A stretch of DNA of 64,000 nt from positions 62,001 through 126,000 of the IMG/VR virus record IMGVR_UViG_3300028393_000019, one strand, 5' to 3'. Below, piece by piece: positions 1 to 64,000 of the stretch. The notes under the pieces were generated by a model. It had not been told where the DNA came from. It did not search any database and worked only from the letters and a program-made list of their open reading frames with translations. Each line of letters opens with the position of its first letter. Positions within the stretch are counted from its first letter, which is position 1. Position numbers and translations under genes: made by a program.

Positions 1-1161
1 TTTGAAAACGGATCTAGAATTGTTTCAGCTACTACTACTGGTAATACCGGTCGTGGTATGTCCATATCCTTACTATATTGCGATGAGTTTGCTTTCGTAC
101 AACCTAACATTGCTACAGAATTTTGGACTTCAATATCGCCGACACTAGCAACTGGTGGACGAGCAATTATCACAAGTACACCTAACTCAGATGAAGATGA
201 ATTTGCTATCATCTGGAAGGAAAGCCAGGACCTATTTGACGAGTTTGGCAATGCACGAGATGACGGCAAAGGTCGCAATGGATTTCACGGATTCCGGGCA
301 GAGTGGTATGAACACCCAGATCGGGATGAGGAATGGAAACGTGTTGAGACCGGACGTATCGGCGAAGAACGTTTCCGTCGTGAGTACGGTTGTGAATTCA
401 TCGTGTATGATGAAACACTTATCAGTTCACTTAAACTTATTGATCTAGTGGGCAGAGATCCGCTATGGAAAATGGGGCAAGTGCGATGGTATAAGAAACC
501 CGAACAGGATCGTGTATATCTTGTGGCATTGGATCCCAGTCTAGGCACAGGTGGCGACTACGGTGCCATTGAAGTGTTTGAAATGCCATCCATGATACAG
601 ATAGCAGAGTGGCAACACAACATTACTCCTATACAGCAACAGGTCAAAATATTTAGAGATGTGCTGAAATATATCGCAGACGAAATTGGTGAAAACAGTT
701 ATTCAAGTATCTACTGGAGTGTGGAAAATAACACTGTGGGTGAAAGCGCACTGGTGGTTATTGACAACTTGGGAGAAGAAACTTTTCCGGGAATATTTCT
801 CAGCGAGCCGGCACGTAAAGGGCATGTGAAAAAATTCCGCAAAGGATTCAACACCACATTTGGTAACAAAATAGCCACTTGCGCTAAAACAAAATTCCTC
901 GTTGAAGAGGAAAAAATGACCATAAACAGCAGACCCTTGATATCAGAACTCAAAACTTTCATAGCCGCAGGCACTACGTTCAAGGCCAAAGAAGGACAGC
1001 ACGATGATCTAGTATCTGCCCTGCTTTTGGTAGTACGTATGAGTCAAGTGCTAGCAGAATGGGATCCTCAAGTGCTGGAACGTATTAGAGTTACCAGCGA
1101 TTGGGCTGAAGATCCAGAATTTGAACCGCCTATGCCTATATTCGTATCTTCGGGTATGTGA
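1..1161 (+). CDS. terL: Terminase large subunit (T4 gp17-like), 5'-truncated by window edge
   Basis: Frame is open from base 1 (FENGSRIVSATTTGNTGRGM...). Walker B LLYCDEFAF, ITSTPN coupling motif, nuclease LDPSLG and HDDLV motifs. Confidence 0.95.
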   Translation, partial: FENGSRIVSATTTGNTGRGMSISLLYCDEFAFVQPNIATEFWTSISPTLATGGRAIITSTPNSDEDEFAIIWKESQDLFDEFGNARDDGKGRNGFHGFRAEWYEHPDRDEEWKRVETGRIGEERFRREYGCEFIVYDETLISSLKLIDLVGRDPLWKMGQVRWYKKPEQDRVYLVALDPSLGTGGDYGAIEVFEMPSMIQIAEWQHNITPIQQQVKIFRDVLKYIADEIGENSYSSIYWSVENNTVGESALVVIDNLGEETFPGIFLSEPARKGHVKKFRKGFNTTFGNKIATCAKTKFLVEEEKMTINSRPLISELKTFIAAGTTFKAKEGQHDDLVSALLLVVRMSQVLAEWDPQVLERIRVTSDWAEDPEFEPPMPIFVSSGM

Positions 1162-1167
1162 TAAATA
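1160..1167 (+). promoter_or_regulatory. T4-late-like promoter motif GATAAATA
   Basis: TAAATA core 4 nt before ATG 1172; same core recurs before many late-type genes. Confidence 0.6.
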
Positions 1168-1171
1168 TAAC

Positions 1172-3340
1172 ATGAACAAGAATTTAAATAAAATTGCACA
1201 AGATCTGTATGGGAAGATTGAAACACGGTTTCCTAATATCAAGATCGGTGATGAAAATGCTGGTGTTTTGAGCAAAAAGACCGATATTCCCGATGCACGT
1301 TTTTTCGAATTTGAATACGAAGATGACGGAGAAAAGTTGGGAACTATTGCCATCACGCTGGATGCAGATGACGGAATCGTTATTCAAGTCAGCGGACAGT
1401 TGGCTGACAGCAAGCACTACGGAGCATTTAGATTTATCCGCAGTTTTAGACAATTTGCCAAAAATCGCTTGTTAAAATTCCATGTGCAAAATATCGGCAA
1501 AGATCATCTAGACAAACGTGATTACAATTTTCAAGCGAAACCTAAGGAAGAACCAGTTATGCTATCGCAACAACAACCCATGATGGAAAGTAAGATGTAC
1601 GGTAACGCTCGCATGAGTTACCAGGATCTAGGCGAAGCACGCCTAGTGATCAAACACAGTCAACCGGTGAATCCAGAGATTGCCGCTGGCCGCACCATGC
1701 ACATTGACAGCATCTATGTTGAAAACTCACAAGGTGAACGTTTCAAATATCCATTCAAACATCTCAGTGGTGCTCGTGCAATGGCTGAACATCTCAAACA
1801 TGACGGAATTCCCTATGATGCAATCGGCAAACATATTACCAGTCTAAGCGAAGAACTGGCTCAACTACGCAAGTTCAAAGGCTATGTTACACGCAACTCC
1901 ACACTGGCAGAAGCAATGAACGACATCACCCCACGGGTGCTGGAGCGCATTGAAGCAGTTAAAAAAGAAGTAGACATGTTACAACGTCCAGCATACTATG
2001 AAACATTTGCTGAATCATTTGAAGATCAAGAAGACCAAATGATACCAGAAGACATCATGAGTGATTGGATTGATCGACTAACAATACGCACATTCAACGA
2101 AGAATTAAAAACAGCATTTCCTTACATCTTCCGTTTAGTTGATGAAACATCTATCCCAACAAAAGAAGTAACGCCAGATGATTTGCTAGATGAAGCAGGC
2201 GCTGGCGCTATACAAGCCGCTGTTGCAATTGCCAAGAAGAAATCAGGCAAATATGACAAAGATGGCAAACGTTTGAAAGAAAGCCCAGAAGATCAATTTG
2301 AATCATTCCTTGACAGCATTATGACTGAAGCAGAAGATGACGGCCACAATAATCTTTTTAGTCCAGACATTGAGAAAAGGTCTCAAGCACTTGAACAACT
2401 AAAACAGCTGATGTCAAACGGAGAATTCAGTGCAGGCGACGGCGGAATGAATGCTATTGCTAGTATTAAAGGCATAATTGACAGCGAATATCTAAATGAC
2501 GAGTTATCAAGTTTGAGCGGTGATGACGATGCAGGGACAGCAATCAAATTGTATCTTAAACATGTGGCAGATGAAAAAATTAGAGAGCCGTTATCACCCA
2601 AGGCTAAAGAGATTGCACAGGAAATTATAGCTGCCAAGTCACTGGATCAAACAGATGAGGGAGAGCCTCCGATAGGTGGAGAAGAAGTTCCTCCAATGCC
2701 GGACGCAGGTGCTATGCCTCCCCCAGCACCTATGCCTCCCCCAGAAGCAGGAGCTCCCCCCGTTGATATGGCAATGCCGCCGCCCGATGCAGGGTCTGTT
2801 CCCCCTGTACCAGGCGCAGTTCCGCCGGCACCTCCAATGGCTGAAAGTACTGCTATGTCTCGAGTCAAGGCCAAACTGATCAAAGCAATGGAGTGTGGAG
2901 CACAACCAGACGATGTATTAGACTTTGGCCATAGAACCATGACATTTGCAGAAGCCTGTACCACAGTTGGAATGAAACCAATGCAACAAAGTCATGACGA
3001 GCCGCTTAAAGAAATAATCAAATCGATCTCGGGATTCTTTAATCCCCAGAAACAGAATTTTACCATAGGCGGTACTCGTGCCAAAATCAAAGTTTTAAAA
3101 GATTTTAAGAACGGTACCTACAAAGGTGCCAAACCACACCACGTCAAGCAAGTGTTGATGATGATTGATAAATTGGATCCAAGCGGGCAACAGACCCAAC
3201 CATCAATGGATCATGCTAGTCACGCAGAGCCTGGCAATCCTCAAGATGTGCATGTCACAATAGGCAAGGAACAGGCCATGGCTGAAACAACTACCTACGA
3301 CGATTTGAAAAGAATTGTCAACTTAGTACATCATAGATAA
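1172..3340 (+). CDS. Large acidic protein with Pro-rich segment, probable virion/head-associated protein
   Basis: Long ORF; start moved to ATG 1172 after the late motif; Pro-rich tract about 2690-2840; follows terminase. Confidence 0.7.
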   Translation: MNKNLNKIAQDLYGKIETRFPNIKIGDENAGVLSKKTDIPDARFFEFEYEDDGEKLGTIAITLDADDGIVIQVSGQLADSKHYGAFRFIRSFRQFAKNRLLKFHVQNIGKDHLDKRDYNFQAKPKEEPVMLSQQQPMMESKMYGNARMSYQDLGEARLVIKHSQPVNPEIAAGRTMHIDSIYVENSQGERFKYPFKHLSGARAMAEHLKHDGIPYDAIGKHITSLSEELAQLRKFKGYVTRNSTLAEAMNDITPRVLERIEAVKKEVDMLQRPAYYETFAESFEDQEDQMIPEDIMSDWIDRLTIRTFNEELKTAFPYIFRLVDETSIPTKEVTPDDLLDEAGAGAIQAAVAIAKKKSGKYDKDGKRLKESPEDQFESFLDSIMTEAEDDGHNNLFSPDIEKRSQALEQLKQLMSNGEFSAGDGGMNAIASIKGIIDSEYLNDELSSLSGDDDAGTAIKLYLKHVADEKIREPLSPKAKEIAQEIIAAKSLDQTDEGEPPIGGEEVPPMPDAGAMPPPAPMPPPEAGAPPVDMAMPPPDAGSVPPVPGAVPPAPPMAESTAMSRVKAKLIKAMECGAQPDDVLDFGHRTMTFAEACTTVGMKPMQQSHDEPLKEIIKSISGFFNPQKQNFTIGGTRAKIKVLKDFKNGTYKGAKPHHVKQVLMMIDKLDPSGQQTQPSMDHASHAEPGNPQDVHVTIGKEQAMAETTTYDDLKRIVNLVHHR

Positions 3341-3376
3341 TTGAGTAAACTGCTCACATTTAGAGCATAATTCCTC

Positions 3377-3405
3377 TTGTAGAACTAAATAAAAGTGCGT
3401 ATACT
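3377..3405 (+). promoter_or_regulatory. sigma70-like promoter for gp32 (TTGTAG-17-TATACT) with TAAATA in the spacer
   Basis: Sequence and spacing read directly; -10 lies inside an inverted repeat. Confidence 0.55.
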
Positions 3406-3488
3406 GTGTATATGCACTTTTTGTTTTACAGGTGTAAAACAAATATAGGCACAAAAAGCAATCAAAGGCTATTAATAGGAGAACAATT

Positions 3489-4466
3489 ATGGCAACTTTA
3501 GCTGAAATACGAGCAAAACTTAAGGCATCAGAATCAAAAGGTTCTGGAGAACGTACAGGCGGAGATAATTCAATTTATCCGTTTTGGAATCTCAAAGAAG
3601 GCGGCGAATCTACTCTACGATTCCTACCAGACGGCAATTCAGACAACACTTTTTTCTGGGTTGAACGTGCAATGATCAAACTTCCCTTTGCAGGCATCAA
3701 AGGCGAATCTGAAAGCAAAAATATCACAGTACAAGTACCCTGCATGGAAATGTATGGCGACACTTGCCCAATCTTATCAGAAGTGCGTCCTTGGTTCAAG
3801 GATCCAGCATTGGAAGATATGGGTCGTAAATACTGGAAAAAGCGTAGTTATGTTTTCCAAGGTTTTGTTGTTGAAGACGGCCTTGCAGAAAAAGAAACCC
3901 CCGAAAATCCAATCCGTCGTTTCATTATCGGTCCTCAGATTTTCCAATCAATCCGTGCGGCATTGGTGGATCCAGAATTGGAAGACTTGCCAACTGACTT
4001 TGTACATGGTTTAGACTATCGCATGAAGAAAACTTCAAAAGGCGGTTATGCTGACTACTCAACATCAAGTTGGGCACGTCGTGAGCGTCCACTAAGCGAC
4101 ATCGAAAACGCCGCTGTCAAACAACATGGCTTGTATACCTTGTCAGACTTCTTGCCAAAGAAACCAGGCGAAGTTGAGTTGAAAGTTATGAAAGAAATGT
4201 TTGAAGCAAGTGTTGACGGCGAAGCATATGACTTGGAACGTTGGGGACAATACTTCAAGCCAGCAGGCATTGGTCAAAATACCGGTGATCCTGTTAGGTC
4301 AACTCCTAAAGCAAGTGCTCCGGTAGATAACGACATTGATCCGGATGACATTCCTGCACCAGTTGCAAAGTCAACACCAGCACCAGCCCCAAAAGCTGAA
4401 GCGGCAGCCAGCGGCGATCGTGCCCAAGACATCTTGGCAATGATTCGCAATCGTCAAAAGGCATAA
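3489..4466 (+). CDS. Single-stranded DNA-binding protein (T4 gp32-like)
   Basis: LRFLP, CPI, YWKKRSY and GGYADYSTS motifs; flexible C-terminal tail; AGGAG RBS. Confidence 0.9.
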   Translation: MATLAEIRAKLKASESKGSGERTGGDNSIYPFWNLKEGGESTLRFLPDGNSDNTFFWVERAMIKLPFAGIKGESESKNITVQVPCMEMYGDTCPILSEVRPWFKDPALEDMGRKYWKKRSYVFQGFVVEDGLAEKETPENPIRRFIIGPQIFQSIRAALVDPELEDLPTDFVHGLDYRMKKTSKGGYADYSTSSWARRERPLSDIENAAVKQHGLYTLSDFLPKKPGEVELKVMKEMFEASVDGEAYDLERWGQYFKPAGIGQNTGDPVRSTPKASAPVDNDIDPDDIPAPVAKSTPAPAPKAEAAASGDRAQDILAMIRNRQKA

Positions 4467-4526
4467 AAACGGCTTGGGCCTCTGCAACCTAGTTGTACGC
4501 CCAGGTTATCTATTTAGGAGAAACAC

Positions 4527-4739
4527 ATGGCAACAGCAAAAACAGTAAAGTCTTTTGGTGACAAATTGACTAAGGTAAATGAATCATTTACAATTAATAT
4601 GTATGATAATGGCTTCATGGTAGAAGCAGGTGGACGCAACAAGAAAGGCGATTATGTCAATGCCAAAATCTTGTGTAACACACTAGACGAAGTTGTTTCA
4701 CTGGTACGTGAAGCATGCGAAATGGATAGGGACGTTTAA
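4527..4739 (+). CDS. Hypothetical protein
   Basis: 70-aa ORF with AGGAG RBS, between gp32 and uvsX. Confidence 0.8.
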   Translation: MATAKTVKSFGDKLTKVNESFTINMYDNGFMVEAGGRNKKGDYVNAKILCNTLDEVVSLVREACEMDRDV

Positions 4740-4740
4740 T

Positions 4741-5796
4741 ATGGCCACTAAAGCGTTCGATTTATCAAAGTTTAGAAAAACTTTGACCAAGTCAATTGAC
4801 GGGCTTGGTGTTGGATTTAATGATCCAACAGACTGGATCAGTACAGGCAATTATACACTTAACTATCTGATCAGTGGCGATTTTCACAAAGGTATTCCAC
4901 TGGGCAAAGTTACAGTGTTTGCCGGCGAGTCTGGCGCAGGTAAAAGTTTTATCTGTTCGGGCAATCTAGTGCGCAACGCACAGGCACAAGGCATTTATGT
5001 TATCTTGATTGACACAGAAAATGCGCTGGACGAAACTTGGTTACACGCACTTGGTGTAGACACCAGCGAAGACAAACTGCTCAAACTCAATATGGCTATG
5101 ATCGATGATGTGGCTAAAACCATTCACGAGTTCATGAAAGAGTACAAAGAAATGGCAGAGCGTCCCAAAGTCTTATTTGTCATAGACTCATTGGGTATGT
5201 TGCTTACCCCTACTGACATTAACCAGTTCCAAGCTGGTGATATGAAAGGAGACATGGGCCGTAAACCTAAGGCACTTACCAGTTTGGTGCGTAACTGTGT
5301 TAACATGTTTGGTAGTTACAACGTGGGTATGGTTTGTACCAATCACACGTATGCCAGCCAAGACATGTTTGATCCAGATGACAAGATCTCGGGCGGTCAA
5401 GGCTTTGTCTATGCAAGTTCAATCGTAGTTGCTATGAAAAAGCTCAAACTCAAAGAGGATGAAGACGGCAATAAAATAAGTGAAGTAATGGGTATTCGTG
5501 CAAGTTGCAAGATTATGAAAACTCGTTACAGCAAACCTTTTGAAACTGTACAAATTAAAATTCCATATGAAACAGGTATGAATCCCTACAGTGGTATGGT
5601 TGATATGTGCGAAAAGGCAGGCTTGCTGAAACAAGAAGGCAATAGACTCAAGTGGGTTGATCCAGAGACAGGTGAAGAGTTCAAATTCTACCGAAAAGAA
5701 TGGAAAGATGATAAATTAGATATGATAATGAACAAATTTCATATCAAAACGTTAACAACACCTATTCCTGAGGAGACAGAAGAACATGTTGAATGA
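4741..5796 (+). CDS. uvsX: RecA-like recombinase (UvsX)
   Basis: Walker A GESGAGKS, VIDSLG, GGQG and KTRY motifs; start moved to ATG 4741. Confidence 0.93.
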   Translation: MATKAFDLSKFRKTLTKSIDGLGVGFNDPTDWISTGNYTLNYLISGDFHKGIPLGKVTVFAGESGAGKSFICSGNLVRNAQAQGIYVILIDTENALDETWLHALGVDTSEDKLLKLNMAMIDDVAKTIHEFMKEYKEMAERPKVLFVIDSLGMLLTPTDINQFQAGDMKGDMGRKPKALTSLVRNCVNMFGSYNVGMVCTNHTYASQDMFDPDDKISGGQGFVYASSIVVAMKKLKLKEDEDGNKISEVMGIRASCKIMKTRYSKPFETVQIKIPYETGMNPYSGMVDMCEKAGLLKQEGNRLKWVDPETGEEFKFYRKEWKDDKLDMIMNKFHIKTLTTPIPEETEEHVE

Positions 5797-6019
5797 ACAA
5801 CAAATCGGTGACATCTGGGTATTATTTTCCGACTACATTGATAAAAAGCAAGTTGAAGTTGTAGCTGAACGCTATGTAGATTTACTAGCAGATTTTGGAA
5901 CTACTGATAGGATCATGCAAGGTTCTATGGGAGTAGATCCAATATTAGATCAAGCAATTGAATATTACATGGATGAAGAAAGTGATGATGCAGATGATGT
6001 TGACGAATTGGAGTTTTGA
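5786..6019 (+). CDS. Hypothetical acidic protein
   Basis: 77-aa ORF coupled to both neighbours. Confidence 0.8.
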   Translation: MLNEQQIGDIWVLFSDYIDKKQVEVVAERYVDLLADFGTTDRIMQGSMGVDPILDQAIEYYMDEESDDADDVDELEF

Positions 6020-6474
6020 TGGGGTGGTATTCTGAGGTTGCAAAAGATATTTCAAATATTCCTGATGCGGCAGTTTATTTTGAAGCTGAACTATTAGAAG
6101 CTAAAAAAGAATGCCGAGTAACTGGCAATGTTGAACGTGCCGCGGCAGCAATGCCCGGAGTAGTTGAAGAACGATTTGCACAACTACAGGAAATTGAAGC
6201 AATTTTAGAATATCTCAACATTGAACTCAGAAGACTCAAGAGTCAGCATTTTCGCAAGTACTTAGAAAGTTATCAACGTGCTCTTAGCAGTCGAGATTGT
6301 GAAAAGTTTGTAGAAGGCGAGGCAGATGTTGTTGACTTTGAAAAAATTATCAACGAATTTGCCTTGCTTCGCAACAAGTGGTTAGGCATCACTAAAGCAC
6401 TTGATCAGAAACAATGGATGCTGACTAATATCGTTAAATTACGTGTGGCGGGCATGGAAGACGCTACACTATAA
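6019..6474 (+). CDS. uvsY: Recombination mediator (UvsY-like)
   Basis: Helical protein with SRDCEKFVEGEADV and C-terminal KLRVAGMED; sits between uvsX and uvsW. Confidence 0.75.
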   Translation: MGWYSEVAKDISNIPDAAVYFEAELLEAKKECRVTGNVERAAAAMPGVVEERFAQLQEIEAILEYLNIELRRLKSQHFRKYLESYQRALSSRDCEKFVEGEADVVDFEKIINEFALLRNKWLGITKALDQKQWMLTNIVKLRVAGMEDATL

Positions 6475-6498
6475 TCAATTCGCCCGAAAGTGAGACTG

Positions 6499-6531
6499 TA
6501 GGCCTTAAATAAAATTGAGGCCTATTTTTTT
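6499..6531 (+). terminator. Intrinsic terminator
   Basis: TAGGCCT/AGGCCTA stem followed by T7; loop contains TAAATA. Confidence 0.75.
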
Positions 6532-6539
6532 CTAAAAGG

Positions 6540-6568
6540 TTGCATTATCAATACCATAAGTGTATACT
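6540..6568 (+). promoter_or_regulatory. sigma70-like promoter TTGCAT-17-TATACT
   Basis: Read directly; 7 nt before ATG 6576. Confidence 0.6.
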
Positions 6569-6575
6569 AACTAAC

Positions 6576-7778
6576 ATGACTACTATAGATAAACTATTAA
6601 TAAAGATTATTAATCAGCCTGATGACTATGCTAAAAATCTTTTTGCGAAACGAGATTTTGACGTACTCAACAATCTCTATGGTTCTATCTTGGCCAATTT
6701 TTTCATTACAGAAAATCAAAGTAGACTATTGATAAAAATCCTCAAAGAAAATCAGAAAAAATTATCAGATTTTTCACAAGAACTTACTTCAGCTCTGGAC
6801 GCACCTGAGTGGTCAAGAAGCTTTAGACACATAGAGCAGGTTAAAAAACTCTATATTGAAAAAACTCCAGAAGACGTGTTGGCATTGACCATAGAGTTTA
6901 CCTTTAGTTCGCAAATTCGTAAACTGTTAGTTGAATTGAACAAGCATTGTGAAAATTTAGAACCAGGGCCAACTGGCAAAAAATACTATGCAGAGCTAAC
7001 TGAAAAGAATATTGTCAAACTGGTCGAGGCATTATCGCCATTGAACTTTGAAATTGACTCTACAGTCAAAACTCATTACGATACCATAAAATCTTGGTCT
7101 CTGCAGGATATCTCCGATCAGTTTCTAATTGCCAACATGCCTGGTAACAACTTTCAAAAACACATTTCTGCGGACTTGGGAATAGAAACAGCAATCGATC
7201 AAAACATTATTGTCGACCGTGGCATGCGCTATCAATACAGTCTGGAACATCCCAGAAAATTCGGTGAAAATCTCGTAGAAATCATCGCCAATAGAACCAA
7301 GTCGAGAATATGGTTGGGTAAAGAAACTTATGACTTGGCTTCAATAATCAGTGCATTAATAGATTTAAAGAGACTACCGTTGTTAGTAGTGTTCGACTCT
7401 CTAGCCGCTGGCAAATATGTAGAAAATTTGGAAATTTTGTCAGATGCACTAGAAAAAAATGGAATTTTTGACAACATTGGAGTTTACTTTAGATTGCCCA
7501 ACGACGAGGTTGGCACAACATTTAATCAGTTGATAAAGGAAAAATCCTATAATGCTAATCTTGATTCAAGTACAAAAGTGGCAGTTGTCATGAGTGGAAA
7601 ATTACCGAAATTTTTCCTTAAAAATATGTGGCAACCTATGAGTGTGCTGACATTGGATACCAAAATGGGCCTACGTCATGGCAAGATTGCAGTATACTCT
7701 AACTGTTGTGATCTTGTAGTTGAATGGTCAGACAAGGAAGTTTTATTTGAAAATAGGATAGTTGGCAAATGGCAGTAA
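6576..7778 (+). CDS. Hypothetical protein
   Basis: About 400-aa ORF; start moved to the first ATG after the promoter. Confidence 0.8.
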   Translation: MTTIDKLLIKIINQPDDYAKNLFAKRDFDVLNNLYGSILANFFITENQSRLLIKILKENQKKLSDFSQELTSALDAPEWSRSFRHIEQVKKLYIEKTPEDVLALTIEFTFSSQIRKLLVELNKHCENLEPGPTGKKYYAELTEKNIVKLVEALSPLNFEIDSTVKTHYDTIKSWSLQDISDQFLIANMPGNNFQKHISADLGIETAIDQNIIVDRGMRYQYSLEHPRKFGENLVEIIANRTKSRIWLGKETYDLASIISALIDLKRLPLLVVFDSLAAGKYVENLEILSDALEKNGIFDNIGVYFRLPNDEVGTTFNQLIKEKSYNANLDSSTKVAVVMSGKLPKFFLKNMWQPMSVLTLDTKMGLRHGKIAVYSNCCDLVVEWSDKEVLFENRIVGKWQ

Positions 7779-9235
7779 GACTGATAATCAAAGATGAAGT
7801 CAACATAAAAATTGAGAATCTGCCATTGGATGTTCGCAAGAAATTAGCCAACACCTTTAAGTATGAGATTCCATATGCTCGCTATCACCCGGCATTCAAA
7901 TTGGGGCGATGGGATGGCATGGTCAGTTTATTCGGACTTGGCGGCAACGGTTATCTAAGTCAGTTGGAACAGATATTAGGAATCCTGGCCAAACAGGGAA
8001 TTACCATCGAAGATGTTGAAGATCTACGTACTACACCGCAGTTTAAATTTGAACCTGTGACAGAAACATACTGGGCAGATCAAGGCAAAGTGTGGCCCAA
8101 AGGACATCAACAAGAAGGCCAGCCTATCATGTTGCGTGATTATCAAGTCGAAGCTGTTAATACATTTTTAACCAATCCTCAAGCTCTGCAAGAGATAGCA
8201 ACAGGTGCTGGCAAGACCATTACTACAGCAACTTTGAGTCAATTGTGCGAACAGTTAGGGCGTACAATTACCATTGTTCCCAACAAGAGTCTGGTAGAAC
8301 AGACAGAAGAAGACTTTATTGCTGTGGGGCTAGATGTAGGTGTTTACTATGGTGATCGAAAAGATCTCAACAAGACACATACCATCTGCACATGGCAAAG
8401 TCTGAACATATTAGACAAGAAAAGTAAAAATCATGAGCATGAAATTGTAACACTGACACAATTTCTCGATGGTGTTAAATGTGTAATTGTTGACGAAGTA
8501 CACATGGCCAAGGCCGAAGTTCTTAAAAATTTACTCACTCAAAATCTGTGTAATGCGCCAATTCGCTGGGGATTAACAGGAACTGTTCCCAAAGAAAAAT
8601 TTGAAAGCGAACAAATATTTGCTTCAATAGGTCCAGTGGTAGGCGGCATCAAAGCACACGAATTGCAGGAAATGGGAGTACTATCAAACTGCCATGTTAA
8701 TGTGGTGCAGATGATTGATCTACCTGAATTTAACGGTTATGCAGAAGAATTAAAATATCTTGTCACTGACGATGACAGGATGATCTATATCTCAAAGTTA
8801 ATTAAAAAAATATCTCAAACAGGCAACACTCTAGTTCTAGTTAATAGAATTGATTCAGGCAAATTTATAATAAACGAGTTACCAGATGCAGTATTTGTAT
8901 CAGGTGCAGTGAAAACAAAAGATCGCAAAGAGGAATATGATGAAATTAAAACCAGTGATAACAAAATTATTGTTGCGACCTATGGCGTCGCGGCTGTTGG
9001 TATTAATATTCCTAGGATCTTTAACATGGTACTGCTTGAGCCTGGTAAGTCGTTTGTTAGAGTTATTCAAAGTATAGGCAGAGGCATCCGTAAGGCAGAA
9101 GACAAAGATTTCGTACAGATATGGGACATAACGTCCACATGCAAGTACGCAAAAAGACACCTTACCGAGCGTAAGAAATTTTACAAGGAGGCCAAATACC
9201 CGTTCAATATTGATAAGGTTGATTGGTCTAAATAA
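7769..9235 (+). CDS. uvsW: SF2 DNA helicase (UvsW-like)
   Basis: LRDYQ, ATGAGKT, VDEVH, GLTGT and QSIGRGIR motifs. Confidence 0.92.
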   Translation: MAVRLIIKDEVNIKIENLPLDVRKKLANTFKYEIPYARYHPAFKLGRWDGMVSLFGLGGNGYLSQLEQILGILAKQGITIEDVEDLRTTPQFKFEPVTETYWADQGKVWPKGHQQEGQPIMLRDYQVEAVNTFLTNPQALQEIATGAGKTITTATLSQLCEQLGRTITIVPNKSLVEQTEEDFIAVGLDVGVYYGDRKDLNKTHTICTWQSLNILDKKSKNHEHEIVTLTQFLDGVKCVIVDEVHMAKAEVLKNLLTQNLCNAPIRWGLTGTVPKEKFESEQIFASIGPVVGGIKAHELQEMGVLSNCHVNVVQMIDLPEFNGYAEELKYLVTDDDRMIYISKLIKKISQTGNTLVLVNRIDSGKFIINELPDAVFVSGAVKTKDRKEEYDEIKTSDNKIIVATYGVAAVGINIPRIFNMVLLEPGKSFVRVIQSIGRGIRKAEDKDFVQIWDITSTCKYAKRHLTERKKFYKEAKYPFNIDKVDWSK

Positions 9236-9240
9236 AAAAC

Positions 9241-9747
9241 ATGCAGATTTTAACACTAGATAATGAGATGTTCTCATTGAACAATTTACCAGAGGAAGTG
9301 GACGAAAATACTAGATTTGCAGTATTGGACAACAGTGATCCTAAAGAACCAGATTTTATGTTTATGCCTTTGATCTTTTTAGAAAGCTTCAACAGTCCAG
9401 CAATGGTACTGAGAATCGGTGATGATGAAGTGGCTATGCCTATCGATTGGAGCATAGCAGTAGGTGATAGTCAAAGCGGATGCGACATTGAGATCCTGCC
9501 ATTGACAAGTCTAAACGATAGAGGATTTGAAGCATTAATTTTTAATCCGCTGAGTAGCTTTAGGGTTGAGTTTAAGAAAATACAAATTGTTAATTTCTAT
9601 AACGATGTCAAATGGTATTTCCCCAAGATGAAGAATAGCCAGCTGTTAGCAACTCCTATCAAATCCGGACACAAGCCGGACTGTGCATATTTTGTCAAAG
9701 AAATTTCAAGACAAAGTGAAATCATACTGTTAGATAAAATACTATGA
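9241..9747 (+). CDS. Hypothetical beta-rich protein (possible Hint-like fold)
   Basis: 168-aa ORF; fold is inference only. Confidence 0.75.
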   Translation: MQILTLDNEMFSLNNLPEEVDENTRFAVLDNSDPKEPDFMFMPLIFLESFNSPAMVLRIGDDEVAMPIDWSIAVGDSQSGCDIEILPLTSLNDRGFEALIFNPLSSFRVEFKKIQIVNFYNDVKWYFPKMKNSQLLATPIKSGHKPDCAYFVKEISRQSEIILLDKIL

Positions 9748-10367
9748 CCCTCAAAATTGCTTATTTTCAGCCCATAACATTGGCAATAGATCAAGTGCCT
9801 CCGATAGAGTTCAGCAAGATATTCAACCTAGCTGAAATGTTACATCAACATCCTGAGCTAAATGACAGTACCAATCCCATGCTCAGTATACGTGGAGGGC
9901 AACAGGTACAAGTGTATCCCAATCAGTTGGGCATGGATGTTGATTGGTTAGTCAATTGGCTTGAAAATATCTGCAAAGGCTACATGGAACTGATCAGCCA
10001 GCAAAGCGGTACTGAAGAATTAAAACTATGTAGACCAAAGATTGTCAGCGCCTGGACCATTAGGCAATATGCCGGTGATTACCAAGAAATGCACAGTCAT
10101 CCAGGCGGGCATCTAAGTGGAAATATCTATATCAGCGCACCTGAACTTGCGGAAGGTAGCTTGCCCAGTGACAGTCAAATATTGTTCCGACTACCACATG
10201 GAAAAGATGTAAGTAAATTTATTATGAACGACACATGGAAATATACCCCCACTCCGGGCACTGTTATTCTGTTTCCCAGTTACTTGCCTCACACAGTGTA
10301 TCCCTGGAAAGGTACTGGACATAGAACTGTGTTGGCGTTTGACGCTATCTTATTGCCCAAGGATTAA
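9744..10367 (+). CDS. 2OG-Fe(II) oxygenase superfamily protein
   Basis: HSHPG...SGNIY and FPSYLPHTVYP...R pattern of the DSBH fold. Confidence 0.8.
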   Translation: MTLKIAYFQPITLAIDQVPPIEFSKIFNLAEMLHQHPELNDSTNPMLSIRGGQQVQVYPNQLGMDVDWLVNWLENICKGYMELISQQSGTEELKLCRPKIVSAWTIRQYAGDYQEMHSHPGGHLSGNIYISAPELAEGSLPSDSQILFRLPHGKDVSKFIMNDTWKYTPTPGTVILFPSYLPHTVYPWKGTGHRTVLAFDAILLPKD

Positions 10368-10369
10368 TA

Positions 10370-10663
10370 ATGGGCAATCTCAAACCCGGCGTACCGCTAA
10401 TATACGAAAGCCCAGATGGCGGCAACACCATATATGGTAGAGAACCTGGACAAGATCCTAGAGAAAGGAAACTGATTGGATACAAATATCCGGATCCTCG
10501 AACTAGCGACGGCAGACCGTTGCATGAACACATTATAGAAGATAAAATGTGGGGAGAAATACGTCTGATGGCTAAAACCAATTCCACTTTACAAAAGGCT
10601 TTAGATCGTGCTATAATGATATACAAGTTGAGCAAAGATGAACAAACATATAGACCTTTTTAA
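10370..10663 (+). CDS. Hypothetical protein
   Basis: 97-aa ORF with YESPDGGNTIYGR motif. Confidence 0.8.
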   Translation: MGNLKPGVPLIYESPDGGNTIYGREPGQDPRERKLIGYKYPDPRTSDGRPLHEHIIEDKMWGEIRLMAKTNSTLQKALDRAIMIYKLSKDEQTYRPF

Positions 10664-11120
10664 AGAAATTATACCACTGGTTGACCTAGGCGCCAGATCT
10701 GCTTGGTCCGAAGCCACAGAGGATGAGCGTAAAGAAATCAAAGGCGACATGTACAATCTCAATCGCTATATCAGCAGTGTAAAAACCAACAACCGTGAGA
10801 TACAAGAGCACTTTATTCTAACAGTAAACGAGTACTACAACAAACATTGGTCTGTACTACAACAGCATCCTAATCTGTTATGGCAACTGCTGTGTATGTG
10901 CAGTTATGATGGCAAAACCAAATTCTTTCATGAGTGGATACCTAATAAAAAACGTGACAGCAAAGGCGGCAAGCGAGCAAGATTCCTTGAAGAATTAATG
11001 CCTGACAAAAAAATTGATGAGATTGAATTGCTGGCTGAAATGTCTACTGATAAAGAAATTAAGGATCTAGCCCGAAGTCACGGGATGGATGAAGCTACTA
11101 TTGCCAAGAAACTTAAATGA
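10638..11120 (+). CDS. Possible clamp-loader small subunit (gp62-like)
   Basis: Size, LNRYIS...VNE...HEWI pattern and replication context; weak similarity by eye. Confidence 0.45.
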   Translation: MNKHIDLFKEIIPLVDLGARSAWSEATEDERKEIKGDMYNLNRYISSVKTNNREIQEHFILTVNEYYNKHWSVLQQHPNLLWQLLCMCSYDGKTKFFHEWIPNKKRDSKGGKRARFLEELMPDKKIDEIELLAEMSTDKEIKDLARSHGMDEATIAKKLK

Positions 11121-11809
11121 TGGCATTGATCAACCAACCGTTCATCTGTCAACACTGTAACAAAGGGTTCATGCAGGAGAAAACTCTATTTGTTCACGTG
11201 TGCGAACAGAAGCGTAGATATCTGGCAAGGACAGAAAAACATGTAATGTTAGGATATGACACTTATAATCGTTTTTACAAAATGAGTCAAAACTTCAAAG
11301 GCGACAAAACATACGATGATTTTGCCCGTAGCCCTTACTATAATGCTTTTGTCAAGTTCGGCAGCTTTGTCAGCAATGTTAATCCTTTATATCCTGATAA
11401 GTTTATCAACTATGTAGTTACCAGTGGAGTTAAACTAGATCATTGGTGCAGGGACGAACTGTATGACGACTATGTTGTTCACTTGATCAAAAATGAACCG
11501 GTTGAAGTTGCACTGGAACGCAGTGTGAGTCATATGCTGTCGTGGGCCAATGATAATAACTCGCAATTCAATCATTATTTTTTATATGTTAGTCTAAGTC
11601 GTGCTTGCTATGACATTCGTGACGGAAAGATAAGTCCTTGGTTGGTTTTAAATTGTACCAGTGGCAAGGACATGCTGAAAAAATTTAACGATGAACAATT
11701 GATGGCAGTCAGTGCAGTAATGGATGTTCCTTTCTGGTTGAATAAATTTAAGAAGCTATCTGCAGATTCCGAACTGGTGAAGCAAGTAGTTAAGGAGTCC
11801 AGTATATGA
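11117..11809 (+). CDS. Hypothetical protein with N-terminal C2H2-like zinc finger
   Basis: FICQHCNKGFMQEKTLFVHVC. Confidence 0.75.
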   Translation: MMALINQPFICQHCNKGFMQEKTLFVHVCEQKRRYLARTEKHVMLGYDTYNRFYKMSQNFKGDKTYDDFARSPYYNAFVKFGSFVSNVNPLYPDKFINYVVTSGVKLDHWCRDELYDDYVVHLIKNEPVEVALERSVSHMLSWANDNNSQFNHYFLYVSLSRACYDIRDGKISPWLVLNCTSGKDMLKKFNDEQLMAVSAVMDVPFWLNKFKKLSADSELVKQVVKESSI

Positions 11810-11985
11810 AGACAAGAAAGTTAAAAGATGGAACTGAAGTAAAAGAGTTAGTATTACCAGTTACTCTAACTGTTTATACACGCTGTCCTGAAAAATATAA
11901 ATTAGTCGACATGGAAACTGGCGAAGAATATATTGGATACCCTACCATCGGAAATTCTAGCTGGAAGAAAATTAAAAATGCCTGA
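11806..11985 (+). CDS. Small hypothetical protein (59 aa, not in the ORF track)
   Basis: AAGGAG RBS; MKTRKLKDGTEVKEL...; overlaps both neighbours. Confidence 0.75.
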   Translation: MKTRKLKDGTEVKELVLPVTLTVYTRCPEKYKLVDMETGEEYIGYPTIGNSSWKKIKNA

Positions 11986-12559
11986 TATTGATATTGATTT
12001 TGCAGATAGAACACAAGCATTGAGTGTGTTAAAACATGTTGACGCCAGTTTGGATGGTACTTTTAAAAAGCACAATACCGGTGTATACTGTACTAGTATT
12101 CCGTACAATCCTGTCAGCGGTATAAGCACTATTGACTACAAGACAGCCGAAGAACGAGGATATTTTAAATTAGATTTTTTGAATGTCAGCGTGTATGAAG
12201 GCGTCAAAGACAAACAACACTTGACAAAATTAATGGAGACAGAACCACCATGGGAACTACTGGAACAGGACGAATTTACGAATCTGCTATTTCACGTGAA
12301 TGGGCACGGGCGAGTCTTGAGGACGCTGAAACCGAGAGATATCGAACAGCTCGCGGCTTGCCTGGCAATAATACGCCCCGCGAAAAAACACTTGCTAGAC
12401 AAATCGTGGAACGACATAATGAAAGAAGTATGGGTGAAACCAACGACTGACGAGTATTATTTTAAGAAGGCACATGCTGTTGCATATGCACATGTGATTG
12501 TGGTGCAGATGAATTTAATCTGCGAACAATTATCGGACTTTTCGAACAAGCTGGACTGA
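11978..12559 (+). CDS. Minimal DNA polymerase III alpha (DnaE)-like catalytic core, 193 aa
   Basis: MPDIDIDF, KHNTGV, GYFKLDFLN, LAIIRPA and YYFKKAHAVAYA match DnaE palm/finger motifs in order. Confidence 0.85.
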   Translation: MPDIDIDFADRTQALSVLKHVDASLDGTFKKHNTGVYCTSIPYNPVSGISTIDYKTAEERGYFKLDFLNVSVYEGVKDKQHLTKLMETEPPWELLEQDEFTNLLFHVNGHGRVLRTLKPRDIEQLAACLAIIRPAKKHLLDKSWNDIMKEVWVKPTTDEYYFKKAHAVAYAHVIVVQMNLICEQLSDFSNKLD

Positions 12560-12904
12560 TTTACGTTTAACACGTTTCATAGTCAAGTTCATTAGGTTAA
12601 CTACAGGTCCTAGAATAATACGTGTATCTTTGCTGTTGAATGTTTTGATTGCATAAGCATACGGTCCTATTTGATCTCGACAAAATATGCTGATAGGAAA
12701 CTGGCGATTTGACTCCCACCACCAAACTTCTCCTATTTCTAAGAATGCTGTCTTTTCTTCAGGAGTTCTTAAGGCGTTGAGATCATAGAAGCTAGTAACA
12801 TACTGATCTTGATTGATTACGATACCCACGTATTCGTTATCACCGTAGTTTAATACACTGATGAAGGGTAGATTTTGTTGTATGTCGTCTCTTAGTTTTG
12901 CCAT
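12530..12904 (-). CDS. Hypothetical protein
   Basis: Single minus-strand ORF; start moved to ATG 12904 (MAKLRDDIQQNLPFIS). Confidence 0.75.
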   Translation of the reverse strand: MAKLRDDIQQNLPFISVLNYGDNEYVGIVINQDQYVTSFYDLNALRTPEEKTAFLEIGEVWWWESNRQFPISIFCRDQIGPYAYAIKTFNSKDTRIILGPVVNLMNLTMKRVKRKSVQLVRKVR

Positions 12905-12931
12905 AAATACTACTAATAAAGGTTCCTGGTA

Positions 12932-14035
12932 ATGCAAAAAGTTCAAAGTTATTTATATCCTAATAGAGTAGTACTATTGGCTGATTTGGCAGGATTCACT
13001 GTGGAGAACAAGGTCGTGTACGCAAAAACAATTAAAATTTATCAAGGTGTTGACAATGTCATAGAATTTGACATACAAAACGTTGACCAGAAACGTTTGG
13101 ATTTATCAACTCTGTCAAATCTCAAAGTCAACATCATGGATGCTGGAGGCAAGGCACTGAATAATAGTCCTTACCCTATGACTTTAGTAACCAGTGCCAC
13201 TGCTACTGGCGCAACTGTCAATGCTACAACTGGCCAAGCGTCAACAACAACAATCACTGTACCTACTGCAAATATTTCAGGTAATGGATTTGCTGTGGGC
13301 TACACTATCACTGGTACTGGGATCAAAGGAACTGTTACAGTAAGTGCAGTAAACACAGACATTGACTCAGCTACCACTACAATATCCGTAACCTTTGCCA
13401 AGCAAACTGTGTTAAGAGCAACTGGAGTTGTTATAGCCAACACAATCATGGGATTGGCCAAGATAATTATTCCAATAGCAGATATTAGTACACTCAGCGA
13501 TCAGTTTTTAACTTACAGTGCTACCGCTGTAAACACATCGGGCAACACAGTTATGTTGTACAACGACAGCCAATTTGGCGGAAGTGGTACTATGCAATTT
13601 ATTACCAATGCTTCACCTAAAACTCGTGCTACAGTCATACACGATGAGTTTGCCAGTGAAATAAATTTTATGGGCAATGTGATAACTCATACTTCGGCTA
13701 TCCCTTGCAAATTCTACGAAGCTCAATCAACTGCCAGTATGAATTTTCAAGTTACTTTGAATGCATTTATCGGCACTGTGTATGTTGAAGGAACCGAGGA
13801 TATGACCATTTCAGTGAGCAGTTGGCTCAATACTCCAAAATTGCAGTCATTTACCTGCACTACACCTACTAGCCAAACAATACCATTTAGTCTTGTTCCG
13901 GTTCTCAACCCGGTCACAGGCAAGAACTACAGCTACATGCGAGTTAGTTGGTTCTATCCAGATGTTTGGTCCTATGGCAGTCAACAAAATGCTGCCGCGG
14001 TCTACGGATCAATTACCAAAGTCGTTGCTTCCTAA
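12932..14035 (+). CDS. Probable virion structural protein
   Basis: CATAAATA at 12902; Thr/Val-rich beta composition. Confidence 0.65.
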   Translation: MQKVQSYLYPNRVVLLADLAGFTVENKVVYAKTIKIYQGVDNVIEFDIQNVDQKRLDLSTLSNLKVNIMDAGGKALNNSPYPMTLVTSATATGATVNATTGQASTTTITVPTANISGNGFAVGYTITGTGIKGTVTVSAVNTDIDSATTTISVTFAKQTVLRATGVVIANTIMGLAKIIIPIADISTLSDQFLTYSATAVNTSGNTVMLYNDSQFGGSGTMQFITNASPKTRATVIHDEFASEINFMGNVITHTSAIPCKFYEAQSTASMNFQVTLNAFIGTVYVEGTEDMTISVSSWLNTPKLQSFTCTTPTSQTIPFSLVPVLNPVTGKNYSYMRVSWFYPDVWSYGSQQNAAAVYGSITKVVAS

Positions 14036-14058
14036 CGCAGAATCTGTTATACTTAGGC

Positions 14059-15051
14059 ATGAGCCTAATCGCGGATACACTACTACAATACCTTCCGGGC
14101 AAGCGTAAACATACTCCAAGTGGTTGGATATCGTTCAATGCTGTCTGTTGCGATGACCAGCGGCAACGTGGCGGATTCATAGTAAATGCAGGTGATGCTG
14201 TCAGCTATCATTGTTTCAATTGTGGATTCAAATGCAGTTGGCAACCTGGTAGGCACATCAGCAAAAACATGAACAAGTTCATGCGAGATTTGAATATTCC
14301 CGACGGTACTATTAGCCAACTGAGATTAGAAGCACTTAGATTAGATAACAACAATACCGCAGAAATTCGTAGTATAATTCCTAAATTCGATGTTAGGGCA
14401 CTGCCACTGGATGCTATTAGTTTTGAAGAGCTAACTACATTTTTAAAACTGCCAGATGGAGATTATGCAGTTCCGACTAAGTTTGCCGAGTCGGTTGCCT
14501 ACTTAGTTGAGAGAAAAATTGATCCTTTTGATTATCCGTTTTACTGGACTAACAAGGTGGGATTTAACAATAGAATTATTATTCCGTTTTTATACAAAGG
14601 TGAGATTGTAGGCTGGACTGCCCGTGCTATCAACGATGCCAAACCTAAATATCTAAGCGAACAACAACCTGGATACGTTTTTAATTTAGACAGTCAACAA
14701 GACGATAGGGAATTCGTGATTGTTAGCGAAGGCCCATTTGATGCGCTAAGTATTGATGGGTGTGCGTTGCTAGGAGCGGAGATAAAAGACAGTCAAAACT
14801 GGTTATTAAAGCAGTTAGGAAAAGAAATTGTACTGGTACCAGATAAGGATGCCGCTGGCAAAGCGACCTTAGAACAAGCATTGGAATTTGGGTGGGGTGT
14901 GAGCATGCCTGACTGGCCCGAAGGTATCAAAGACATCAACGATGCTGTGGTCAAACTAGGCAAGTTAGCGACACTTTGGTTGATAGTATCAGCTAAAGAA
15001 TCAAACAATCTTAAAATACAATTGAGGGCAAAAAAATGGTTCAACGAATAA
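14059..15051 (+). CDS. DNA primase (T4 gp61-like)
   Basis: Zn motif C..C and HCFNCG; TOPRIM VSEGPFDA, LVPDKD and KDINDA; start moved to 14059. Confidence 0.9.
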   Translation: MSLIADTLLQYLPGKRKHTPSGWISFNAVCCDDQRQRGGFIVNAGDAVSYHCFNCGFKCSWQPGRHISKNMNKFMRDLNIPDGTISQLRLEALRLDNNNTAEIRSIIPKFDVRALPLDAISFEELTTFLKLPDGDYAVPTKFAESVAYLVERKIDPFDYPFYWTNKVGFNNRIIIPFLYKGEIVGWTARAINDAKPKYLSEQQPGYVFNLDSQQDDREFVIVSEGPFDALSIDGCALLGAEIKDSQNWLLKQLGKEIVLVPDKDAAGKATLEQALEFGWGVSMPDWPEGIKDINDAVVKLGKLATLWLIVSAKESNNLKIQLRAKKWFNE

Positions 15052-15152
15052 TTGATTTTATTTTATCTCCTTGGCGAATGTGGCAAGAGCATCGAGCATT
15101 CAAAAAACGACTGGAAGAATTGCGGAAACGTGATCCTTTTATCTACAAATGA
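15036..15152 (+). CDS. Small protein (38 aa, ...KRLEELRKRDPFIYK)
   Basis: Fills the gap and overlaps the primase stop and next ATG (ATGA). Confidence 0.7.
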   Translation: MVQRIIDFILSPWRMWQEHRAFKKRLEELRKRDPFIYK

Positions 15153-16621
15153 TCAGTTGGGGGATTTCGGCAAATAGCCACGATGCGGCACTGGCAGTAT
15201 TTGCTGACGAAAAACTGGTATTTGCCAGCCACAGTGAAAGATACAGCGGCATAAAAAATGACAGAGATTTATGTAAAGAATTGGTAGCGGATGCCAAACG
15301 GTTTGGGTATCCAGAAAAAGTTTATTGGTATGAACGGCCTTTTCTCAAGTCATTGAGACAATTATATGCCGGGCAAGGCTGGAAAGGCCGAGACAATGAT
15401 ATTGATATTTACATGGCACGTTATGAAATTGATGCGCCAGTTGAGTATGTTGATCACCATCTTAGTCATGCCGCAGGCGGATACTATACCAGCGGATTTG
15501 ACAATGCGTGTGTGATAGTTGTAGATGCTATCGGAGAATTTGAAACATTTACTATTTGGGAAGGCAACGGCACTAAACTTAAAAAACGATTTAGTAAAAG
15601 TTATCCATACAGCATGGGATTATTTTACAGTGCTATGACACAACGAGTAGGGTTGAAGCACAATGAAGACGAATATATTTTAATGGGCATGGCTGCATAC
15701 GGCGATCCTAAAAAACATATACAGCGAATTTATGATGATTTTTTTAAAGGGCCGTATGACAGTTTTAAAATGAAAAGAAATCTTCATAGAGGGTGTATGG
15801 ACTGGGCTCCTGATTTGATTATAAAAGACAGTTTTGACATTGCGGCCGCAGTTCAGTGTATATATGAAGAATGGCTTGATGATATATTGGTCAAGGCAAG
15901 ACTGTTGGTTGACAGTGACAATTTGGTGTTAATGGGCGGTTGTGCATTGAACTGTAGTGCTAATAGACTGACCGGAGACTATTACAGTAAAACATGGATC
16001 ATGCCTAATCCAGGAGATGCTGGCAGTTCAATAGGTGCAGTGTTGGCCAAGAATCCCAAGTGGCGTATGACTCAGGATGCATTTACTCCATTCTTGGGAT
16101 ATGATATGGGCAGTCGTACTAACAACAAAGAAATAGTTGACTATCTAGTAGACAACAAGATTTGCGGATTGGCCCGTGGACGAGCAGAATTTGGTCCACG
16201 AGCATTGGGCAATAGAAGTCTGTTAGCGGATCCCCGCGGTGAAGATATAAAGGATCGAGTAAATGCAATCAAACAACGACAAGAATTTAGACCTTTTGCT
16301 CCGGCAATACTTGAAGAGCATGTGGACATGTACTTTGATATGCCTAGCGGTTGGAATACTAGTAGGTATATGCAAGTGGTCGCTCGTTGCAGGCATCCTG
16401 GCCACTATCCTGCCATTGTGCATCGTGATGGAACTTCACGTGTACAAACTGTACCAAACGATGGAAGCCCGTTTAGACAACTCTTAGAAGAGTGGTATGC
16501 TCGAACTGGATGCCCAATGTTACTCAACACCAGTTTAAATATCAAAGGCAAACCCATGGTGAATGATCACGCAGACTCAAGAAACTTTCAACGCCATTAC
16601 GGTGTTAAAGTTTTTAATTAA
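15149..16621 (+). CDS. Carbamoyltransferase, NodU/CmcH/TobZ family
   Basis: HDAA, HHLSHA, DAIGE, GGCALNC, GDAG, EFGPRALGNRS, RPFAP and LNTSLN motifs. Confidence 0.92.
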   Translation: MISWGISANSHDAALAVFADEKLVFASHSERYSGIKNDRDLCKELVADAKRFGYPEKVYWYERPFLKSLRQLYAGQGWKGRDNDIDIYMARYEIDAPVEYVDHHLSHAAGGYYTSGFDNACVIVVDAIGEFETFTIWEGNGTKLKKRFSKSYPYSMGLFYSAMTQRVGLKHNEDEYILMGMAAYGDPKKHIQRIYDDFFKGPYDSFKMKRNLHRGCMDWAPDLIIKDSFDIAAAVQCIYEEWLDDILVKARLLVDSDNLVLMGGCALNCSANRLTGDYYSKTWIMPNPGDAGSSIGAVLAKNPKWRMTQDAFTPFLGYDMGSRTNNKEIVDYLVDNKICGLARGRAEFGPRALGNRSLLADPRGEDIKDRVNAIKQRQEFRPFAPAILEEHVDMYFDMPSGWNTSRYMQVVARCRHPGHYPAIVHRDGTSRVQTVPNDGSPFRQLLEEWYARTGCPMLLNTSLNIKGKPMVNDHADSRNFQRHYGVKVFN

Positions 16622-16636
16622 ATGTTACAATAATAT

Positions 16637-18070
16637 ATGGCACAAAATACAGATTACAGTTACGATATACAAAAATTATACTTGGAAATGATGCTGGCAG
16701 ACGCCGCAACATTTGTTCGTTGTCAAAGCATTTTTGATGCAAGTTTGTTTGATCGCAAGCTTCAAGCACCTGCAGAGTTTATCAACAAATATGTTGAAGA
16801 TCACAATGTTATGCCCACGCAAGATATTGTAAATGCCGCAACCAGCAGTGATTTTAAGGTCAGTCAAGATCTACGTGAAGAACATTTTGATTGGTTGTTG
16901 AGCGACTTTGAAACATTTATCCGTCACAAAGGATTAGAAAAGGCCATTCTAGAGTCAGCTGACCTGTTGGAAAAAGGTGAATATGGTCCCGTGGAAGAAA
17001 TGATCAAAAAAGCAGTGCAAGTGGGTCTGACCAAGGATCTAGGCACTGACTATTTCTTGGATCCACGTGCTCGACTGATGCGAATCAAAGACAATAATGG
17101 TCAAGTATCTACTGGTTGGAAAGCCATGGATGACAAATTGTTTGGTGGTATGAATCGCGGTGAGTTGAATATATTTGCTGGTGGTTCAGGTGCTGGAAAA
17201 TCACTGTTTTTGGCCAATTTAGGTATCAACTGGGCCTTGGCTGGATTGAATGTGGTATACCTAACATTGGAACTTAGTGAAGAATTAGTGTCCATGCGTA
17301 TGGATGCCATGTTGACTGGTATGGCCACTAAAGAGATTTTCAAGAACCTAGATGACGTTGAAATGAAAATCAAAGTGATTGGTAAAAAGTCCGGATCTTA
17401 CCAGGTAAAATACATGCCCAGTGGTAAAACTGCCAACGATATTCGTGCTTACTTGAAAGAGTATGAAATCAAAATGGGTCGTAAAGTTGACGTGCTGTTG
17501 GTAGATTACTTGGACTTGCTAATGCCGATTAGCAAGAAGATATCACCAGCAGACTTGTTTATTAAAGACAAGTATGTCAGTGAAGAATTACGCAATTTAG
17601 CGGTGGAAAAGGGCTGTGTGTTTGTAACAGCGGCACAGTTGAATCGCGGAGCAGTTGAGGAAGTTGAATTTGATCATAGTCATATCTCGGGCGGTTTGAG
17701 TAAGATTCAGACAGCAGATAATGTGTTTGGTATCTTTACAAGTCGTGCAATGCGTGAGCGTGGTCGCTATCAAATCCAACTGATGAAAACACGCAGTTCA
17801 AGCGGTGTTGGTATGAAGATTGATCTAGAGTTCAATATAGACAGTTTGCGTATCAGTGACCTAAGCGAGGAAGAAAGCTACGGTAACAACAATAGTCAGT
17901 CAGCTGGCAGCACCTTGTTGAACAGTATCAAACAACGACAGACAGTCAACCCATCTACTGGCGAAATTACAGACCCGATGGCAGGCGCCGCAGTGCCCAA
18001 AGTTCGTGCGCAGGTAGAGTCCAGCAAGCTGAGAGAACTACTTAATAATCTGCCTGGCGATGATATCTAG
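16637..18070 (+). CDS. Replicative DnaB-like helicase (T4 gp41-like)
   Basis: GGSGAGKS, LTLELSE, VDYLDL, TAAQLNR and KTR motifs. Confidence 0.92.
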   Translation: MAQNTDYSYDIQKLYLEMMLADAATFVRCQSIFDASLFDRKLQAPAEFINKYVEDHNVMPTQDIVNAATSSDFKVSQDLREEHFDWLLSDFETFIRHKGLEKAILESADLLEKGEYGPVEEMIKKAVQVGLTKDLGTDYFLDPRARLMRIKDNNGQVSTGWKAMDDKLFGGMNRGELNIFAGGSGAGKSLFLANLGINWALAGLNVVYLTLELSEELVSMRMDAMLTGMATKEIFKNLDDVEMKIKVIGKKSGSYQVKYMPSGKTANDIRAYLKEYEIKMGRKVDVLLVDYLDLLMPISKKISPADLFIKDKYVSEELRNLAVEKGCVFVTAAQLNRGAVEEVEFDHSHISGGLSKIQTADNVFGIFTSRAMRERGRYQIQLMKTRSSSGVGMKIDLEFNIDSLRISDLSEEESYGNNNSQSAGSTLLNSIKQRQTVNPSTGEITDPMAGAAVPKVRAQVESSKLRELLNNLPGDDI

Positions 18071-18122
18071 TGATTTATGCGAAAAGAGATAAGTACGTAT
18101 ATAATAACTGTGAAAACCTGCC

Positions 18123-18566
18123 ATGGAACTGTACCACTTACGCTCTATAGACGATCCGCTGACAAAGGTCATTGACGACGATCCTGTTCGTCCCCATATT
18201 CCCTTGGCTCAACGTATCAATGACACTGCTGAAATTCTAATACTCAAAGCAGGAGAAGAAATATTGGCTGCCACTTGTTTACAATGGCTTAAAAATATTC
18301 CGTCTACCGAAGAAGAGCTGATAAATGAGGATAAAAGCAAAGATACTGCGGTGTTTTACACTATCTGGAGCTACAGTCCAGGCGCAGGCGCAGAACTACT
18401 CAAGCAGGCCGCGGCTTGGATATTGGGTGAATTCAAAGACGTTAAAAATATCGTAACTCTAAGTCCTCAGACAGAAATGGCTCGTCGCTTCCACTTGAAA
18501 AACGGTGCAGTGGTACACAAAACCAACGAAACAACCGTTAATTACCAATACTATCGCAAAGACTAA
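18123..18566 (+). CDS. GNAT-like acetyltransferase-fold protein
   Basis: FYTIWSY..GAG..L and ARRFHLKNGA resemble GNAT motifs A/B. Confidence 0.5.
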   Translation: MELYHLRSIDDPLTKVIDDDPVRPHIPLAQRINDTAEILILKAGEEILAATCLQWLKNIPSTEEELINEDKSKDTAVFYTIWSYSPGAGAELLKQAAAWILGEFKDVKNIVTLSPQTEMARRFHLKNGAVVHKTNETTVNYQYYRKD

Positions 18567-18602
18567 AACGGTTAAATACTAGTTATAAAGGACTGGTATT
18601 CC

Positions 18603-19619
18603 ATGAGCAAAACCGTACACAGTGTAAAACTACAAGCATACGCCAGCGTTGATTTAGACCGAATAAGTTATAGCGGTGGTGATATTGTCTACGACAAAAC
18701 TAATGGCACACTACGGGTCATGGACGGCGAAACGCCCGGTGGCGGCAAGTTAGCTACACAATTATGGGTGCAAAACTCTGCAGGCACAATCACTGCTAAT
18801 CTAAAAGGCGACATATATACAGCCGGTGGTTTGCGTGTATTGGACAACGGTACAACCCTAGCCAATCCTGCGTTTTTCGGTGATGTTTATGCTAGTAACG
18901 GCACTAGTAAGATATTAGATAATGGTACTGACGGCACTAACGCATTATTTACAGGATCACTAACTGGTAATGTTACAGGAAATTTAACTGGCAATGTTAC
19001 AGGAAATTTAACAGGTAATGTTACTGGTAATGTTACTGGAAATTTAACAGGTAATGTCACTGGTAATGCAGACACTGCCACTAAACTAGCGGCTACTAAA
19101 AACATTAATAATGTAGCGTTTGACGGATCGGCTAACATAACACTTAGCACACTAGTCAATGGTACTAAAACAATAACTTTAAATTCATCTGGTAACTTAG
19201 TAATACCAGGTGCAAGTGGCGGCGGTCTGATATCGTCAACTGGTTATAATTATCTTAGTACTGTAGGTTCACTTATTATCGATGGCGATCAAGTTGCCTT
19301 AGACTATCGTGGTAACAACAATCTATTTGTTGATGAATTTGGTATTGAATTCTATACTAACTCCACTGGAACTAGCGGCTTCAACGCCAGTATATCAGCT
19401 GATAACCATTGGGCATTTGCGCCGGACGGTACAACTTATCTTCCTGGTAATATTACCATGCCTAGCGGCACTGTTAATGCCAGTGCAGTAACAACGACCA
19501 ATGATGTGACAGTTGGCGGCAACGCTGTGATAAGTACTGCGCCAACATTGACAACACACGCAACGAATAAAAAATATGTAGACAAAAAAGCAACAGCCAT
19601 GTCCATTGCTTTGAGTTAA
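18603..19619 (+). CDS. Tail fibre-like protein with GNVTGNLT repeats
   Basis: TAAATA at 18573; repeat tract; C-terminal TAMSIALS. Confidence 0.75.
   Translation: MSKTVHSVKLQAYASVDLDRISYSGGDIVYDKTNGTLRVMDGETPGGGKLATQLWVQNSAGTITANLKGDIYTAGGLRVLDNGTTLANPAFFGDVYASNGTSKILDNGTDGTNALFTGSLTGNVTGNLTGNVTGNLTGNVTGNVTGNLTGNVTGNADTATKLAATKNINNVAFDGSANITLSTLVNGTKTITLNSSGNLVIPGASGGGLISSTGYNYLSTVGSLIIDGDQVALDYRGNNNLFVDEFGIEFYTNSTGTSGFNASISADNHWAFAPDGTTYLPGNITMPSGTVNASAVTTTNDVTVGGNAVISTAPTLTTHATNKKYVDKKATAMSIALS
18960..19070 (+). repeat. 12-nt-period coding repeat (GNVT/GNLT)
   Basis: Tandem GGtAATgTtACt-like units read directly. Confidence 0.9.
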
Positions 19620-19637
19620 CCAAGGAAAAGAAGATAA

Positions 19638-22600
19638 ATGTCAAAGAAACAAATAACTAATTATAAGTTTTTTCCAGGAGCGATTCCTCCTGCTTATAAT
19701 CAATATCCAAAAACAGTAGCACTACTAACAGCCAATAGAGCTTTCCTTGTTGCAGAAACCGATGCGTATATTCGTGCCCAAATACTTGCTAATGCATCAA
19801 ACGTTTCAAGTCCCTATTATAACTATGCTTACGATGCAACTAGATCTACTAAATGTAAAAGAGATATCGGTTATAATTTAGATTCGATGGTGTATGATTT
19901 AACTCAAGGCGGTAATAGTTTATCCTATCAGATGGGTGCAAACTATTATGTCAACGGTGTTATACAGATTCTCACACCAGCCGTAGAAGTTGATGTTAAA
20001 ACTTGGTTACGTGGCAGAATTACCAATTATATCTTAACTAATACAACTTATACTAGATTAAACTCAACAGTTACACAAACTACTATTACTGGTAATGCAG
20101 GTGAGTCGACTGGCATTGCACAAACTTCTGTTTTGTTCAATTACATTATCAATGCTATCAATATTGGTCTAAGTTCGCTTCCAACCGTTATAGCACCTGA
20201 TAGTCAAAATGCCGGATTACTACCACAGACAGTTGCACTTCTAGAAGCAAACAAAAGATTTATTCAAGAAGAAGTTATTGCTTTTATTGCCTATAATGTA
20301 GCAAACAATATTGCACCATTTGCATACTACACCTACAATAAAGAAAAATGTTATAGAGACGTTAGTTATGTTTTGGAAGGATACATTAGTGATTTAAAGC
20401 ACGGTGGCAATAGACAAACATATTTTAATGCTAGTAAATATTTTGATAATGGTTATCCACAAGTAGACGGCGATAGGACTCCGGAAGTTGCCGCACATAC
20501 ATTTATTCGAGATTTAGTTTCAAACTATATTTTGACTAATGTTACGGCTACTGCTCGTAACACTAGCGTAAGTCAAGTTATCGAACAAGCGTACACTCCG
20601 GAATTAGGAGGTTCTGCACAATTTGTTGCTCTTACTAATATTGTTATCACTGTTATTACAAACGGTCTATCTAGTCTACCAACTAAAATTTCAAATCGTG
20701 GCTATGTTAAATTTCCTGGATTTTACAAACTTAAAGATTTCTTATTGATTACCAACACTAGTAGAAATACAATTCTTTATAATTTTAGTGATTCAGATAA
20801 TGCGGCAGAAGTAACATATAGTAGCGGATACGACAGTGATTTTGGCGGCGCCAGTTACGGATTTGAACAAGTTACTACTATAACTTTTAATGTCAGTACT
20901 ACTGGTATGATGGTCACTGACAATATACAAATATTTGTTGAAGGTAAAGAACAAGCAGTACGTATGAATAGTATCGGTACAGATGCTATGGAACGTATGA
21001 AGGTTGGTATTCCACAAAGTATGTTGGACGCTGACTTTGAGTACGGACTACAGCCAACCAAGTGGCAAACAATTAGTATGATGCGTAACTATCCAAGTGT
21101 ATATGAAATACCAGGTAGTGATAAAGCAGTTGTTAGTGTGTACACTGATGCATCAGCTGGTACTAGTTTTACAGGTGCCAGCCAACTGACTGTAACCACC
21201 GTAGCGGCTCATAGTTTTAGTGTTGGTGACGTGTTTACAATTAAAGCGTTAGCTAGTAGTGTCTCGGGTTTTAGTCGTGCAGAAGGTACATTCATTGTTG
21301 CTAGTATAGTATCATCTAATGTATTCACGTACTATGCAAAAAGTAAAGTTGGTTCTGTTAATCCGACACTATTAAGTTCTTCGTATACACAACTACGTGC
21401 GGCCGGATTTTATACAGGAGCAAGTGTTGGTAATCCAGCGTTTAACGTTTATTCTAATGGTCAAAGCGGTACTGTCACAACATATTTAAATTCTGCTAGT
21501 GGTAGTACATTTATTGGATTTAGCGGTACAGCACCAATAGCAGGTGCTCCTATCACCGGTACAGGTATTACTGCCGGTACACAGATCACATCAGTGTTTG
21601 GGGCAGGTGGTGCAGTAGCTAGTACAAAATTAACAACTAGTGCCGCAATTAATGATACACAATTAATCGTGGCTAGCACAACAGGAATTATTCCAGGTTT
21701 AGTGTTTGATCGAGGCGATGGCACTGTAGTTCAAGTTACTACTATCAACGGCAATACTGTTGGACTAAGCGGTCCATTAACTAGTACCATATTAGGAACT
21801 AATCAAACATATAGTGGACTATCACAAAGTGCTACAAGTGGAACAGGATCGGGCGCATTATTCAATGTTTCGAGATTGAATACTGTATATGCCGCGGCAG
21901 CGGGAGCAAGTGCTGGCGGCGGTTATATTGCTAATGATACTATTACTATTTTAGGAACAAGTGTGGGAGGTTCAACCACAGCAAATGATGTGACCATAAC
22001 AGTAACTGGTGCTAGTCCAATTAATGCTGTGGATACTTTTGACAATGCCACACTTGTTCCCGGCAGCCTGTATCTGGGCACTGAAGTAAACATAGTCACA
22101 ACTGGCGGTACTGGTACAGGACTCACTGTGGATATTACCGGCATTGGGGTTGGAGGAACAGTAACAGGCGTAGCTATCAATAATGCTGGTCAGGGATATA
22201 CAGTCGGCAACACCATTACCATCAGCGGTGGCGGCAATGCTGATGCAACTATCCAAGTATTAACTGTGCAAGCTGGCGGATTAGTTACAGCATTCTCAGT
22301 TTCAGGAACTCCAGTAACTCCCCCAACAAAGAATTTTATCAGCGCAATTGGACTGACTGACGTTACTACACAAGCTATTGCCAGTGCAAGCACGTTAAAC
22401 TATACTAGTATTGCAACTATTGAAATACAATTTAGTAGTCCTCATGGATTTGTTCCAGGTGATAGTATCACAACTACTATTAGTAGTACGGGTTCAAATG
22501 CTCAATTATCAGCGGGCGCATTTTATGTTGAGCAAGTGCCAAGTACAACTACACTACGATATACAGCAAGAGCTCCAGGAACTATTGCCAATACACTAGT

Positions 22601-25600
22601 TGGTACAGTTTATAGTCGACCAGATAGTTACTACGTGCATAGACCGCTTGATGGCGGAGTACAATTAGGAACTGGTGGTCCAGCACATGGTGCTACCGCA
22701 ATCCGTATGAGTAAAAAATATATTCGTTATCAATCGGGTAAGGGTGTTATGTATAATACAGGTGCGTTGTTCGCTCCTAGCTACGATATTCAAAGTATGA
22801 CATCTACCGGAACTACTGTAGGATCGGTCATTACAATAACCACTGACGACGTAGACCACGGGTGCCAAGTTGGTGCTATAATTCAAATCACTGGCGCAAC
22901 AACTACAGGATATAATGGAATTTATACAGTATCGACTATTATTAATGAGCGAGTTTTTAAAGTAACTGCATCACAAGTACTAGGGGCTACAACTGCAATT
23001 ATTGGCAGTCCGTGTGTAATGAGTGTGCGCAACTGGCACGGAGCAACTGTGCGTTCAGGAACATTTGATGACCAAAACGGTATGTTCTATCAATATGATG
23101 GAATACAGATGGCCGTGGTTAAACGTTCAAGTACATTCCAAATTGCAGGTACAGTTAGTATTCCGGCAAACAGCAATAGTTTAACTGGAACAAATACAAG
23201 ATTTACACAACAGCTAATTGCTGGAGATCGTATCGTTATCCGAGGTATGAGCCATGTGATAACTAATGTGATTAGTGATACTAGTGCATCGGTAAGTCCA
23301 GATTATCGTGGCGTGACAGATGTTGTAGGTACTAAAGTTTGTAAAACTATTGATTTAATAGTACCGCAGAGCCAGTGGAACTTAGATACATTAGACGGAT
23401 CCGGACCAAGTGGCTACAGTTTAGATGTAACTAAGATGCAGATGATTGGTATGCAGTGGACATGGTATGGTGCTGGATTTATTGACTTTATGTTAAGAGG
23501 TCCTACAGGCGATTATGTGTTTGCACATCGTTTCCGTAATAGTAACGTAAACACAGAAGCATATATGCGTACTGGTAACCAACCTGTGCGCTATGAAGTT
23601 ATTAACGAAGGTGCCAAGACATCGTTGTCATCTACTATTAATAGCAGTACAACTACTATACCACTGACAAATGCATTCTATTTTCCAAATAGTGGAACTG
23701 TATTGATTGAAAATGAGCTAATACGTTTTAACAATAATGACGGTACAAATTTATTAAATTGTACTCGCGGCGCAACATTAACACAGTTTGTAGCAGGATC
23801 TAGTAGAACATGGAGTGCAGGTTCAGCGACCACTCATAATACCGGAGTTGGTGTTATTTTAGTTAGTAATACAATTACTCCGATTATCAGTCACTGGGGC
23901 AGTGCATTTATGATTGATGGTCAGTTTGACAGTGACCGTGGGTATATTTTTAACTACGCGGCAACCGGAGTGGTGGCCAGTGTGGACCCTGCGACCTCTT
24001 TCTTGATTCGTCTAGCACCTAGTGTAAGTAACGCTATTGTTGGCGACTTAGGGGAACGAGAATTATTAAACCGTGCGCAATTACTATTGGCCGGTATTTC
24101 AATTACCAGCGACACTGTCAGCGGTGGTGGTGCAATTATTGTTCAGGGTATCTTAAATCCTTCAAATTATCCAACTGACCCAACTAAGATTACATGGACT
24201 GGCCTAGCATCAAGCGCGGCTGGTGGACAACCTAGTTTTGCACAAGTTGCATCAGGCGGTTCTGTAACTTGGAGTGGTAATACTAGCACAAGCAATGCAA
24301 CTGTACAGGGAGCATTTACGACTCCGATTACAGCAAGAAGTTTTGCTCCATTGACCAATACATTGACCGCAAGAAGTTTCAGTGCAACGACACAAACAGC
24401 GGCGTCACAGAGTTTTGGTTATGCATCACAGGGTATTAGCGCACAAGGATTTGCTAGTGGTAGTCCATATACCGCAGTAGTACAGTCGTTGACAGCTATT
24501 GGATTTGCCGCAGGACAACCATATGGTAATAATGCTTATATCAATGCTACAAATACAGGTCGTAGTGATATTTTAATTACTAACACTCAGTATGATGCAT
24601 TGACTGCAATTCAACCGGGAGACAGTGTAACTGGGGGCAATTTTAATGCCGCAACTACCATTGTCAGTATTACTAGAGCCTACAGTGGCGGTGCTTACAC
24701 ACGTATTGTTTTAAGTATCAATCCAACAGTAACTAGTCTAGCAGGTGCTGGAAATAACGTAATAGCTAGTACAAGTACTAACACTAGATATGTTAATGCT
24801 ACTAATACAGTGCGTACAGACATTTTAATTACCAATGCGGCGTTTAGTGCGTTAAGTCCAACACCCCAAGCTGGAGATAGTGTAACCGGTGCTAACGTAT
24901 CTGGTGGAACTACGATTTCGAGTATTACACAAAGTTTTAATGGTGGAACATATACTCGTATAGTATTAAATCAAGCTCCGTCTGCTACTAGTACAGCAGG
25001 TGCCGGAAATAACGTTAGTCTATCAGTTTCAACTGCATACAATCTTACTTACAATAGTGCTATTAGTGCAAGTCGCAACGATTTCTTGATTACAGACACT
25101 GCATATGATGCTTTGCTAGCATCAACACCGATCGCAGTCGGTGATACTGTTAGTGCATCAACTTATTTGACCGGCGCACAAACGGTTAACGGCTTTACAC
25201 GAACATATATTAATATTGGCGGAACAAATTATACTAGAATTACCATGAGTGCTGTGGGAACCAGTACCAGTCCTGCCGCGGCAACCAACGGTGCTCAGAA
25301 TATTACTATAACATTTACCAGCAGTGTCGCCGCTACATACAATACAGCATTAAGTACAAGTCGTAGTGATTTCCTAGTAACACAGGCAGAGTATGCTGGC
25401 GGTACAGCGGCAGTTACTGACGTATTAGCAGTAGCAACTTATATTACAGGTAGCCAGACCGTTTCAAATATTACAGCTAACTACACTGTTATTGCTGGCG
25501 TAAGTTATGCTCGTGTTATTATGAGTGGTAATGCAAATGCTAATAGCTCAGCAGGTACAGGAAATAATATTGCAATTACTGCTACTAGTGCAAGTAGTAC

Positions 25601-26555
25601 AACCTACGCTCGTGCCTTAAACACCACTCGAGCCGACTTTTTGGTAACTGATGCAGATTGGACATTTAGCGGAATTCAAGTAGGAGATTCCTTAAGTGCA
25701 TCTACCTACATTAACGGTGGCCAGACTATTGCTAGTGTAACTACAGGATATATCACTATTGGTGGTACAAGTCATACAAGGGTTGTTATGAGCTCTAATG
25801 CCAATGCTAACAGTACTAGTGGTGCTGGTAATAACATTGCTGTAACTGTAACAGCCGCAGGTAGTGCAAGTTCGTATGCTAGCAAGAACTTCTTGTTCTT
25901 CACTAGTAGCTCATGGTTAGCTAGCGGTGCTACTATTGGTACAAAACTCAATTCAAGTTATACAGCGTTTCCAGCGGGTTCAAGTGTAACACAGGTAGCC
26001 ACACGTATATTCAACGGTACTGCCAGTGTGGTAACGGCAGCTTCTAGCTCAGGCGGTGGAACTACACAAACTTATACACTAACGGGTACTATTGTTTATC
26101 CAGTAGGTTCAAGTGTTACTGTAACAGGAATTACGGGTGGAACTTATAATGGAACTTTTGTAGTATCGTCAAGTGTAGCTGGAACGCTGATTGTAACAGG
26201 TACTGGATCAGGTACTGCTACTGACTTTACTGGTGCTAGTGTAACTGGTGCTACCACGTATCGTATAACATTTACACAGGCCGCTAATGCTACAATTAAT
26301 GCAGGTGACACTCCGCAATTTAAATTTGGAGCGCAATACGCACTGCCGGGAGAACAGGTATTTTCATTCGTATCGAACCCTGGAAATACCGATACCTTAG
26401 ATTTACAACCCCTAAAAGAGCTTACTGCTACTGCTATCGGCGGACGTGGTACATTCCCCAACGGTCCAGACGTTTTAGCTATTAATGTATACAAAGTTGC
26501 TGGATCAAATACTAACTCTAACGTTATTATACGTTGGGGTGAAGCGCAGGCTTAA
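19638..26555 (+). CDS. Giant virion structural/fibre protein (2305 aa)
   Basis: Thr/Ser/Gly-rich; two KCxRD..Y..D...GGN modules; internal repeats; paralogue of 27562..31881. Confidence 0.85.
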   Translation: MSKKQITNYKFFPGAIPPAYNQYPKTVALLTANRAFLVAETDAYIRAQILANASNVSSPYYNYAYDATRSTKCKRDIGYNLDSMVYDLTQGGNSLSYQMGANYYVNGVIQILTPAVEVDVKTWLRGRITNYILTNTTYTRLNSTVTQTTITGNAGESTGIAQTSVLFNYIINAINIGLSSLPTVIAPDSQNAGLLPQTVALLEANKRFIQEEVIAFIAYNVANNIAPFAYYTYNKEKCYRDVSYVLEGYISDLKHGGNRQTYFNASKYFDNGYPQVDGDRTPEVAAHTFIRDLVSNYILTNVTATARNTSVSQVIEQAYTPELGGSAQFVALTNIVITVITNGLSSLPTKISNRGYVKFPGFYKLKDFLLITNTSRNTILYNFSDSDNAAEVTYSSGYDSDFGGASYGFEQVTTITFNVSTTGMMVTDNIQIFVEGKEQAVRMNSIGTDAMERMKVGIPQSMLDADFEYGLQPTKWQTISMMRNYPSVYEIPGSDKAVVSVYTDASAGTSFTGASQLTVTTVAAHSFSVGDVFTIKALASSVSGFSRAEGTFIVASIVSSNVFTYYAKSKVGSVNPTLLSSSYTQLRAAGFYTGASVGNPAFNVYSNGQSGTVTTYLNSASGSTFIGFSGTAPIAGAPITGTGITAGTQITSVFGAGGAVASTKLTTSAAINDTQLIVASTTGIIPGLVFDRGDGTVVQVTTINGNTVGLSGPLTSTILGTNQTYSGLSQSATSGTGSGALFNVSRLNTVYAAAAGASAGGGYIANDTITILGTSVGGSTTANDVTITVTGASPINAVDTFDNATLVPGSLYLGTEVNIVTTGGTGTGLTVDITGIGVGGTVTGVAINNAGQGYTVGNTITISGGGNADATIQVLTVQAGGLVTAFSVSGTPVTPPTKNFISAIGLTDVTTQAIASASTLNYTSIATIEIQFSSPHGFVPGDSITTTISSTGSNAQLSAGAFYVEQVPSTTTLRYTARAPGTIANTLVGTVYSRPDSYYVHRPLDGGVQLGTGGPAHGATAIRMSKKYIRYQSGKGVMYNTGALFAPSYDIQSMTSTGTTVGSVITITTDDVDHGCQVGAIIQITGATTTGYNGIYTVSTIINERVFKVTASQVLGATTAIIGSPCVMSVRNWHGATVRSGTFDDQNGMFYQYDGIQMAVVKRSSTFQIAGTVSIPANSNSLTGTNTRFTQQLIAGDRIVIRGMSHVITNVISDTSASVSPDYRGVTDVVGTKVCKTIDLIVPQSQWNLDTLDGSGPSGYSLDVTKMQMIGMQWTWYGAGFIDFMLRGPTGDYVFAHRFRNSNVNTEAYMRTGNQPVRYEVINEGAKTSLSSTINSSTTTIPLTNAFYFPNSGTVLIENELIRFNNNDGTNLLNCTRGATLTQFVAGSSRTWSAGSATTHNTGVGVILVSNTITPIISHWGSAFMIDGQFDSDRGYIFNYAATGVVASVDPATSFLIRLAPSVSNAIVGDLGERELLNRAQLLLAGISITSDTVSGGGAIIVQGILNPSNYPTDPTKITWTGLASSAAGGQPSFAQVASGGSVTWSGNTSTSNATVQGAFTTPITARSFAPLTNTLTARSFSATTQTAASQSFGYASQGISAQGFASGSPYTAVVQSLTAIGFAAGQPYGNNAYINATNTGRSDILITNTQYDALTAIQPGDSVTGGNFNAATTIVSITRAYSGGAYTRIVLSINPTVTSLAGAGNNVIASTSTNTRYVNATNTVRTDILITNAAFSALSPTPQAGDSVTGANVSGGTTISSITQSFNGGTYTRIVLNQAPSATSTAGAGNNVSLSVSTAYNLTYNSAISASRNDFLITDTAYDALLASTPIAVGDTVSASTYLTGAQTVNGFTRTYINIGGTNYTRITMSAVGTSTSPAAATNGAQNITITFTSSVAATYNTALSTSRSDFLVTQAEYAGGTAAVTDVLAVATYITGSQTVSNITANYTVIAGVSYARVIMSGNANANSSAGTGNNIAITATSASSTTYARALNTTRADFLVTDADWTFSGIQVGDSLSASTYINGGQTIASVTTGYITIGGTSHTRVVMSSNANANSTSGAGNNIAVTVTAAGSASSYASKNFLFFTSSSWLASGATIGTKLNSSYTAFPAGSSVTQVATRIFNGTASVVTAASSSGGGTTQTYTLTGTIVYPVGSSVTVTGITGGTYNGTFVVSSSVAGTLIVTGTGSGTATDFTGASVTGATTYRITFTQAANATINAGDTPQFKFGAQYALPGEQVFSFVSNPGNTDTLDLQPLKELTATAIGGRGTFPNGPDVLAINVYKVAGSNTNSNVIIRWGEAQA
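24520..25870 (+). repeat. Five degenerate ~80-85 aa tandem domains
   Basis: Recurring R.D(I/F)L(I/V)T ... YTR(I/V) ... GAGNN pattern. Confidence 0.8.
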
Positions 26556-26588
26556 AAATTGCATAAATATAGGTATTAAGGATCGACA

Positions 26589-27527
26589 ATGGCGAATACG
26601 CAGATAAAACTAAGAAGAGACACATCCAGTAACTGGAAAACAGTTAATCCTGTACTGGGTGCAGGTGAGCCCGGTCTTGAAACCGATACTCTATTGTTCA
26701 AGTTTGGCGACGGAACCAGTAACTACAACAGTTTGCTTTATCCAACCCTATATGCTACCCCTACCGCAGCCAGTGCCTTAACTGGAACAACTTTGCCATT
26801 GTCCTTGGTCAACAGCAGTTTAACATCAGTGGGTACTTTGACGGGATTAACAGTCAATGGCAATGTTACTGTAAACAGTCCATATGTGATTACTGGTACT
26901 GTGACCTATGCTCAAACAGCTGGAACGGCCAGTAGTGCGGCAACTGCAACCAGTGCAACCAGTGCAGGCACAGCGACCACTATAACTGGCCCTGTAGGCG
27001 GCTCAAACAATGCAATTACCTATTTAAAATCCAACGGAGCAATAGGATTTGTAACAGACCCATCTACCGGTTCGGCAGGAGTATTCTTAACATGGAACGG
27101 ATCAGGATTCACTTGGGCATCTGCACCGTCAGCTTCAGCCAGTACACTGTCGGGCGATACCTTAGCATCAGGGATATTGAACAGTAGCCTAACCAAAGTT
27201 GGAACTATTGCCACTGGCGTATGGAACGGTACAGCTATTCCTGTAGCTTATGGCGGAACTGGATCAACATCCGCCGCGGCAGCTTTGATAGCACTGGGTG
27301 CCGCACCGGCTGCAGGATCTAGTAGCATAACCACAGTGGGTGCTTTGACGTCATTGACTATTAGTGGCACAGCTGATGCTACCACAGCAAATAATGTACA
27401 GTTTGGATCAATTATAACAGCAGGTGGCATTAATGTGGCAAAAAACGCCTATATTGGCGGGAACCTGTTTGTAGGCGGCGTAAACCTTAAAGCATTGGCC
27501 TTAGTCATGGCCGCAGCCTTGGGCTAA
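26589..27527 (+). CDS. Tail fibre-like protein with Mtd_N-type N-terminus
   Basis: IKLRRDTSSNWKTVNPVLGAGEPGLETDT..KFGDG; C-terminal VMAAALG; CATAAATA upstream. Confidence 0.75.
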   Translation: MANTQIKLRRDTSSNWKTVNPVLGAGEPGLETDTLLFKFGDGTSNYNSLLYPTLYATPTAASALTGTTLPLSLVNSSLTSVGTLTGLTVNGNVTVNSPYVITGTVTYAQTAGTASSAATATSATSAGTATTITGPVGGSNNAITYLKSNGAIGFVTDPSTGSAGVFLTWNGSGFTWASAPSASASTLSGDTLASGILNSSLTKVGTIATGVWNGTAIPVAYGGTGSTSAAAALIALGAAPAAGSSSITTVGALTSLTISGTADATTANNVQFGSIITAGGINVAKNAYIGGNLFVGGVNLKALALVMAAALG

Positions 27528-27561
27528 AGATAAATAAAGATAAGTCAATACGGAGATTTAA

Positions 27562-30500
27562 ATGGCAAAAGCACAACTGAGACAGTACGTTTTTAACGCT
27601 AGCACAGGCGCAATTGAGGTACCTGGCAAGATAGATTTACAGCAGTTATTAGTAATTACAGACACTACTAAAAACGTAATTCTGTACAATTTCGCAGATA
27701 CCACATTCACTGGTACTACTGTATCATTTCCTAGAGTTAACAACACTAATTTTGTTACTTCTTTGGATAATAGCGATACTTCCACTATCATACAGCTGAA
27801 TAGTGCCGCACTGTCTCTGATCACGGCCAACAGTATTTCTAGTGGTGATGTATTACAAATTTTATATGAACAGCCATACCAAAATATCCGTATGCCAGAA
27901 ATTGGTACAGACGCATTCGAGCGTACACGTACTAGTAACCCACAAAGCATGTTGGACGCTGACTTTGAGTACGGACTACAGCCAACCAAGTGGTTGACTT
28001 ATGACCTAATGCGCGGTTATCCCAGCGTGTACGAAGTTCCAGGCACTGATCAATCAGTAACCAGTGTTACTACAGATGCATCAGCTGGTACAGGAGGTGT
28101 AGGTGAAAGTTTGATCACAGTGACCAACTCAGTTACTTTTCCAGCCAGTTGGGCAGTAGGCACTCCGATCACTATCAAAGGCTATTTGAACACAGTGCAA
28201 GGATTTGCCCGTGCTGAAGGTAGTTTTTTAATCAACACAGTCAATAATAATGTGTTAACGTACTATGCCAAGGCCAAAGTTGGTACAACCAACGGTGATG
28301 TACTAAGCTCAACTTATACCCAACTGCGTCAAGGTGCATTTTACACCGGATCAAGTGTGGGAACATCAACATTTACAGCCAGTGCAGTCAGTGCAGTTGG
28401 CACAACCAGTTCAGGCAGTATTACCACAGCTGCCACAACAGTAACCGGATCGATCTCCGGAACATTACTAACCACAAGCGGTGGTAGCCCGGCAATCGGA
28501 CAAGTGTTAACAGGTGGCGGCATATTACCATCCACTTACATTGTAAGTGGTAGTGGAAGCAGTTGGACTATTAGCTCAAGTCAAACGATTGCAAGCACTA
28601 CATTTACAGCAACAACCAACACCTTTACTGCCGCCGGCACTTCGAGCGGATTTGCAGTAGGGCAAGTATTGAGTGGCACCGGTGTTGCAACAGGTACAGC
28701 TATCATTGTTAGCGGTTCAAGCGTGGCTCCAGGTGCATTTAGTGGCACCGGCGGCAACGGAACTTATGCTGTTTTACTATACAGCAATGTGACCGGTATT
28801 ACAATCAACGGCACTACGGGATTAAGTACAATCACTGTGACTTTTGCAACCAACCATGGATTTGTTCCAGGATGTACAATTATCAGTCAGATTGCTTCAG
28901 ACTCAGGAACAAATAATCACAGTTTGGCTCAAGGTCCATTCTTTGTAGAATCAACACCAAGTTTGACTACACTAACATTTACAGCCCGCGCCAGCGGACA
29001 GATTACTGGAACACCGACTGGTGTAATTTATTCACGCCCAGATGCATTCTACCAACACAGACCGTTCGACGGCGGTGTTATGTTAGGAACTGGCGGTCCA
29101 GCTCATGGATCAATGGCAGTGCGTATGAGCAAAAAATATATCCGTTATCAATCTGGTAAGAGTATCAATTACAATACCGGTGCGCTGATGGCACCAAACT
29201 ATGACATACGCTCTATTACTGCAACCAACACAGCAATAACAACATTTACAACAACCACAACAGGCACTATCGCAAGTGGAACGTTGGCTATCACTGTGAC
29301 CAGCGCCGCAAGTGCTATAGTTGGTCAGTTGATCAGTGGTACAGGTATTGCAGTAGGCAGTTATATTGTTGCAATTAACAGCAATACATTGACAATCAAT
29401 ATTGCCACACTGGCAACTATCAATGCAGGTACTACAGTTACATTTACTCCTGGTATACAAATTATAACAGATGATACAGATCATGGCCTCCAACCAGGTG
29501 CAACTATCAACGTGCTTGGCGTAACAACCACGGGTTACAGCGGAACTTATACAGTTGGTGCTATCGTTGATGAACGTAGCTTGATTGTAGCAGTAACCAA
29601 TGTGTTGGGAAATACAACTGGTTCTATCAATTCACCATGTACTATGCAGATTACAGGACACTGGGGTGCTACAGTACGATTGGGAACATTTGACGAACAA
29701 AACGGACAGTTTTGGCAGTGGGATGGTCAACAGCTGGCAATTGGACGTCGTAGTTCGACATTCCAAATTGCAGGTACAGTAACTGCCACTGTTGATTCCA
29801 ACAGCGTGGTGGGTGCCAACTCACGTTTTACCAGCCAATTGATAGCAGGCGACCGTGTGGTAATCAAAGGTATGACTCACGTGGTCACTCAAGTGGTAAG
29901 TGATACACAAATCTTTGTAACTCCAGATTATAGAGGAGCAGTCTCTGCTTCCGGTATCAAAATGGTCAAAACTATCGATAGATTGATACCGCAGAGTCAA
30001 TGGAATCAAGATCGTTGTGATGGTTCTGGTAACGGATTCAATGCCAGCGGATACAATATCATTGTCAACAAGATGCAGATGGTTGGACTACAATGGACAT
30101 GGTACGGTGCTGGATTTATTGACTGGATGTTGCGTGGACCAGATGGCAAGTACATCACTGTACACCGTTTGCGCGGCAACAATTTAAATACTGAAGCTTA
30201 CATGCGTTCAGGTAACCAACCAGTTCGCTACGAAGTGGTCAACGAAGCCGCTCGTACCAGTTTGAGTGCATCAGCCGGATCAGGTGACAATACACTAAGT
30301 GTAACAGATGTAACATATTTTCCAAGTGCAAGTGCAACATATCCAGCCTACTGCTATGTGGACAACGAACTTATCAGCTATACTGGACGTACACTAGGAG
30401 CAACAACTCAAACAGTGGTAAATCAGCAATTGACTGCTGGTACACTGACTGGTGTAAGCCGAGCTGTAGCAATGCCAACATATGTAGCTGGCACTACTCG

Positions 30501-31881
30501 TTTGTTTACAGCAGGCTCAGCCAGCACTCACGCTGCCGGCGCAGGTATTATACTAGTGGGACAAACAGCAACACCTAGTATCAGTCACTGGGGTAGTGCG
30601 TTCTTGCAAGACGGTGGTTTTGATACTGATCGTGGATACATTTTCAATTATCAAAGTATCAACACAACTATCAGTACACGTAAGACCACATCGTTTGCTA
30701 TCAGATTAGCACCTAGCGTGTCAAACGCTATAGTAGGCGACCTAGGCACACGTGACTTGATCAATCGTGCGCAGTTGTTGTTACAGGCGATTGAAATTAC
30801 TGTTGGTGGTTCAACCAACAGCAACTCAGCTGTGGTTATTGAAGGTATTTTAAACCCAAGTAACTATCCACTTAACCCAGCTACTGGTATTACTTGGAAC
30901 AGTTTGAACTCAACAGCTCTGCAAACTGGTCAGCCAAGTTTTAGTCAAATTGCCACTGGTACCAGTGTAACATTTGCCAACAGCAACACAGCATCTCCAA
31001 CAGCCAACATTGCTATATCAACAAGCGCAACAACATTACCAGTCAGTTCAATAGCCGGCATACTAGCAGGCGATGACGTATCAAGTGCAACCAGCACAGG
31101 TTTCTTGGGATTGACCAAAGTAACCGCTACTGGCACCAGCACTATAACATTTACTGGTACAACCGTAACTTCTAGTGCATTGGCCACAACCACTGGTGCT
31201 TACATCAGTGGTACTGTACTTTATGTGTTTGGTACTCCAACAGGTGGTACTTTTGCTGTAGGTAGTGTTCTAGGCGGCAACGGTGTGTTACCAGGCACAT
31301 TTATCACTGCGGTATTAACTGGTAGTGTTTCAACAGGTAACTCAACATTCAGTATCAGCCAAAGTCAGTCAGTTGGTAGTCAACAGAGTATAACCACAAT
31401 CACTGCACAGTTGTTTACCTTTGCACCTACAGCACCTACAGCGGCTATTCAAGTAGGTATGCAGTTAACAGGTGGTAGTGTAACTGCTGGCACATATGTA
31501 ACTCTACAGCTAACAGGTAGCGCAGGCGCCGCAGGTACTTACGCTGTTAATCAAACATTCAGCGGTACTCCAACTGGCGCTACAGCTAGCTTTATACAGA
31601 TTAATCAAGCATTGACCAGTACTGTCAACGCAGGTAGTGCAATAACAGTAAGTCGTAATACATATGCACAACCAGGTGAAACTGTATTCTCGTTCATTAG
31701 CTCACCAGCAAACAAAGACTCGCTAGATTTGACACCATTCAAGGAATTGACCAATACGCCAATCGGTGGCCGTGGTACATTCCCCAACGGTCCAGACGTG
31801 CTGTTCATCAATGTGTTCTTGACACAGGGTGCACCAGTGTTGGCCAACTTGGTTCTACGTTGGGGTGAAGCTCAAGCGTAA
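27562..31881 (+). CDS. Large virion structural/fibre protein (1439 aa), paralogue of 19638..26555
   Basis: Shared DADFEYGLQPTKW, YIRYQSGK, WYGAGFID, HWGSAF and RWGEAQA blocks. Confidence 0.85.
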   Translation: MAKAQLRQYVFNASTGAIEVPGKIDLQQLLVITDTTKNVILYNFADTTFTGTTVSFPRVNNTNFVTSLDNSDTSTIIQLNSAALSLITANSISSGDVLQILYEQPYQNIRMPEIGTDAFERTRTSNPQSMLDADFEYGLQPTKWLTYDLMRGYPSVYEVPGTDQSVTSVTTDASAGTGGVGESLITVTNSVTFPASWAVGTPITIKGYLNTVQGFARAEGSFLINTVNNNVLTYYAKAKVGTTNGDVLSSTYTQLRQGAFYTGSSVGTSTFTASAVSAVGTTSSGSITTAATTVTGSISGTLLTTSGGSPAIGQVLTGGGILPSTYIVSGSGSSWTISSSQTIASTTFTATTNTFTAAGTSSGFAVGQVLSGTGVATGTAIIVSGSSVAPGAFSGTGGNGTYAVLLYSNVTGITINGTTGLSTITVTFATNHGFVPGCTIISQIASDSGTNNHSLAQGPFFVESTPSLTTLTFTARASGQITGTPTGVIYSRPDAFYQHRPFDGGVMLGTGGPAHGSMAVRMSKKYIRYQSGKSINYNTGALMAPNYDIRSITATNTAITTFTTTTTGTIASGTLAITVTSAASAIVGQLISGTGIAVGSYIVAINSNTLTINIATLATINAGTTVTFTPGIQIITDDTDHGLQPGATINVLGVTTTGYSGTYTVGAIVDERSLIVAVTNVLGNTTGSINSPCTMQITGHWGATVRLGTFDEQNGQFWQWDGQQLAIGRRSSTFQIAGTVTATVDSNSVVGANSRFTSQLIAGDRVVIKGMTHVVTQVVSDTQIFVTPDYRGAVSASGIKMVKTIDRLIPQSQWNQDRCDGSGNGFNASGYNIIVNKMQMVGLQWTWYGAGFIDWMLRGPDGKYITVHRLRGNNLNTEAYMRSGNQPVRYEVVNEAARTSLSASAGSGDNTLSVTDVTYFPSASATYPAYCYVDNELISYTGRTLGATTQTVVNQQLTAGTLTGVSRAVAMPTYVAGTTRLFTAGSASTHAAGAGIILVGQTATPSISHWGSAFLQDGGFDTDRGYIFNYQSINTTISTRKTTSFAIRLAPSVSNAIVGDLGTRDLINRAQLLLQAIEITVGGSTNSNSAVVIEGILNPSNYPLNPATGITWNSLNSTALQTGQPSFSQIATGTSVTFANSNTASPTANIAISTSATTLPVSSIAGILAGDDVSSATSTGFLGLTKVTATGTSTITFTGTTVTSSALATTTGAYISGTVLYVFGTPTGGTFAVGSVLGGNGVLPGTFITAVLTGSVSTGNSTFSISQSQSVGSQQSITTITAQLFTFAPTAPTAAIQVGMQLTGGSVTAGTYVTLQLTGSAGAAGTYAVNQTFSGTPTGATASFIQINQALTSTVNAGSAITVSRNTYAQPGETVFSFISSPANKDSLDLTPFKELTNTPIGGRGTFPNGPDVLFINVFLTQGAPVLANLVLRWGEAQA

Positions 31882-31893
31882 TCTAAATGTAAC

Positions 31894-31922
31894 AAAAAAG
31901 CACCTTTCGAGGTGCTTTTTTT
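31894..31922 (+). terminator. Intrinsic terminator (potentially bidirectional)
   Basis: AAAAAAGCACCT-TTCG-AGGTGCTTTTTTT. Confidence 0.9.
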
Positions 31923-31943
31923 GTGACCTATTTTAAATACTGT

Positions 31944-32189
31944 ATGAGGAATTATTTTCCGGATACACACAACTTTGAATATATCGCAGATATTCAATGG
32001 CCTGGATGCGTCGGTGAGCAATTAGACTGGGTTTCAGGTATAGTAAGTGTGGAACAATGGCTACTCAGCTACACTGGCCCCAAATACCAACGCTGGGCAT
32101 GGAACATGGCTACAGAATGTTATCATGTGTCAGTGGCCTTCAAATACGACAAGCATCGTACCCTCTTCCTTATCAACTGGATACAATAA
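31944..32189 (+). CDS. Small hypothetical protein (F..D..x.F.LxW family)
   Basis: ATG after TAAATA at 31934; ends VAFKYDKHRTLFLINWIQ. Confidence 0.65.
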   Translation: MRNYFPDTHNFEYIADIQWPGCVGEQLDWVSGIVSVEQWLLSYTGPKYQRWAWNMATECYHVSVAFKYDKHRTLFLINWIQ

Positions 32190-32196
32190 CTGTATT

Positions 32197-32295
32197 CGCG
32201 AAGCGGACGCTAAATTTTTTACGCGAAGCGGCAGCGGTAAATTACAGGTTACTACGCGAAGCGTAGCGGCAAACGCAAGTTCCGATAGCGGACGC
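32197..32295. repeat. Cluster of three CGCGAAGCG mini-hairpin repeats
   Basis: Copies at 32197, 32222 and 32255; AGCGGACGC at 32202 and 32287. Confidence 0.8.
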
Positions 32296-32368
32296 CTCCT
32301 CGTGGCCTCTTCATTCTCAGGGCTGTTTAAAACTAACTGTACAGTTCAGGCCTGGAGATAAATATCAT

Positions 32369-32743
32369 ATGCAAATAAAAGACATCATCGGCGAAAACTG
32401 GGCCAACAATGCACATTTAGGTGCCGGCAGTGAACGAGCCCAAGATCAACGCTTGTTGGAAAAACAGCCCAAACGCCGCAAGTCCAAAGTGCGCGAAGGT
32501 CTATTGCCCGTACAACCTGTGTTGGCTGCCATACGCATGTTCAATCGCAAACGTGAAGCATATGAGCTGTTTACTAGACCATTTGCATCAGCAGAAGAAG
32601 CCACAGCATGGGTCAACAAGAACAATGCAGAACTGCATAGTCTAACACCAGCCAAACCCACCGCACAGCCTCAAAGTCCTGCTGATCTACAAAATATGAC
32701 ACAACAGATACAGACAGCACGTAAAATAGGCGACAGCCGCTAA
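32369..32743 (+). CDS. Hypothetical, possible internal head protein
   Basis: GATAAATA upstream; N-terminus MQIKDIIGEN. Confidence 0.7.
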   Translation: MQIKDIIGENWANNAHLGAGSERAQDQRLLEKQPKRRKSKVREGLLPVQPVLAAIRMFNRKREAYELFTRPFASAEEATAWVNKNNAELHSLTPAKPTAQPQSPADLQNMTQQIQTARKIGDSR

Positions 32744-32756
32744 CCAAGTATACCCC

Positions 32757-33602
32757 ATGACCAAGACCCTAAGAGACTATATCCAAGAAGCTGAGCGCAA
32801 ACGCAAACCCACAGATTCTTCCGATGCGGCCAAGCCCACACAAGAGCGTGATCCGTTCAGTGCATTTGATAACCTATTTGGAGATCAACCTGATCAACCC
32901 CTGGTCAATCGACCTGCAGAGCCAGGAGCCGATGAACCCGGCGCTCAAGCTCCTAGTCATGACCCCCGAACCAATCGTGCTGGTCAAAGTCGTACACAGC
33001 AGGCCACTGGCGGCATACATCATCCGGGCATGCGTGACATGCTGAGTCGACTGCGTGACATAGAAGGTGATCCCGATGATCCTGGTTATCCAGTTCCGGA
33101 TCAAGAAGCTGAAAATCAAATTGTACAGCATGTCAACACTGAAAACTTGCCCGCAGTAGCTGGTCAAGCACTCACAGCAGGCGGTGTACAAAATCCCGAA
33201 TTCCATCAAGTGGCCAACTTGCCCGGCAATATGAATCGTGCCATACGCACACTGGGACGTCACCTGTTTGCATCAATGACTCGTACTCCAACTGATCGTA
33301 TTTGGATGATAGCAAACCTAGATGGACAAGGTCCCAACACTCCGCAAGAAGTCAATGCAGTAGCCGGTTGGTTACGTGACAATGGAGATGATCTAGGTGA
33401 TGGTGACATAGATTTTGCACAGAGCATGCCCGGATATACCGCAGACATACATCAGTATTCAGCCAACGGAATACGCTGGCTGTTGGTGCATGATCAGTTT
33501 GGACACTACATATATTCATGGCCCGAGAACGAAAGTACAGACAATCGTGCCGCTCCCGAACTAGGCCACGCTCGACCACATCGCAGTTTACTGGGCAGAT
33601 AA
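32757..33602 (+). CDS. Hypothetical, possible internal head protein
   Basis: 281-aa ORF; N-terminus MTKTLRDYIQEA. Confidence 0.8.
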   Translation: MTKTLRDYIQEAERKRKPTDSSDAAKPTQERDPFSAFDNLFGDQPDQPLVNRPAEPGADEPGAQAPSHDPRTNRAGQSRTQQATGGIHHPGMRDMLSRLRDIEGDPDDPGYPVPDQEAENQIVQHVNTENLPAVAGQALTAGGVQNPEFHQVANLPGNMNRAIRTLGRHLFASMTRTPTDRIWMIANLDGQGPNTPQEVNAVAGWLRDNGDDLGDGDIDFAQSMPGYTADIHQYSANGIRWLLVHDQFGHYIYSWPENESTDNRAAPELGHARPHRSLLGR

Positions 33603-33609
33603 ATACATC

Positions 33610-34479
33610 ATGAGCATACAACTATTCAGCCAACTGTGCGAACAGATCATTACCGAAGCCAGTTCAGCACTGACCTTACTGGGCACACATCCCGGCGCTG
33701 CCGCAGTTATTAAAAAACTGCACGGTGATCAAGCATTGAGCCACAATCAAGACTTTGGCAAGATCACCAAGATCAGCTGGAGCGATCTAAAAAATCGTTT
33801 TCCCAAAGGTTGGGTCTTGGTCACTGGCCCCAAAGGATCTGGTGCCATACAAGCACGTAACGGCAACTATGAAGCACTGGCATCAACTGGTGCAGACCCC
33901 GTGGGATTCAACGATTCCAAGGGCGGCAATGTGCTGGACTTTCTACAGGGACAGCTAGGCGGCAAGTGGGAAAAGTACTCCTACTGGATCGGCACAGAAA
34001 ACAAGTACGCCAGCAACAAGCGCAACGATCGCAAACAAGCGGCTCCCAAACAGCAGTCAATGAATCAAGAAACACTGATGAACAAGTTCCGTCCCCTATG
34101 GGCCAAGAGCATGCAGGCAGCCATTGCAGACGGCAAGGGCATGGCCGGAGTCATGTTGAAAAACGATGCGTTTGAAAAAGTTGAAAAGAAACTCAAACAA
34201 CTACAGTATCTACAGCGCGGACTAGATGAATTGGAATCAGGCAACAAAGAACCACCAGACTGGATCAAGGGTGCCATCAACTCAGCAATCTTGATGAGTG
34301 CGGCCTACTATTATCCCGAAGAAACTGGTGAAATTACTCGTAGCCGTTACGGCGGAGCCAGCTATTCCAGTGAACGTCATGAGGGCGCACAAAAATTACT
34401 ACAGGATCTCAGCAACGGTGACACAGCCAAGTTGGGCACAGTGTTGGGATTCTTCAAACGGAGTTTGATTTCAGGATGA
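33610..34479 (+). CDS. Hypothetical virion-associated protein
   Basis: GATAAATA upstream; 289 aa; ...IITEA N-terminus. Confidence 0.8.
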   Translation: MSIQLFSQLCEQIITEASSALTLLGTHPGAAAVIKKLHGDQALSHNQDFGKITKISWSDLKNRFPKGWVLVTGPKGSGAIQARNGNYEALASTGADPVGFNDSKGGNVLDFLQGQLGGKWEKYSYWIGTENKYASNKRNDRKQAAPKQQSMNQETLMNKFRPLWAKSMQAAIADGKGMAGVMLKNDAFEKVEKKLKQLQYLQRGLDELESGNKEPPDWIKGAINSAILMSAAYYYPEETGEITRSRYGGASYSSERHEGAQKLLQDLSNGDTAKLGTVLGFFKRSLISG

Positions 34480-36740
34480 AAACCCTAGACCTAATTAAAG
34501 AAGCCAACGTGGCAGCCAAGATTCGAGATCCTGGCATGATCAAGAAGATCTACATAGCCATGACCAATGATGGCTCAGTACCCAAGGCCGCACTGGCACG
34601 TCTAGGCGTGCGTCCCACTCCCGAACAAGCACTACAGCTATGGAGCCAGCTACTAGATGGTGCATTGAGTAGCACACGCTACGGTGATGTGTCAGCAGAC
34701 GGCAAGTTTGACGAATGGCTCACACGCTTGTACACCAACGGACAAGCAGACTACGAAGACATATCAGGCGAAGGTGGTGACGCACTGGGTGCTTGGAAAG
34801 CACTGAGTATTCGCGGCAAACTAGCGCCAGAACACCAGGATTTCAACAAGTTCCGCAGTATCAAGAACATACAACAGATCATTAACAAGCAGAACTATCG
34901 CGAAGAACTGCGCCGTATTGCCGATGCTGAAGTTATTGAAAAGCACAAGCGTGAGCGCAAAGAAGTTGTGCTGATCGATGATAGTCGTTTTCTAGTGGTG
35001 TTGCCCTTGAACTACGGTGCTTGCTACACATTCAACAATTCAGCTGGCTACCAGGCCAACTTTTGCACAGGCTCAAGCAGTGGTCTGCGTTGGTTCCAAA
35101 ACTACGCACCCGATGGTCCTGTTATCTCAGTAACAGACAAGACCAACATGGAGCATGTGGAAGGCAAGTGGCAACTGCATGCTCAGACACGTCAGATTGT
35201 GGACGCAGATCAAACTCGTCGACATGATACTCAATGGAATGACGAGCGTTTTAGCAAGCTGTTCCCGGGTTTGATGAAGGCCATTGGCTCAGCCATGATG
35301 GCCAAAGCAGAAGAACTGCATGAGGGTAGCAAAGAGCTGACCAACGGCAAGGGCTATGATGTGGCCAAAGACGTGGGCGATCTACAAAAGACCTATCCAC
35401 TAAGCTGGGCCAGTGAGCCAGAAAAATCGGAAGAAACTCCGGATCAAGGTCCAGGCACTTATCTAGTAACACACACTCCCACTGGTAGAACAGCTCGTAT
35501 AGAAGGTGAATCAGCGGAAGATGTCAAGGCCAAACTGCAGGCTCGACACCCCACTGCCAACATGGAAGAGTTTACATTTGTGCTAGATCAGCCTGCTCAG
35601 CAACAACCGGCCAACGATCAACAGGCCGAGCCACCACAGGCAGTGGCTGAAAGTTGGGCACAAAAGATGGCCGAACATGCACTATTGAAACTGGTACCAA
35701 AGAAAAAGACCCTAACAGAAGAAACATTTAATCAGGCCTACGCCGCGGCCAAAGCCAGTGGTCTAACACAGTTTAAATGGAATGGCGGAACTTATGGCGT
35801 GGCTGCTCCGGCAGCAACCAACAGTGGGCCACACCCCGTAGCTCGTCCAGCTGTGGCACCAGCTCCGGTAGCTTCCAATCCAGCTGCCAGCATATATCAA
35901 ACATTGACAGCACAGCCAGCACCCAGCGCCACTGCTGCCGATCCATCAACAGCACAGCCCACAGTCAATATACCGGCAGCCACTGCAGAACCTGCTCCAG
36001 CACCCGAAGGTGACTATCAAGCACCACGCACAGCTCCCGGTCCTGCTCCAGCACCCGAAGGTGACTATCAAGCACCACGTACTGCTCCTACGCTGACACC
36101 ACAACAACAAGCACAGAACGTAATGAGTCCTGGTTCAGCCACTGCTACAAAAGGCCCAAATCCCAACATAAACAACGCCACGAGAGCCAAGGCTGCCAAA
36201 CAGATCAAGGGAACCCAACAGGTAGACCCAGCGGACGGCAGTATCACTATAGGCAATCAAAAGCGTATAGGTGGAAATATAAACTGGCGAGCAAACAATC
36301 CCGGAAACAACATGATGAGCCCGTTGGCCCAGCAGTATGGAGCAGTGGGTTATATTGTAGCCGGAGACAAAGAACCAGTGGCCATCATGCCCAACCTAGA
36401 AGCAGGCACCAAATTGCAAATGGCACAATGGCGCATGCCCAAGTACAACAATCTCACTATAGATCAAGGTTGCCAATTGTGGGCTGTGGCCAACAGGGGC
36501 ATACGCGGCACAGACTATGCTAAAGATCTAGCCAGGGCGGCAGGTGCTACCATAGACACTCCTGTAAAAGATTTATCTGACGAACAACTACGCAAGATGT
36601 GTTTGAAACAGGGACATTGGGAAGGCGGTCCAAACACTGTTCAAGTAGTGGCTGCCAACACACCAACTAATCCCACACAAGCAGTGGGTGAAAGTTGGGC
36701 TCAAAGGATGGCCAACACAGCCTTGCTCAAGGTGGTTTAA
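34476..36740 (+). CDS. Multidomain protein: PcfJ-like region, Pro/Ala linker, C-terminal NNPGN (lysozyme-like) domain
   Basis: ANFCTG..WFQNY..GP segment; C-terminus aligns by eye with 60706..61317. Confidence 0.7.
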   Translation: MKTLDLIKEANVAAKIRDPGMIKKIYIAMTNDGSVPKAALARLGVRPTPEQALQLWSQLLDGALSSTRYGDVSADGKFDEWLTRLYTNGQADYEDISGEGGDALGAWKALSIRGKLAPEHQDFNKFRSIKNIQQIINKQNYREELRRIADAEVIEKHKRERKEVVLIDDSRFLVVLPLNYGACYTFNNSAGYQANFCTGSSSGLRWFQNYAPDGPVISVTDKTNMEHVEGKWQLHAQTRQIVDADQTRRHDTQWNDERFSKLFPGLMKAIGSAMMAKAEELHEGSKELTNGKGYDVAKDVGDLQKTYPLSWASEPEKSEETPDQGPGTYLVTHTPTGRTARIEGESAEDVKAKLQARHPTANMEEFTFVLDQPAQQQPANDQQAEPPQAVAESWAQKMAEHALLKLVPKKKTLTEETFNQAYAAAKASGLTQFKWNGGTYGVAAPAATNSGPHPVARPAVAPAPVASNPAASIYQTLTAQPAPSATAADPSTAQPTVNIPAATAEPAPAPEGDYQAPRTAPGPAPAPEGDYQAPRTAPTLTPQQQAQNVMSPGSATATKGPNPNINNATRAKAAKQIKGTQQVDPADGSITIGNQKRIGGNINWRANNPGNNMMSPLAQQYGAVGYIVAGDKEPVAIMPNLEAGTKLQMAQWRMPKYNNLTIDQGCQLWAVANRGIRGTDYAKDLARAAGATIDTPVKDLSDEQLRKMCLKQGHWEGGPNTVQVVAANTPTNPTQAVGESWAQRMANTALLKVV
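35991..36079 (+). repeat. Direct repeat, 2 x 38 nt (PAPAPEGDYQAPR)
   Basis: cctgctccagcacccgaaggtgactatcaagcaccacg at 35991 and 36042. Confidence 0.9.
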
Positions 36741-36741
36741 C

Positions 36742-37341
36742 ATGCGAGCACGTGAGTTTGTGATTGACGGTGCTGATCCTGTAAAAAATGCAGTGGGTGC
36801 GGCACTGCCCACAGCAGTCAGTAATATTGCGCCCGAGTTTCTCAAACGATATCCCCAACTGGCACAGGTGGCCGCGTTGAGTCCCTATGCGGCACAGATA
36901 GTACAACAGTTGGCCACAAGACAGCCGACCCAGGCAGCTGTGACTGCACTACAGAATTTTGTGCCTAGTTTTCCGGGAATCCCACGAGAAATAGGCGACC
37001 TACTGAGTCATTGGAGCAACACAGGCACTGTTCGCGGTGTGGCTGGACATTTGGTGGGAGACGCAGTGGCTGCCGCGGGAGCCGTGCCCACTGCACTGAG
37101 CTTGCCTTATATGATGGCCGGACAAGAGCAGGAAAAGATCAATGCAGATCTATGGAATCCTATCTACAACACCAATCCCTATGCTCAACAACAGCGCAGT
37201 CGAGCACAAGGCGGCACACAAACACAAGGTCAAGCTGGTGCACAAAATGCCAGGAACGCAGTGCGCACACAGTCAACTACAGCTAATCCCATGCCGGGCA
37301 CTCCGGAGTTTGCACAGTTACAACAGCAGTATCAACGCTGA
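36742..37341 (+). CDS. Hypothetical Ala/Gln-rich protein
   Basis: Start moved to ATG 36742 (MRAREFVID). Confidence 0.75.
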   Translation: MRAREFVIDGADPVKNAVGAALPTAVSNIAPEFLKRYPQLAQVAALSPYAAQIVQQLATRQPTQAAVTALQNFVPSFPGIPREIGDLLSHWSNTGTVRGVAGHLVGDAVAAAGAVPTALSLPYMMAGQEQEKINADLWNPIYNTNPYAQQQRSRAQGGTQTQGQAGAQNARNAVRTQSTTANPMPGTPEFAQLQQQYQR

Positions 37342-37342
37342 T

Positions 37343-37552
37343 CTAAAACTCAAAAAATCTGTGGGGCCACTGTAGGTACATCCAATTGAGATATCTACGA
37401 GCAGATTCCGCCACATATACTATGTGAAATTCATATTCCTGGCTTTGAAACTGCCAACATTCCTTGCGTAGATCCAACTGATGCTGTTGACAGTATGCTG
37501 TTATCGCCTGTAGTTCAGGGCTGTCTTGGGGAATTGTGATCAAGATGCGCAT
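37343..37552 (-). CDS. Small hypothetical protein
   Basis: 69-aa ORF convergent with the late block. Confidence 0.6.
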   Translation of the reverse strand: MRILITIPQDSPELQAITAYCQQHQLDLRKECWQFQSQEYEFHIVYVAESARRYLNWMYLQWPHRFFEF

Positions 37553-37629
37553 CTAGTATTTAGACCCTGAAAGGGTTCAAGCGGCAAAAAATTTCTAGCG
37601 TAAAAAAAATTGGCCAAGTACTTACGCAA

Positions 37630-37854
37630 TCAGTAGAAGGTTTTTTTGGGCAAGCCAGTTGCTGTGTCCAAACTGGGATCTACTCTAGGACAACAGTGAC
37701 CAAAGCGTAGCTGAAACTCAGTGTATACAGCACCTGCGGGAACCCAAAAACGTGTGCGATTGAGATGCGTTTCCGTCACCAGTTTGTGATCAGTTATCCA
37801 ACGTAACACAGAACTGAAGTTGGGATCCAGCGTAAGCACATAGTACTCGTTCAC
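37630..37854 (-). CDS. Small hypothetical protein
   Basis: 74-aa ORF. Confidence 0.65.
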   Translation of the reverse strand: MNEYYVLTLDPNFSSVLRWITDHKLVTETHLNRTRFWVPAGAVYTEFQLRFGHCCPRVDPSLDTATGLPKKTFY

Positions 37855-37856
37855 GG

Positions 37857-38135
37857 TTAAACTATGCCGGGTTTATACTCTATGCAGTAAGCACATATGG
37901 CCATTACAACGACTAGGACAAGCCATGCCCATTTGCTGATAACTCCTTCATCTGAGTATCTACAGTAGTAACAGTCCATGTCTGGGTCGTAATGATAGAT
38001 TTTACCGTTGCGAGTTATAGTTTCATTATATAGATCATTCATAGAGTTACCTGTAGATGGTAGGTTAAAGACACGTCCTGTATGCATATTGAGCCATTCT
38101 GTGTCACTTAACTGCTTGTAGTCTTCTGAGTTCAT
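37857..38135 (-). CDS. Small membrane-anchored protein
   Basis: C-terminal hydrophobic helix. Confidence 0.65.
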   Translation of the reverse strand: MNSEDYKQLSDTEWLNMHTGRVFNLPSTGNSMNDLYNETITRNGKIYHYDPDMDCYYCRYSDEGVISKWAWLVLVVVMAICAYCIEYKPGIV

Positions 38136-38136
38136 A

Positions 38137-38343
38137 CTAGTGTTTCCTTAGATTAGCGCATATACCCGCGATAAGCGCATTGGGATTTGCACTATTGGCA
38201 TTGATACGCTCAATATCTTCTACAGCTACAGTATATAGCTCATGACGCTGAGCCAGTAGATAAAAACGATCTCTAAGCGTGGTAGCTTGAAATACACTGA
38301 CAACAGCGCCTATAATGCGAGCTAGAATGCGGGAATAGTCCAT
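38137..38343 (-). CDS. Small hypothetical protein
   Basis: 68-aa ORF; CTATATAC just upstream. Confidence 0.6.
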   Translation of the reverse strand: MDYSRILARIIGAVVSVFQATTLRDRFYLLAQRHELYTVAVEDIERINANSANPNALIAGICANLRKH

Positions 38344-38543
38344 ACAGTATATAGCACCCGAATGGGTCCTGTGGGTCTATTTCAGATTCGCGTAAAAAAT
38401 TATAAAGAAGTACTTACAGTTTTATGGTGGTGAAAATACTTCGGTACCCATGCGCTACTAGCTATGTTAGTGTGTACTTACATGTATAGCCCCTCACCCC
38501 TCTGTGTCGAGATGAATGCCATTCGGTCGCCGGTCGAGAGAAG

Positions 38544-38586
38544 AAAAAAAATCCCCACCACCGGGAGCGAATCGGATAGTGAGGAT
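38544..38586 (-). terminator. Intrinsic terminator whose loop is AUUCGCUCC
   Basis: 13-bp stem with 2 G.U pairs and one bulge, followed by a U-tract. Confidence 0.8.
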
Positions 38587-38695
38587 CAAAACGAGGATAT
38601 GCCTCGTTTTAGGTGGGCTAGACCTAGCGGGAGCGAATCGCGTTGATTGGTCTAGCCCTACTGCTAAGGGCGCTCTTATGTGTGTTGTTGTATAC
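38544..38695 (-). ncRNA. Candidate anti-RBS small RNA / structured 3' UTR with two AUUCGCUCC loops
   Basis: Three hairpins (38615-38658, 38588-38610, 38551-38586); G.U pairs and U-tract fix the minus strand; loops complementary to GGAGCGAA early RBSs. Confidence 0.65.
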
Positions 38696-39597
38696 TAGCG
38701 TGAGCCCCTCATGCATGTTACTTCTGCTACAGCTTGCCACTTGTCCGGGAAGCTGGCTGCCAAGTCTGCTACCTTGAGCACTGTGCGCAGGCTCAGCTCA
38801 CGCATGCGATGCTTGTTGGAATCCACGAATGCAACCACTTCCAGCTTCTTCTCGTCAGTGAGCTCGTATGAATCCAGCATGCCATGCTCGGTAACTACCT
38901 GCTTGATGCGTAACACCTTCTCGCGTTCAGTGTCGATGGTAAGGTCCAAATAGTGGCAACGGCTCTCTAGTGCTTCCAAGTGATCCTGTAGCTTCTTGCT
39001 TTTCACGTGATCGAACTTGATGTTGGTAATGAAGATCGCACCGCCCTTGAACTCGAATGTGTTGGGCACACCTTCACTACGTAGCAAGCGACTGTCTGTG
39101 TTCCACGAGATCGTACGCTTCTTTGACGTATCTAACGCGGCCTTCAAGATGTTTAGACTGAGATCATCCAACAGGATCGAATCACAGTCGTCGAACACTA
39201 GGATGCTCTTCTTGTCTGAGAACTCGTACAGCTTGCTATACAAGCCAATGGCACTCATAGCGCCTTTGACGATCTCGTACTTCTTCAGCTTCTGATCCTG
39301 TGCGATATCAGCCAGCACATCATGCTTTGACAGAACCTTCTCTACACCGTAGCTCTTGCCCACGCCTGGGGGGCCTGTCACGATCATAGCTCGCACATCG
39401 CCCTTCTTTACAGCACGAGTCATGTCATCCAAGATCTCAAAGCGATCACGTAGACGATTCAGGATCTGTTCATCTGACTCGTGTGCGATGTTCTTCTTTA
39501 CGGGTTCTTGCTCTAGGCTCGCTGTGGTGCCTTTGCTGGTTTTTGGCTGTTTCTGAAGTGCCATTAGCATCTTACTGGTAACTACCTTTGTTGTCAT
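38695..39597 (-). CDS. AAA+-type P-loop ATPase
   Basis: Walker A GPPGVGKS, Walker B LVFDDCD, IFITN, ALESR. Confidence 0.85.
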   Translation of the reverse strand: MTTKVVTSKMLMALQKQPKTSKGTTASLEQEPVKKNIAHESDEQILNRLRDRFEILDDMTRAVKKGDVRAMIVTGPPGVGKSYGVEKVLSKHDVLADIAQDQKLKKYEIVKGAMSAIGLYSKLYEFSDKKSILVFDDCDSILLDDLSLNILKAALDTSKKRTISWNTDSRLLRSEGVPNTFEFKGGAIFITNIKFDHVKSKKLQDHLEALESRCHYLDLTIDTEREKVLRIKQVVTEHGMLDSYELTDEKKLEVVAFVDSNKHRMRELSLRTVLKVADLAASFPDKWQAVAEVTCMRGSR

Positions 39598-39626
39598 ACA
39601 CGCTCCTGTGTTAAATTAATAATAGT

Positions 39627-39655
39627 ATTGTACAGTCTCGTTGAGTCTGTGTCAA
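39627..39655 (-). promoter_or_regulatory. sigma70 promoter TTGACA-17-TACAAT
   Basis: Read directly. Confidence 0.8.
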
Positions 39656-39975
39656 TCCAATCGGCTGCCTGCGTAGGCTGTCAAGCCCAAAGCCTTCAGA
39701 TAGTTGGCCAGGGCATAGGCGCCTGCTTCTTTGATGTCCACGTTTTGCACGGGCAGATCTCCCGGATTCCACATGCTCAAACACTTGGGTTTGTAGTCCT
39801 TCTTGAACCCCGCGGCAATCAATTCCTTAGCCTGCTTTGAGTTGGTACGGTCCACGTAGACATCAACCCAAGCAAAGCCGCAAGCGCCGCGATCTCCGCC
39901 CCACTTTTGATATTCGGCCATGCTGGCTTGTTTGGCCAATGGAATGCCTGCTTGGATCTGTTCTGCTGTAATCAT
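39652..39975 (-). CDS. Hypothetical early protein
   Basis: AGGAGCGAC RBS; GACGFAWV motif. Confidence 0.85.
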   Translation of the reverse strand: MITAEQIQAGIPLAKQASMAEYQKWGGDRGACGFAWVDVYVDRTNSKQAKELIAAGFKKDYKPKCLSMWNPGDLPVQNVDIKEAGAYALANYLKALGLTAYAGSRLD

Positions 39976-40009
39976 AAGTCGCTCCTATAATTGCGTTGTT
40001 GAAGTGTAT

Positions 40010-40038
40010 ATTATACTACCAAAGCGTGGGGTTGTCAA
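40010..40038 (-). promoter_or_regulatory. sigma70 promoter TTGACA-17-TATAAT
   Basis: Perfect consensus. Confidence 0.85.
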
Positions 40039-40204
40039 CCGGACGCTCAGTGCGTTTCAGCATGAGAACGCCACAGCCCATGGTTGCTAATCCCAGGATC
40101 GCTACAAGGACACAGTCCAGGACGGGACCACCGGTTTCGATCCCACCCACCGCAGCCATGGTTAGCAGTAGGCCTGTAAAGATTAAGAATGTGCTTGATT
40201 TCAT
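40016..40204 (-). CDS. Small two-helix membrane protein
   Basis: Two hydrophobic segments; AAGGAG RBS. Confidence 0.75.
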   Translation of the reverse strand: MKSSTFLIFTGLLLTMAAVGGIETGGPVLDCVLVAILGLATMGCGVLMLKRTERPVDNPTLW

Positions 40205-40533
40205 GCTAGCTCCTTGTGCAGATCGCAGTAGTCAACTTCAGGTTCTTTGTAGGTAATAGAACCTTCGTACTCCAGCTGGCTCCGCTCGAAGTCGCTAAGG
40301 TAGCCTTCTGCTTCCACGCGGAATCCCACGATGTACTCTCTGCAGTAGTCATTTGATCGCTCGATGGAGCCACGTGCCATCTCAACGATCTCTGCAGGAT
40401 CGATGTTGCGAGGTGTGTTGAGGATCTTGTAGCTGGAACCGCCCTTGAACTTCCAATACTGTGGGCAAGCACCTTCGCCGTCCCAATCATGGGCACCGTA
40501 GTTCTCCATGTACTGTGTGTCAATTACTAGCAT
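40201..40533 (-). CDS. Hypothetical early protein
   Basis: Start moved to 40533 (MLVIDTQYMENYGAHDW...YWKFKGG); AGGAGCGAA RBS. Confidence 0.85.
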   Translation of the reverse strand: MLVIDTQYMENYGAHDWDGEGACPQYWKFKGGSSYKILNTPRNIDPAEIVEMARGSIERSNDYCREYIVGFRVEAEGYLSDFERSQLEYEGSITYKEPEVDYCDLHKELA

Positions 40534-40564
40534 AGTTTCGCTCCTAGTTAGTGTGTAAAGTATT

Positions 40565-40593
40565 ATTATACTGCCGTTTGGCCCGTTTGTCAA
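40565..40593 (-). promoter_or_regulatory. sigma70 promoter TTGACA-17-TATAAT
   Basis: Perfect consensus. Confidence 0.85.
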
Positions 40594-40838
40594 CAGACTG
40601 TGTAGGTTTGTCCCAGGCTGTCCAGTGCTTCTTGTTGTATTTTAGCCACATACTTGTTCACAGTCTTCAGCGCCTTGCGCTCCTTCTCGTCCACGTCAGG
40701 ACAGCCGTAGTTGGCACGGAAGTTGACCCACGCACTGAGTGTGCCCGCTCGATCTACACCAGTCACAGATCCTTTAAAGGATTCCATGTAATTCAACCGA
40801 TCACCGTTCAACAGTTCTATTGCTTTGGATAGTTTCAT
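40590..40838 (-). CDS. Hypothetical early protein
   Basis: AGGAGCGAAC RBS. Confidence 0.8.
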   Translation of the reverse strand: MKLSKAIELLNGDRLNYMESFKGSVTGVDRAGTLSAWVNFRANYGCPDVDEKERKALKTVNKYVAKIQQEALDSLGQTYTVC

Positions 40839-40862
40839 AGTTCGCTCCTTCTTTGTTAATGT

Positions 40863-41114
40863 TCAGCAGTCTGGGTCAAAGCTCATCCACTCGTCGTACT
40901 CAGAGGGCTGACCGTCGTCCTCGTAGTCCATAGCACGTGGAAACTGATCCTCGGGCTCAGGGGCTTCGCAGATCACCACTTCACCATCGGAATCAAGCTC
41001 AACCCGAGGATGGCTGTAGCCATCGTAGGTCTCGTAACTGCCACGCAAGATCACGTGGGCATCCTGTGGCATTTGCTCCAATGCCTTGATCAAGTCTCTT
41101 ACTGTAGTTGTCAT
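40863..41114 (-). CDS. Hypothetical early protein
   Basis: AGGAGCGAG RBS; EYDEWMSFDPDC C-terminus. Confidence 0.8.
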   Translation of the reverse strand: MTTTVRDLIKALEQMPQDAHVILRGSYETYDGYSHPRVELDSDGEVVICEAPEPEDQFPRAMDYEDDGQPSEYDEWMSFDPDC

Positions 41115-41250
41115 ATCTCGCTCCTTCTCTTGTTCAGCTTAGGCCGAGTCTCCAAACTCGCTTCGTATCCCTTGGCTACGACCCTTTTTGCATTTCTGCG
41201 TGGGTCCTTGCATTTGAGGATCGCCTTGCTTTCTAACTGTTCATGTGCTT

Positions 41251-41279
41251 ATTATAGCTTCAAAAAATAACCCGCGCAA
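41251..41279 (-). promoter_or_regulatory. sigma70-like promoter TTGCGC-17-TATAAT overlapping terminator
   Basis: Read directly. Confidence 0.6.
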
Positions 41280-41292
41280 CCGGCGGGTTATT
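41262..41292 (-). terminator. Intrinsic terminator after tRNA
   Basis: AATAACCCGC/GCGGGTTATT stem plus T-run. Confidence 0.8.
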
Positions 41293-41293
41293 C

Positions 41294-41370
41294 TGGTGGG
41301 CCCACCTGGACTCGAACCAGGGACCAAAGGATTATGAGTCCTCTGCTCTAACCAACTGAGCTATAGGCCC
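41294..41370 (-). tRNA. tRNA with CAU anticodon, probably tRNA-Ile2 (lysidine type)
   Basis: GGGCCTATAGCTCAGTTGGTTAGAGCAGAGGACTCATAATCCTTTGGTCCCTGGTTCGAGTCCAGGTGGGCCCACCA; encoded CCA; C4-G69 and C5-G68 pairs as in Ile2 rather than Met. Confidence 0.92.
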
Positions 41371-41546
41371 GTAAATCGGTTGACTTCTACTGGATCTTGC
41401 CCGTCTTCATCTTTGAGGATGTAGACTTCTTCGCATTCCCACATGTGATCTTCAGCTATCAGCTCGGCTTCTTTGAGGGTAGCAACACAATCGATCAGCT
41501 CATCTCGCCCATCGATTGTGCCCCAAACTTCATACTGAACGAACAT
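41361..41546 (-). CDS. Small acidic hypothetical protein
   Basis: 61-aa ORF; 3' end overlaps tRNA 5' end by 10 nt. Confidence 0.65.
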   Translation of the reverse strand: MFVQYEVWGTIDGRDELIDCVATLKEAELIAEDHMWECEEVYILKDEDGQDPVEVNRFTGL

Positions 41547-41548
41547 GT

Positions 41549-41911
41549 TTAGGCTGTGAACGGAGTGTTCTCGTCTTCGGTCACTGCAGGTGCAGCCTTG
41601 ACTGCCTTGGTGGTCTTAGCTGTAGCGGTCTTGGCCACTGCTTTGACAACTGCTGTTGCCTTGGGAGCCTTCTCATCCAAGTACTCCGTGATAGCTGCCT
41701 GAGCATGTGCTCCTGAGAAATCATCCATGCCTTTGATGGCTTGAATACCTGCATACTTGGTGTATGGCTTCTCGAGATCTACCAAGGTGATATCCTCGTG
41801 ACCATGTTTAGCTAGCACCTTGATGCGCATCACATCATTTGCGAAACGTACCTTGTACTCACCGTTGAGCTTTGATACACCAAAAACGTTATACTGTTTA
41901 TCTGTTGCCAT
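41549..41911 (-). CDS. Hypothetical protein with Ala/Lys-rich tail
   Basis: GAGG RBS; KVRFAND motif. Confidence 0.85.
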   Translation of the reverse strand: MATDKQYNVFGVSKLNGEYKVRFANDVMRIKVLAKHGHEDITLVDLEKPYTKYAGIQAIKGMDDFSGAHAQAAITEYLDEKAPKATAVVKAVAKTATAKTTKAVKAAPAVTEDENTPFTA

Positions 41912-41969
41912 GTTGTTACCTCTATGTGTGTGGTTTAAGTTGTTATGCCAGTTTCCTTAGCATGTGTTA

Positions 41970-41998
41970 ATTGTACTATCTTTTGGTCTGCTTGTCAA
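41970..41998 (-). promoter_or_regulatory. sigma70 promoter TTGACA-17-TACAAT
   Basis: Read directly. Confidence 0.8.
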
Positions 41999-42260
41999 CC
42001 AATTTCTTCATCTTTTGGACATCTTTTCGGCTAGTTGCCACGGGTAGCGGCTTGCCAAACTCTCTGTCCAAATAGTGTGCCAGCATCTTGCCCTTGATGT
42101 TGGTAACCAGATCAAACTGGTCCTGATCAGGGCAGATGAACCGATACGGGCTGTGTCCCCAGCTCATCGTCTTGAGAAACTGATTGAACAGTCTGCGATG
42201 CTCTTTGATGTCCACGTCGAACTCAACCAGCGGTCGCAGATGGAAATCAAGTAGGCTCAC
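41976..42260 (-). CDS. Hypothetical protein
   Basis: GTG start; SWGHSPYRF motif. Confidence 0.7.
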   Translation of the reverse strand: MSLLDFHLRPLVEFDVDIKEHRRLFNQFLKTMSWGHSPYRFICPDQDQFDLVTNIKGKMLAHYLDREFGKPLPVATSRKDVQKMKKLVDKQTKR

Positions 42261-42387
42261 AGGGCCTCTCTTTCCACTGCTTGATCACTTGAGCTAGCGG
42301 TTCGAAGTTCCACTCTCGGATCTTGGGGCGAATGCGATCGGTCTGCTTCTGATCGTGCTCTTTATTCTTCTGCTGGTTGGTCTTCAT
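42247..42387 (-). CDS. Small hypothetical protein (46 aa, not in the ORF track)
   Basis: GAGG RBS; fills the gap between neighbours. Confidence 0.5.
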   Translation of the reverse strand: MKTNQQKNKEHDQKQTDRIRPKIREWNFEPLAQVIKQWKERPCEPT

Positions 42388-42961
42388 TGGTTTCCTCTTC
42401 ATATTCTGCTACTGTTTCTGAAATGCCCATACAGTCATCTAACGCTGTAGGGATCGATTCTCTGATCTGCTCAGAGGTCATTGCTGTGATATCGTAGTAG
42501 TCATCACCGTTCTCGTCGTAGATCCCGCAGAATCCCATGCCCGACTCATAGTAGTAGGCCCGAACTGTGTAGCCCTGCTCCATCAATGCTTCATAGACTC
42601 CACAGGGTGGGGCCCACGCACTGTCGAAGCCGAATGTGACGCCAGTCTTGCCATCATGTGCATCGTCGTATTCCACTGCTTCGTAGGGTTCTACATCCCA
42701 CTTGGTGCCCCACTCGTTCACGCAGTAGTCATACCAAGTGCTGTAGCCATACTTCTCAAGGTTGGACTTCTCTGCTGCCTCAAGAGCGATCTGCTCGGGA
42801 TTGTCAGCGGAACCAACTCGACCCGCTACAATGTGCAGTTCTTTGGGCACAGGCTTGGCAAAGTCGCAGAACTTGCCTTCGTTGATCGCACCTACCAACT
42901 CATACATCTTCGCAGGGTCAGTGTGGTTAATCTCTACTGTGTTGTTGCACCAATTAGGCAT
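42362..42961 (-). CDS. DUF1281/YubB ferredoxin-like family protein
   Basis: MPNWCNN, WYDYCVNEWGTKWD, FDSAWAPP and YYESGMGFCG. Confidence 0.75.
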   Translation of the reverse strand: MPNWCNNTVEINHTDPAKMYELVGAINEGKFCDFAKPVPKELHIVAGRVGSADNPEQIALEAAEKSNLEKYGYSTWYDYCVNEWGTKWDVEPYEAVEYDDAHDGKTGVTFGFDSAWAPPCGVYEALMEQGYTVRAYYYESGMGFCGIYDENGDDYYDITAMTSEQIRESIPTALDDCMGISETVAEYEEETNEDQPAEE

Positions 42962-42987
42962 ACGCTGTTCTCCTAAGTTAAAACACT

Positions 42988-43016
42988 ATTATACAACCAA
43001 AAGGCCTAGAAGTCAA
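42988..43016 (-). promoter_or_regulatory. sigma70 promoter TTGACT-17-TATAAT
   Basis: Read directly. Confidence 0.8.
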
Positions 43017-43029
43017 CCGTTGTTTCTAC

Positions 43030-43174
43030 GCCACAGAATAAGTTCCGGGAGGGTTTTGGGAAGTCTCACCCGGGTCGACTAGCAGGTTTTGTAGGGTCTC
43101 TTATGAATCGCTAACCTATGGCTAGCCCTACAGGAACGCACTTGTCCCTCAGCGATGTCTAGGAGCGAACTAGC
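43030..43174 (-). ncRNA. Second candidate anti-RBS element
   Basis: Non-coding; CUAG-UUCGCUC-CUAG hairpin; shares short motifs with the 38544 element. Confidence 0.4.
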
Positions 43175-43343
43175 TGTTTACCGTAGCATTAGGGCTGAAT
43201 TCTTCATCCTGGATACCATTCAAGGTCAACCAATCGTAGACCATCTCTACGGGTATGTCCAAGGTCTTGGCTATGTTCTTCTCGGTCAAGCCCTCGATGT
43301 AGAGTTGCTCGATGTCATATGCGATTTCTGATAGTTTACTCAT
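43170..43343 (-). CDS. Small HTH-like protein (57 aa, not in the ORF track)
   Basis: MSKLSEIAYDIEQLYIEGLTEKNIAKTLDIPVEMVYDWL. Confidence 0.7.
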   Translation of the reverse strand: MSKLSEIAYDIEQLYIEGLTEKNIAKTLDIPVEMVYDWLTLNGIQDEEFSPNATVNS

Positions 43344-43512
43344 CATTCATTTCCTCTGGTAGATATGCAATTAAGTTGCTTCTGGGAACACTCTTTAACA
43401 GCTCTTCAACAGCAGTTAGATCCCCACCCTCGAGATCTACAGCGATCTGATCTAGAACCCGGTCGATCAAGTCCGATAGGGCTACAGCTCGTTTAGTTTC
43501 AAATCCAGTCAT
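43336..43512 (-). CDS. Small hypothetical protein (58 aa, not in the ORF track)
   Basis: AAGGAG RBS; coupled to the downstream ORF. Confidence 0.7.
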   Translation of the reverse strand: MTGFETKRAVALSDLIDRVLDQIAVDLEGGDLTAVEELLKSVPRSNLIAYLPEEMNDE

Positions 43513-43524
43513 TCTATCTCCTTG

Positions 43525-44013
43525 CTAAACAGCGGGGCCGGTCTTGGCCTTTTGCTTGAGGGCTGTGAGCACACGCTTCCAGCGACCACTTTCACGAGTA
43601 CGGTAGAACCACTTGCCCGACTCTAGGCTGTCATCGTAGCGATACAGGTAGAAGTATTCGCACCATGAACCCTGGTAGTGATCTACAGCAGTTGCGGCGG
43701 ATTCAAAGCTCTTGTAGGGAGCATCTTCGCCGCGATCACGTGAGTAGAAGGTGGTCATATCGCCGTAGAGCTTCTCGTACTCATCTTCGGGTAACTCGCT
43801 GTCCAGCCTTGAGAACTCGTGCTTGATGCCGATCTCGGCTCGCAGTGAGCTGATGTCGCCCAGGGCGATCAAGTTGTTGACCTTAGGGCTAGCACCGTAG
43901 TTGTTCTCTAAGATCTCGCCGTTGTGTTCAAGGTAGCCATCCCAGTGGCAGTAGACGGCCTTGACACGACCACTACTAGGGTTCTCAATACCAATCATTG
44001 ATCTAGTACCCAT
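43525..44013 (-). CDS. Phage hypothetical protein (MGTRS...YCHWDGY type)
   Basis: Start moved to 44013; GGAGG RBS. Confidence 0.85.
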   Translation of the reverse strand: MGTRSMIGIENPSSGRVKAVYCHWDGYLEHNGEILENNYGASPKVNNLIALGDISSLRAEIGIKHEFSRLDSELPEDEYEKLYGDMTTFYSRDRGEDAPYKSFESAATAVDHYQGSWCEYFYLYRYDDSLESGKWFYRTRESGRWKRVLTALKQKAKTGPAV

Positions 44014-44014
44014 A

Positions 44015-44221
44015 TCAGCCTCCGAACACTTCTTTGTTAAGGATCTCGTTCTCAACCAAGTCGTAGCAAGCATTCATCGCTTGAGTCACGAAGGTGTAGA
44101 CCAGGGCCTTTTCTTTGGCCGGCAGTTGCTCAATGCGCTCCTGCAGTTCGGGCAAAGTGGGGGTGTAGAAGAACCCATTGCGTGGAATTGGGTTTTGCAC
44201 TTGATCGTAAATACCTGACAT
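44015..44221 (-). CDS. Hypothetical early protein
   Basis: AGGAGCGAA RBS. Confidence 0.8.
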   Translation of the reverse strand: MSGIYDQVQNPIPRNGFFYTPTLPELQERIEQLPAKEKALVYTFVTQAMNACYDLVENEILNKEVFGG

Positions 44222-44253
44222 AAGTTTCGCTCCTTCTGTGTGTGTAAGTGTAT

Positions 44254-44282
44254 ATTATAACACGGGCCAGGGCCCGTGTCAA
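44254..44282 (-). promoter_or_regulatory. sigma70 promoter TTGACA-17-TATAAT with palindromic spacer
   Basis: ACACGGGCC-AG-GGCCCGTGT at 44260-44279. Confidence 0.85.
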
Positions 44283-44289
44283 TCTATAG

Positions 44290-44643
44290 TTAAATACCCT
44301 GGAACGCAGTAAGGGCTTCTTGTGCGCCCGCATCCAAATACACCGCATCCATAGCCTTTTGCTTCTCACGTGCTACAGTTGCACGATACACTTCCAGCTC
44401 TGCGCTCTTAGCTTCCATAGCAGGCCACACAACATCAGAGGGGTTAAGGTAAGGACCCGTGTAGTCTACCTTGTCTGCCTTCAGCGTAATGTCGCCGCTC
44501 TTAATGCCTTCAAACACCATGCCCCACGTGGGCTGTTGCGGACGACCGCTGGCACCAAACAGTTCTACTGCCTTAGCCTGCACCTTAGCCTGTGCTACTT
44601 CGTTAAGACGACGAACAAAATACTCTCGAGATTGTGCTTCCAT
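44290..44643 (-). CDS. Hypothetical early protein
   Basis: Start moved to 44643; AGGAGCGAA RBS. Confidence 0.8.
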   Translation of the reverse strand: MEAQSREYFVRRLNEVAQAKVQAKAVELFGASGRPQQPTWGMVFEGIKSGDITLKADKVDYTGPYLNPSDVVWPAMEAKSAELEVYRATVAREKQKAMDAVYLDAGAQEALTAFQGI

Positions 44644-44653
44644 TTTTCGCTCC

Positions 44654-44776
44654 TTAGTTTGCTGTGTTGTAAACTCTGTACTTGCCTTCTGCATCGTAAT
44701 ACCAAACGCCGCCTATGTTGTGGTATCCTTTTTTGCGGAATAGTGTTGCATAATATTTCGCGTAATTAAATGCCAT
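44654..44776 (-). CDS. Small protein (40 aa, MAFNYAKYYATLFRKKG..., not in the ORF track)
   Basis: AAGGAAG RBS directly after a promoter; stop abuts the next RBS. Confidence 0.65.
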   Translation of the reverse strand: MAFNYAKYYATLFRKKGYHNIGGVWYYDAEGKYRVYNTAN

Positions 44777-44802
44777 CTTACTTCCTTTGTTGCTAAGTGT
44801 AT

Positions 44803-44831
44803 ATTATAGCACCAAACTAAAGCCCTGTCAA
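44803..44831 (-). promoter_or_regulatory. sigma70 promoter TTGACA-17-TATAAT
   Basis: Perfect consensus. Confidence 0.85.
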
Positions 44832-44842
44832 CCCCAGGGTCT

Positions 44843-45106
44843 TTACATACTCCAGTAGCTCTCACTGGCGGGCGAGCAATAGTAGGGCGTGTCGTAACGC
44901 TCTGTGAACCGGCCCCCACCCATCATGTTGGTCTTCTCGACCATAGTCACGTGGATCTCACAACGATAGCCCTCACTGGCCGGGTACTTGCGAGCATAGA
45001 CCTCTTGGATAGCACCACGATCAGCAGTGCTATGGTCTACCTTGCGATCCAGTCGCTCCCCGGACTTTCGACGGGCATCACGTTTATAAACTTCTACTGT
45101 GTACAT
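44843..45106 (-). CDS. Hypothetical early protein
   Basis: AGGAGCGAAC RBS; TPYYCSPASESYWSM C-terminus. Confidence 0.85.
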   Translation of the reverse strand: MYTVEVYKRDARRKSGERLDRKVDHSTADRGAIQEVYARKYPASEGYRCEIHVTMVEKTNMMGGGRFTERYDTPYYCSPASESYWSM

Positions 45107-45139
45107 AAGTTCGCTCCTTATCTAACTGTCTAAGCATTA

Positions 45140-45168
45140 ATTATAGTGCCAAATCAGTTGTGTGTCAA
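45140..45168 (-). promoter_or_regulatory. sigma70 promoter TTGACA-17-TATAAT
   Basis: Perfect consensus. Confidence 0.85.
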
Positions 45169-45386
45169 CCCCAGGCCTTGAATAACCCGAATAGGCATAT
45201 GGTTAATGCTACTACGTTGGTAACCAATTGTGGCTTATTTGCCACACGTATGCTCCAGATCAAGTAGCAGATCCCGCCCATGAATCCAGCCACGATGTTC
45301 CATGGATAGATGTCAAAGCTCATGAGCGTATACATGGCCAGGAAGCATCCAGTGCCGATCCACTGGATGATGTCGTTGAACTTCAA
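45165..45386 (-). CDS. Small three-helix membrane protein
   Basis: Hydrophobic pattern. Confidence 0.75.
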   Translation of the reverse strand: MKFNDIIQWIGTGCFLAMYTLMSFDIYPWNIVAGFMGGICYLIWSIRVANKPQLVTNVVALTICLFGLFKAWG

Positions 45387-46087
45387 GCCGCTTCCTTCAA
45401 ATGGATCACGAACCCACTGTAGTCCTTCTTGGCACGACCCTTGGCTTTCAACCCAATGATGCCTACCCGGGGGTCTAAGAAGCGCAGATCATCTTCATCC
45501 GCACTGTACACACCTTCGGGGATCCGGTCGTAGACCACGGCAACATTCATGCCCTGAGCCACTGCCTTGGGAATGTCTGCGGCATTGGATTCAGCACGGC
45601 TGAACGTGAGGTGATAGTTGGGGATATGTGCGGTCTTGCGTCCTAGGATCTTGGTATAGTCATAGAACTGTACTGTAGGGAACATTTGGAAGATGTTCAA
45701 GCCAGTGTCGCCGATCGTGTACTTTTCCCACGCTAGATCACTAGTACCGTTCAAGCGGAACACGGGCTTTAGGCCCTGCTTACGGGCATAATTAATAGCC
45801 TTGTCGATGTCATTGGTTAGATCCTTCATGAAAGCATCACGATCGAAGAAGAATGCAACCGTCTTGCGTATACGTGCTCGCTGTATAACGTTGGTGTTCT
45901 CACCCCGCTTGAACATGCCCCCACGTCCAGCAGTGTTGAGACAGCTAGCAATGCATCCAGGGGTAGCCTTGGGACAGGTGTTGTGACCGCTCAGGGTGCT
46001 GGGCGCGAGATGCAGGATGAAGCTTAGATAGCCCCGAGCCGTGCCCTTTTGGATCTTGGGGTTAGCTGTACTCAGTAGTTTAAACAT
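45383..46087 (-). CDS. GP88/DUF7227-like phage protein
   Basis: CP.A..GC...CL, RLNGTSD, FYDYTK and YHLTFS motifs; AGGAGCGAAC RBS. Confidence 0.65.
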   Translation of the reverse strand: MFKLLSTANPKIQKGTARGYLSFILHLAPSTLSGHNTCPKATPGCIASCLNTAGRGGMFKRGENTNVIQRARIRKTVAFFFDRDAFMKDLTNDIDKAINYARKQGLKPVFRLNGTSDLAWEKYTIGDTGLNIFQMFPTVQFYDYTKILGRKTAHIPNYHLTFSRAESNAADIPKAVAQGMNVAVVYDRIPEGVYSADEDDLRFLDPRVGIIGLKAKGRAKKDYSGFVIHLKEAA

Positions 46088-46119
46088 GGTTCGCTCCTTG
46101 TTTTGCAGTGTAAGTGTAT

Positions 46120-46148
46120 ATTATACTGTCAATCGATCTGTATGTCAA
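46120..46148 (-). promoter_or_regulatory. sigma70 promoter TTGACA-17-TATAAT
   Basis: Perfect consensus. Confidence 0.85.
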
Positions 46149-46326
46149 CCACTTGACCCTTTGAAAAGATCCAGTATTCGTTGATAGGGCACGAGCTGGA
46201 TCCAGATGATACCCAAACACACGCATTGCCTGGTTGCACTACCGCATGCTCGGTTCCCCGTTCTAGTAGCCGAGCCAGCACTACCAGTAGCTCAAACTCG
46301 TTGACTCCGGGCCTTACTTCAACCAT
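46129..46326 (-). CDS. Small hypothetical protein
   Basis: Start moved to 46326 (MVEVRPGVNEFELL). Confidence 0.65.
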   Translation of the reverse strand: MVEVRPGVNEFELLVVLARLLERGTEHAVVQPGNACVWVSSGSSSCPINEYWIFSKGQVVDIQID

Positions 46327-46327
46327 A

Positions 46328-46531
46328 TCAACCCCAATCTTTGAAGTCACCGTTGCGCTCGTTGTCCATGTAGCCCTGCCAATAGGCTGCCACTTCTGCC
46401 TCTGTGAGCTCTGTGACGGGTTCACCATTGTAAGTGCCCTGGGGATATTTGTGTGGACGAGCTGGACGACGGTAGTAGCTGTCTGCACTACCTCTATCAT
46501 AGCATCCGCCATGTACTCGATCTATAACCAT
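46328..46531 (-). CDS. Small hypothetical protein
   Basis: GAGGAG RBS; HGGCYDRGSADSYY motif. Confidence 0.8.
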   Translation of the reverse strand: MVIDRVHGGCYDRGSADSYYRRPARPHKYPQGTYNGEPVTELTEAEVAAYWQGYMDNERNGDFKDWG

Positions 46532-46557
46532 TTTTCTGCTCCTCTAACTAAAACACT

Positions 46558-46586
46558 ATTATAACGCCAAAAGGCACTGCTGTCAA
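46558..46586 (-). promoter_or_regulatory. sigma70 promoter TTGACA-17-TATAAT
   Basis: Perfect consensus. Confidence 0.85.
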
Positions 46587-46613
46587 GCAATGCCCTTAGA
46601 CTCTACAGGGTTA

Positions 46614-46994
46614 TTACAGTTCCATACTAGCGTAGCCGTCGTCTTGCATGCCCTGCTCTGTAAAGCTAACACTAGTCCCTAGCAAGTCGCTTACAGCCGC
46701 CTCAAAGCCCGTGTCTGTGTACATTCGCCAGCTTCCCTCTACATCAGCGCCGTCTACGCCGTCTACGTCATAGCAGACTGCAATGTGTGTGCTAATGTCG
46801 CCATCGCCGTCGTAGTCTGTCTCTGCAATGTGTATGCTTGTAATTGTAACTTCCTCAATGTCGCAGTCCCACATACTGTCGCCTGCAAGTTGTACTTTTA
46901 CTCGGCACTTGTACTCCGTGTTAACAGTGTCGTCTTCTTGTTTAACTTCTACTCTTTTTAGTTTTTTACTAACTTTAAACTGTGTTGCTTGCAT
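46614..46994 (-). CDS. Acidic hypothetical early protein
   Basis: AGGAGCGAA RBS; YTDTGFE...FTEQGMQ motif. Confidence 0.85.
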   Translation of the reverse strand: MQATQFKVSKKLKRVEVKQEDDTVNTEYKCRVKVQLAGDSMWDCDIEEVTITSIHIAETDYDGDGDISTHIAVCYDVDGVDGADVEGSWRMYTDTGFEAAVSDLLGTSVSFTEQGMQDDGYASMEL

Positions 46995-47016
46995 AAGTTT
47001 CGCTCCTTAAAAAACA

Positions 47017-47045
47017 ATTATACTACACTTTGTCCAAAATGTCAA
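47017..47045 (-). promoter_or_regulatory. sigma70 promoter TTGACA-17-TATAAT
   Basis: Perfect consensus. Confidence 0.85.
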
Positions 47046-47077
47046 TGCACTGTAATAAGCCCTTACGGGCTGTAGGG

Positions 47078-47320
47078 TTATGCTGTTTGCTTTGCTTGCA
47101 AACGTGCAATCTCTAGTTGCATTTGCACAATTTTTTCTTTTTCTAGTTTAGCAATAAACTTTACTTTTTTTGCTTCGATATCTCTGCGGAACTTTGCTGT
47201 GCTTACATTTAGCATATAAGACGTTTGTCCGTAGCTTTGCATTGTGTTTTGCATACAGTAAACTTTAGCACGAGCGGCAGACATTGCGAATGCATTAACT
47301 GTGTTTGCGTATTGACCCAT
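47078..47320 (-). CDS. Hypothetical early protein
   Basis: AGGAGTCGAA RBS. Confidence 0.8.
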   Translation of the reverse strand: MGQYANTVNAFAMSAARAKVYCMQNTMQSYGQTSYMLNVSTAKFRRDIEAKKVKFIAKLEKEKIVQMQLEIARLQAKQTA

Positions 47321-47346
47321 TTCGACTCCTTTGTTGCTAAGTTGTT

Positions 47347-47375
47347 ATTATAGCGTCGTTTGGCTAACGTGTCAA
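47347..47375 (-). promoter_or_regulatory. sigma70 promoter TTGACA-17-TATAAT
   Basis: Perfect consensus. Confidence 0.85.
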
Positions 47376-47476
47376 CACAGCACACAATACTGGACCCAAA
47401 TGAAGGGTCTTTTGGTCACGCACCGCTACACGAGCACACCCGCCGTGACCTCAGACCATTCTCGGGACCACACCGC

Positions 47477-47593
47477 TTAACTGATGATCTCTGCTCGAGC
47501 TGTTGTGGGGATAGTTTTGGGTTGAGTTCTGGGCAGAGTCAAACAGCTGAGAGCGCCGTTCCAATGCCATTTTTTACAGTTGATGCATTCCAT
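47477..47593 (-). CDS. Small protein (38 aa, MECINCKKWHW...)
   Basis: AAGGA RBS directly after promoter 47618-47646. Confidence 0.55.
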   Translation of the reverse strand: MECINCKKWHWNGALSCLTLPRTQPKTIPTTARAEIIS

Positions 47594-47617
47594 GTGAGTC
47601 CTTGTTGATCAAGCTGT

Positions 47618-47646
47618 ATTATAACACAAGTGATGCCCTCATGCAA
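47618..47646 (-). promoter_or_regulatory. sigma70-like promoter TTGCAT-17-TATAAT
   Basis: Read directly. Confidence 0.75.
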
Positions 47647-47658
47647 CACAAGAAGCAG

Positions 47659-47862
47659 TTATTCGTTGTGAACCGTGACTTGATAACGGGTACGGGGCAA
47701 CTCAGTCAATATGTACTCTGATGCTTCCCATTGATCTGTAAACACAGCAAAGTCACAGGTGCTGTTGTTGTATTTGAAACAGTGTATGTGACCATTGTCT
47801 CCCTGCTTAACATGTACAGCGTGAGTTGAAGTTCTGATAGTGACAGCAAAGGCAGCTCGCAT
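47659..47862 (-). CDS. Small hypothetical protein
   Basis: GGGAG RBS. Confidence 0.7.
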   Translation of the reverse strand: MRAAFAVTIRTSTHAVHVKQGDNGHIHCFKYNNSTCDFAVFTDQWEASEYILTELPRTRYQVTVHNE

Positions 47863-47864
47863 GT

Positions 47865-48460
47865 GATTCTCCCGGTTGTATATAGTACTTATGAGTTAGA
47901 CCTATTTGAACCGTGATTATAGTGTGATCACACGGTACTAGCGTGTGACTCGGTGATCTATCGTGTGGCAAAGTGTGAAATAGATCTCATCATGGCGCAT
48001 AGCGGTGTGTACAGCGGGGCCTTTGGGGCCAAAATGTGTCAAAAAGTGTGACAAAGTGCAATAAAGTGTGACAAGATCAAGACTGTGAATCACTATCTAG
48101 GTTGGGGCCACAGTGGCACAGGGTTGATCAGAATGGTGAACCGTGGGGCAGAGAGGCATAGTTACAATGAATACTAGTCATTACGCCACATCTCCCACAC
48201 TGACCTACACGTACAGCGGGGCCTTTACACTAGTGTCCATATTGTGCCCACTGCAAATCCCAGGCCCCAGGCCCATAACAGCACAGTCAGCATCAAGGGT
48301 ATATACAACCATTCGTCCATGATGATAGTTTCAAAAGTCATATCAGTATCTCCATTATGATGTACATGCACAGCGGGGCCTTGTATACTGTAGCTTGTAC
48401 ACAGTGCTAGCAGGCTTTAGAAAGTTCCGCAGTCATCAGTGTATATAGTAAAAAGAACCA
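47865..48460. repeat. Non-coding repeat-rich region (origin candidate)
   Basis: ACAGCGGGGCCTT x3 (48011, 48213, 48370); AAAGTGTGA x3 (47970, 48043, 48063); palindrome GTGTGATCACAC at 47922. Confidence 0.6.
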
Positions 48461-48491
48461 AAAGAAAAGCACCTGTGCTAACGGGTGCTTT
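48461..48491 (-). terminator. Intrinsic terminator
   Basis: AAAGCACC/GGTGCTTT stem followed by TTTTCTTTT on the minus strand. Confidence 0.75.
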
Positions 48492-48531
48492 AGTGACAGC
48501 GTAGCTGACGCTTGTAATAGTTCCGGTCCCG

Positions 48532-48720
48532 TTACTGTCCCGTATTGGTGTTCACTAGTGCAGGCTCATTGGGATCAGTGTGAGTAGTCTGTGTTAAGCC
48601 GTTAAAAGCCATTGCTTCACGCAGTGCTCTCACTGTGTCAACGTGTGTGTCGGGCACTGGAGTGCTCACTGGCACTACATCGTTTACACCCGTTTCATTG
48701 TAGGTCACATAGCTGGTCAT
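48532..48720 (-). CDS. Small hypothetical protein
   Basis: AAGGA RBS. Confidence 0.65.
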   Translation of the reverse strand: MTSYVTYNETGVNDVVPVSTPVPDTHVDTVRALREAMAFNGLTQTTHTDPNEPALVNTNTGQ

Positions 48721-48726
48721 AGTGTG

Positions 48727-48957
48727 TTATCCTTGATATCCAGGTATAGTGTCAATGCCATGCTGTTCCAATACAACTTGCCCCACCCAATCTGCTGTGT
48801 TCATGTAGCGATTGGTGTTCTGTAGGTGTGCAAACCATTCAGCATGTTCGTGTGCTTCTGATTCAGAGTAGTTGCCCGCATCGGTCAGATCAAATCTTCG
48901 TACAGTTTGATTGGTGCTGGGGCTGTGTGCGTATACTGTGTAACGGCTTGTGGGCAT
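48727..48957 (-). CDS. Small hypothetical protein
   Basis: AAGGAG RBS; GATAAATA about 25 nt upstream. Confidence 0.75.
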   Translation of the reverse strand: MPTSRYTVYAHSPSTNQTVRRFDLTDAGNYSESEAHEHAEWFAHLQNTNRYMNTADWVGQVVLEQHGIDTIPGYQG

Positions 48958-49073
48958 GAGTGACTCCTTGTTGGTATCAGTATTTATCGTGTGTTAGCCA
49001 CAAGCAAGGCCGGATCGTATCTGGGCTTGCGCAGTTGTTGACGAGTGTGAATGGTAATGAACGCGAGTTGGCG

Positions 49074-49517
49074 TTATTGTGCCGCTTTACCGGACGCTTT
49101 TCTATCGCTCCGCTTGTGCTTTGCACTGGAAATTTTGCGCTCCGGCTTCTTCTTCAAAATTTTAGCGTCCGCCTGTTTCACAGACTTCTTACGCTTCATC
49201 ATCACATTGGTACTCTGCCGGTTACGATCTAGATAGCCCGCATACTTGGGATCCAATGGCACAGGAGGCGGTATCTGATCTGGAGTTAGACGTGCTATGT
49301 CATCTGCTGTCATGGGCTCCCAATTGGCTCGATCTGCCGCCAACTGTTCAGCTCGATAGCTCACATACACCGCAGGTTCAAATGTCACAATGTGCCAGCA
49401 CAGGGTCGCAAATAGAGCCGCCACTAGGTATACACCCAATTTGTCAATGGGCCATGCTTCGTAGCGCCACCAATACTTGATGTCAGCTAAGGGATCAACT
49501 GAGTTGTAGGTTCTCAT
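49074..49517 (-). CDS. Membrane-anchored protein with basic C-terminal tail
   Basis: One hydrophobic helix; Lys/Arg-rich end. Confidence 0.65.
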   Translation of the reverse strand: MRTYNSVDPLADIKYWWRYEAWPIDKLGVYLVAALFATLCWHIVTFEPAVYVSYRAEQLAADRANWEPMTADDIARLTPDQIPPPVPLDPKYAGYLDRNRQSTNVMMKRKKSVKQADAKILKKKPERKISSAKHKRSDRKASGKAAQ

Positions 49518-49753
49518 ATGGCTGATCGATTATAGGTTTGGCCGGGGTCTTGTATTTCACAGTAGTGTAGCCGATCTATGATATTCCAAACAGAGCAGTC
49601 ACTATGGGGTATGATCTGCTCCACAGCTCGATCTGTAAAGCTCTTGCCCGTAACAGCCCAAGTGCCTGTTGACGTGGCCGAATATGCAGTTGACAGCACA
49701 GTGTTGGCACAGCCTGACAGCATCACTGAGCCGATCAACAACAGCAGTTTCAT
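49514..49753 (-). CDS. Putative lipoprotein
   Basis: Lipobox MLSG-C after a hydrophobic signal. Confidence 0.75.
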   Translation of the reverse strand: MKLLLLIGSVMLSGCANTVLSTAYSATSTGTWAVTGKSFTDRAVEQIIPHSDCSVWNIIDRLHYCEIQDPGQTYNRSAI

Positions 49754-49962
49754 TGGGGTCTTTCTGTGAATCTGCTTAAAAATGCTTCCAGCCTACAGGT
49801 GTATTCTTTGTCATCTGTACTGGTGTAGCGTATCCAAGCATCGGGCTCTTCGTTTGGGCACCATACGGCCTGCACTACAAACTGTTCACGTGCTGTACCC
49901 ACCCAATGTGAGCCCACTCGGGGCTGTGCTTGCTGTCTGTCCTGCGTGGTCCATGTGGTCAT
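49750..49962 (-). CDS. Small hypothetical protein
   Basis: Coupled ORF; YTCRLEAFLSRF. Confidence 0.75.
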   Translation of the reverse strand: MTTWTTQDRQQAQPRVGSHWVGTAREQFVVQAVWCPNEEPDAWIRYTSTDDKEYTCRLEAFLSRFTERPQ

Positions 49963-50201
49963 TCTATCATTCCTCCTGGGTTGGCCTGCTCAATTTCATC
50001 TAGTTTTTCCCACACATATCGAACCAGCCCTTTGCCAATTTCTGTGTGGGTAGTACACAACAGCGTGACCCTGCTGAGCAACACACCCGTGACATCTATG
50101 GCGTTCAGCATGCCTTCATATTGACGTATCAGGCTGTCCATGTCTTCTACCAGTGCATCTATGTACACTTCTTTTTCTTGTTCTTCTGGGGTCAGTGCCA
50201 T
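49959..50201 (-). CDS. Small hypothetical protein
   Basis: Coupled ORF. Confidence 0.7.
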   Translation of the reverse strand: MALTPEEQEKEVYIDALVEDMDSLIRQYEGMLNAIDVTGVLLSRVTLLCTTHTEIGKGLVRYVWEKLDEIEQANPGGMIE

Positions 50202-50485
50202 AGCATCCTTATCAATCCCACACTATCAATGCTGACCAGCAAGCAGTAGTTGGCCAGCATGCCAAATGATTGTCTAGTCCAGCTGGCCCAAGCATACATG
50301 GCACAACCCGTGATCCAAATGGGATACAGCATGATCAGTGGCGGAGTGGGCACAGTAACAGCCATTGTGATACTACAACCAATGCTGATAGCCCAAGCCA
50401 GCAGTTCAACAGCAAAACGAAAAGGATTGCTGGTAAAATCATCACGTATCCAATCCCATGTGGGTTTAAAAATGGTCATTATCAT
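50192..50485 (-). CDS. Small multi-pass membrane protein
   Basis: Three hydrophobic helices. Confidence 0.75.
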   Translation of the reverse strand: MIMTIFKPTWDWIRDDFTSNPFRFAVELLAWAISIGCSITMAVTVPTPPLIMLYPIWITGCAMYAWASWTRQSFGMLANYCLLVSIDSVGLIRMLWH

Positions 50486-50520
50486 ACTGTAATTATACGC
50501 TCAATTGTGCAAAGGTCAAC

Positions 50521-50542
50521 AAAAAAGGCTGTTGCCAGCCTT
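50521..50542 (-). terminator. Intrinsic terminator abutting promoter TTGACC-16-TATAAT (50492-50519)
   Basis: AAGGCTG/CAGCCTT stem plus T-run. Confidence 0.7.
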
Positions 50543-50562
50543 GATTGTCATCAGGGGTAGAA

Positions 50563-50850
50563 TTAACCCTTGATCAGTTCCACTGTCAAACCTGCTTGTT
50601 TGGCAGCATAGCCCAGTGCTACGATTTCACGGCTTGGGCGACCCAATTCGTAAGTGGTAACTGTAACGCCATTGCCAGCTTTGCTAGTATTAGCATACAC
50701 AGCATGACCGTTGGCACGCAACCGGCTGGCTTCTGCTGACAAGTTCTTGATACCAAACTTCTTTTCAGCTTGTGACTGGGTAAATGTATTACCTGCCTTG
50801 AGAGCTTCCAATAGTTTGTAGGTCTTAGTTTCTGGATTGAAATATTTCAT
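50563..50850 (-). CDS. Winged-helix DNA-binding protein
   Basis: LLEALKAG..FT..QA...FGIKNL.A..SRLR..G..V pattern; promoter TTGCAA-17-TATACT at 50895-50923. Confidence 0.7.
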   Translation of the reverse strand: MKYFNPETKTYKLLEALKAGNTFTQSQAEKKFGIKNLSAEASRLRANGHAVYANTSKAGNGVTVTTYELGRPSREIVALGYAAKQAGLTVELIKG

Positions 50851-50909
50851 CTTTGTTTCCTTTTAGATTATGCTGAAATTGATCAGCTATATCTAGTATA
50901 ACAAAGCAG

Positions 50910-51281
50910 TCACTTGGTTGCAACTGTTTTGGCAGAATTGTCTGTGATCATTTCACCAAAAAACTTCTTGTGGGGGAAACGTTCGCTTACACGTTGTGTC
51001 AGCAGTGTCATATCAGGTGCTTGGGCCAGAAACTCACCTGTGTCTCGAGCATAGGCGTACAACACAGAGCCCACCTGTTCCACACGCATCATAACAGCAC
51101 CATCCGGTGCACTGTCAGCTTCTTCAGCTGTGATCTCGGCCAATCGGGTCAACACCTGTTGCATGTTCTCGGGATGCTCCACTATGCTTTGGCTGACCTT
51201 GAGCAGAGCCCAATGCTTGCCCAAATGAAATGCTATGTAAAACACAGCCACATAGCCCATGAAGTCGAATATTGCGTCCAT
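50910..51281 (-). CDS. Hypothetical protein with N-terminal TM helix
   Basis: FLAQAP...RFP motif. Confidence 0.75.
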   Translation of the reverse strand: MDAIFDFMGYVAVFYIAFHLGKHWALLKVSQSIVEHPENMQQVLTRLAEITAEEADSAPDGAVMMRVEQVGSVLYAYARDTGEFLAQAPDMTLLTQRVSERFPHKKFFGEMITDNSAKTVATK

Positions 51282-51292
51282 ATGTTATTTAC

Positions 51293-51601
51293 TCAATCTT
51301 TTATGCATTCCAACATGGCGATTTTGGCAATCTTTTCGCCAAAGTCTTCGTTTTTGCCAATAATGTAGATGTCGTGATCGTGCCTATCTGACTTGCGATC
51401 ATAGCGACTAAACTCTACAACCTTGCCTCCTACCGCATTGTAGATCTTGAACTGTAGGGTAGGATCACTGCCCACATCACGTGTGGCCACTGCGTTCATG
51501 CCGCGGCTCAGTTTGGGTGTTGGGTAGCAATCTTCTTCTCGACCGGCTTTGTCCCAATCATCACGCACCCATTTAACTACCATTCGTTTTAACCAATTCA
51601 T
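51293..51601 (-). CDS. Hypothetical protein
   Basis: Start moved to 51601 (MNWLKRMVVKW), AAGGA RBS. Confidence 0.8.
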   Translation of the reverse strand: MNWLKRMVVKWVRDDWDKAGREEDCYPTPKLSRGMNAVATRDVGSDPTLQFKIYNAVGGKVVEFSRYDRKSDRHDHDIYIIGKNEDFGEKIAKIAMLECIKD

Positions 51602-51834
51602 TTTGTTTCCTTTCGCGGAGTTGTGCATGAATCACTCCATGTTTCCTGTGCTTGACGTTGATATTCCTCAAGCTCTTGATCACGTTTCATTTCTTCTTCT
51701 AGCCACAGCATCCGTTGATGAGTATACATTTCTTCTGTGAGCCCGTGCCAACCGATGCACTTGCCTGTGGGTGAGCGGCCACAGCCACACTTGCCAAACT
51801 CTTTACTATCTTCTTTAGCTCTGATCTGCATCAT
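51598..51834 (-). CDS. CDGSH-like iron-sulfur domain protein (variant motif)
   Basis: CGCGRSPTGKCIGWH. Confidence 0.6.
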   Translation of the reverse strand: MMQIRAKEDSKEFGKCGCGRSPTGKCIGWHGLTEEMYTHQRMLWLEEEMKRDQELEEYQRQAQETWSDSCTTPRKETK

Positions 51835-51925
51835 TCATCTCCTTGTAGTGCTTCTATTGCTTTTAGAATCAGTATGACCACTATATAGGCCACACAGATA
51901 AAAATAACGCCTTCTATAATAACTA

Positions 51926-52108
51926 TCATAGTTTCATTATCCTTTGTATAGTTGCTGTGGCTTCGGGCCATTCTTTACGTTCCAATTGTGCTTCTATTGC
52001 ACGTTCCACAGCCGCATGCATACTGGCCAAGTGAGGCCTAGTCCAACTGGTTGCATAGGGCTGTGTCCAACTTATGCTCCATAGGTATTTGTTTGGTCTA
52101 TCGTTCAT
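51926..52108 (-). CDS. Small hypothetical protein
   Basis: Coupled 60-aa ORF. Confidence 0.65.
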   Translation of the reverse strand: MNDRPNKYLWSISWTQPYATSWTRPHLASMHAAVERAIEAQLERKEWPEATATIQRIMKL

Positions 52109-52383
52109 TTTTCAACTCCGAAATGTTCTTTTAAATCTTTAGCCAGATGTTCGGCAACTCGTTTAACGGTGTTTAGGCACACATCATCAAATCCATCACC
52201 TTCTTCAACATCGGTAATAACACCCATCAGTTCATAGGAGTGATGTTTATTGAGTTTGGCACATTCTAACACAATCAACTCAGCAAACTTTTCCACAAAC
52301 TCATCGGGTAGGCTGTATCTGCTACCACTGGGTCCGTCTGTTAGACTAGCGTCTTCATATAGTTTTTTTATGTTATTGTTCAT
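52105..52383 (-). CDS. Hypothetical protein (KFAELIV.EC family)
   Basis: Paralogous to 53482..53685. Confidence 0.8.
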   Translation of the reverse strand: MNNNIKKLYEDASLTDGPSGSRYSLPDEFVEKFAELIVLECAKLNKHHSYELMGVITDVEEGDGFDDVCLNTVKRVAEHLAKDLKEHFGVEK

Positions 52384-52840
52384 TTTTATGTTCTCTTGTT
52401 AGTTCTGCTACAAACAAAAACTTCTCGTAGGCCTTGCGCACAGTTGGGTGTTCTAATAGCTTTTCAGCTTCTGCCATCATGGCTTTTACTGCGGCTTCTG
52501 ATGCTTCTCTAGTACTGCCTCTAGTCAAATATCCATCGTTGCCCAATTCTTTCTTGAGTTTTGCCCAGGCTCGTTGAGCCGCTGGAGTAATTGGTGTGGT
52601 CTGTGGACGAAGCTCATTGGCTTTCATCAGTGCTTCACTGATCTTATCTTCAGCAACACGACCAGCCGCAATCATAGGAGCATACGCAGGATCAATATTG
52701 AAACGACGCATGCTACCTCCTGGATAGTTCTGCACTAGGTGAGTGCCTTTGGGAAAACTGTCGCAGAATTCGGCAGAGTATGTGCTGTGCGGAACATAGC
52801 GTCTGCCCTTCTTGACGTAGAAAATTGTTTCTTCTTTCAC
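52373..52840 (-). CDS. Hypothetical protein
   Basis: 155-aa coupled ORF. Confidence 0.8.
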   Translation of the reverse strand: MKEETIFYVKKGRRYVPHSTYSAEFCDSFPKGTHLVQNYPGGSMRRFNIDPAYAPMIAAGRVAEDKISEALMKANELRPQTTPITPAAQRAWAKLKKELGNDGYLTRGSTREASEAAVKAMMAEAEKLLEHPTVRKAYEKFLFVAELTREHKNEQ

Positions 52841-53055
52841 TTGTTGTGTCCTAATGTTTCCGGGCTATGATCCAATCTGTTACCCGAGTCATCTGAATAG
52901 AATGTAGCGTCCTTGTCTGTTATTGTAACAGATAAGTCACAATGCAACAGGTCATAATCGGTAAATTCAAAGTTGTCTGTATAAACACGAAACACATATA
53001 CTCCTGCACCTGTGTATATCAATTGTCCTTCTACACCTTCAGCTGACAGTTTCAT
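52837..53055 (-). CDS. Small hypothetical protein
   Basis: Coupled ORF. Confidence 0.75.
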   Translation of the reverse strand: MKLSAEGVEGQLIYTGAGVYVFRVYTDNFEFTDYDLLHCDLSVTITDKDATFYSDDSGNRLDHSPETLGHNK

Positions 53056-53291
53056 TTACGCACACCTCGAATATCTTTATATTTCACACGAAGCATTGTT
53101 AGCCAATTGTCATCAATCTTCATAGGCAAGTCTAAATGGACACTTACCATAGGGCCTTCTAGTTCACTACGCATGTTGTCTGTGTAAGCACTACCCACCC
53201 AGGGTATGCCTTTGTACGATCCTTCTACCCTGTCACCAAACTTGTATCGGGGCTTGGGGCGATGCTGTTCAAAGTATTCAGCTAGGTTCAT
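53052..53291 (-). CDS. Small hypothetical protein (SH3-like pattern)
   Basis: YKFGDRVEG pattern. Confidence 0.75.
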   Translation of the reverse strand: MNLAEYFEQHRPKPRYKFGDRVEGSYKGIPWVGSAYTDNMRSELEGPMVSVHLDLPMKIDDNWLTMLRVKYKDIRGVRK

Positions 53292-53485
53292 TTCTTAAAC
53301 CTCGGCATGACATTATGTCCTGTGTATTGAAAACTATCCAGCATGGGCAATAGGCCAGCCAAATCATCACTAGGGTGTCGTTGTATCAGGGGGTGACCAG
53401 CGCCGTCAGATAGCATAAAGTACAACTTCTCTGTACCCTCTTCAATTTGATATTCAAAGATGTATTGTAAGTCTTCTAAGGTCAT
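53288..53485 (-). CDS. Small hypothetical protein
   Basis: Coupled ORF. Confidence 0.7.
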   Translation of the reverse strand: MTLEDLQYIFEYQIEEGTEKLYFMLSDGAGHPLIQRHPSDDLAGLLPMLDSFQYTGHNVMPRFKK

Positions 53486-53685
53486 TCTTCAACTCCGAAA
53501 TGTGTTAATATATTACCACCAATCCATTCGCACTTGTTTTCATCTGCGATATCAGCAACATTAGCACATTCCCGCACAATCAACTCGGCGAACTTTGCCA
53601 AGGGAACATTATCCCAATTCTCAATAGGAAAGTTAGCATCATCTAAGCCAGCCTGTCTAACAAGTTCTCGAATTCGTTCGTTCAT
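53482..53685 (-). CDS. Hypothetical protein (MNERIREL...KFAELIVREC family)
   Basis: Paralogous to 52105..52383. Confidence 0.8.
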   Translation of the reverse strand: MNERIRELVRQAGLDDANFPIENWDNVPLAKFAELIVRECANVADIADENKCEWIGGNILTHFGVEE

Positions 53686-54038
53686 TTTTCAATCCCGTCC
53701 ACACGTTTGCCTTCTTTAAGTGTACGCATCAACTGTCGATTCTTTTCTTTTTGTTCAGCGGCTTCGCGTTTCTTTTCATCGCTAAGACGCAACATCATGT
53801 CGTATTCACGGGCCCAGCGCACACCAGCTAACCAATCTTCAAGTCGTTCCAAACTACCCACAAACAGTTCAGCATCACGTGAGTAAATTGGCAATACATC
53901 TGGATCTTTTGGCTTAAGACTTAGAGCACCGTGATCATCCGACCAATCACTGTGCTTACTTTTGGCAAACTTAAAACCCAGCTGGTCAATTTGTTCTTCA
54001 AGCCGACGAATTCGTTCAATTGTGTTCCAACCGCTCAT
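53682..54038 (-). CDS. Hypothetical protein
   Basis: AAGGA RBS; promoter TTGACA-17-TATAAT at 54068-54096. Confidence 0.8.
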   Translation of the reverse strand: MSGWNTIERIRRLEEQIDQLGFKFAKSKHSDWSDDHGALSLKPKDPDVLPIYSRDAELFVGSLERLEDWLAGVRWAREYDMMLRLSDEKKREAAEQKEKNRQLMRTLKEGKRVDGIEK

Positions 54039-54084
54039 AACTGTCCTTCTTAGTTTACGATACAGTCATTATACTATCTTTGAT

Positions 54085-54402
54085 CTATTTTGTCAACTCA
54101 CAGCCCCACTTGACCCACCAATATGTGTAGTCTTTTGGACTGAGTTCTGCTAGAATTGTGTAAGTCCAACCAAATGAGCTAGGGTCAATTAGTCTATGCC
54201 AGCTGGGAGTTTGTACAGCGTTAGCCATTACCCATTCGCCCATTTCGGTATTTTGCCATTGCCAAAGTGGTTCAGCCGCATATAGGTCTGGATCTTCTAC
54301 ATCGCCCATTCTAAACTTGTGTACAACTACAGTCAGCGGACCATGTGCTTCTATATGTTCTACTGTGGTAAAGTCGCCGTTGGGCAATGGTATCACGTTC
54401 AT
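54085..54402 (-). CDS. Hypothetical protein (W-rich family)
   Basis: DVEDPDLYAAEPL.W motif. Confidence 0.8.
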   Translation of the reverse strand: MNVIPLPNGDFTTVEHIEAHGPLTVVVHKFRMGDVEDPDLYAAEPLWQWQNTEMGEWVMANAVQTPSWHRLIDPSSFGWTYTILAELSPKDYTYWWVKWGCELTK

Positions 54403-54695
54403 CCTGGGAACATGACCTTGAATAGACTGTGTATCTTTGCATCACGGAACATAAACACTACGTGATGGCTTGATCCGCCCATGTCTTGAAATGGCAGTGT
54501 AGCACCAAACCATTTACCTGCCCAAGCATTTGGATATAGTTGCGAATACATAGGGCCAAACGATTGTTTGCACCAATCGGCCATTTCTCGTAATTCAGTT
54601 GTACTCCTGTTACCGTCATACATTTCGTGTATCCAGCCATCGTGTTTGAGTTGGGATGCTATGCGCATCTCTTCTCGTTCTTGTGTTATTGCCAT
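54399..54695 (-). CDS. Hypothetical protein (W..FG...FRD family)
   Basis: Coupled ORF. Confidence 0.75.
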   Translation of the reverse strand: MAITQEREEMRIASQLKHDGWIHEMYDGNRSTTELREMADWCKQSFGPMYSQLYPNAWAGKWFGATLPFQDMGGSSHHVVFMFRDAKIHSLFKVMFPG

Positions 54696-54701
54696 GCTAT
54701 G

Positions 54702-54899
54702 TTACCATCTTAATTCAAACCATATCCAATCTTGTTCATCTCTGAAATAGATTCTATAGTTGCTGAACCACCAGCGTGGGCCAGGGGGTCCAAATGATTT
54801 GTTAAGCCATTCAAATAGGTCAGGAGTAACCTTGTCTACTTCCACTACATCGTAAGTATGATTTGTTTCTACTTGTATTGGAATCATACACTTCCCCAA
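54702..54899 (-). CDS. Small protein (WF.LRW family)
   Basis: IYFRDEQDWIWFELRW. Confidence 0.8.
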   Translation of the reverse strand: MGKCMIPIQVETNHTYDVVEVDKVTPDLFEWLNKSFGPPGPRWWFSNYRIYFRDEQDWIWFELRW

Positions 54900-55165
54900 C
54901 GCAGTCTAAACCAATTGGCATCTTGTAGGCTTTCAAACATAAAGTCACGCCCATTACGTTCAAAAGAGTTCTTGCAATTATCTTCTAACCAATGAGTGAT
55001 ATCAATGGCATGATTGTTATCTATCAGTCGCGGCAACATAACACGACACCAACCGATGCCTTCAAGCATGCCCCATAGTATTTCTCTATCAATTTCCCTA
55101 GCCATCTCATTACCCAAATTATCGGCTATTTCATCTTCAATACTGTTTCTAGCCATGGTTTGCAT
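54884..55165 (-). CDS. Small protein (WF.LRW family), start uncertain
   Basis: FMFESLQDANWFRLRW; GGAGG RBS near 55165/55156. Confidence 0.75.
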   Translation of the reverse strand: MQTMARNSIEDEIADNLGNEMAREIDREILWGMLEGIGWCRVMLPRLIDNNHAIDITHWLEDNCKNSFERNGRDFMFESLQDANWFRLRWGSV

Positions 55166-55623
55166 GCCTCCCAGGTACGATAGATATGTGAGTGGCCACC
55201 AGCATTTTCCCATTCCTCACAGTTGCTGATACGGTCATCGATTAGGATGTCGCCAGGCTTACAATGCTTCCACTTGTCATGACTGTAAGGACCAAACAGC
55301 ACAGGAATACGTTCAAAACGTTCTGTTGCCCACAATACTTTGTCATAGGCCGCATATGGTACACTATAGTCGTGTGGCAATGCTGTGAGGAAACGCAGGT
55401 CGTCTGCTAGTCCATTTGCTACAGCTTCACGGCAAAAGTTAACTAGATCATGTGCACCTGGCTTGACGGGCAAGTCACGATAGAAACGTGCTTTGGCTTT
55501 GACCTTGTTCCAATCTGCCTCTGGAATACGTTCGCCATACTCCCAATTACGATTGACAATGGCACGTGCCGCTGGCATCCAGTTTGCTACAACATCATCC
55601 ATATCTAAATATATAATCATCAA
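55126..55623 (-). CDS. 5'(3')-deoxyribonucleotidase, HAD superfamily
   Basis: IYLDMDDVV, FLTALP, KxxW and ILIDDR motifs. Confidence 0.88.
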   Translation of the reverse strand: MMIIYLDMDDVVANWMPAARAIVNRNWEYGERIPEADWNKVKAKARFYRDLPVKPGAHDLVNFCREAVANGLADDLRFLTALPHDYSVPYAAYDKVLWATERFERIPVLFGPYSHDKWKHCKPGDILIDDRISNCEEWENAGGHSHIYRTWEACKPWLETVLKMK

Positions 55624-56015
55624 GGAGCTCCATAAGGGTTGGCCATTGAAGAACTGGTTATAGGATCCGATTCCACAAACTTAGCAAGTATATCAAAGTT
55701 TTGTTCTGCACGTAGGATGGCCTTGTAGGCATTCTGCAGGGCTGGATTGTTTTCAATTAGTTTGGCACGGCCTAGTTCAAGCTCACGTTGATCACGTGCC
55801 CATTTGAGTATGGCTTGGCTTTCACCGTTAAGCTCTACCGTTGCATAGCTGGTGCTCATAGTAATCCAATTGTTACCATCAAACACCTGCATATCACTGC
55901 CGCTAAGACGCAACATGCCTTGCATGGGGTTGCTGATGTTTTGGTTAACATAGGGTACGCTGGTATTGCCACCGTTTACATTTAGGCCAGGGCCGGCCAT
56001 TAGTCCTTTAATCAT
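55620..56015 (-). CDS. Hypothetical protein
   Basis: QVFDGNNW motif; coiled-coil C-terminus. Confidence 0.8.
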   Translation of the reverse strand: MIKGLMAGPGLNVNGGNTSVPYVNQNISNPMQGMLRLSGSDMQVFDGNNWITMSTSYATVELNGESQAILKWARDQRELELGRAKLIENNPALQNAYKAILRAEQNFDILAKFVESDPITSSSMANPYGAP

Positions 56016-56232
56016 CTAGTGACCCCGGCTTGTGCAAGTGATCACTCCAGCGAAGTACAAACCATTCTCTGTGTGCTTCTTTCTTGAAGCTCCAAAGATT
56101 CTCAGTCATGCTCATACCAACGCCTTCTGCTTCTGCCCAGTGTTGCATGTCTTGTATCAATTCAGGTGTTAGCTCGCCTTTTTCAAATACCAGTCCTGGT
56201 AATCGAAACATTCCTACTTCTACATTTTTCAT
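56008..56232 (-). CDS. Small protein (WF.LRW family)
   Basis: WSFKKEAHREWFVLRWS. Confidence 0.8.
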   Translation of the reverse strand: MKNVEVGMFRLPGLVFEKGELTPELIQDMQHWAEAEGVGMSMTENLWSFKKEAHREWFVLRWSDHLHKPGSLDD

Positions 56233-56233
56233 A

Positions 56234-56473
56234 TCACATGGGCACTATGACTTCAGGCACAATGAATACTGGAGTGCGATCACGATAAGCATCAAACACG
56301 TATCCGTCTTTGTTCAGTGCCTCTAGGGTCTTGTCCAATGTGTCAGCATTGGCTACACCTGCTACACGATTTTGTCCATTGATCAACATATAGTCTAGTG
56401 TGTCTTTGGGTGTGTAACTGTCTGTGGCTGTGGTTTGAAAACGGAATATATGTTCTAGTTCTGTTAATGTCAT
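56234..56473 (-). CDS. Small hypothetical protein
   Basis: Start moved to 56473 (MTLTELEHIF), AAGGAG RBS; N-terminus resembles 53288..53485. Confidence 0.7.
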   Translation of the reverse strand: MTLTELEHIFRFQTTATDSYTPKDTLDYMLINGQNRVAGVANADTLDKTLEALNKDGYVFDAYRDRTPVFIVPEVIVPM

Positions 56474-56483
56474 TTGCTTCTCC

Positions 56484-56699
56484 TTAATATCCGGGTGCGG
56501 AATAATCTTTGTGTTTCTTATACAGTGCAAACCCATCTGCACCATATGCAGGACAGACCAATACATATTCATACATGCCGTCGTCCTGTTGTTTACCAGC
56601 TTTGCCGCAGATAAAAGGACGATCAACGCCATATAGTCGTTTAAGCTCTTCGGTGAGCCTAGCATTTTCTGCACGTAGTTGTTCTAATTCATTGTCCAT
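56484..56699 (-). CDS. Small hypothetical protein
   Basis: VCPAYGADGF motif. Confidence 0.75.
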   Translation of the reverse strand: MDNELEQLRAENARLTEELKRLYGVDRPFICGKAGKQQDDGMYEYVLVCPAYGADGFALYKKHKDYSAPGY

Positions 56700-57015
56700 T
56701 TATCGTCTCTGAAAACTTCAATAGAAACATAGTATACTTGCGCTCACTGTAAAAGTCAAGGCAAATGGCATACTCGTTAACATATGATCTATGAAAGTCA
56801 GCATCCTTTTGAGTTTCATACCGCAAGGTGTCACTCATTTCATACTCCTTCAATTCTTTCGGAGTCTTGAGTCTATATCCACTGTGTTCGCGTACAGTAA
56901 AGCCCAAGATCTGTTTCATCCTGTTGCGCAACATAAAGACACTTTTTGGATGTTCTTCGTGAAGCTGTTCTTTGATCTTACGCCATTTGCTAGGCGTTAG
57001 TTTTAAAGTACTCAC
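56689..57015 (-). CDS. Hypothetical protein (LDF.SE...F.LKF family), start uncertain
   Basis: GTG at 57015 chosen to limit overlap. Confidence 0.7.
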   Translation of the reverse strand: MSTLKLTPSKWRKIKEQLHEEHPKSVFMLRNRMKQILGFTVREHSGYRLKTPKELKEYEMSDTLRYETQKDADFHRSYVNEYAICLDFYSERKYTMFLLKFSETINGQ

Positions 57016-57304
57016 TGAAGTCTCTTTCTTCCCACTGATCAGTAGTGTAGTTCCAATGTCTAGTATCATAGATACGGAAACTGATTCCATATCCTAGCAA
57101 ACCTATACTGAGTTCAAATCCCGCATGATCTTCTTGCGAACTGACAGTGACGTCCATGTCAAACAGCGCAAGACTGTAGTAACAGTGTTCTAGTTCCCAA
57201 GCCTTGTGTTTGGTCAACTTGCCGCTGATACAGCCCAACGATTTGAATTTGTCCCAAGTGTCAAACGGATTGGTCAATTGAGTGCGTAGTGTAAATATTT
57301 TCAT
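56990..57304 (-). CDS. Hypothetical protein
   Basis: HKAWELE and DTRHWNY motifs. Confidence 0.8.
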   Translation of the reverse strand: MKIFTLRTQLTNPFDTWDKFKSLGCISGKLTKHKAWELEHCYYSLALFDMDVTVSSQEDHAGFELSIGLLGYGISFRIYDTRHWNYTTDQWEERDFSEYFKTNA

Positions 57305-57546
57305 TTTAGTCTAAACTGTTCTAATATTTGATTGGCTTCTGCATATTCCAAACTCATTTCAGCTTCGATAGCCAGTTCATGTGCTTTGAGCTGTAGCTCT
57401 GCTGAGTAAGCATCCATCAGCTCTTGTGCATAGGCTCTGTCGTCCGCATCTGCCTGCGCCCAAAAAGCCTGGAAGTCATCGCCTTTGACATTGAGCAGAA
57501 AGTTGAGATTGTCTCTATCCCAATCATTAGTAATTAAGCCTCGCAT
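57301..57546 (-). CDS. Small hypothetical protein
   Basis: DRDNLNFLL motif. Confidence 0.8.
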   Translation of the reverse strand: MRGLITNDWDRDNLNFLLNVKGDDFQAFWAQADADDRAYAQELMDAYSAELQLKAHELAIEAEMSLEYAEANQILEQFRLK

Positions 57547-57911
57547 GCTAGTTCCTTTACATGTTTACAAGTACCGCGAAATGTGTAACCAGGGCAAGTA
57601 CAGGTGTTTTCATCTGTGTTCACTTCGTACCAAGTGTTGGGTTTTGAACCCTGCACCTTCTTGATAAACAGCAATGGCTCAGCCACATCAATGTGTGCTT
57701 TTAGCAATTTGGCCCAATTGTTGAACGGATTGGGTTCTACCTTTTCAAACTTGCGTCCTCGCTTGTCAAAGCCTTTGATTGGCTGTTTGAAAAAGTAAGG
57801 CTCTAGTTCGCCCTGCTTGATATAAGCGATAAGGTTGTTGCTGTCCAGCAAGTAGGTATGATTTGGGCATTTGGTATCACCCCAATCAGTTGTTTCCTTG
57901 TATGCTTCCAT
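57534..57911 (-). CDS. Protein with C-terminal SWIM-type zinc finger
   Basis: CTCPGYTFRGTCKH. Confidence 0.8.
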   Translation of the reverse strand: MEAYKETTDWGDTKCPNHTYLLDSNNLIAYIKQGELEPYFFKQPIKGFDKRGRKFEKVEPNPFNNWAKLLKAHIDVAEPLLFIKKVQGSKPNTWYEVNTDENTCTCPGYTFRGTCKHVKELACEA

Positions 57912-57943
57912 TGCGTGCCTTTCTATGATTGCCTAATACGTAT

Positions 57944-58023
57944 ATTATACAGTCATTTTGAAACAAAGTCAAGAGCATTTTGGCTATCTGGTCCTTGACA
58001 TTGTTCATTTTTGGTACTATAAT
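57944..58023. promoter_or_regulatory. Back-to-back divergent sigma70 promoters
   Basis: Minus: TTGACT-17-TATAAT (57944-57972); plus: TTGACA-17-TATAAT (57995-58023). Confidence 0.85.
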
Positions 58024-58039
58024 AAGCACATCATCAATT

Positions 58040-58921
58040 ATGAAAGACAGCATGAAACGCTCAAACATCAAGGACGCTTTTGGCGGTGAAGTACCATTTA
58101 CCAAATTTATCGCTAGCGATCAGGAAACTTCTAGACGATTGCTGACTGCATTGGATCTTAGTTATGAGGACGGCTATAATATAACACCAGAAGAACATAC
58201 TACACATTCAAAACGTGTTGACCTTGTGGTACGCGATAGAGATCAGGAAATATTCCTTGTGATCGAAAGCCAAGATGCCAGCGGTTGGTTAGATGCTGTA
58301 CATGCCAGTAAGATTACATATTATATGTACGACAAGAAGTGTGATGATGGTGTATTGATTTGTGAAGATGCCGATGAACACATCAAGGGATTCGTCAAAT
58401 GGCTAAATGAAAATACGCCACTGCGTATCACTTTAGTCAATGTGGTTATTTTTGAACTCAAAGACAGTCCGCATTGTGAGTTTATACCTTTGATTAGACC
58501 CAGTCAGATGGCAGACAAGAAAGTTGTTCGACGTGCATCTAACACAACTGAAGGTGAAACACAAGGACATTTTGATCATTTGGCACAGGTGTTTAATGAC
58601 AATCCGGGTATGTTTACCAATCAAACCGGACGTTATGTCAGCAAGAATAACGTAGCCGGTCTGGGTGTTAACGTGGGCATTGTGCCTTATCGTAATGAAG
58701 GATACTATGTTGATATTTGGCATGCTGGCAAGTATGACAACGACACATTCCGTAGGACTTTTAGCGATGTTTGCAATCAAAACGGTTATGAGCCCAAGTT
58801 CCAAAAATCTAGAGCCTATGTCAACGGAGACAAGGTTGTAACTTTGGATGGAGCCATGCAAGCATTTAAGATGATGGTCAATGGCTTAGAAAATAAAGAG
58901 ATCCTAGTACAGCCCGAGTAA
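58040..58921 (+). CDS. PD-(D/E)XK nuclease-like protein
   Basis: E...RVDLV...VIESQ...H..ITY pattern; start moved to the first ATG after the promoter. Confidence 0.55.
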   Translation: MKDSMKRSNIKDAFGGEVPFTKFIASDQETSRRLLTALDLSYEDGYNITPEEHTTHSKRVDLVVRDRDQEIFLVIESQDASGWLDAVHASKITYYMYDKKCDDGVLICEDADEHIKGFVKWLNENTPLRITLVNVVIFELKDSPHCEFIPLIRPSQMADKKVVRRASNTTEGETQGHFDHLAQVFNDNPGMFTNQTGRYVSKNNVAGLGVNVGIVPYRNEGYYVDIWHAGKYDNDTFRRTFSDVCNQNGYEPKFQKSRAYVNGDKVVTLDGAMQAFKMMVNGLENKEILVQPE

Positions 58922-58929
58922 ATATCTTC

Positions 58930-59748
58930 ATGAAGATATTAGTAACTGGCCACGAAGGCTTTATTGGACGCAACATGCTGGCCTGGCTCCATCAAGAGGA
59001 CGGCTGGCATGTTGACGGCTACGAGTATGATCCTAATGTTTTTCCAGATGTAAGTTCATATGATTGGGTCATACACTTAGGCGCCATTGCCGATATGACC
59101 TACACAGATGTAGAGCAAATACTCAAACAGAACTTGGAGTTTAGTCAACGACTGTTTCACGATTGCAATCTGCACGGTGTTAACCTACAGTATGCCAGTT
59201 CTAGTTCAGTTTATGGTGATACCAAAGACTTTAGTGAACTGGCGCCGTGCAATCCACAAACACCTTATGCATGGAGCAAGTTCCTATTTGATCGTTGGGT
59301 GTTCCAACAAGATGTAAAGATATATGTACAAGGGTTTCGTTACTTCAATGTATACGGCAAATGGATGCACCTACGTGGCAAACGTGCCAATGCTATAGTC
59401 AAGTGGCGCGATCAAGCACGTAAGGAAGGCAAAATCACTGTATGGGAAACAGCAGAACATATCAAACGTGATTGGACTTGGGTTGGCGATGTTTGTCGCT
59501 TGCACATAGACTTTATTAAAACAGTCAACGGATCAGGTATTTGGAATTGTGGCGCAGGACTGGCACACAGTTTTTTAGATATAGCCGAAGAGATAGCCGA
59601 ACAAGAGGGTGTAGAGCTAGAGTTCGTTCCTGTGCCTGAAGCAGAAAAAACACGTTTTAGACACAGAACCAAAGCAGATCTAACACATTTAAAAGAAACA
59701 ATAGGCAAACGCAAGTGGCTAAATGTATTTGAGTTTCTAGCACAATAG
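58930..59748 (+). CDS. hldD: ADP-L-glycero-D-manno-heptose 6-epimerase-like extended SDR
   Basis: VTGHEGFIG, HLGA, YASSSSVYG, YAWSK and FRYFNVYG. Confidence 0.8.
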   Translation: MKILVTGHEGFIGRNMLAWLHQEDGWHVDGYEYDPNVFPDVSSYDWVIHLGAIADMTYTDVEQILKQNLEFSQRLFHDCNLHGVNLQYASSSSVYGDTKDFSELAPCNPQTPYAWSKFLFDRWVFQQDVKIYVQGFRYFNVYGKWMHLRGKRANAIVKWRDQARKEGKITVWETAEHIKRDWTWVGDVCRLHIDFIKTVNGSGIWNCGAGLAHSFLDIAEEIAEQEGVELEFVPVPEAEKTRFRHRTKADLTHLKETIGKRKWLNVFEFLAQ

Positions 59749-59767
59749 AAACAATAAATACATTACT

Positions 59768-60187
59768 ATGCGAATATCCGAACTATTAAACGAATCTAAA
59801 ACAGACAAAATTGCTCCTAGTAAGCCACGCAATTTCGTGGCTAAGAATGCCAAGGGCAGTGGTTCTGGCGCACACAAAGACAAGAGTAAAACTATTCCTC
59901 GCAAGGAAAAGCACAAGAAGTCTATGCCTGTATGCGAGCATTGCGGTGAACTGCATGAAGTCCAGTTAGATGAGCATGGCAAGGCCAGCAAACAGCTATG
60001 TCAAAGTTCAAAACCTGACAGCGAACTGGGTGCCAGTAATCTAGCATCATGCAAGAGTCAAGGTCTACGTGCTCGTGATGGTGAGAAGAGTCACAAGCTG
60101 GGCAAGAGTCCCAAAAGCCGAATCAAAGTAGGCGGCCATCGTATCAAAGGCAAGAAGTACGGCGGACCTTTGCCTGACTGGAGTTAG
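59768..60187 (+). CDS. Basic protein, possible internal head/DNA-binding protein
   Basis: TAAATA upstream; MRISELLNES; Lys-rich. Confidence 0.75.
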   Translation: MRISELLNESKTDKIAPSKPRNFVAKNAKGSGSGAHKDKSKTIPRKEKHKKSMPVCEHCGELHEVQLDEHGKASKQLCQSSKPDSELGASNLASCKSQGLRARDGEKSHKLGKSPKSRIKVGGHRIKGKKYGGPLPDWS

Positions 60188-60188
60188 G

Positions 60189-60701
60189 ATGAAAGTTACG
60201 GAACTGGTTCAAGAAAGTTCGTGGGATGAATTCCTAAGCAAAAGTCTCGGTGATGTTACCGGTGGCGGATCTGTCGGTTCCTTACTGAGTAAATCATCTG
60301 ATAAAACAGACATCAGTAAACCATACATCGGTTACAAGACAGGTAAGATGATCCGACCAGTTGATGCTAAGGCAGGCAGTCCTTTTGGCCCTAGGCATGG
60401 CCAATCTCATAATGGAACAGACTTTCCGGTACCAACCGGCACTCCTGTTAAATCGCCCGAAGACGGCGTTATTAAAAAAACAGGATCAGACAGAATGAAT
60501 GGCAATCATGTGGTTATCTCAAGCGGAAACAACGAACACTGGCTCTTACATTTGTCTAAGATCAATGTATCCAACGGACAAAAGGTCAATCAAGGAGATG
60601 TGGTTGGTTTATCAGGCAGTACTGGTAAATCAACAGGACCGCATCTACACTGGGAAGTTCATGTTGCCGGCCGTCCAGTAGATCCAACCACCGTGGCTTA
60701 A
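60189..60701 (+). CDS. M23 family peptidase
   Basis: HNGTDF, HWLLHL and STGPHLHWEV. Confidence 0.9.
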   Translation: MKVTELVQESSWDEFLSKSLGDVTGGGSVGSLLSKSSDKTDISKPYIGYKTGKMIRPVDAKAGSPFGPRHGQSHNGTDFPVPTGTPVKSPEDGVIKKTGSDRMNGNHVVISSGNNEHWLLHLSKINVSNGQKVNQGDVVGLSGSTGKSTGPHLHWEVHVAGRPVDPTTVA

Positions 60702-60705
60702 CAAT

Positions 60706-61317
60706 ATGAAAATAACAGAACTGGTACGTGAAAGCTCATGGGACGAATTTCTGAGCAAGAGTCTTGGAGATGTAACTGGTGGAGGATCTGTCGGTTCATT
60801 GCTTGGTCCATCTGGTAACAGCAAAACAAGTGACACTAGTTCAGACACAGACTCAAGCACAGCAGGTGCAACATCGGCTCGTGTTGACAAAGACGGATCT
60901 ATTGTGATAGGCAATCAAAAACGCAGTGGCGGTACAATATCTTGGAGAGCAAACAACCCGGGTAATGTCATGTACGGCGCATTTGCCAAGAGCCACGGAT
61001 CAATAGGATCGGCCAAAGCTGCCGATGCAGAACCTGTTGCCATCATGCCAACTCTGGATCACGGTATTAAAATGCAGATGGCACTGTGGCGCAGGCCCAT
61101 GTACAACAATTTGACCATTGACAAAGGAGCTCAGCAATGGGCTGTTGCTGTCAAGAAACAAGGACGCGGATCCAAGTATGCTCGAGACCTTGCCGCAGGA
61201 GCAGGTGCAACCATTGATACTAGAGTTTCGGATCTATCCGATGACCAACTCAAAGGATTGATCAAGGCTCAGATGCACTGGGAAGGATTCAAACCAGGAA
61301 CAGTGACCACAGTTTGA
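60706..61317 (+). CDS. NNPGN-motif lysozyme-like protein
   Basis: WRANNPGN...HWEG; shares N-terminal leader with the M23 gene. Confidence 0.65.
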   Translation: MKITELVRESSWDEFLSKSLGDVTGGGSVGSLLGPSGNSKTSDTSSDTDSSTAGATSARVDKDGSIVIGNQKRSGGTISWRANNPGNVMYGAFAKSHGSIGSAKAADAEPVAIMPTLDHGIKMQMALWRRPMYNNLTIDKGAQQWAVAVKKQGRGSKYARDLAAGAGATIDTRVSDLSDDQLKGLIKAQMHWEGFKPGTVTTV

Positions 61318-61335
61318 TCTGCAAGTAAATATCTC

Positions 61336-61884
61336 ATGGAACTAATAGGTAATTTATTAATCGCACCACCGGCTGTGAAAACCAGCTTCTGGCACAAGAG
61401 TGTTATCATGATCACAGAGCATCATGGACAAGGCAGTGTGGGACTTGTGCTGGGCAGACGCAGTGAACTCACTATTAAACAGTTTGGCGCACAGTTGGGT
61501 TTCACTATCAATCAACCTGGACACTTGTATGTGGGTGGTCCAGTCAACAGTCAAAGTCTCAGCTTCTTGCACACCAGCGAATGGTTCAGCAAGAACACCA
61601 TGAAGATCACTGATCGATATTCAGTAAGCTCAGCAGAAGATATACTGCCCAGAATGGCCATGGGAGATGTACCAATCAAATGGCGCTTGTTCTTGGGCAT
61701 GTGTGGTTGGGGTGCAGGTCAGTTGTTGGGCGAGTTGAAGGGTATCGCACCTTGGAATCATGCCACCAGTTGGTGTACGGCCACAGCCGACATGGATCTA
61801 ATATTCGAAAATGACGGCAAAGATCAATGGTGTACAGCTTTGGATCGTTCTGCACAAGAATTTGCTCATAACACGTTAGCGTAA
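61336..61884 (+). CDS. yqgE: YqgE/AlgH (DUF179) family protein
   Basis: LLIAPP, SVI..EH...GSVGLVL, YVGGPV, FLGMCGWGAGQL..E and W..AL. Confidence 0.88.
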   Translation: MELIGNLLIAPPAVKTSFWHKSVIMITEHHGQGSVGLVLGRRSELTIKQFGAQLGFTINQPGHLYVGGPVNSQSLSFLHTSEWFSKNTMKITDRYSVSSAEDILPRMAMGDVPIKWRLFLGMCGWGAGQLLGELKGIAPWNHATSWCTATADMDLIFENDGKDQWCTALDRSAQEFAHNTLA

Positions 61885-61890
61885 TCATTG

Positions 61891-61919
61891 TTGACATAAG
61901 TACATTATGAGCGTATAAT
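61891..61919 (+). promoter_or_regulatory. sigma70 promoter TTGACA-17-TATAAT
   Basis: Perfect consensus. Confidence 0.85.
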
Positions 61920-61966
61920 GTATACTTCATAGGTTGGGTCTGTAACACAATCAAAAGAGGTTTATT

Positions 61967-62482
61967 ATGGCAGATACTCTGCTACTTAATGCTGATGGCT
62001 TGCCCGTAAGTTACATGCCATTAAGCACACTAATTTGGGAAGACGCTATCAAATACATGGTTCTAGACAAGGCCGATGTGTTGATGTGGCATGACGATTG
62101 GATTGTACATTCAGCCACGTGGGAAACGCCTGTACCCAGTGTTATGATGCTTCGTGAATACATGAAGCCAAAAGTCACAGTTCGATTCAGTCGTGCCAAT
62201 ATCTATCTACGTGACAATGCCACTTGTGCCTACTGTTTGAAACCTGTTGAACGCAAAGTGGCCACTCTGGATCATGTGCTACCGGTCAGCAAAGGCGGCA
62301 AGACCACTTGGGAAAACTGTGTAACAGCCTGTGCACCATGTAACAGTCACAAGAGTGATACTACCAAAGGATGGAAGCCCAAATTCAAACCTTACAAGCC
62401 AGACTTCTACGAACTAGTAAATAAGCGTAAGAAAGAAGCATTTAACTTAAGGTACGAAGAATGGCTACAATTCATCCGGTAA
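61967..62482 (+). CDS. HNH endonuclease (McrA-like)
   Basis: RD..TCAYC, TLDHVLP.SKGG..TWENCV.AC..CN..K. Confidence 0.92.
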   Translation: MADTLLLNADGLPVSYMPLSTLIWEDAIKYMVLDKADVLMWHDDWIVHSATWETPVPSVMMLREYMKPKVTVRFSRANIYLRDNATCAYCLKPVERKVATLDHVLPVSKGGKTTWENCVTACAPCNSHKSDTTKGWKPKFKPYKPDFYELVNKRKKEAFNLRYEEWLQFIR

Positions 62483-62895
62483 AGAAGTTCTTATGGACAG
62501 TCCTAGGCTTTTTAAGTCTAGGCATGGCGTATGTTGGGCTGGTCACGCCCGGCATACCCTACAGTTGCTTTGTGGTGGCCGCGGCCTACTGTTTTGCCAA
62601 GGGCAACGAACGTATGCATCGTTGGCTATACAATCATAAGATCTTCGGCCCGTTCCTTACCAACTGGAATACCAAGCGTGTGTTCCCTACCAAGATGAAG
62701 TTCTTCATGCTGGCCATGATGAGCTCTAGCTTGATCATCATGAGCTTTACTGTTCCCGTTAAGGGCGTGATCTATACAGGTATCTTTATGCTGTGTGTGG
62801 CCATATGGGCTTGGCGTTGGCCCGGTAGTGTAGAAGAACACGATCGACGCATCGCAGAGGGCCGTAAGATAGGCTGGTTCAACAATAGCTTCTAA
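62461..62895 (+). CDS. ybaN: YbaN/DUF454 family membrane protein
   Basis: G...PG.P...F..AAYCFAKG..R.H.WL..H..FGP. Confidence 0.85.
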   Translation: MATIHPVKKFLWTVLGFLSLGMAYVGLVTPGIPYSCFVVAAAYCFAKGNERMHRWLYNHKIFGPFLTNWNTKRVFPTKMKFFMLAMMSSSLIIMSFTVPVKGVIYTGIFMLCVAIWAWRWPGSVEEHDRRIAEGRKIGWFNNSF

Positions 62896-62907
62896 GCTAA
62901 ATATTGT

Positions 62908-63111
62908 ATGAGAGCCGCAGAATTCCTAAGAGGGTTAGCAGATATGATCGATGCAATGGATAGTAAATCCAGCAACGATAGTGTCGACGCAGAACAAAAA
63001 GACCTAAACCCTATAATGGTACCACCATTGCAACAGCATATCGAACTGGCCAAAGCCGGACAGGGCAAGGACAGCGAAGTAATTCAAAAACTCACTCGCA
63101 GTGAGCACTAA
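62908..63111 (+). CDS. Small hypothetical late protein
   Basis: CTAAATA upstream; MRAAEFL; MVPPLQQHIEL.K motif. Confidence 0.75.
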   Translation: MRAAEFLRGLADMIDAMDSKSSNDSVDAEQKDLNPIMVPPLQQHIELAKAGQGKDSEVIQKLTRSEH

Positions 63112-63146
63112 TCAAAGCCGATAAATACTCTAACTAGGGTATTTCG

Positions 63147-63977
63147 ATGGCTTTCGCACAAAAACTATTCACCAGCTTACAGAACTACAACAATCCGGAC
63201 ACTAGGATCGGTGAGCTTAACCGCATTTGGTATGATAGTGTCAATAATGTATTTCGTATACAGTTAGATACTACAACTCCTGGCGGTACTATTATAGGTT
63301 TTAGTGGAGTTACCTATAAAGGTCTATATAACGTAACAACTAACACTCCTGCTATATCAGATGCAACAGGATTGGCAGGCTGGGAATGGACCGTATCAGG
63401 CTCCGGAACTCGTAATTTTGGCAACGGCCCGATAGTTATGCAAGACGGTGACTTGCTAATCCATAATGGATCGCATTATGATTTGATTCCTGGACCAAGA
63501 ACACAACTACAGGCCAACTGGACTGAAACTAATTCAAGTCTTGTATCTTTCATACTTAACAAACCAGTATTGGCCACAGTAGCAACTAGTGGTAGTTATA
63601 CTGATTTAACTAATAAGCCTACTATTCCAGCCGCACAAATACAAAGCGATTGGACACAGGCAACAACTTCAGCACTTGATTATATTAAAAACAAACCTAA
63701 TCTTACTATAAAATCAACTAGACTAGTTACCACTGCTACTTATCTAGCCACTACCAGCGATTACTATATTGGTGTTAACCGAGCAGGCGCAGTTGCTATT
63801 ACACTACCCACGCCTGGCGATGGATATGAACTGGTAATCAAAGACGAAAGCGGTGCGTGTACCACTTATCCAATCAGCATTGTGGGAACTATAGACAATG
63901 ATGCTGGCGGTGCCACACTATCAATTAACAATGGAGCCTTGCATCTAATATATAGATCAGGATGGAGAATAATCTAA
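63147..63977 (+). CDS. Tail fibre-like protein
   Basis: GATAAATA upstream; two Q.(N/D)W....(F/Y)I.NKP repeats. Confidence 0.75.
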   Translation: MAFAQKLFTSLQNYNNPDTRIGELNRIWYDSVNNVFRIQLDTTTPGGTIIGFSGVTYKGLYNVTTNTPAISDATGLAGWEWTVSGSGTRNFGNGPIVMQDGDLLIHNGSHYDLIPGPRTQLQANWTETNSSLVSFILNKPVLATVATSGSYTDLTNKPTIPAAQIQSDWTQATTSALDYIKNKPNLTIKSTRLVTTATYLATTSDYYIGVNRAGAVAITLPTPGDGYELVIKDESGACTTYPISIVGTIDNDAGGATLSINNGALHLIYRSGWRII

Positions 63978-64000
63978 TGACATATCTTTTTAACAACAAC
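63977..64000 (+). CDS. Start of next ORF, truncated by window edge
   Basis: ATG overlapping the previous stop; MTYLFNNN. Confidence 0.5.

What the first reader, a model, noticed from the sequence alone, without database searches (positions are those of the whole stretch)
11978..12559. 193-aa minimal C-family (DnaE) polymerase keeping all three catalytic aspartates
Seen: motifs in DnaE order, namely PDIDIDF, KHNTGV, GYFKLDFLN, LKPRDIEQLAACLAIIRPA and YYFKKAHAVAYA. Known: these correspond to E. coli DnaE PDFDVDF (two catalytic Asp), KHAGGV, KFDFLG (third Asp), ALFRPG and GFNKSHSAAYA. Only about 24 residues separate PDIDIDF from KH here, so the thumb is deleted, and the PHP, most fingers, clamp-binding and OB domains are absent. 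The ORF is clean, translationally coupled and lies in the replication block near the primase. Inference: not a pseudogene but a stand-alone nucleotidyltransferase (primer extension, repair, template-independent or protein-primed synthesis), or one subunit of a split polymerase completed by neighbours such as 11117..11809.
Basis: partly seen in the sequence, partly recalled or inferred. Interest (0 to 1): 0.8.

Follow-up and report, generated by a model that had tools for sequence, protein, structure and literature searches.

The report
Half of a split mini DnaE
This 193-residue gene is the catalytic-aspartate half of a two-gene, stripped-down relative of the bacterial replicative polymerase DnaE; the family is widespread in T4-like jumbo phages, was described by comparative genomics in 2021 and has never been tested at the bench.

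Summary
ORF 11978..12559 (+) is a clean 193-aa gene. Its motifs match E. coli DnaE in order: 399-406, 528-641 and 754-767. All three catalytic Asp are present, and the thumb and a ~90-residue finger segment are deleted. Profile search against the PDB, an AlphaFold model (pLDDT 95) and Foldseek all point only to C-family polymerases.

The gene is not a pseudogene. At least 8000 sequence clusters have the same length, 79 of 80 relatives start at M-PDIDIDF, and dN/dS is about 0.13.

It is not a complete enzyme either. The NTP-binding GS-motif half of the palm (E. coli ~217-393) is a separate ~168-aa gene in relatives, lying tens to hundreds of kb away beside the clamp-loader gene. One natural protein, P0226, fuses both halves. 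The adjacent ORFs, including 11117..11809, are unrelated to DnaE.

I did not find the partner in the window or in 162 kb of the 265.7-kb source contig. The other 104 kb could not be read.

Iyer et al. 2021 (PMC7824862) already described this split minimal Pol III alpha of group 2.2 jumbo phages, which also carry a family B polymerase. The finding is therefore correct but already known. Its biochemical role is still untested.

The parts
11978..12559 (+). C-terminal unit of the split minimal Pol III alpha (DnaE-like). It holds the DxD strand (D3, D5), KH motif (K31 H32), third-Asp strand (K64, D66), RP motif (R133 P134) and KKxH motif (K163/K164, H166).
11806..11985 (+). 59-aa upstream ORF whose stop overlaps the C-unit start by 8 nt. 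It is specific to this window and its close relatives and is not part of the conserved module.
12530..12946 (-). Convergent small ORF (phrog_11637; likely ATG start at 12904). It overlaps the C-unit 3' end by 30 nt and is conserved next to the C-unit in Phosso, RaK2, Paride and the fused-gene contig L187. Function unknown.
11117..11809 (+). Conserved syntenic neighbour (phrog_11058), with sub-threshold Pfam hits to C2H2 zinc-finger models at its N-terminus. Not DnaE-related.
10638..11120 (+). Conserved syntenic neighbour (phrog_11758). Function unknown, no DnaE similarity.
9241..9747 (+). Conserved syntenic neighbour (phrog_11279). Function unknown.
7769..9235 (+). UvsW-like helicase, the upstream boundary of the conserved module.
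14059..15051 (+). DnaG/gp61-type primase (Toprim).
16637..18070 (+). DnaB/gp41-type replicative helicase.

Best explanation
The ORF encodes the C-terminal half of a two-polypeptide, minimal C-family (Pol III alpha/DnaE-like) nucleotidyltransferase typical of T4-like-core 'group 2.2' jumbo phages.

This half supplies the beta-strands that carry the three metal-binding aspartates (D3, D5, D66). It also supplies the retained finger helices, with R133-P134 and K163/K164-H166, which in DnaE line the primer-template and incoming-nucleotide site.

The other half is a separately encoded ~168-aa protein carrying the GVGRGSS (GS) triphosphate-binding loop. It ends where E. coli DnaE reaches residue ~393, and this ORF begins at ~399. 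The two must therefore associate non-covalently to rebuild one Pol-beta-like palm.

The enzyme has no PHP, thumb, clamp-binding, OB or tau-binding parts. Relatives carry a family B replicase. I therefore infer that it is an auxiliary DNA-synthesising enzyme of the replication/repair apparatus and not the main replicase.

Shown here: homology, residue conservation, selection, the split architecture and the existence of a natural fusion. Inferred: heterodimer formation, catalysis and the biological role.
For: Homology:
- Colinear BLASTP segments.
- phrog_11778 at 2.8e-67 and phrog_405 at 6.5e-9.
- A profile of 110 sequences against the PDB returns only DnaE chains in its top 9, E about 2e-5.
- AlphaFold2 model with pLDDT 95 and pTM 0.87. 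Its top 16 PDB and top 25 BFVD Foldseek hits are all DnaE-type polymerases.

Conservation and selection:
- K64, D66 and P134 are invariant. D3, D5, D7, H32, G35, R133, K136, K163 and H166 are at least 90% conserved across 110 diverse members.
- All of these are 68/68 in the close clade, where median dN/dS is 0.13 over 284 pairs.
- Three SNPs in an independent 2024 lake population are all synonymous.

Architecture:
- 79 of 80 IMG/VR relatives start with ATG at MPDIDIDF, with an in-frame stop 0-41 codons upstream.
- At least 8000 clusters have lengths of 186-202 aa.

Partner:
- The natural fusion P0226 (375 aa) joins a GS-motif N part to the C-unit in the C-unit's own gene context.
- The N part is a separate gene in the same cultured phage groups: 92 records against 87 for the C-unit.
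- The N-unit profile aligns to Ec DnaE 217-393 (hhalign probability 95%, E 3.5e-8).
- All 176 N-unit reading frames examined in IMG/VR loci end at ...EF[LM][KR], and none has a C-unit within 4 kb.
- Both units lie on the same contig in two relatives, IMGVR_UViG_3300024503_000015 and IMGVR_UViG_3300008110_000034.

Literature: the same split minimal Pol III alpha is described for group 2.2 jumbo phages (PMC7824862).
Against: - The partner gene was not found in the window (best HMM E=2.3). It was also not found in positions 62,001-223,976 of the 265,680-bp source contig. The other 39% could not be read, so its presence in this genome is only inferred from relatives.
- No biochemical data exist for any member.
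- The finger segment that in E. coli holds R709/R710 falls in the deleted stretch, and from recalled structures those residues contact the incoming dNTP. With no thumb either, processive templated synthesis is doubtful.
- Foldseek TM-scores normalised to the query are only 0.4-0.5, and Pfam thresholds are not reached for this half.
Confidence: 0.75

Rival explanations
1. The split N+C enzyme is catalytically active but is not a templated DNA polymerase. It could be a template-independent terminal transferase, a primer or short-oligonucleotide maker, or a nucleotide-modifying or signal-making transferase used in DNA modification or anti-defence.
For: - It lacks the thumb and the R709/R710 finger segment.
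- Relatives already have a family B replicase.
- In this window the module also carries a 2OG-Fe(II) oxygenase and a carbamoyltransferase, which hints at nucleotide or DNA modification.
Against: - The retained finger helices and the RP and KKxH motifs are those of the DnaE nucleic-acid/dNTP site and are nearly invariant.
- The gene sits in a UvsW-primase-DnaB module, and its partner sits next to the clamp loader.
- The oxygenase and carbamoyltransferase are insertions specific to this window and are not conserved with the C-unit.
Confidence: 0.15
2. The 193-aa protein works alone as a minimal nucleotidyltransferase.
For: - All three Asp are kept.
- The protein is predicted to fold confidently on its own.
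- No partner was found in 162 kb of its own contig.
Against: - The ORF starts exactly at the DxD strand, so the GS-loop/NTP-binding part of every Pol-beta-like palm is missing.
- That part exists as a strictly co-occurring separate gene in relatives and is fused in P0226.
Confidence: 0.05
3. The adjacent conserved ORFs (10638..11120, 11117..11809) supply the missing DnaE parts.
For: These ORFs are syntenic with the C-unit in Phosso, RaK2 and Paride. They are tightly packed or overlapping.
Against: - They have no DnaE, PHP or GS-motif similarity in Pfam, PHROGs, a phmmer search with full-length E. coli DnaE or the N-unit HMMs.
- The 230-aa ORF belongs to a phage-only family whose only Pfam similarity is a sub-threshold C2H2 zinc-finger match.
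- The true palm complement is identified elsewhere.
- They could still be accessory factors. This was not tested.
Confidence: 0.04
4. It is a decayed dnaE fragment, an assembly or frameshift artefact, or a non-catalytic remnant that only binds replisome partners.
For: It is only about a sixth of the length of DnaE, and Pfam is below threshold.
Against: - Thousands of same-length homologues.
- dN/dS of 0.13 and invariant catalytic residues.
- A conserved start.
- Independent assemblies match with no indels or joints.
Confidence: 0.01

Closest known systems
Split minimal DNA polymerase III alpha of group 2.2 jumbo phages, C-terminal unit (Iyer et al. 2021, Viruses 13:63, PMC7824862; PHROG phrog_11778; e.g. 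RaK2 ORF124, Phosso gp437, Paride_0017)
   Same: - Full-length family match at 37-54% identity to cultured members.
- Same ~190-aa ORF starting at the DxD strand.
- Same UvsW ... C-unit - convergent ORF ... primase - DnaB synteny.
   Different: - It comes from an uncultured freshwater-lake jumbo phage (contig of at least 265.7 kb).
- The module carries extra inserted genes: a 2OG-Fe(II) oxygenase, a carbamoyltransferase and a 59-aa ORF.
- The partner N-unit has not yet been located in this genome.
Bacterial Pol III alpha / DnaE (PDB 2HNH, 2HPI, 3E0D, 5LEW; Pfam PF07733 + PF17657)
   Same: - Pol-beta-like palm strands with DxD and the third Asp.
- KH, K-x-D, RP and (N/K)KxH motifs in the same order.
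- The only significant structural and profile matches are to DnaE.
   Different: - No PHP domain.
- The GS-loop half of the palm is on another polypeptide.
- The thumb (~80 aa) and a ~90-aa finger segment are deleted.
- Nothing beyond Ec ~780 is present, so there is no clamp-binding, OB or tau-binding part.
- 193 aa against 1160 aa.
Full-length DnaE-like polymerases of phages (phrog_405; e.g. Pbunavirus, Bacillus phage G, actinophage DnaE)
   Same: Homologous catalytic core.
   Different: Those are single polypeptides of 500-1300 aa that serve as the phage replicase. This one is split, minimal, and accompanied by a family B polymerase in relatives.

Membership tests
C-family DNA polymerase (Pol III alpha / DnaE) | Pol-beta-like palm strands carrying two Asp (DxD) plus a third Asp | tested here: met
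   D3/D5 = Ec D401/D403 and D66 = Ec D555. They are at least 90% conserved to invariant in 110 sequences and 68/68 in the close clade.
C-family DNA polymerase (Pol III alpha / DnaE) | GS-motif (GxGRGS) NTP-binding half of the palm in the same polypeptide | tested here: not met
   The ORF starts at the DxD strand. The motif is on a separate ~168-aa protein in relatives and is absent from the window.
C-family DNA polymerase (Pol III alpha / DnaE) | N-terminal PHP domain | tested here: not met
   No Pfam PHP hit, and there is no sequence upstream of the DxD.
C-family DNA polymerase (Pol III alpha / DnaE) | Thumb domain between the DxD strand and the KH strand | tested here: not met
   The spacing is 24 residues against 104 in E. 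coli. The thumb boundaries 433-510 are recalled from Lamers et al. 2006.
C-family DNA polymerase (Pol III alpha / DnaE) | Complete fingers, clamp-binding motif, OB fold and tau-binding C-terminus | tested here: not met
   Only Ec ~561-641 and ~740-770 equivalents are retained, and the protein ends near Ec ~780.
C-family DNA polymerase (Pol III alpha / DnaE) | Curated Pfam threshold for PF07733/PF17657 | tested here: not met
   PF17657 scores 14 bits against a cut-off of 22, and there is no PF07733 hit for this half. The N-units do carry precomputed PF07733 hits.
C-family DNA polymerase (Pol III alpha / DnaE) | DNA polymerase activity | not testable with these tools
   No biochemical report was found.
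Jumbo-phage split minimal Pol III alpha, C-terminal unit (phrog_11778; Iyer et al. 2021) | Full-length similarity to the family | tested here: met
   phrog_11778 E=2.8e-67, residues 3-184 on profile positions 8-194 of 197. There are 87 cultured jumbo-phage records.
Jumbo-phage split minimal Pol III alpha, C-terminal unit (phrog_11778; Iyer et al. 2021) | Stand-alone ~190-aa ORF that begins at the DxD strand | tested here: met
Jumbo-phage split minimal Pol III alpha, C-terminal unit (phrog_11778; Iyer et al. 2021) | Host genome is a T4-like-core jumbo phage with a conserved replication-module context | tested here: met
   - TerL, gp32-like SSB, UvsX, UvsY, UvsW, primase and DnaB are in the window.
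- Synteny with Phosso, RaK2 and Paride.
- The source contig is 265,680 bp.
Jumbo-phage split minimal Pol III alpha, C-terminal unit (phrog_11778; Iyer et al. 2021) | Separate N-terminal (NTP-binding) unit encoded elsewhere in the same genome | tested here: inconclusive
   Present on the same contig in two relatives with 68-71% identical C-units. Not found in contig positions 62,001-223,976. The other 104 kb was not read.
Jumbo-phage split minimal Pol III alpha, C-terminal unit (phrog_11778; Iyer et al. 2021) | Accompanied by a family B DNA polymerase | tested here: inconclusive
   Reported for RaK2, MIJ3 and group 2.2 in general. None was seen in the 162 kb of this contig that was examined (gene and Pfam tables).

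The most novel reading that the evidence does not exclude
The ~360-residue, two-gene enzyme is a working C-family nucleotidyltransferase with no thumb, no PHP domain and no R709/R710 finger segment. In thousands of freshwater, soil and enteric jumbo phages it would do a job that the family B replicase cannot. Candidates are primer hand-off or gap filling, template-independent synthesis, or handling of modified nucleotides. If so, it would be the smallest known C-family polymerase core and a possible model of that family's ancestral state.
Probability: 0.2. Interest if true: 0.75.

Novelty: already known. Interest (0 to 1): 0.3.

Why it matters
The C-family polymerases are the bacterial replicases, and their origin is unresolved. 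A naturally split, ~360-residue core that thousands of phages keep under strong selection is an attractive minimal system. It could show what the Pol-beta-like palm of DnaE needs in order to work.

The idea is already in print (Iyer et al. 2021). This window adds an uncultured lake member and some supporting evidence:
- a natural fusion of the two halves;
- uniform split points in several hundred loci;
- a dN/dS estimate;
- a high-confidence model;
- fragments of the gene in lake RNA libraries.

The open question is biochemical.

Tried and rejected
- **No close DNA relatives.** Megablast of the region against cultured phages found nothing.
- **First structure job wasted.** Single-sequence AlphaFold gave pLDDT 35. 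Single-sequence phmmer against the PDB found nothing.
- **Partner search inside the window.** I tried phmmer with full-length E. coli DnaE, a GS-motif regex, phmmer with P0226 residues 1-189, and three N-unit HMMs of increasing depth. Nothing scored better than E=0.27, and the weak hits lacked the GS region.
- **Contig walking.** Exact-protein look-ups from position 126,000 to 223,976 found no N-unit, clamp loader or family B polymerase.
- **Guessing the phage's own N-unit.** None sat on the 265,680-bp contig.
- **Neighbours as missing DnaE parts.** Rejected.
- **Paper supplements.** The 2021 paper's supplements, which might give accessions, are not held.
- **Not attempted, for lack of jobs.** A structure of the N+C pair or of the fusion P0226, and a Foldseek residue-level superposition of KHNTGV on KHAGGV.

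Full report
**1. What is in the sequence**

Coordinates 11978..12559 (+) hold an uninterrupted ORF of 193 codons that begins M-PDIDIDF. A longer TTG-initiated version from 11933 is possible mechanically. However, 79 of 80 environmental relatives have an ATG immediately before PDIDIDF, with an in-frame stop 0-41 codons upstream, so 11978 is the real start. That ATG overlaps the TGA of a 59-aa upstream ORF by 8 nt. The 3' end overlaps a convergent ORF, 12530..12946 (-), by 30 nt.

**2. Homology to DnaE**

BLASTP against E. coli K-12 DnaE (fetched) gives three colinear segments:
- residues 1-8 with Ec 399-406;
- residues 36-135 with Ec 528-641;
- residues 160-173 with Ec 754-767.

In E. coli the motifs sit at PDFDVDF 400, KHAGGV 510, KFDFLG 553, LFRPG 637 and NKSHS 757. 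The DxD-to-KH spacing is 104 residues in E. coli and 24 here. This corresponds to loss of the thumb, whose boundaries 433-510 are recalled from Lamers et al. 2006. The RPG-to-NKSH spacing is 116 against 28, which removes a finger segment that includes R709/R710.

Statistical support:
- Pfam alone is sub-threshold (PF17657, 14 bits against 22).
- PHROGs gives phrog_11778 'DNA polymerase' at 2.8e-67 over the whole protein, and the DnaE-like phrog_405 at 6.5e-9.
- A 110-sequence profile (A3) finds only DnaE chains among its nine significant PDB matches, from E. coli, Thermus and M. tuberculosis. E is about 2e-5 and the same three segments align.
- With that alignment AlphaFold2 gives pLDDT 95 and pTM 0.87.
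- The top 16 PDB and top 25 BFVD Foldseek matches are all DnaE-type polymerases, at probability up to 1.0 and query-normalised TM 0.4-0.6.

**3. Not a relic**

The word-indexed search saturated at 8000 clusters, with the listed members all 186-202 aa long. The exhaustive search of 50%-identity representatives found 433 clusters at E<=1e-3.

Across 110 diverse members K64, D66 and P134 are invariant. D3, D5, D7, H32, G35, R133, K136, K163 and H166 are at least 90% conserved. In 68 distinct close relatives all of these residues are 68/68. Median Nei-Gojobori dN/dS is 0.13 over 284 pairs with dS between 0.05 and 1.5.

Independent Logan assemblies reproduce the sequence with no indels or joints. 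A 2024 lake population differs in the gene by three substitutions, all synonymous. Contigs from two lake metatranscriptome libraries are 100% identical over 11760-12471 and 12350-12786. This is compatible with transcription but does not prove it, because DNA carry-over cannot be excluded.

**4. What kind of genome**

The window carries the following genes:
- the C-terminal part of TerL, a gp32-like SSB, UvsX, UvsY and UvsW;
- this gene;
- a gp61/DnaG-type primase and a DnaB/gp41-type helicase;
- very large virion or fibre proteins.

tblastn finds the protein in 87 cultured phages, the listed ones jumbo myoviruses, at 37-54% identity. They include RaK2/K64-1/121Q-like phages, PA5oct-like phages, Atu_ph07, Phosso, SCTP-2 and XaC1.

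The order UvsW - three unknown ORFs - this gene - convergent ORF - (virion protein) - primase - DnaB is shared with Phosso, RaK2 and Paride.

The window equals positions 62,001-126,000 of the 265,680-bp contig JGI 3300028393 Ga0304728_1000002. There were 0 mismatches over the 8 kb of overlap that was checked.

**5. The missing half**

One representative, P0226 (375 aa), carries the C-unit at residues 190-371, preceded by a segment containing GVGRGSSSAS...IDP. This is the DnaE GS motif, GPGRGSGAGS...LDP in E. coli. The fused gene lies on a 2.4-kb contig. It is followed by a convergent ORF homologous to the window's 12530..12946 (-) ORF, so it sits in the C-unit's own context.

The N part occurs as a separate 165-180-aa gene in the same cultured phage groups: 92 records against 87 for the C-unit. 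Its distance from the C-unit is:
- about 30-34 kb in RaK2-like phages and the Vibrio phage;
- 43.8 kb in PA5oct-like phages;
- about 182 kb in Atu_ph07.

It always lies in the context N-unit - hyp - GroES-like - hyp - clamp loader.

hhalign places the N-unit profile on Ec DnaE 217-393, at probability 95% and E 3.5e-8. It ends at ...EFLK, equivalent to ...ERFLN393, while this ORF starts at the equivalent of M399. The break is therefore at one precise point, just before the DxD strand.

The N-unit family is as large as the C-unit family: the word search again saturated at 8000, lengths are 165-172 aa, and the members carry precomputed PF07733 hits. All 176 N-unit reading frames examined in IMG/VR loci end at ...EF[LM][KR] with no C-unit within 4 kb.

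Two long contigs carry both units. IMGVR_UViG_3300024503_000015 (270 kb) has a C-unit 71% identical to the window's. IMGVR_UViG_3300008110_000034 (181 kb) has one 68% identical.

**6. The partner in this genome**

It is not in the window. HMMs built from 5, 9 and about 49 N-units give nothing better than E=0.27 against the six-frame translation.

Walking the source contig by exact-protein look-ups to position 223,976 found no N-unit, clamp loader or family B polymerase. Positions 1-62,000 and 223,977-265,680 remain unread. This is the main gap in the case.

**7. The neighbours**

The 230-aa ORF 11117..11809 (phrog_11058) belongs to a phage-only family. Its only Pfam similarity is a sub-threshold match to C2H2 zinc-finger models at the N-terminus. 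The 160-aa ORF (phrog_11758) and the 168-aa ORF (phrog_11279) have no known domains. None resembles DnaE or the N-unit.

They are conserved in synteny and could be accessory factors, but they do not supply the missing palm half. The 2OG-Fe(II) oxygenase, the 97-aa and 59-aa ORFs and the carbamoyltransferase are insertions specific to this lineage.

**8. Mechanism**

Shown:
- The protein is the aspartate-bearing, partly finger-bearing half of a DnaE-type palm.
- It is under strong purifying selection.
- In relatives the complementary GS-loop half is encoded separately, and the two are occasionally fused.

Inferred:
- The two proteins assemble into one Pol-beta-like active site that transfers nucleotides to a nucleic-acid 3' end.
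- Relatives have a T4-type family B replicase, and this enzyme lacks thumb, clamp-binding and proofreading parts. It is therefore probably an auxiliary enzyme for short-patch synthesis, repair or primer handling.
- A non-templated or otherwise unusual transferase activity is a serious alternative, because the R709/R710 finger segment is gone.

**9. Comparison with the literature**

Iyer, Anantharaman, Krishnan, Burroughs and Aravind (Viruses 2021, PMC7824862) describe this family in group 2.2 jumbo phages. [quoted passage not shown] They note that it accompanies a family B polymerase and propose it as a model of the ancestral enzyme.

GenBank, RefSeq, JGI and PHROGs already label members as DNA polymerase or DNA polymerase III alpha. 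I found no experimental study.

**10. Verdict**

The kind is already known, and this is one more uncultured member. Interest is modest for discovery, although the biochemical question remains open.

Noticed in passing
window 9744..10367 and 15149..16621: A 2OG-Fe(II) oxygenase (PF13759) and a carbamoyltransferase (PF02543 + PF16861) are inserted inside the otherwise conserved UvsW-primase-DnaB replication module. They are absent at these positions in Phosso, RaK2 and Paride. They might be nucleotide or DNA modification enzymes.
   Followed up: partly
window 12530..12946 (-): A small convergent ORF (phrog_11637) overlaps the C-unit 3' end by 30 nt. It is conserved beside the C-unit in every relative examined, including the contig with the fused N+C gene. 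Function unknown; it may be functionally linked.
   Followed up: partly
window 19638..26555 and 27562..31881: Two giant paralogous virion or fibre proteins (2305 and 1439 aa, both phrog_5838), with fibre-like ORFs at 18603..19619 and 26589..27527.
   Followed up: no
window 37343..57911 (-): A block of several dozen small minus-strand ORFs, mostly without family matches. The few with matches include a 5'-3' deoxyribonucleotidase (55126..55620) and an AAA+-like phrog_1250 protein (38695..39597).
   Followed up: no
window 60189..60701 and 60706..61317: Tandem paralogues with nearly identical N-terminal ~33 residues. The first carries a precomputed Peptidase_M23 hit. An AlgH-like DUF179 protein follows at 61336..61884.
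   Followed up: no
window 6576..7778: A 400-aa ORF between UvsY and UvsW with no Pfam or PHROG match.
   Followed up: no
L191-L195 and L276-L281 (source contig Ga0304728_1000002, positions 126,000-223,976): The rest of the phage contig carries many host-like genes:
- RNR, glutaredoxin and Fe-S assembly (NifU/IscA-like) genes;
- ribosomal protein S21 and an eIF-1a-like protein;
- HSP70, HSP20 and ClpS;
- heme oxygenase plus a ferredoxin-dependent bilin reductase;
- CsgF/CsgG/curlin-like proteins and a CHASE2-guanylate cyclase;
- a large radical-SAM/halogenase/aminotransferase cluster.
   Followed up: no
L187:1066-2193 (P0226): A natural single-polypeptide N+C version (375 aa) of the mini Pol III, seen on one 2.4-kb metagenome contig. 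Its closest N-unit relatives (L089, L090, ~60% identity) are separate genes. I cannot tell whether it is a secondary fusion or an unsplit ancestral form.
   Followed up: partly

Follow-up and report, generated by a model that had tools for sequence, protein, structure and literature searches.

In Staphylococcus aureus, the 3'UTR of the icaR mRNA carries a pyrimidine-rich motif, UCCCCUG, that pairs with the Shine-Dalgarno (SD, ribosome-binding) sequence of the same mRNA and blocks formation of the initiation complex (Ruiz de los Mozos et al. 2013, PMC3868564), a pairing for which action within one molecule or between molecules has not been resolved. Together with hbs, icaR is one of the few single-gene cases on which 3'UTR-to-SD pairing has so far rested. 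Trans-acting small RNAs such as S. aureus RNAIII (hairpins 7, 13 and 14) and RsaE/RoxS present the same pyrimidine-rich sequence in several hairpin loops of one RNA, including the terminator hairpin, and thereby pair with the SDs of several mRNAs and block their translation, while 3'UTR-derived small RNAs such as CpxQ, SroC and those of DicF-type processing share the terminator of the parental mRNA. Anti-SD-like 8-mers placed hundreds of nucleotides downstream on the same RNA pair with the ribosome-binding site in vivo and repress it, at the level of translation or stability (Gill et al. 2025 preprint, PMC12697547). The SD is also sequestered in cis in early read-through transcripts of T4 e, soc and 49. 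How large lytic phages end early gene expression after transcription has been described in detail only for T4, where proteins such as RegB and RegA do so. Here, we describe RNA hairpins at the end of an early gene of an uncultured giant phage, whose loops are the exact complement of the unusual ribosome-binding site used by many early genes, and a partial complement of that gene's own. The two motifs change together across about 190 related phage contigs, which points to a possible built-in RNA brake on early protein synthesis.

We analysed a 64,000-nucleotide stretch of the IMG/VR record IMGVR_UViG_3300028393_000019 (positions 62,001 to 126,000; hereafter the window, to which all coordinates refer), a 265-kb contig from a lake sample. 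A preliminary description, made from the sequence alone, had noted three minus-strand hairpins after the stop codon of an ATPase gene, two of them with identical loops complementary to the extended SD of seven early genes at 40.5-47 kb. This observation proved correct. The gene (38695..39597, minus strand) encodes a 300-aa AAA+/P-loop ATPase, for which our searches returned only phrog_1250, a family of unknown function. Its stop codon is followed by an A/U-rich, mostly single-stranded spacer (38659..38694, minus strand) without promoter-like sequence, which could be a processing site, although this is an inference; in relatives the spacer is 25-90 nt long and poorly conserved. Hairpin 1 (38615..38658, minus strand) consists of a 10-bp basal stem GGGCUAGACC/GGUCUAGCCC, an internal loop and a 3-bp GCG/CGC cap displaying the loop AUUCGCUCC at 38630-38638. 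Hairpin 2 (38588..38610, minus strand), AAAACGAGG/CCUCGUUUU, has a 5-nt loop without the motif and in our reading acts as a spacer or stabilising hairpin; relatives have variable extra hairpins at this position. Hairpin 3 (38551-38586, minus strand) is an intrinsic terminator with a 13-bp stem containing one bulge and two G.U pairs, the same loop AUUCGCUCC at 38564-38572, and an 8-U tract at 38544-38551, an arrangement that recurs in relatives. The 166-nt region folds at -53.4 kcal/mol (z = -4.45), and 0 of 200 shuffles fold as well, while the plus strand folds less exceptionally (z = -3.1).

Within the window, ATTCGCTCC occurs only twice, both times in these loops (0.25 expected; 1 of 100 shuffles reaches 2), whereas GGAGCGAA, the exact complement of the loop, occurs 11 times against 1.03 expected, a count reached by 0 of 100 shuffles. 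Seven of these are genuine SDs of the form (A/T)AGGAGCGAA-N2-4-ATG on the minus strand. They precede a 110-aa early gene (SD 40537..40544, start 40533) that lies in the same transcription unit array as the ATPase, an 82-aa gene (SD 40841..40848, start 40838), a 68-aa gene (SD 44226..44233, start 44221), a 117-aa gene (SD 44646..44653, start 44643), an 87-aa gene (SD 45110..45117, start 45106), a 234-aa gene assigned to phrog_1617 (SD 46090..46097, start 46087) and a 126-aa gene (SD 46999..47006, start 46994). The 68-, 87-, 234- and 126-aa genes lie behind perfect sigma-70 promoters. The ATPase's own SD, GGAGCGUG (39599..39606, minus strand), is complementary to the loops at 6 of 8 positions, pairing CGCUCC with GGAGCG, and two further near-matching SDs were found, GGAGCGAG at 41117-41124 and GGAGCGAC at 39978-39985, giving seven perfect and three partial targets. 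A possible third anti-SD copy, CUAG-UUCGCUCC-UAG, lies at 43162..43169 (minus strand) directly after the stop codon of ORF 43170..43346. Its sequence is conserved in three relatives' loci (L001, L005 and L054), but support is weak because the local structure is not significant (z = -0.32). Taken within the window alone, the coincidence of loops and SDs is suggestive; the evidence from relatives makes it far more than chance.

The SD-bearing genes are early genes behind consensus sigma-70 promoters. Of 223 GGAG-type SDs behind consensus sigma-70 promoters, 129 are GGAGCGAA. The window contains 13 such promoters on the minus strand at 39.6-47.4 kb, and the ATPase transcription unit has a sigma-70-type promoter (39627..39655, minus strand, TTGACA-17-TACAAT). 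No promoter lies between the ATPase stop codon and hairpin 1, and a minus-strand transcript across the element is inferred from the promoters and the terminator only. Not all early promoters lead to the anti-SD terminator, since a good terminator follows a tRNA-Met gene at about 41267, and five of the seven perfect targets lie in the transcription unit that ends there.

Conservation of the loops in relatives had been named beforehand as a point on which the idea could fail, and the loops are conserved. ATTCGCTCC occurs after the ATPase stop codon, mostly twice, in 58 distinct IMG/VR loci whose ATPase identity falls to about 57%, while distances and stems differ. In an alignment of hairpin 1 from 23 sequences, 98.6% of cells are paired (25-38% in slid controls), all 7 basal pairs show changes on both sides, 53 cells show double changes, and no shuffle in 500 matches this, while the apical 20 nt are invariant. 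These compensatory changes, like the G.U pairs and the U-tract, are on the ATPase-sense strand. The terminator hairpin is conserved as (R)UAARYCCG-AUUCGCUCC-CGGY on variable stems in 46 distinct relatives. In minimum-energy folds, motif bases are unpaired in 87% of cases in the clade with this loop (clade A) and in 75% in its sister clade (clade B), against 38-41% for other UTR bases.

Loop and SD also change together. The 58 distinct loci with UUCGCUCC in the 3'UTR have 187 GGAGCGAA SDs and 6 GAGGGC SDs, whereas the 33 loci of clade B, with GCCCUC in the 3'UTR, have 1 GGAGCGAA SD and 210 of the GAGGGC type (GAGGGCA), and 28 loci with neither motif have 7 and 3, respectively. On the ATPase tree the GCCCUC group is one clade with 100/100 support, and a subclade nested inside it that lost the spacer and the element also lacks any extended SD. 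The large switch from A to B is, however, a single evolutionary event, so these counts are not independent observations, and independent events come mainly from a deeper outgroup clade. There, a single loop YUAGCUCCU faces the ATPase's own upstream SD AGGAGCUAR and follows it base for base. The pairs are A/U in 13, G/C in 7, G.U in 4 and A/C in 2 loci, so that 2 of 26 matched loci show A/C mismatches; the base-level covariation in the outgroup has Fisher p = 0.0135, not corrected for phylogeny. A further matched pair is UGGCUCC with GGAGCCA, and longer or different matched pairs of 9-11 nt occur in loci L290, L309, L355, L347/349/353, L346/350 and L348. In L068 the UTR repeats UAGUGUG against a CACACUA leader. 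The ATPase's own SD is GGAGCG.. in 52 of 57 loci, with the perfect 8-mer in 19, and GAGGGCA in 17 of 26, and outgroup loops match the gene's own ribosome-binding region over 7-11 nt. On the other hand, L076 keeps the loops but has no perfect GGAGCGAA SD in 12.9 kb, and an unbiased search of L073, L074 and L077 found no convincing anti-SD copies.

Co-folding gave a mean ddG of -10.5 kcal/mol for the seven targets against -5.3 for 86 other start sites; this agrees with the hypothesis, but the ranking is noisy, with one spurious ORF scoring better than all real targets, and we do not lean on it. A nucleotide search of a phage collection matched only the tRNA-Met, implying no close cultured relative, and the homologous ATPase genes of T4 and PA5oct are not followed by an anti-SD hairpin, so that no cultured system is at hand. 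The nearest known phages are PA5oct and Sinorhizobium phage Phosso, at about 50% identity in the large terminase (TerL). An Rfam 15 search at gathering thresholds found only the tRNA, and a permissive search of 38300-38800 gave only chance-level hits with E > 1. In an exact 14-mer scan of viral contigs most single hits are chance or coding, although the scan revealed a second context (clade D) and unrelated phages with the same SD 8-mer. Read on the plus strand, the loops spell GGAGCGAA, sometimes followed by TTG, but the ORFs there often have no start codon, span 2-123 codons and encode unrelated peptides, which does not support a conserved small ORF on that strand. Literature searches found no description of this element.

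Together, these data suggest that the 3'UTR of the early ATPase mRNA carries an anti-SD element, in which two hairpins, the second being the transcription terminator, hold (A)UUCGCUCC unpaired at their tips for pairing with the phage's private, extended ribosome-binding site GGAGCG(AA). One partner would be the ATPase's own mRNA, the most widely conserved and, in this view, ancestral one, and in this phage's clade the same site heads many other sigma-70-driven early genes. Pairing would cover the GGAG core with 6-8 bp, more than the 4 bp these SDs can offer to 16S rRNA, and should therefore keep 30S subunits off and perhaps speed mRNA decay, although a 9-nt loop, or the 6-nt loop of clade B, cannot form 8 bp without opening the short apical stem. 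As early transcripts accumulate, early translation would be turned down, amounting to negative feedback or an early shut-off. The element may act as part of the mRNA, within one molecule or between molecules, or as a stable 3' fragment protected by its hairpins. We hold this explanation with fair confidence. The motifs, their display in hairpins, and the covariation of stems and of loop with SD are established by the analysis, whereas repression, action in cis or in trans, processing, the existence of a separate small RNA and timing are inferred.

The preliminary description had proposed a phage-encoded RNA, possibly derived from the ATPase 3'UTR, that shuts off a regulon of early genes, and this interpretation is only partly supported. 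The link between loops and extended SD by base pairing is supported, but a separate trans-acting RNA, repression and shut-off are not demonstrated by these data. The emphasis also shifts, because the ATPase's own ribosome-binding site, treated there as a side remark, is the partner conserved most widely. An icaR-like pairing between the two ends of one mRNA, giving self-regulation, is therefore the likely ancestral core, and control of a set of early genes looks like an extension in this phage's clade and its sister clade. Since regulating the five targets in the unit ending near 41267 would need action in trans, that part of the proposal remains plausible.

Among alternatives, the one that survives best, though we consider it unlikely, is that the element is strictly self-regulatory and pairs only with the SD of the ATPase mRNA that carries it, the many other GGAGCGAA sites having arisen because early promoter-leader-SD cassettes were copied around the genome. 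Consistent with this, the ATPase's own SD is the partner in every clade, including the outgroup where no other gene shares it, leaders behind the promoters resemble each other, and ectopic icaR 3'UTR did not act in trans (PMC3868564). However, GGAGCGAA stays invariant at 187 sites in 58 diverged genomes while adjacent leaders vary, about 210 SDs of many genes switched when the loop switched to GCCCUC, anti-SD copy number rises from 1 in the outgroup to 2-4 in clades A and B, and the perfect matches in the window are the other genes, not the ATPase. This is a sub-case of our explanation rather than a contradiction of it.

It is very unlikely that the loops are binding sites for an RNA-binding protein or a processing or termination factor, with an incidental resemblance to an anti-SD. 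An invariant 9-nt loop with invariant closing and internal-loop bases (CCAACG...CGGYAA; UAAAUCCG...CGGU) is typical of protein-recognised hairpins, but a protein site would not need to be the complement of the SD, to switch to the complement of a new SD in clade B, or to follow single-base SD differences in the outgroup. A helper protein acting together with the pairing is not excluded. Slightly less likely still, GGAGCGAA/TTCGCTCC could be a double-stranded DNA site for a phage protein, for example a repressor just downstream of early promoters, read in either orientation, with the RNA complementarity as a by-product. An asymmetric duplex site would read as the motif on one strand and its complement on the other, the SD sites lie about +15 to +25 from consensus promoters, and a co-evolving protein would also produce clade-wide switches. 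This does not explain why every antisense copy sits in the unpaired tip of a hairpin whose stem is kept by compensatory changes and G.U pairs on the sense strand, why the copies lie only in 3'UTRs or terminators, why outgroup loops follow the individual SD of one gene up to 11 nt, including flanking bases outside any common motif, or why G(SD).U(loop) combinations are tolerated. Finally, that these are ordinary tandem terminator or stabiliser hairpins, with loops duplicated locally and matching the SD by chance, fits the modest surprise of two 9-mer copies in the window and the normal terminator of hairpin 3, but is contradicted by loop conservation on covarying stems in 58 loci and by motif pairs matched in at least four sequence versions.

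A bolder possibility, which we regard as tentative and somewhat less likely than not, is that these giant phages run a private SD/anti-SD code, in which early genes are tagged with a lineage-specific extension of the ribosome-binding site and a phage RNA displayed on terminator hairpins reads that tag to shut early translation off in trans. The code would have been swapped wholesale at least once, from GGAGCGAA/UUCGCUCC to GAGGGCA/UGCCCUC, giving natural, mutually orthogonal RNA switches for a temporal gene class. An RNA solution to ending early expression, conserved in about 150 of the 190 or so uncultured aquatic giant-phage contigs examined, would be a new regulatory layer. Natural covariation here gives the kind of evidence for pairing usually obtained with compensatory mutants, and would show the self-regulation of one gene widening into control of a set of genes. 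The A-type and B-type pairs look mutually orthogonal, sharing at most 3 bp by inspection of the motifs, which would make them ready-made parts for synthetic translational control. The extended SD and its mirror image also mark early genes and operon ends in metagenomic phage contigs.

Compared with described systems, the closest case remains icaR, with which this locus shares a 3'UTR motif complementary to the SD of the same mRNA. In icaR, however, a complementary region of about 40 nt in a single bacterial gene becomes an RNase III substrate, whereas here the match is 6-11 nt, too short for a classical RNase III substrate, is displayed in hairpin loops including that of the terminator, is repeated 2-4 times in clades A and B, belongs to a phage, and matches an extended SD shared by many early genes, the motif pair having been exchanged as a whole between clades. 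RNAIII and RsaE/RoxS resemble it in exposing, in hairpin loops, a seed complementary to the SDs of several mRNAs, but those are separately transcribed bacterial RNAs with UCCC/CCCC seeds against ordinary G-rich SDs, whereas this element has no Rfam homology and its seed reads a lineage-specific SD extension. Like 3'UTR-derived small RNAs, it lies between a stop codon and the mRNA's own intrinsic terminator, without a promoter of its own and with stable hairpins that could protect a processed fragment, although known examples use Hfq and a single-stranded 5' seed rather than seeds in loops. Long-range anti-SD-like sequences within bacterial mRNAs are depleted as harmful accidents, while here they are positively conserved, structured and repeated. 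The proposed logic is that of T4 RegB and RegA, in which early messages are marked by their ribosome-binding site (GGAG for RegB) and switched off after the transcript is made; RegB and RegA are proteins, whereas here the recognising partner appears to be RNA.

Our analysis confirms the preliminary description of this region, which had placed three consecutive hairpins on the minus strand just after the ATPase stop codon. Directly after the stop codon (38695) of a 300-aa AAA+ ATPase gene, hairpin 1 (38615-38658) consists of a 10-bp stem, an internal loop and a GCG/CGC cap around AUUCGCUCC, hairpin 2 (38588-38610) carries no motif, and hairpin 3 (38551-38586) has 13 bp, one bulge, two G.U pairs and the loop AUUCGCUCC, followed by eight U. 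The region folds much better than shuffled versions (z = -4.45, 0 of 200), while the plus strand folds less exceptionally, and within the 64 kb the 9-mer occurs only in these two loops. Its complement, GGAGCGAA, occurs 11 times against about 1 expected, and seven of these copies are true Shine-Dalgarno (SD) sequences of minus-strand genes at 40.5-47 kb, with the form AAGGAGCGAA-N2-4-AUG. The SD of the ATPase itself is GGAGCGUG, and two further genes have GGAGCGAG and GGAGCGAC. We also detected a possible third copy of the loop motif, CUAG-UUCGCUCC-UAG at 43162-43169, directly after a stop codon, which is conserved in three relatives but shows no significant local structure.

The window derives from a large phage that encodes the large terminase, a gp32-like single-strand DNA-binding protein, helicases and tail fibre proteins. 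Two very large ORFs of 2305 and 1439 aa (plus strand, 19638-26555 and 27562-31881) lie next to tail-fibre-like genes, and a Nol-like carbamoyltransferase gene is found at 15149-16621. The ATPase is 100% identical on a 265,680-bp IMG/VR contig, and the nearest cultured phages are PA5oct and Sinorhizobium phage Phosso, at about 50% terminase identity. Between 39.6 and 47.4 kb, the minus strand carries 13 consensus or near-consensus sigma-70 promoters, nine of them perfect TTGACA-N17-TATAAT, most of which sit 20-30 nt before a GGAGCGAA SD, showing that these are early genes read by the host polymerase. Counted over 39627-47375 together with 54096 and 57972 on the minus strand, the array comprises 14 such promoters, nine of them perfect (12/12, 17-nt spacer), most lying 20-30 nt upstream of a gene start.

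The ATPase has its own promoter at 39655-39627, and hairpin 3 is the terminator of this unit. A tRNA-Met gene (41294-41370, minus strand) sits inside the early region and is followed by its own strong intrinsic terminator, ending near 41267, which splits the early array into two transcription units; this tRNA is the only part of the region with nucleotide matches in cultured phages. Five of the seven perfect targets (44.2-47 kb) therefore belong to a unit that ends before the ATPase unit. The ~200 nt after hairpin 3 (38343-38543, minus strand) form a conserved noncoding block that is present at the same position in about 47 loci of the clade to which this phage belongs (clade A). It contains a G-rich box plus TATA(T/C)A (about 38474-38500, unique in the window), a small ACAAC..GUUGU hairpin, GCGCAUGGGUACCGAAGU, UAAGUACUUCUUUAUAAUUUUUUACGCG (duplicated in some relatives), and AGGACCCAUUCGGGC-UAUAUAC just before the next start codon. 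An Rfam search found nothing in this block, which looks like one or more phage-specific promoters or another noncoding RNA.

To determine whether the element is conserved, we searched viral contigs with the ATPase protein, which returned 80 contigs. In 58 distinct loci the sequence UUCGCUCC, almost always as AUUCGCUCC, follows the ATPase stop codon, mostly in two copies, at varying distances and on stems of unrelated sequence. The apical parts, in contrast, are fixed, with CCAACG-loop-CGGYAA in the first hairpin and RUAARYCCG-loop-CGGY in the second. In an alignment of 23 gap-free first hairpins, all seven basal pairs change on both sides, 98.6% of cells are paired against 25-38% when the partners are slid, no shuffle in 500 reaches the observed covariation, and G.U pairs appear on the ATPase-sense strand. 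In minimum-energy folds, motif bases are unpaired in 87% of cases, against 38% for the rest of the UTR. This is an RNA structure under selection whose job is to display the loop.

We next asked whether loop and SD change together. In the 58 clade A loci with UUCGCUCC, 187 distinct gene starts carry GGAGCGAA and 6 carry GAGGGC, and among SDs lying behind consensus sigma-70 promoters 129 of 223 are GGAGCGAA. A second search, seeded with one of the related loci (L069), gave a sister clade of 33 distinct loci (clade B), whose ATPase 3'UTR carries 1-4 copies of GCCCUC, typically UGUGCCCUCG in the terminator loop and one copy at the stop codon. The SDs in this clade are GAGGGCA, with 210 of that type against one GGAGCGAA. 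In clade B loci such as L203, L208 and L214-L216 (0-200 nt after the ATPase stop codon), the first GCCCUC copy overlaps or abuts the stop codon, and in minimum-energy folds of read-through RNA it pairs with the GAGGGCA SD of the next gene about 190 nt downstream, suggesting cis control of the downstream gene in read-through transcripts, with masking by terminating ribosomes. On the ATPase tree clade B has 100/100 support, and the UUCGCUCC state is also found in a deep outgroup and so is ancestral. A subclade nested in clade B (clade C) has lost the spacer after the ATPase gene and also has no extended SD at all, with 18 of 20 promoter-proximal starts lacking any. In a further clade (clade D) the GGAGCGA SD is kept, and the anti-SD hairpin sits about 800-850 nt further on, after one more gene. 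The switch from A to B is one event and must not be counted as many, although it involved several loops and dozens of SDs per genome.

Several smaller, separate changes come from the outgroup clade, in which no SD is shared across genes. Even so, the ATPase's own SD, AGGAGCUAR, is faced by a downstream hairpin loop YUAGCUCCU, the SD base and loop base being A/U in 13 loci, G/C in 7, G.U in 4 and A/C in 2. Other loci in this clade carry different matched pairs, namely GGAGCCAAC with GUUGGCUCC, UAGGAGCUAAA with UUUAGCUCCUA (11 nt), AGGAGCUAAC with GUUAGCUCCU, GGAGACAGAC with GUCUGGCUCC (9 of 10) and ACACGGA with UCCGUGU, as well as an 11-nt match just 5' of the SD in one locus (L348). In another relative, L068, five of eight ribosome-binding regions share the leader CACACUA, and the long ATPase 3'UTR (L068:2965-3200) carries three complementary UAGUGUG repeats, with AAUCGCUCC as its terminator loop. 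Over 194 distinct loci, the longest complement to the own ribosome-binding region within 900 nt downstream averages 7.6 nt, against 6.4 nt in the ATPase coding region and 7.0 nt on the opposite strand as controls. None of the statistics in this analysis is corrected for phylogeny. The same SD 8-mer also appears as CCGGGAGCGAAUCG-AUG before a gene start in unrelated AT-rich viral contigs that are not ATPase relatives (L083, L094, L117, L120, L121, L130, L155 and L159), so GGAGCGAA may be used as an SD outside this family.

The only relation that explains a sequence and its complement changing together, with the complement always held in an RNA hairpin tip on the sense strand, is RNA-RNA pairing between the 3'UTR loops and the ribosome-binding region, and this link is strongly supported by natural covariation. 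The preliminary interpretation, a phage-encoded RNA shutting off a set of early genes, is thus supported in part, namely for the pairing. The mechanism, translational repression in cis and probably in trans, is a well-grounded inference drawn from sequence alone in phages of uncultured hosts, and decay, processing at the A/U-rich spacer and any helper protein such as Hfq are likewise inferred rather than shown. These SDs offer only four bases (GGAG or GAGG) to 16S rRNA but six to eight, and up to eleven, to the loop, so that pairing should, by inference, out-compete 30S binding. Since the partner found in all clades is the mRNA's own SD, the core would be a contact between the 5' and 3' ends of one mRNA, giving self-limitation of the ATPase. 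In clades A, B and D the same extended SD heads a large share of early genes, and the anti-SD copy number rises from one to two to four, which we read as a widening from one gene to a set of early genes. In this window the ATPase matches 6 of 8 positions and seven other genes match 8 of 8, five of which sit in another transcription unit. If these are regulated by the element, it must act between molecules, either as the ATPase mRNA or as a hairpin-protected 3' fragment. In some relatives, genes with the motif also lie downstream of the terminator. The net effect would be negative feedback, in which the more early RNA has been made, the less early protein is started.

A purely protein-recognised loop does not explain complementarity that follows the SD, although a helper protein is not excluded, because the apical flanks are invariant. 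A duplex-DNA operator read in both orientations would also give clade-wide switches, but it does not explain the hairpin display, the sense-strand G.U pairs, the restriction to 3'UTRs, or the gene-specific 9-11-nt matches. A plus-strand function is unlikely, as the ORFs behind the plus-strand GGAGCGAA are short and unconserved. Chance, or ordinary terminators, is excluded by the conservation of the structured element and by the joint change of loop and SD.

Our literature searches returned no description of this element, a 3'UTR anti-SD element in a phage with a lineage-specific extended SD, but its principle is already known. The closest case is the S. aureus icaR mRNA, whose 3'UTR motif UCCCCUG pairs with its own SD, blocks initiation and creates an RNase III site, and for which action in cis or in trans was left open (PMC3868564). 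The present element shares this principle, but its match is short, displayed in loops including the terminator loop, repeated, found in a phage and shared by SDs in many genes, and the long RNase III duplex is not present. The loop display on several hairpins, including the terminator, resembles RNAIII and RsaE; however, there is no Rfam homology, and no evidence of a separate transcript. T4 reaches a similar end with the proteins RegB and RegA, and the T4 and PA5oct homologues of the ATPase gene lack the element. A recent preprint shows that anti-SD-like 8-mers hundreds of nt from the ribosome-binding site pair with it in vivo and are normally selected against (PMC12697547), whereas here they are selected for.

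Follow-up and report, generated by a model that had tools for sequence, protein, structure and literature searches.

A block of early genes in a freshwater jumbo phage (IMG/VR record IMGVR_UViG_3300028393_000019) carries an odd extension of the Shine-Dalgarno sequence, GGAGCGAA, and the question raised by this locus is what reads it. We analysed a window of 64,000 nucleotides, corresponding to positions 62,001 to 126,000 of the record, to which all coordinates refer unless stated otherwise. A previous sequence-only reading had counted eleven copies of the 8-mer, seven of them at ribosome-binding positions, and had proposed that it is a recognition tag for an sRNA seed, a RegA-like repressor, or a RegB-like nuclease. 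According to our analysis, the tag is the exact complement of two hairpin loops in the untranslated tail of a neighbouring gene, and tag and loops change together in related phages.

An extended Shine-Dalgarno sequence in a cluster of early genes

The observation holds. GGAGCGAA has 11 exact matches in the window, whereas dinucleotide shuffles give a mean of 1.03 and a maximum of 3, and AGGAGCG has 16 matches against 3.5 expected. Seven copies of the 8-mer, at the coordinates given in the sequence-only reading, sit 6 to 8 nt before start codons. All ten gene starts listed in the sequence-only reading (39597, 39975, 40533, 40838, 41114, 44221, 44643, 45106, 46087, and 46994, minus strand) have AGGAGCG 5 to 8 nt upstream of an ATG-initiated open reading frame (ORF). 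The sites, all on the minus strand, are as follows.

39601 to 39607: AGGAGCGUG, the site of the AAA-ATPase gene 38695 to 39597 (300 aa, phrog_1250, function unknown); it is only a partial match (GGAGCGUG).
39979 to 39986: AGGAGCGAC, the site of the 107-aa gene 39652 to 39975 (phrog_22149), behind a consensus promoter; 28 of 32 distinct orthologous upstream regions keep GGAGCGA.
40537 to 40545: AGGAGCGAA, the site of the 110-aa gene 40201 to 40533, behind a consensus promoter; 22 of 26 orthologous upstream regions keep GGAGCGA.
40841 to 40849: AGGAGCGAA, the site of the 82-aa gene 40590 to 40838, an internal gene with no promoter of its own.
41118 to 41125: AGGAGCGAG, the site of the 83-aa internal gene 40863 to 41114.
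44226 to 44234: AGGAGCGAA, the site of the 68-aa gene 44015 to 44221, behind a consensus promoter; 7 of 8 orthologous upstream regions keep the tag.
44646 to 44654: AGGAGCGAA, the site of the 117-aa internal gene 44290 to 44643; all 5 orthologous upstream regions keep GGAGCG.
45110 to 45118: AGGAGCGAA, the site of the 87-aa gene 44843 to 45106, behind a consensus promoter; conservation is weaker here (2 of 7 orthologous upstream regions).
46090 to 46098: AGGAGCGAA, the site of the 234-aa GP88-family gene 45383 to 46087, behind a consensus promoter; 6 of 7 orthologous upstream regions keep the tag.
46999 to 47007: AGGAGCGAA, the site of the 126-aa gene 46614 to 46994, behind a consensus promoter.

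The motif is local, since the whole 265,680-bp record has only 14 copies of the 8-mer. With a crude gene caller, GGAGCG was found at the ribosome-binding site of 7 of 16 called cluster genes against 2 of 344 elsewhere (Fisher P = 2.7e-9), and other sigma70-driven genes and the large structural genes lack it. The contrasting motif AGGAGAA, which had been attributed to replication genes, is present at 3477 and 4516, but its count is at chance level (7 against 5.9 expected). The description of the tagged genes as promoter-proximal early genes is only partly right. Seven of the ten lie directly behind a near-consensus TTGACA-N17-TATAAT promoter, whereas three (40838, 41114, and 44643) are internal, two further predicted targets lie 50 to 70 kb away, and half of the sigma70-driven genes in the cluster lack the tag.

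The sequence-only reading was right that the CGAA extension is not explained by 16S pairing. Only 14 of 146 GGAG-type sites in the genome continue with G, as 16S pairing would favor, and closely related phages use different extensions (CGAA, GCA, and CUAG) on canonical cores that are all subwindows of AAGGAGG, so that an explanation by the host 16S fails. It may still be asked whether the extension has no regulatory partner, being either a relic of the recent duplication of one promoter-leader-site cassette or a translation-efficiency feature such as spacing, an enhancer, or pairing to an unusual host 16S tail. Several leaders do share the word ATACACTTA after the -10 box, which suggests some cassette similarity. 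However, the tag is kept before orthologues at 39 to 89% protein identity while the leaders diverge, and it precedes promoterless internal genes. We therefore deem this possibility very unlikely.

A structured 3' untranslated region displays the complement of the tag

Of the four remaining copies of the 8-mer, on which the sequence-only reading did not comment, three (38564, 38630, and 43162 on the plus strand) read UUCGCUCC on the gene strand and lie in noncoding RNA, whereas the fourth (22770) is inside a 2,305-aa ORF and is probably due to chance. [quoted passage not shown] Its parts, all on the minus strand, are as follows.

38544 to 38694: noncoding 3'UTR element directly after the AAA-ATPase stop codon, with three hairpins plus a U-tract; the candidate anti-Shine-Dalgarno RNA.
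38615 to 38658: hairpin 1, with stem GGGCUAGACC/GGUCUAGCCC and a large loop holding GCG-AUUCGCUCC-CGC, the anti-tag being at 38630 to 38637.
38588 to 38610: hairpin 2, a spacer hairpin AAAACGAGG/CCUCGUUUU, absent in the short-form relatives.
38544 to 38587: hairpin 3, an intrinsic terminator with the loop CCG-AUUCGCUCC-CGG, the anti-tag being at 38564 to 38571, followed by U8 (38544 to 38551).

The predicted fold has three hairpins at -57.8 kcal/mol (z = -3.76 against shuffles), and Rfam has no matching family. No sigma70-like promoter precedes the element in 64 of 65 distinct relatives' elements, where the first loop lies a median of 52 nt after the stop. The spacing between the two loops falls into two groups, 43 to 53 nt and 61 to 84 nt. 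The loop sequence AUUCGCUCC pairs perfectly with GGAGCGAA(U), that is, with the Shine-Dalgarno core GGAG plus the otherwise unexplained CGAA, although the inner closing stem of the loops is only 3 bp. The loop-site duplex is predicted at about -14 kcal/mol, against -6.5 to -8.5 kcal/mol for the 16S tail on the same sites, the tail not having been read directly from the host, which is unknown. For the site at 40537 to 40545, the values are -14.1 and -6.5 kcal/mol.

Conservation and covariation in related phage loci

We examined about 150 related metagenomic phage loci. About 65 of the first 80 carry one or two GAUUCGCUCCC loops within 260 nt of the AAA stop codon. This loop 11-mer, present in hairpin 1, is identical in all 25 aligned relatives while the stems differ, and according to RNAalifold, 8 of 10 terminator stem pairs show compensatory changes. 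The closing pairs covary as CG/UA/GC. In 44 distinct elements, the 8-mer has a mean unpaired probability of 0.87, against 0.44 with shuffled flanks (P = 3e-43).

Strand and position are also biased. Across 1.45 Mb of related loci, GGAGCGA occurs 453 times on the gene strand, 423 of them at ribosome-binding-site spacing, whereas TCGCTCC on the gene strand occurs 167 times within 1.5 kb after the AAA stop and 29 times elsewhere. In the 138 deduplicated loci, the counts are 145 in the 1.5 kb after the stop and 0 in the 1.5 kb before it. These data bear on the possibility that the word is an operator for a DNA-binding protein, which would read double-stranded DNA in either orientation, so that tag and loop would be the same site and would covary trivially when the protein's specificity changes. 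Such a site would indeed reproduce the class-wise covariation described below. However, orientation is strictly partitioned, with sense copies at ribosome-binding sites and antisense copies in the 3'UTR; the tag keeps a constant distance to the AUG (5 to 8 nt) but a variable distance to the -10 box (10 to 24 nt), and it also precedes internal genes, which points to an RNA-level rather than a promoter-level feature. Furthermore, the antisense copies are kept unpaired in hairpin loops with covarying stems or, in one class, are single stranded next to a terminator, none of which has meaning for a DNA site. We regard the operator reading as very improbable.

Where the loop sequence differs, the ribosome-binding sites differ to match. 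Four matched pairs of sites and loops were found, namely, GGAGCGAA/UUCGCUCC, GAGGGCA/UGCCCUC, AGGAGCUAR/YUAGCUCCU, and UGUUGAAAGGCU/AGCCUUUCAACA. Class B loci have UGCCCUC loops and (G)AGGGCA sites on 5 to 10 genes each. Class C loci have CUAGCUCCU, UUAGCUCCU, or GUUAGCUCCU loops matched one to one by the AAA sites AGGAGCUAG, AGGAGCUAA, or AGGAGCUAAC. Class F loci have a single-stranded AGCCUUUCAACA before a terminator, against the site UGUUGAAAGGCU. The cross-table of dominant site class against loop class is 70/7/1 on the diagonal with nothing off it, i.e., no locus mixes one class of site with another class of loop. However, one related locus, L205, has class A loops while most of its sites read GGAGCA, GGAGCC, or GGAGCU, giving only 5 to 6 bp. 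On the AAA-protein tree, class A lies on both sides of the midpoint root and classes B, C, and F are nested, implying at least three independent switches. Since the classes are phylogenetically clustered, the number of independent events is small (about 3, plus fine variants within class C).

The one orthologous upstream region of the GP88-family gene that does not keep the tag comes from the class B lineage and reads GAGGGCAA, which matches the loops of that lineage. In most relatives, the AAA gene's own site is a full match to the loop downstream, unlike the partial match seen in this phage. Finally, 33 of 45 loci with the element have an enriched extended Shine-Dalgarno 7-mer, against 2 of 13 loci without it (P = 2.7e-4), so that loci without the element mostly lack any enriched extension.

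A putative anti-Shine-Dalgarno RNA

Of the three options offered by the sequence-only reading, our evidence supports the RNA partner, so that its interpretation is partly supported, with specifics that it could not see. We think, with fair confidence, that the GGAGCGA(A) tag is the target site of a phage-encoded anti-Shine-Dalgarno RNA, residing in the roughly 150-nt structured 3'UTR that ends the AAA-ATPase mRNA. Its predicted targets are about ten neighboring early mRNAs, the AAA mRNA itself, and two distant genes (record positions 160001 and 172206), the complementarity extending to 17 nt for the gene at 172206. The duplex would cover the Shine-Dalgarno sequence and is predicted to be about twice as stable as pairing with the 16S tail. 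In this view, the RNA, either as the full mRNA tail or as a processed 3'UTR-derived sRNA, should keep 30S subunits off these mRNAs and, as it accumulates, would shut down a subset of early proteins and feed back on its own gene. While the complementarity, the loop presentation, the conservation, and the covariation are shown by our analysis, and pairing is strongly supported, the expression and accumulation of the RNA, the repressive direction (deduced from the position of the duplex), and the timing are inferred. There is no direct evidence that the 3'UTR accumulates or is processed; the lake metatranscriptome runs hold the region only as assembled contigs, whose depth profile mirrors that of a DNA run. 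In distant relatives, only the AAA gene's own ribosome-binding site matches the 3'UTR, so that the ancestral circuit looks like a 5'-3' UTR autoregulatory loop, which in this lineage and in class B was extended to a regulon.

All the pairing evidence fits either sign of regulation. Pairing might instead protect the Shine-Dalgarno region of early mRNAs from a GGAG-specific or other endonuclease, or open an inhibitory leader structure, and so stabilize or activate these mRNAs; T4 RegB shows that GGAG in early Shine-Dalgarno sequences can be a nuclease target (PMC3014915). We consider this unlikely, since the duplex covers the Shine-Dalgarno core itself, 5 to 8 nt from the AUG, which blocks initiation according to established knowledge of 30S binding, since the leaders are short (20 to 35 nt) and A-rich with no obvious inhibitory structure, and since no RegB homologue was found in the record, which is only about 72% complete.

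The alternative that a phage RNA-binding protein recognizes the extended sequence, either a RegA-like translational repressor or a RegB-like nuclease, with the complementary loops being unrelated or acting as a decoy, has a precedent in T4, which uses both proteins on early mRNAs (PMC3014915), and many small proteins of this phage have no known function. No RegA (PF01818) or RegB (PF10715) homologue was found in the record, which is weak negative evidence since the record is only about 72% complete and the control genomes gave no signal either. However, a protein reading single-stranded GGAGCGAA would not bind its complement UUCGCUCC, and the strictly antisense loops that switch together with the tag in four classes would remain unexplained. 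We deem this alternative improbable.

Comparison with described systems

The element would work like the c4 RNA of phages P1 and P7 and the icaR 3'UTR, but it belongs to no described family. The c4 antisense RNA (Rfam C4 family, summarized in PMC12197685) is likewise a phage-encoded structured RNA made from the same transcript as its target, with loops that are complementary to the ribosome-binding region of the target and block its translation, and loop and target differ between related phages by matched changes. However, c4 lies upstream of its single target operon (icd-ant) in temperate phages and controls immunity, whereas here the element is a 3'UTR with a terminator in what look like lytic jumbo phages, matches about a dozen ribosome-binding sites in separate transcription units, and shows no sequence or Rfam similarity to c4. 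In the icaR mRNA of Staphylococcus aureus (PMC3868564), an anti-Shine-Dalgarno motif in the 3'UTR pairs with the Shine-Dalgarno sequence of the same gene and represses translation, and classes C and F, as well as the AAA gene in most class A and B loci, have exactly this layout. That circuit is bacterial and concerns a single gene, whereas here the anti-Shine-Dalgarno sequence is displayed twice in hairpin loops and, in two lineages, addresses many other mRNAs through a private extension of the Shine-Dalgarno sequence.

The C-rich-loop sRNAs of Gram-positive bacteria, 6C (PMC6486639), RsaE/RoxS, RNAIII, and SprX, also have several hairpins whose loops pair with G-rich Shine-Dalgarno regions of multiple mRNAs, using loop presentation rather than a 5' single-stranded seed. 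Their loops (CCCC or UCCC) target generic Shine-Dalgarno-like sequences of host genes, whereas here 3 to 4 extra nucleotides make the pairing specific to a phage-defined gene set, and the RNA is phage encoded and 3'UTR borne. Other 3'UTR-derived phage noncoding RNAs are ncRNA1 and ncRNA2 of PAK_P3 (PMC10914365), for which that paper gives no targets or seed logic; they have no sequence relation to the element, and the phage and host group differ. The T4 RegA repressor and RegB endoribonuclease (PMC3014915) share the presumed purpose, i.e., posttranscriptional shutoff of a subset of early mRNAs through their ribosome-binding regions, but they are proteins.

A third copy of the complement

The remaining noncoding copy may be a second anti-Shine-Dalgarno site.

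43158 to 43173, minus strand: CUAG-UUCGCUC-CUAG mini-hairpin, whose 5' CUAG overlaps the stop codon of the 58-aa ORF 43170 to 43346.

The surrounding 190 nt show no significant fold (z = -0.39). The same CTAG-(T/A)(T/G)TCGCTC-CTAG word recurs at the equivalent place in the related loci L135, L169, L183, and L250.

Distribution of the tag in the phage record

The record under study, of 265,680 bp (42% G+C, about 72% complete), comes from a freshwater metagenome, and the window is its bases 62001-126000. Within the window, GGAGCGAA occurs 11 times against 1.03 expected from dinucleotide shuffles, and AGGAGCG occurs 16 times against 3.5. The sequence-only reading had described a regulon-like extended Shine-Dalgarno tag on promoter-proximal early genes, and every coordinate that it listed was confirmed: ten minus-strand ORFs between 38695 and 46994 have AGGAGCG 5-8 nt before their ATG, and seven of them have the full GGAGCGAA. 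Seven of the ten lie behind near-perfect TTGACA-N17-TATAAT promoters, while three are internal genes. The motif is local, as the whole record has only 14 copies, and CGAA is the commonest 4-mer after GGAG at ribosome-binding sites (RBS) genome-wide only because of this cluster. According to a crude gene call, GGAGCG is found at 7 of 16 cluster genes against 2 of 344 elsewhere (p = 2.7e-9). Of the 46 near-consensus sigma70 promoters across the genome, only those in the 100-110 kb block and one at 159.9 kb are followed by the tag, which therefore marks a subset of sigma70-driven genes and not all of them; as a negative counterpart to the tagged leaders, 42961 has AGGAGAAC. Four of the consensus sigma70 promoters (window 40010, 44254, 44803 and 46120, minus strand) share the initial transcribed word ATACACTTA right after the -10 box, whether or not the gene carries the tag, which may reflect a constraint on the transcription start region or a shared ancestry of promoters.

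The complementary element in the 3'UTR of the AAA-ATPase gene

The sequence-only reading did not comment on the copies in the opposite orientation. Three of them (38564, 38630 and 43162 on the plus strand) read UUCGCUCC on the gene strand and lie in non-coding sequence, whereas a fourth (22770) is inside a 2305-aa ORF and is probably due to chance. The features relevant here are as follows.

38695-39597, minus strand: AAA-ATPase gene (300 aa, phrog_1250)
The 150 nt following its stop codon: three hairpins, with the anti-tag copies at 38564 and 38630
38544-38587, minus strand: hairpin 3 plus U8, an intrinsic terminator
38344-38543, minus strand: about 200 nt of non-coding sequence between the terminator U-tract and the next ORF (38137-38343)
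43158-43173, minus strand: CUAG-UUCGCUC-CUAG mini-hairpin with the anti-tag copy at 43162
41294-41370, minus strand: tRNA-Met (CAT)

The stretch after the AAA-ATPase stop codon folds into three hairpins (z = -3.76), of which hairpins 1 and 3 display AUUCGCUCC in their loops, closed by GCG/CGC and CCG/CGG, respectively. Hairpin 3 is a GC-rich hairpin followed by U8 and is thus an intrinsic (Rho-independent) terminator; T-runs also follow the last loop in the relatives. The loop is the exact complement of GGAGCGAA(U), and perfect matches of 8-9 nt to at least nine RBSs, together with a 17-nt match to one, were found. The mini-hairpin at 43158-43173, which contains the third anti-tag copy, overlaps the stop codon of a 58-aa ORF with a helix-turn-helix-like sequence, and the word is conserved in at least four related loci (L135, L169, L183 and L250); however, this site shows no significant fold, and neither does the 150-nt non-coding stretch that follows it.

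A search of the whole window against Rfam returned no hit at the gathering threshold apart from a tRNA, and permissive thresholds gave only chance-level hits (E of 1.6 or higher) on the element itself, so that the element matches neither the C4 antisense RNA family nor any other Rfam family. No record of a cultured phage holds the element. By its AAA-ATPase, the nearest cultured relative is the Pseudomonas jumbo phage PA5oct (46.6% identity), which has no hairpin after its homologue, and T4-like phages are further away. At the DNA level, similarity of the region to known phages is limited to the tRNA-Met (Pseudomonas and Acinetobacter phage tRNAs), which is embedded in the early gene block and followed by a terminator-like hairpin. 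When four sequencing runs from the lake, three of them RNA, were compared with window 38000-41000, the region was present only as assembler contigs, and the depth steps at about 38460 occurred in the DNA run too, so they reflect strain variation and not transcript ends. Contigs of both DNA and RNA runs break at 38458-38462, within the non-coding stretch downstream of the terminator, which suggests a strain-variable junction there.

Conservation of the element in related loci

In IMG/VR, the AAA protein finds 123 related loci with one protein as the query and more than 515 with an alignment, of which we analyzed 152 loci covering 1.45 Mb. A scan of IMG/VR with the bare 15-mer gave more than 120 hits, which we judged to be close to what chance might give for a 15-mer in a collection of that size, and only the two-copy loci and the protein-anchored loci were used. 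In about 65 of the first 80 loci, one or two GAUUCGCUCCC words lie within 260 nt of the stop, and their closing pairs change in a compensatory way. In 127 distinct hairpins the G-C closing pair is invariant, whereas the next two pairs covary (CG/UA/GC). An alignment of 25 three-hairpin elements shows both loop 11-mers to be identical in every sequence, while 8 of 10 terminator pairs have double changes. Furthermore, in 44 elements the 8-mer is kept unpaired, with a mean probability of 0.87 against 0.44 with shuffled flanks (p = 3e-43). No sigma70-like promoter precedes the element in 64 of 65 distinct cases, and the first loop lies a median 52 nt after the stop; the element is therefore the 3'UTR of the AAA mRNA. 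Some relatives (L179:290-350 and L194:1020-1110) carry an additional cluster of two or three GAUUCGCUCCC hairpins about 6 kb upstream of the AAA gene, so the anti-Shine-Dalgarno module exists in more than one copy per genome in some phages.

On the gene strand of these loci, GGAGCGA occurs 453 times, 423 of them at RBS spacing, while TCGCTCC occurs 167 times in the 1.5 kb after the AAA stop and 29 times elsewhere. Whether the tag is selected or merely a copied cassette was examined by locating orthologues of four targets by tblastn in the related loci. GGAGCGA is kept in 28/32, 22/26, 7/8, and 6/7 distinct upstream regions, at 39-89% protein identity, while the surrounding leaders differ, and this rules out recent duplication of one cassette. 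A relative with class-A loops (AUUCGCUCC and CUUCGCUCC), L205:1-6000, has early genes that mostly read AAGGAGCA, AAGGAGCC, or AAGGAGCU rather than GGAGCGA, and may represent a lineage in which the regulon is decaying or has not been acquired.

Covariation between loops and ribosome-binding sites

The loops and the tag change together between relatives, and besides class A, the class of the present phage, three further allele classes were recognized, as listed below.

Allele classes of loop and RBS in the related loci
Class B: a lineage with 74-80% AAA identity among its members (loci L198-L200 and L211-L215); two hairpin loops reading UGCCCUC after the AAA stop; in the same loci, 5-10 genes per locus, including the AAA gene, have the RBS (G)AGGGCA(A); the class-B orthologue of the GP88-family target reads GAGGGCAA
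Class C: eight more distant loci; a hairpin loop (C/U)UAGCUCCU that matches the AAA gene's own RBS, with one-to-one fine variation (AGGAGCUAG with CUAGCUCCU, AGGAGCUAA with UUAGCUCCU, AGGAGCUAAC with GUUAGCUCCU); one locus has a 13-nt match with a single bulge
Class F: three loci; a single-stranded AGCCUUUCAACA just before a terminator hairpin, complementary to the AAA RBS UGUUGAAAGGCU over 10-12 nt

Over 138 non-identical loci, a cross-table of the dominant RBS class against the loop class gives 70, 7, and 1 on the diagonal and none off it, and the class-A anti-word occurs 145 times downstream and 0 times in the equal-sized upstream control. On a quick maximum-likelihood tree of the AAA protein, class A lies on both sides of the midpoint root, B is nested beside the main A clade, and C and F are clades in the other half, so that at least three switches occurred, each with a matched RBS change, although the covariation rests on a small number of independent lineages. 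Loci with any such element show an enriched extended Shine-Dalgarno 7-mer in 33 of 45 cases, against 2 of 13 without (p = 2.7e-4, not corrected for phylogeny). A global longest-complement statistic between the AAA RBS and the 300 nt downstream was only modestly above controls (6.8 against 5.5-6.1); in many lineages the element lies further downstream or is absent, and the statistic was replaced by the class-wise tables. The AAA gene's own site matches the loop in classes A, B, C, and F, with no promoter preceding the element in 64 of 65 cases, which is the arrangement of an autoregulatory mRNA of the icaR type; in the present window, however, this match is partial (GGAGCG).

We also considered a T-loop or tRNA-like reading and a CsrA-sponge reading of the loops, both of which were dropped because the loops hold CUCC rather than GGA and the B, C, and F alleles share no such motif. 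A YUNR U-turn (UUCG) fits class A loops only.

Predicted mechanism and alternative explanations

What the analysis demonstrates is that a conserved, accessible RNA segment in the AAA 3'UTR is complementary to the Shine-Dalgarno core plus a lineage-specific extension, that in this phage the matched sites belong to the AAA gene (partially) and to about a dozen other phage genes, and that the two sides co-evolve; that the RNA accumulates as a defined species, that pairing alters translation or stability of the targets, and that the outcome is repression are, instead, inferences. The duplex would lie 5-8 nt from the AUG, within the 30S footprint, and its predicted energy is about -14 kcal/mol, against -6.5 to -8.5 for the canonical 16S tail on the same sites, so the RNA should compete with ribosomes and repress translation. 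The element is deemed to be co-transcribed with an early gene and is highly structured. The simplest model is delayed negative feedback, in which, as the RNA accumulates, either as the full mRNA or as a processed 3'UTR fragment and with or without Hfq or another chaperone, a chosen subset of early proteins and the AAA protein itself would be turned down. Since in classes C and F only the AAA gene's own RBS matches, the ancestral circuit looks like a 5'-3' UTR autoregulatory loop that grew into a regulon in classes A and B. The targets are small proteins of unknown function, apart from a GP88-family protein and the AAA-ATPase.

The interpretation offered by the sequence-only reading, namely, a recognition tag for an sRNA seed, a RegA-like repressor, or a RegB-like nuclease, was supported only in part, as the evidence favors an RNA partner. 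A protein reading single-stranded GGAGCGAA, such as RegA or RegB, does not explain the strictly antisense, co-switching loops, and no homologue of RegA (PF01818) or RegB (PF10715) was found in the 265-kb record, although the record is about 72% complete and the control genomes gave no signal. A DNA-binding protein would explain the co-switching but not the strict partition of orientations, the fixed distance to the AUG with variable distance to the promoter, or the RNA-hairpin presentation. Pairing with the 16S rRNA is excluded on general grounds, since the conserved tail pairs with GGAGGUGA and not with GGAGCGAA, and, in addition, close relatives use different extensions on canonical cores. 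However, a positive effect of pairing, by protection or activation, cannot be excluded, and we regard it as the main residual uncertainty.

A further reading, which the data allow but which we consider speculative and rather unlikely, is that related jumbo phages carry private, mutually orthogonal "translation address codes," each lineage having co-evolved its own extension of the Shine-Dalgarno sequence on a chosen set of early genes together with a matching 3'UTR RNA (alleles A, B, C, and F). Besides timing early-gene shut-off, this would let a resident phage silence or ignore the early genes of a co-infecting relative, depending on the allele, and it would amount to an RNA-based heteroimmunity or superinfection-exclusion system in lytic phages, analogous to c4 in P1/P7 but regulon-wide.

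Comparison with known regulatory systems

Translational shut-off of early genes in virulent phages is known mainly from the T4 proteins RegA and RegB, and RNA-based control of a phage's own genes is known mainly from single-target antisense RNAs of temperate phages. Here, instead, a large, uncultured family of freshwater jumbo phages, with more than 500 related loci in IMG/VR, appears to solve the same problem differently, as these phages seem to use a 3'UTR RNA that reads a custom extension of the Shine-Dalgarno sequence, and the four allele classes, as natural "compensatory mutants," already support the pairing. In its inferred action the element resembles the c4 RNA of P1/P7, with loops against a ribosome-binding region, made from the target's own transcript, and matched differences between phages (PMC12197685). 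It likewise resembles the icaR 3'UTR anti-Shine-Dalgarno sequence (PMC3868564), while its multi-loop display is similar to that of C-rich-loop sRNAs such as 6C (PMC6486639) and its likely biogenesis to that of the 3'UTR-derived ncRNAs of phage PAK_P3 (PMC10914365). Our literature searches returned no description of a regulon-wide anti-Shine-Dalgarno RNA in virulent or jumbo phages. The finding provides a concrete explanation for non-16S extensions of RBSs in phage genomes and a case where an autoregulatory 5'-3' UTR loop seems to have grown into a regulon. It also provides a set of small, naturally orthogonal tag/anti-tag pairs that, because the promoters are sigma70 consensus, could be tested directly in E. 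coli reporters and reused as translational switches.

Tagged sites outside the early gene block

Two more tagged RBSs lie far away in the record, as follows.

160001, plus strand: tagged RBS
172206, minus strand: tagged RBS, complementary to hairpin 3 over 17 nt, covering the loop plus its closing stem

The latter belongs to a gene outside the window, at 171925-172222 of the record (locus L009:1426-1723, minus strand), encoding a 93-aa, very highly conserved small membrane-like protein (phrog_18771, more than 580 relatives at 85-100% identity), and about 17 of 80 relatives keep CCGGGAGCGAA(UCG) at this site. The gene is preceded by an ATAAATAC word rather than a sigma70 promoter, so the RNA may also control a non-early gene. 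In the whole record, ATAAATAC occurs 17 times, below the composition expectation, and 13 of these copies lie 5-60 nt upstream of a called start on the same strand; it may be a phage-specific middle or late promoter word resembling the T4 late TATAAATA.
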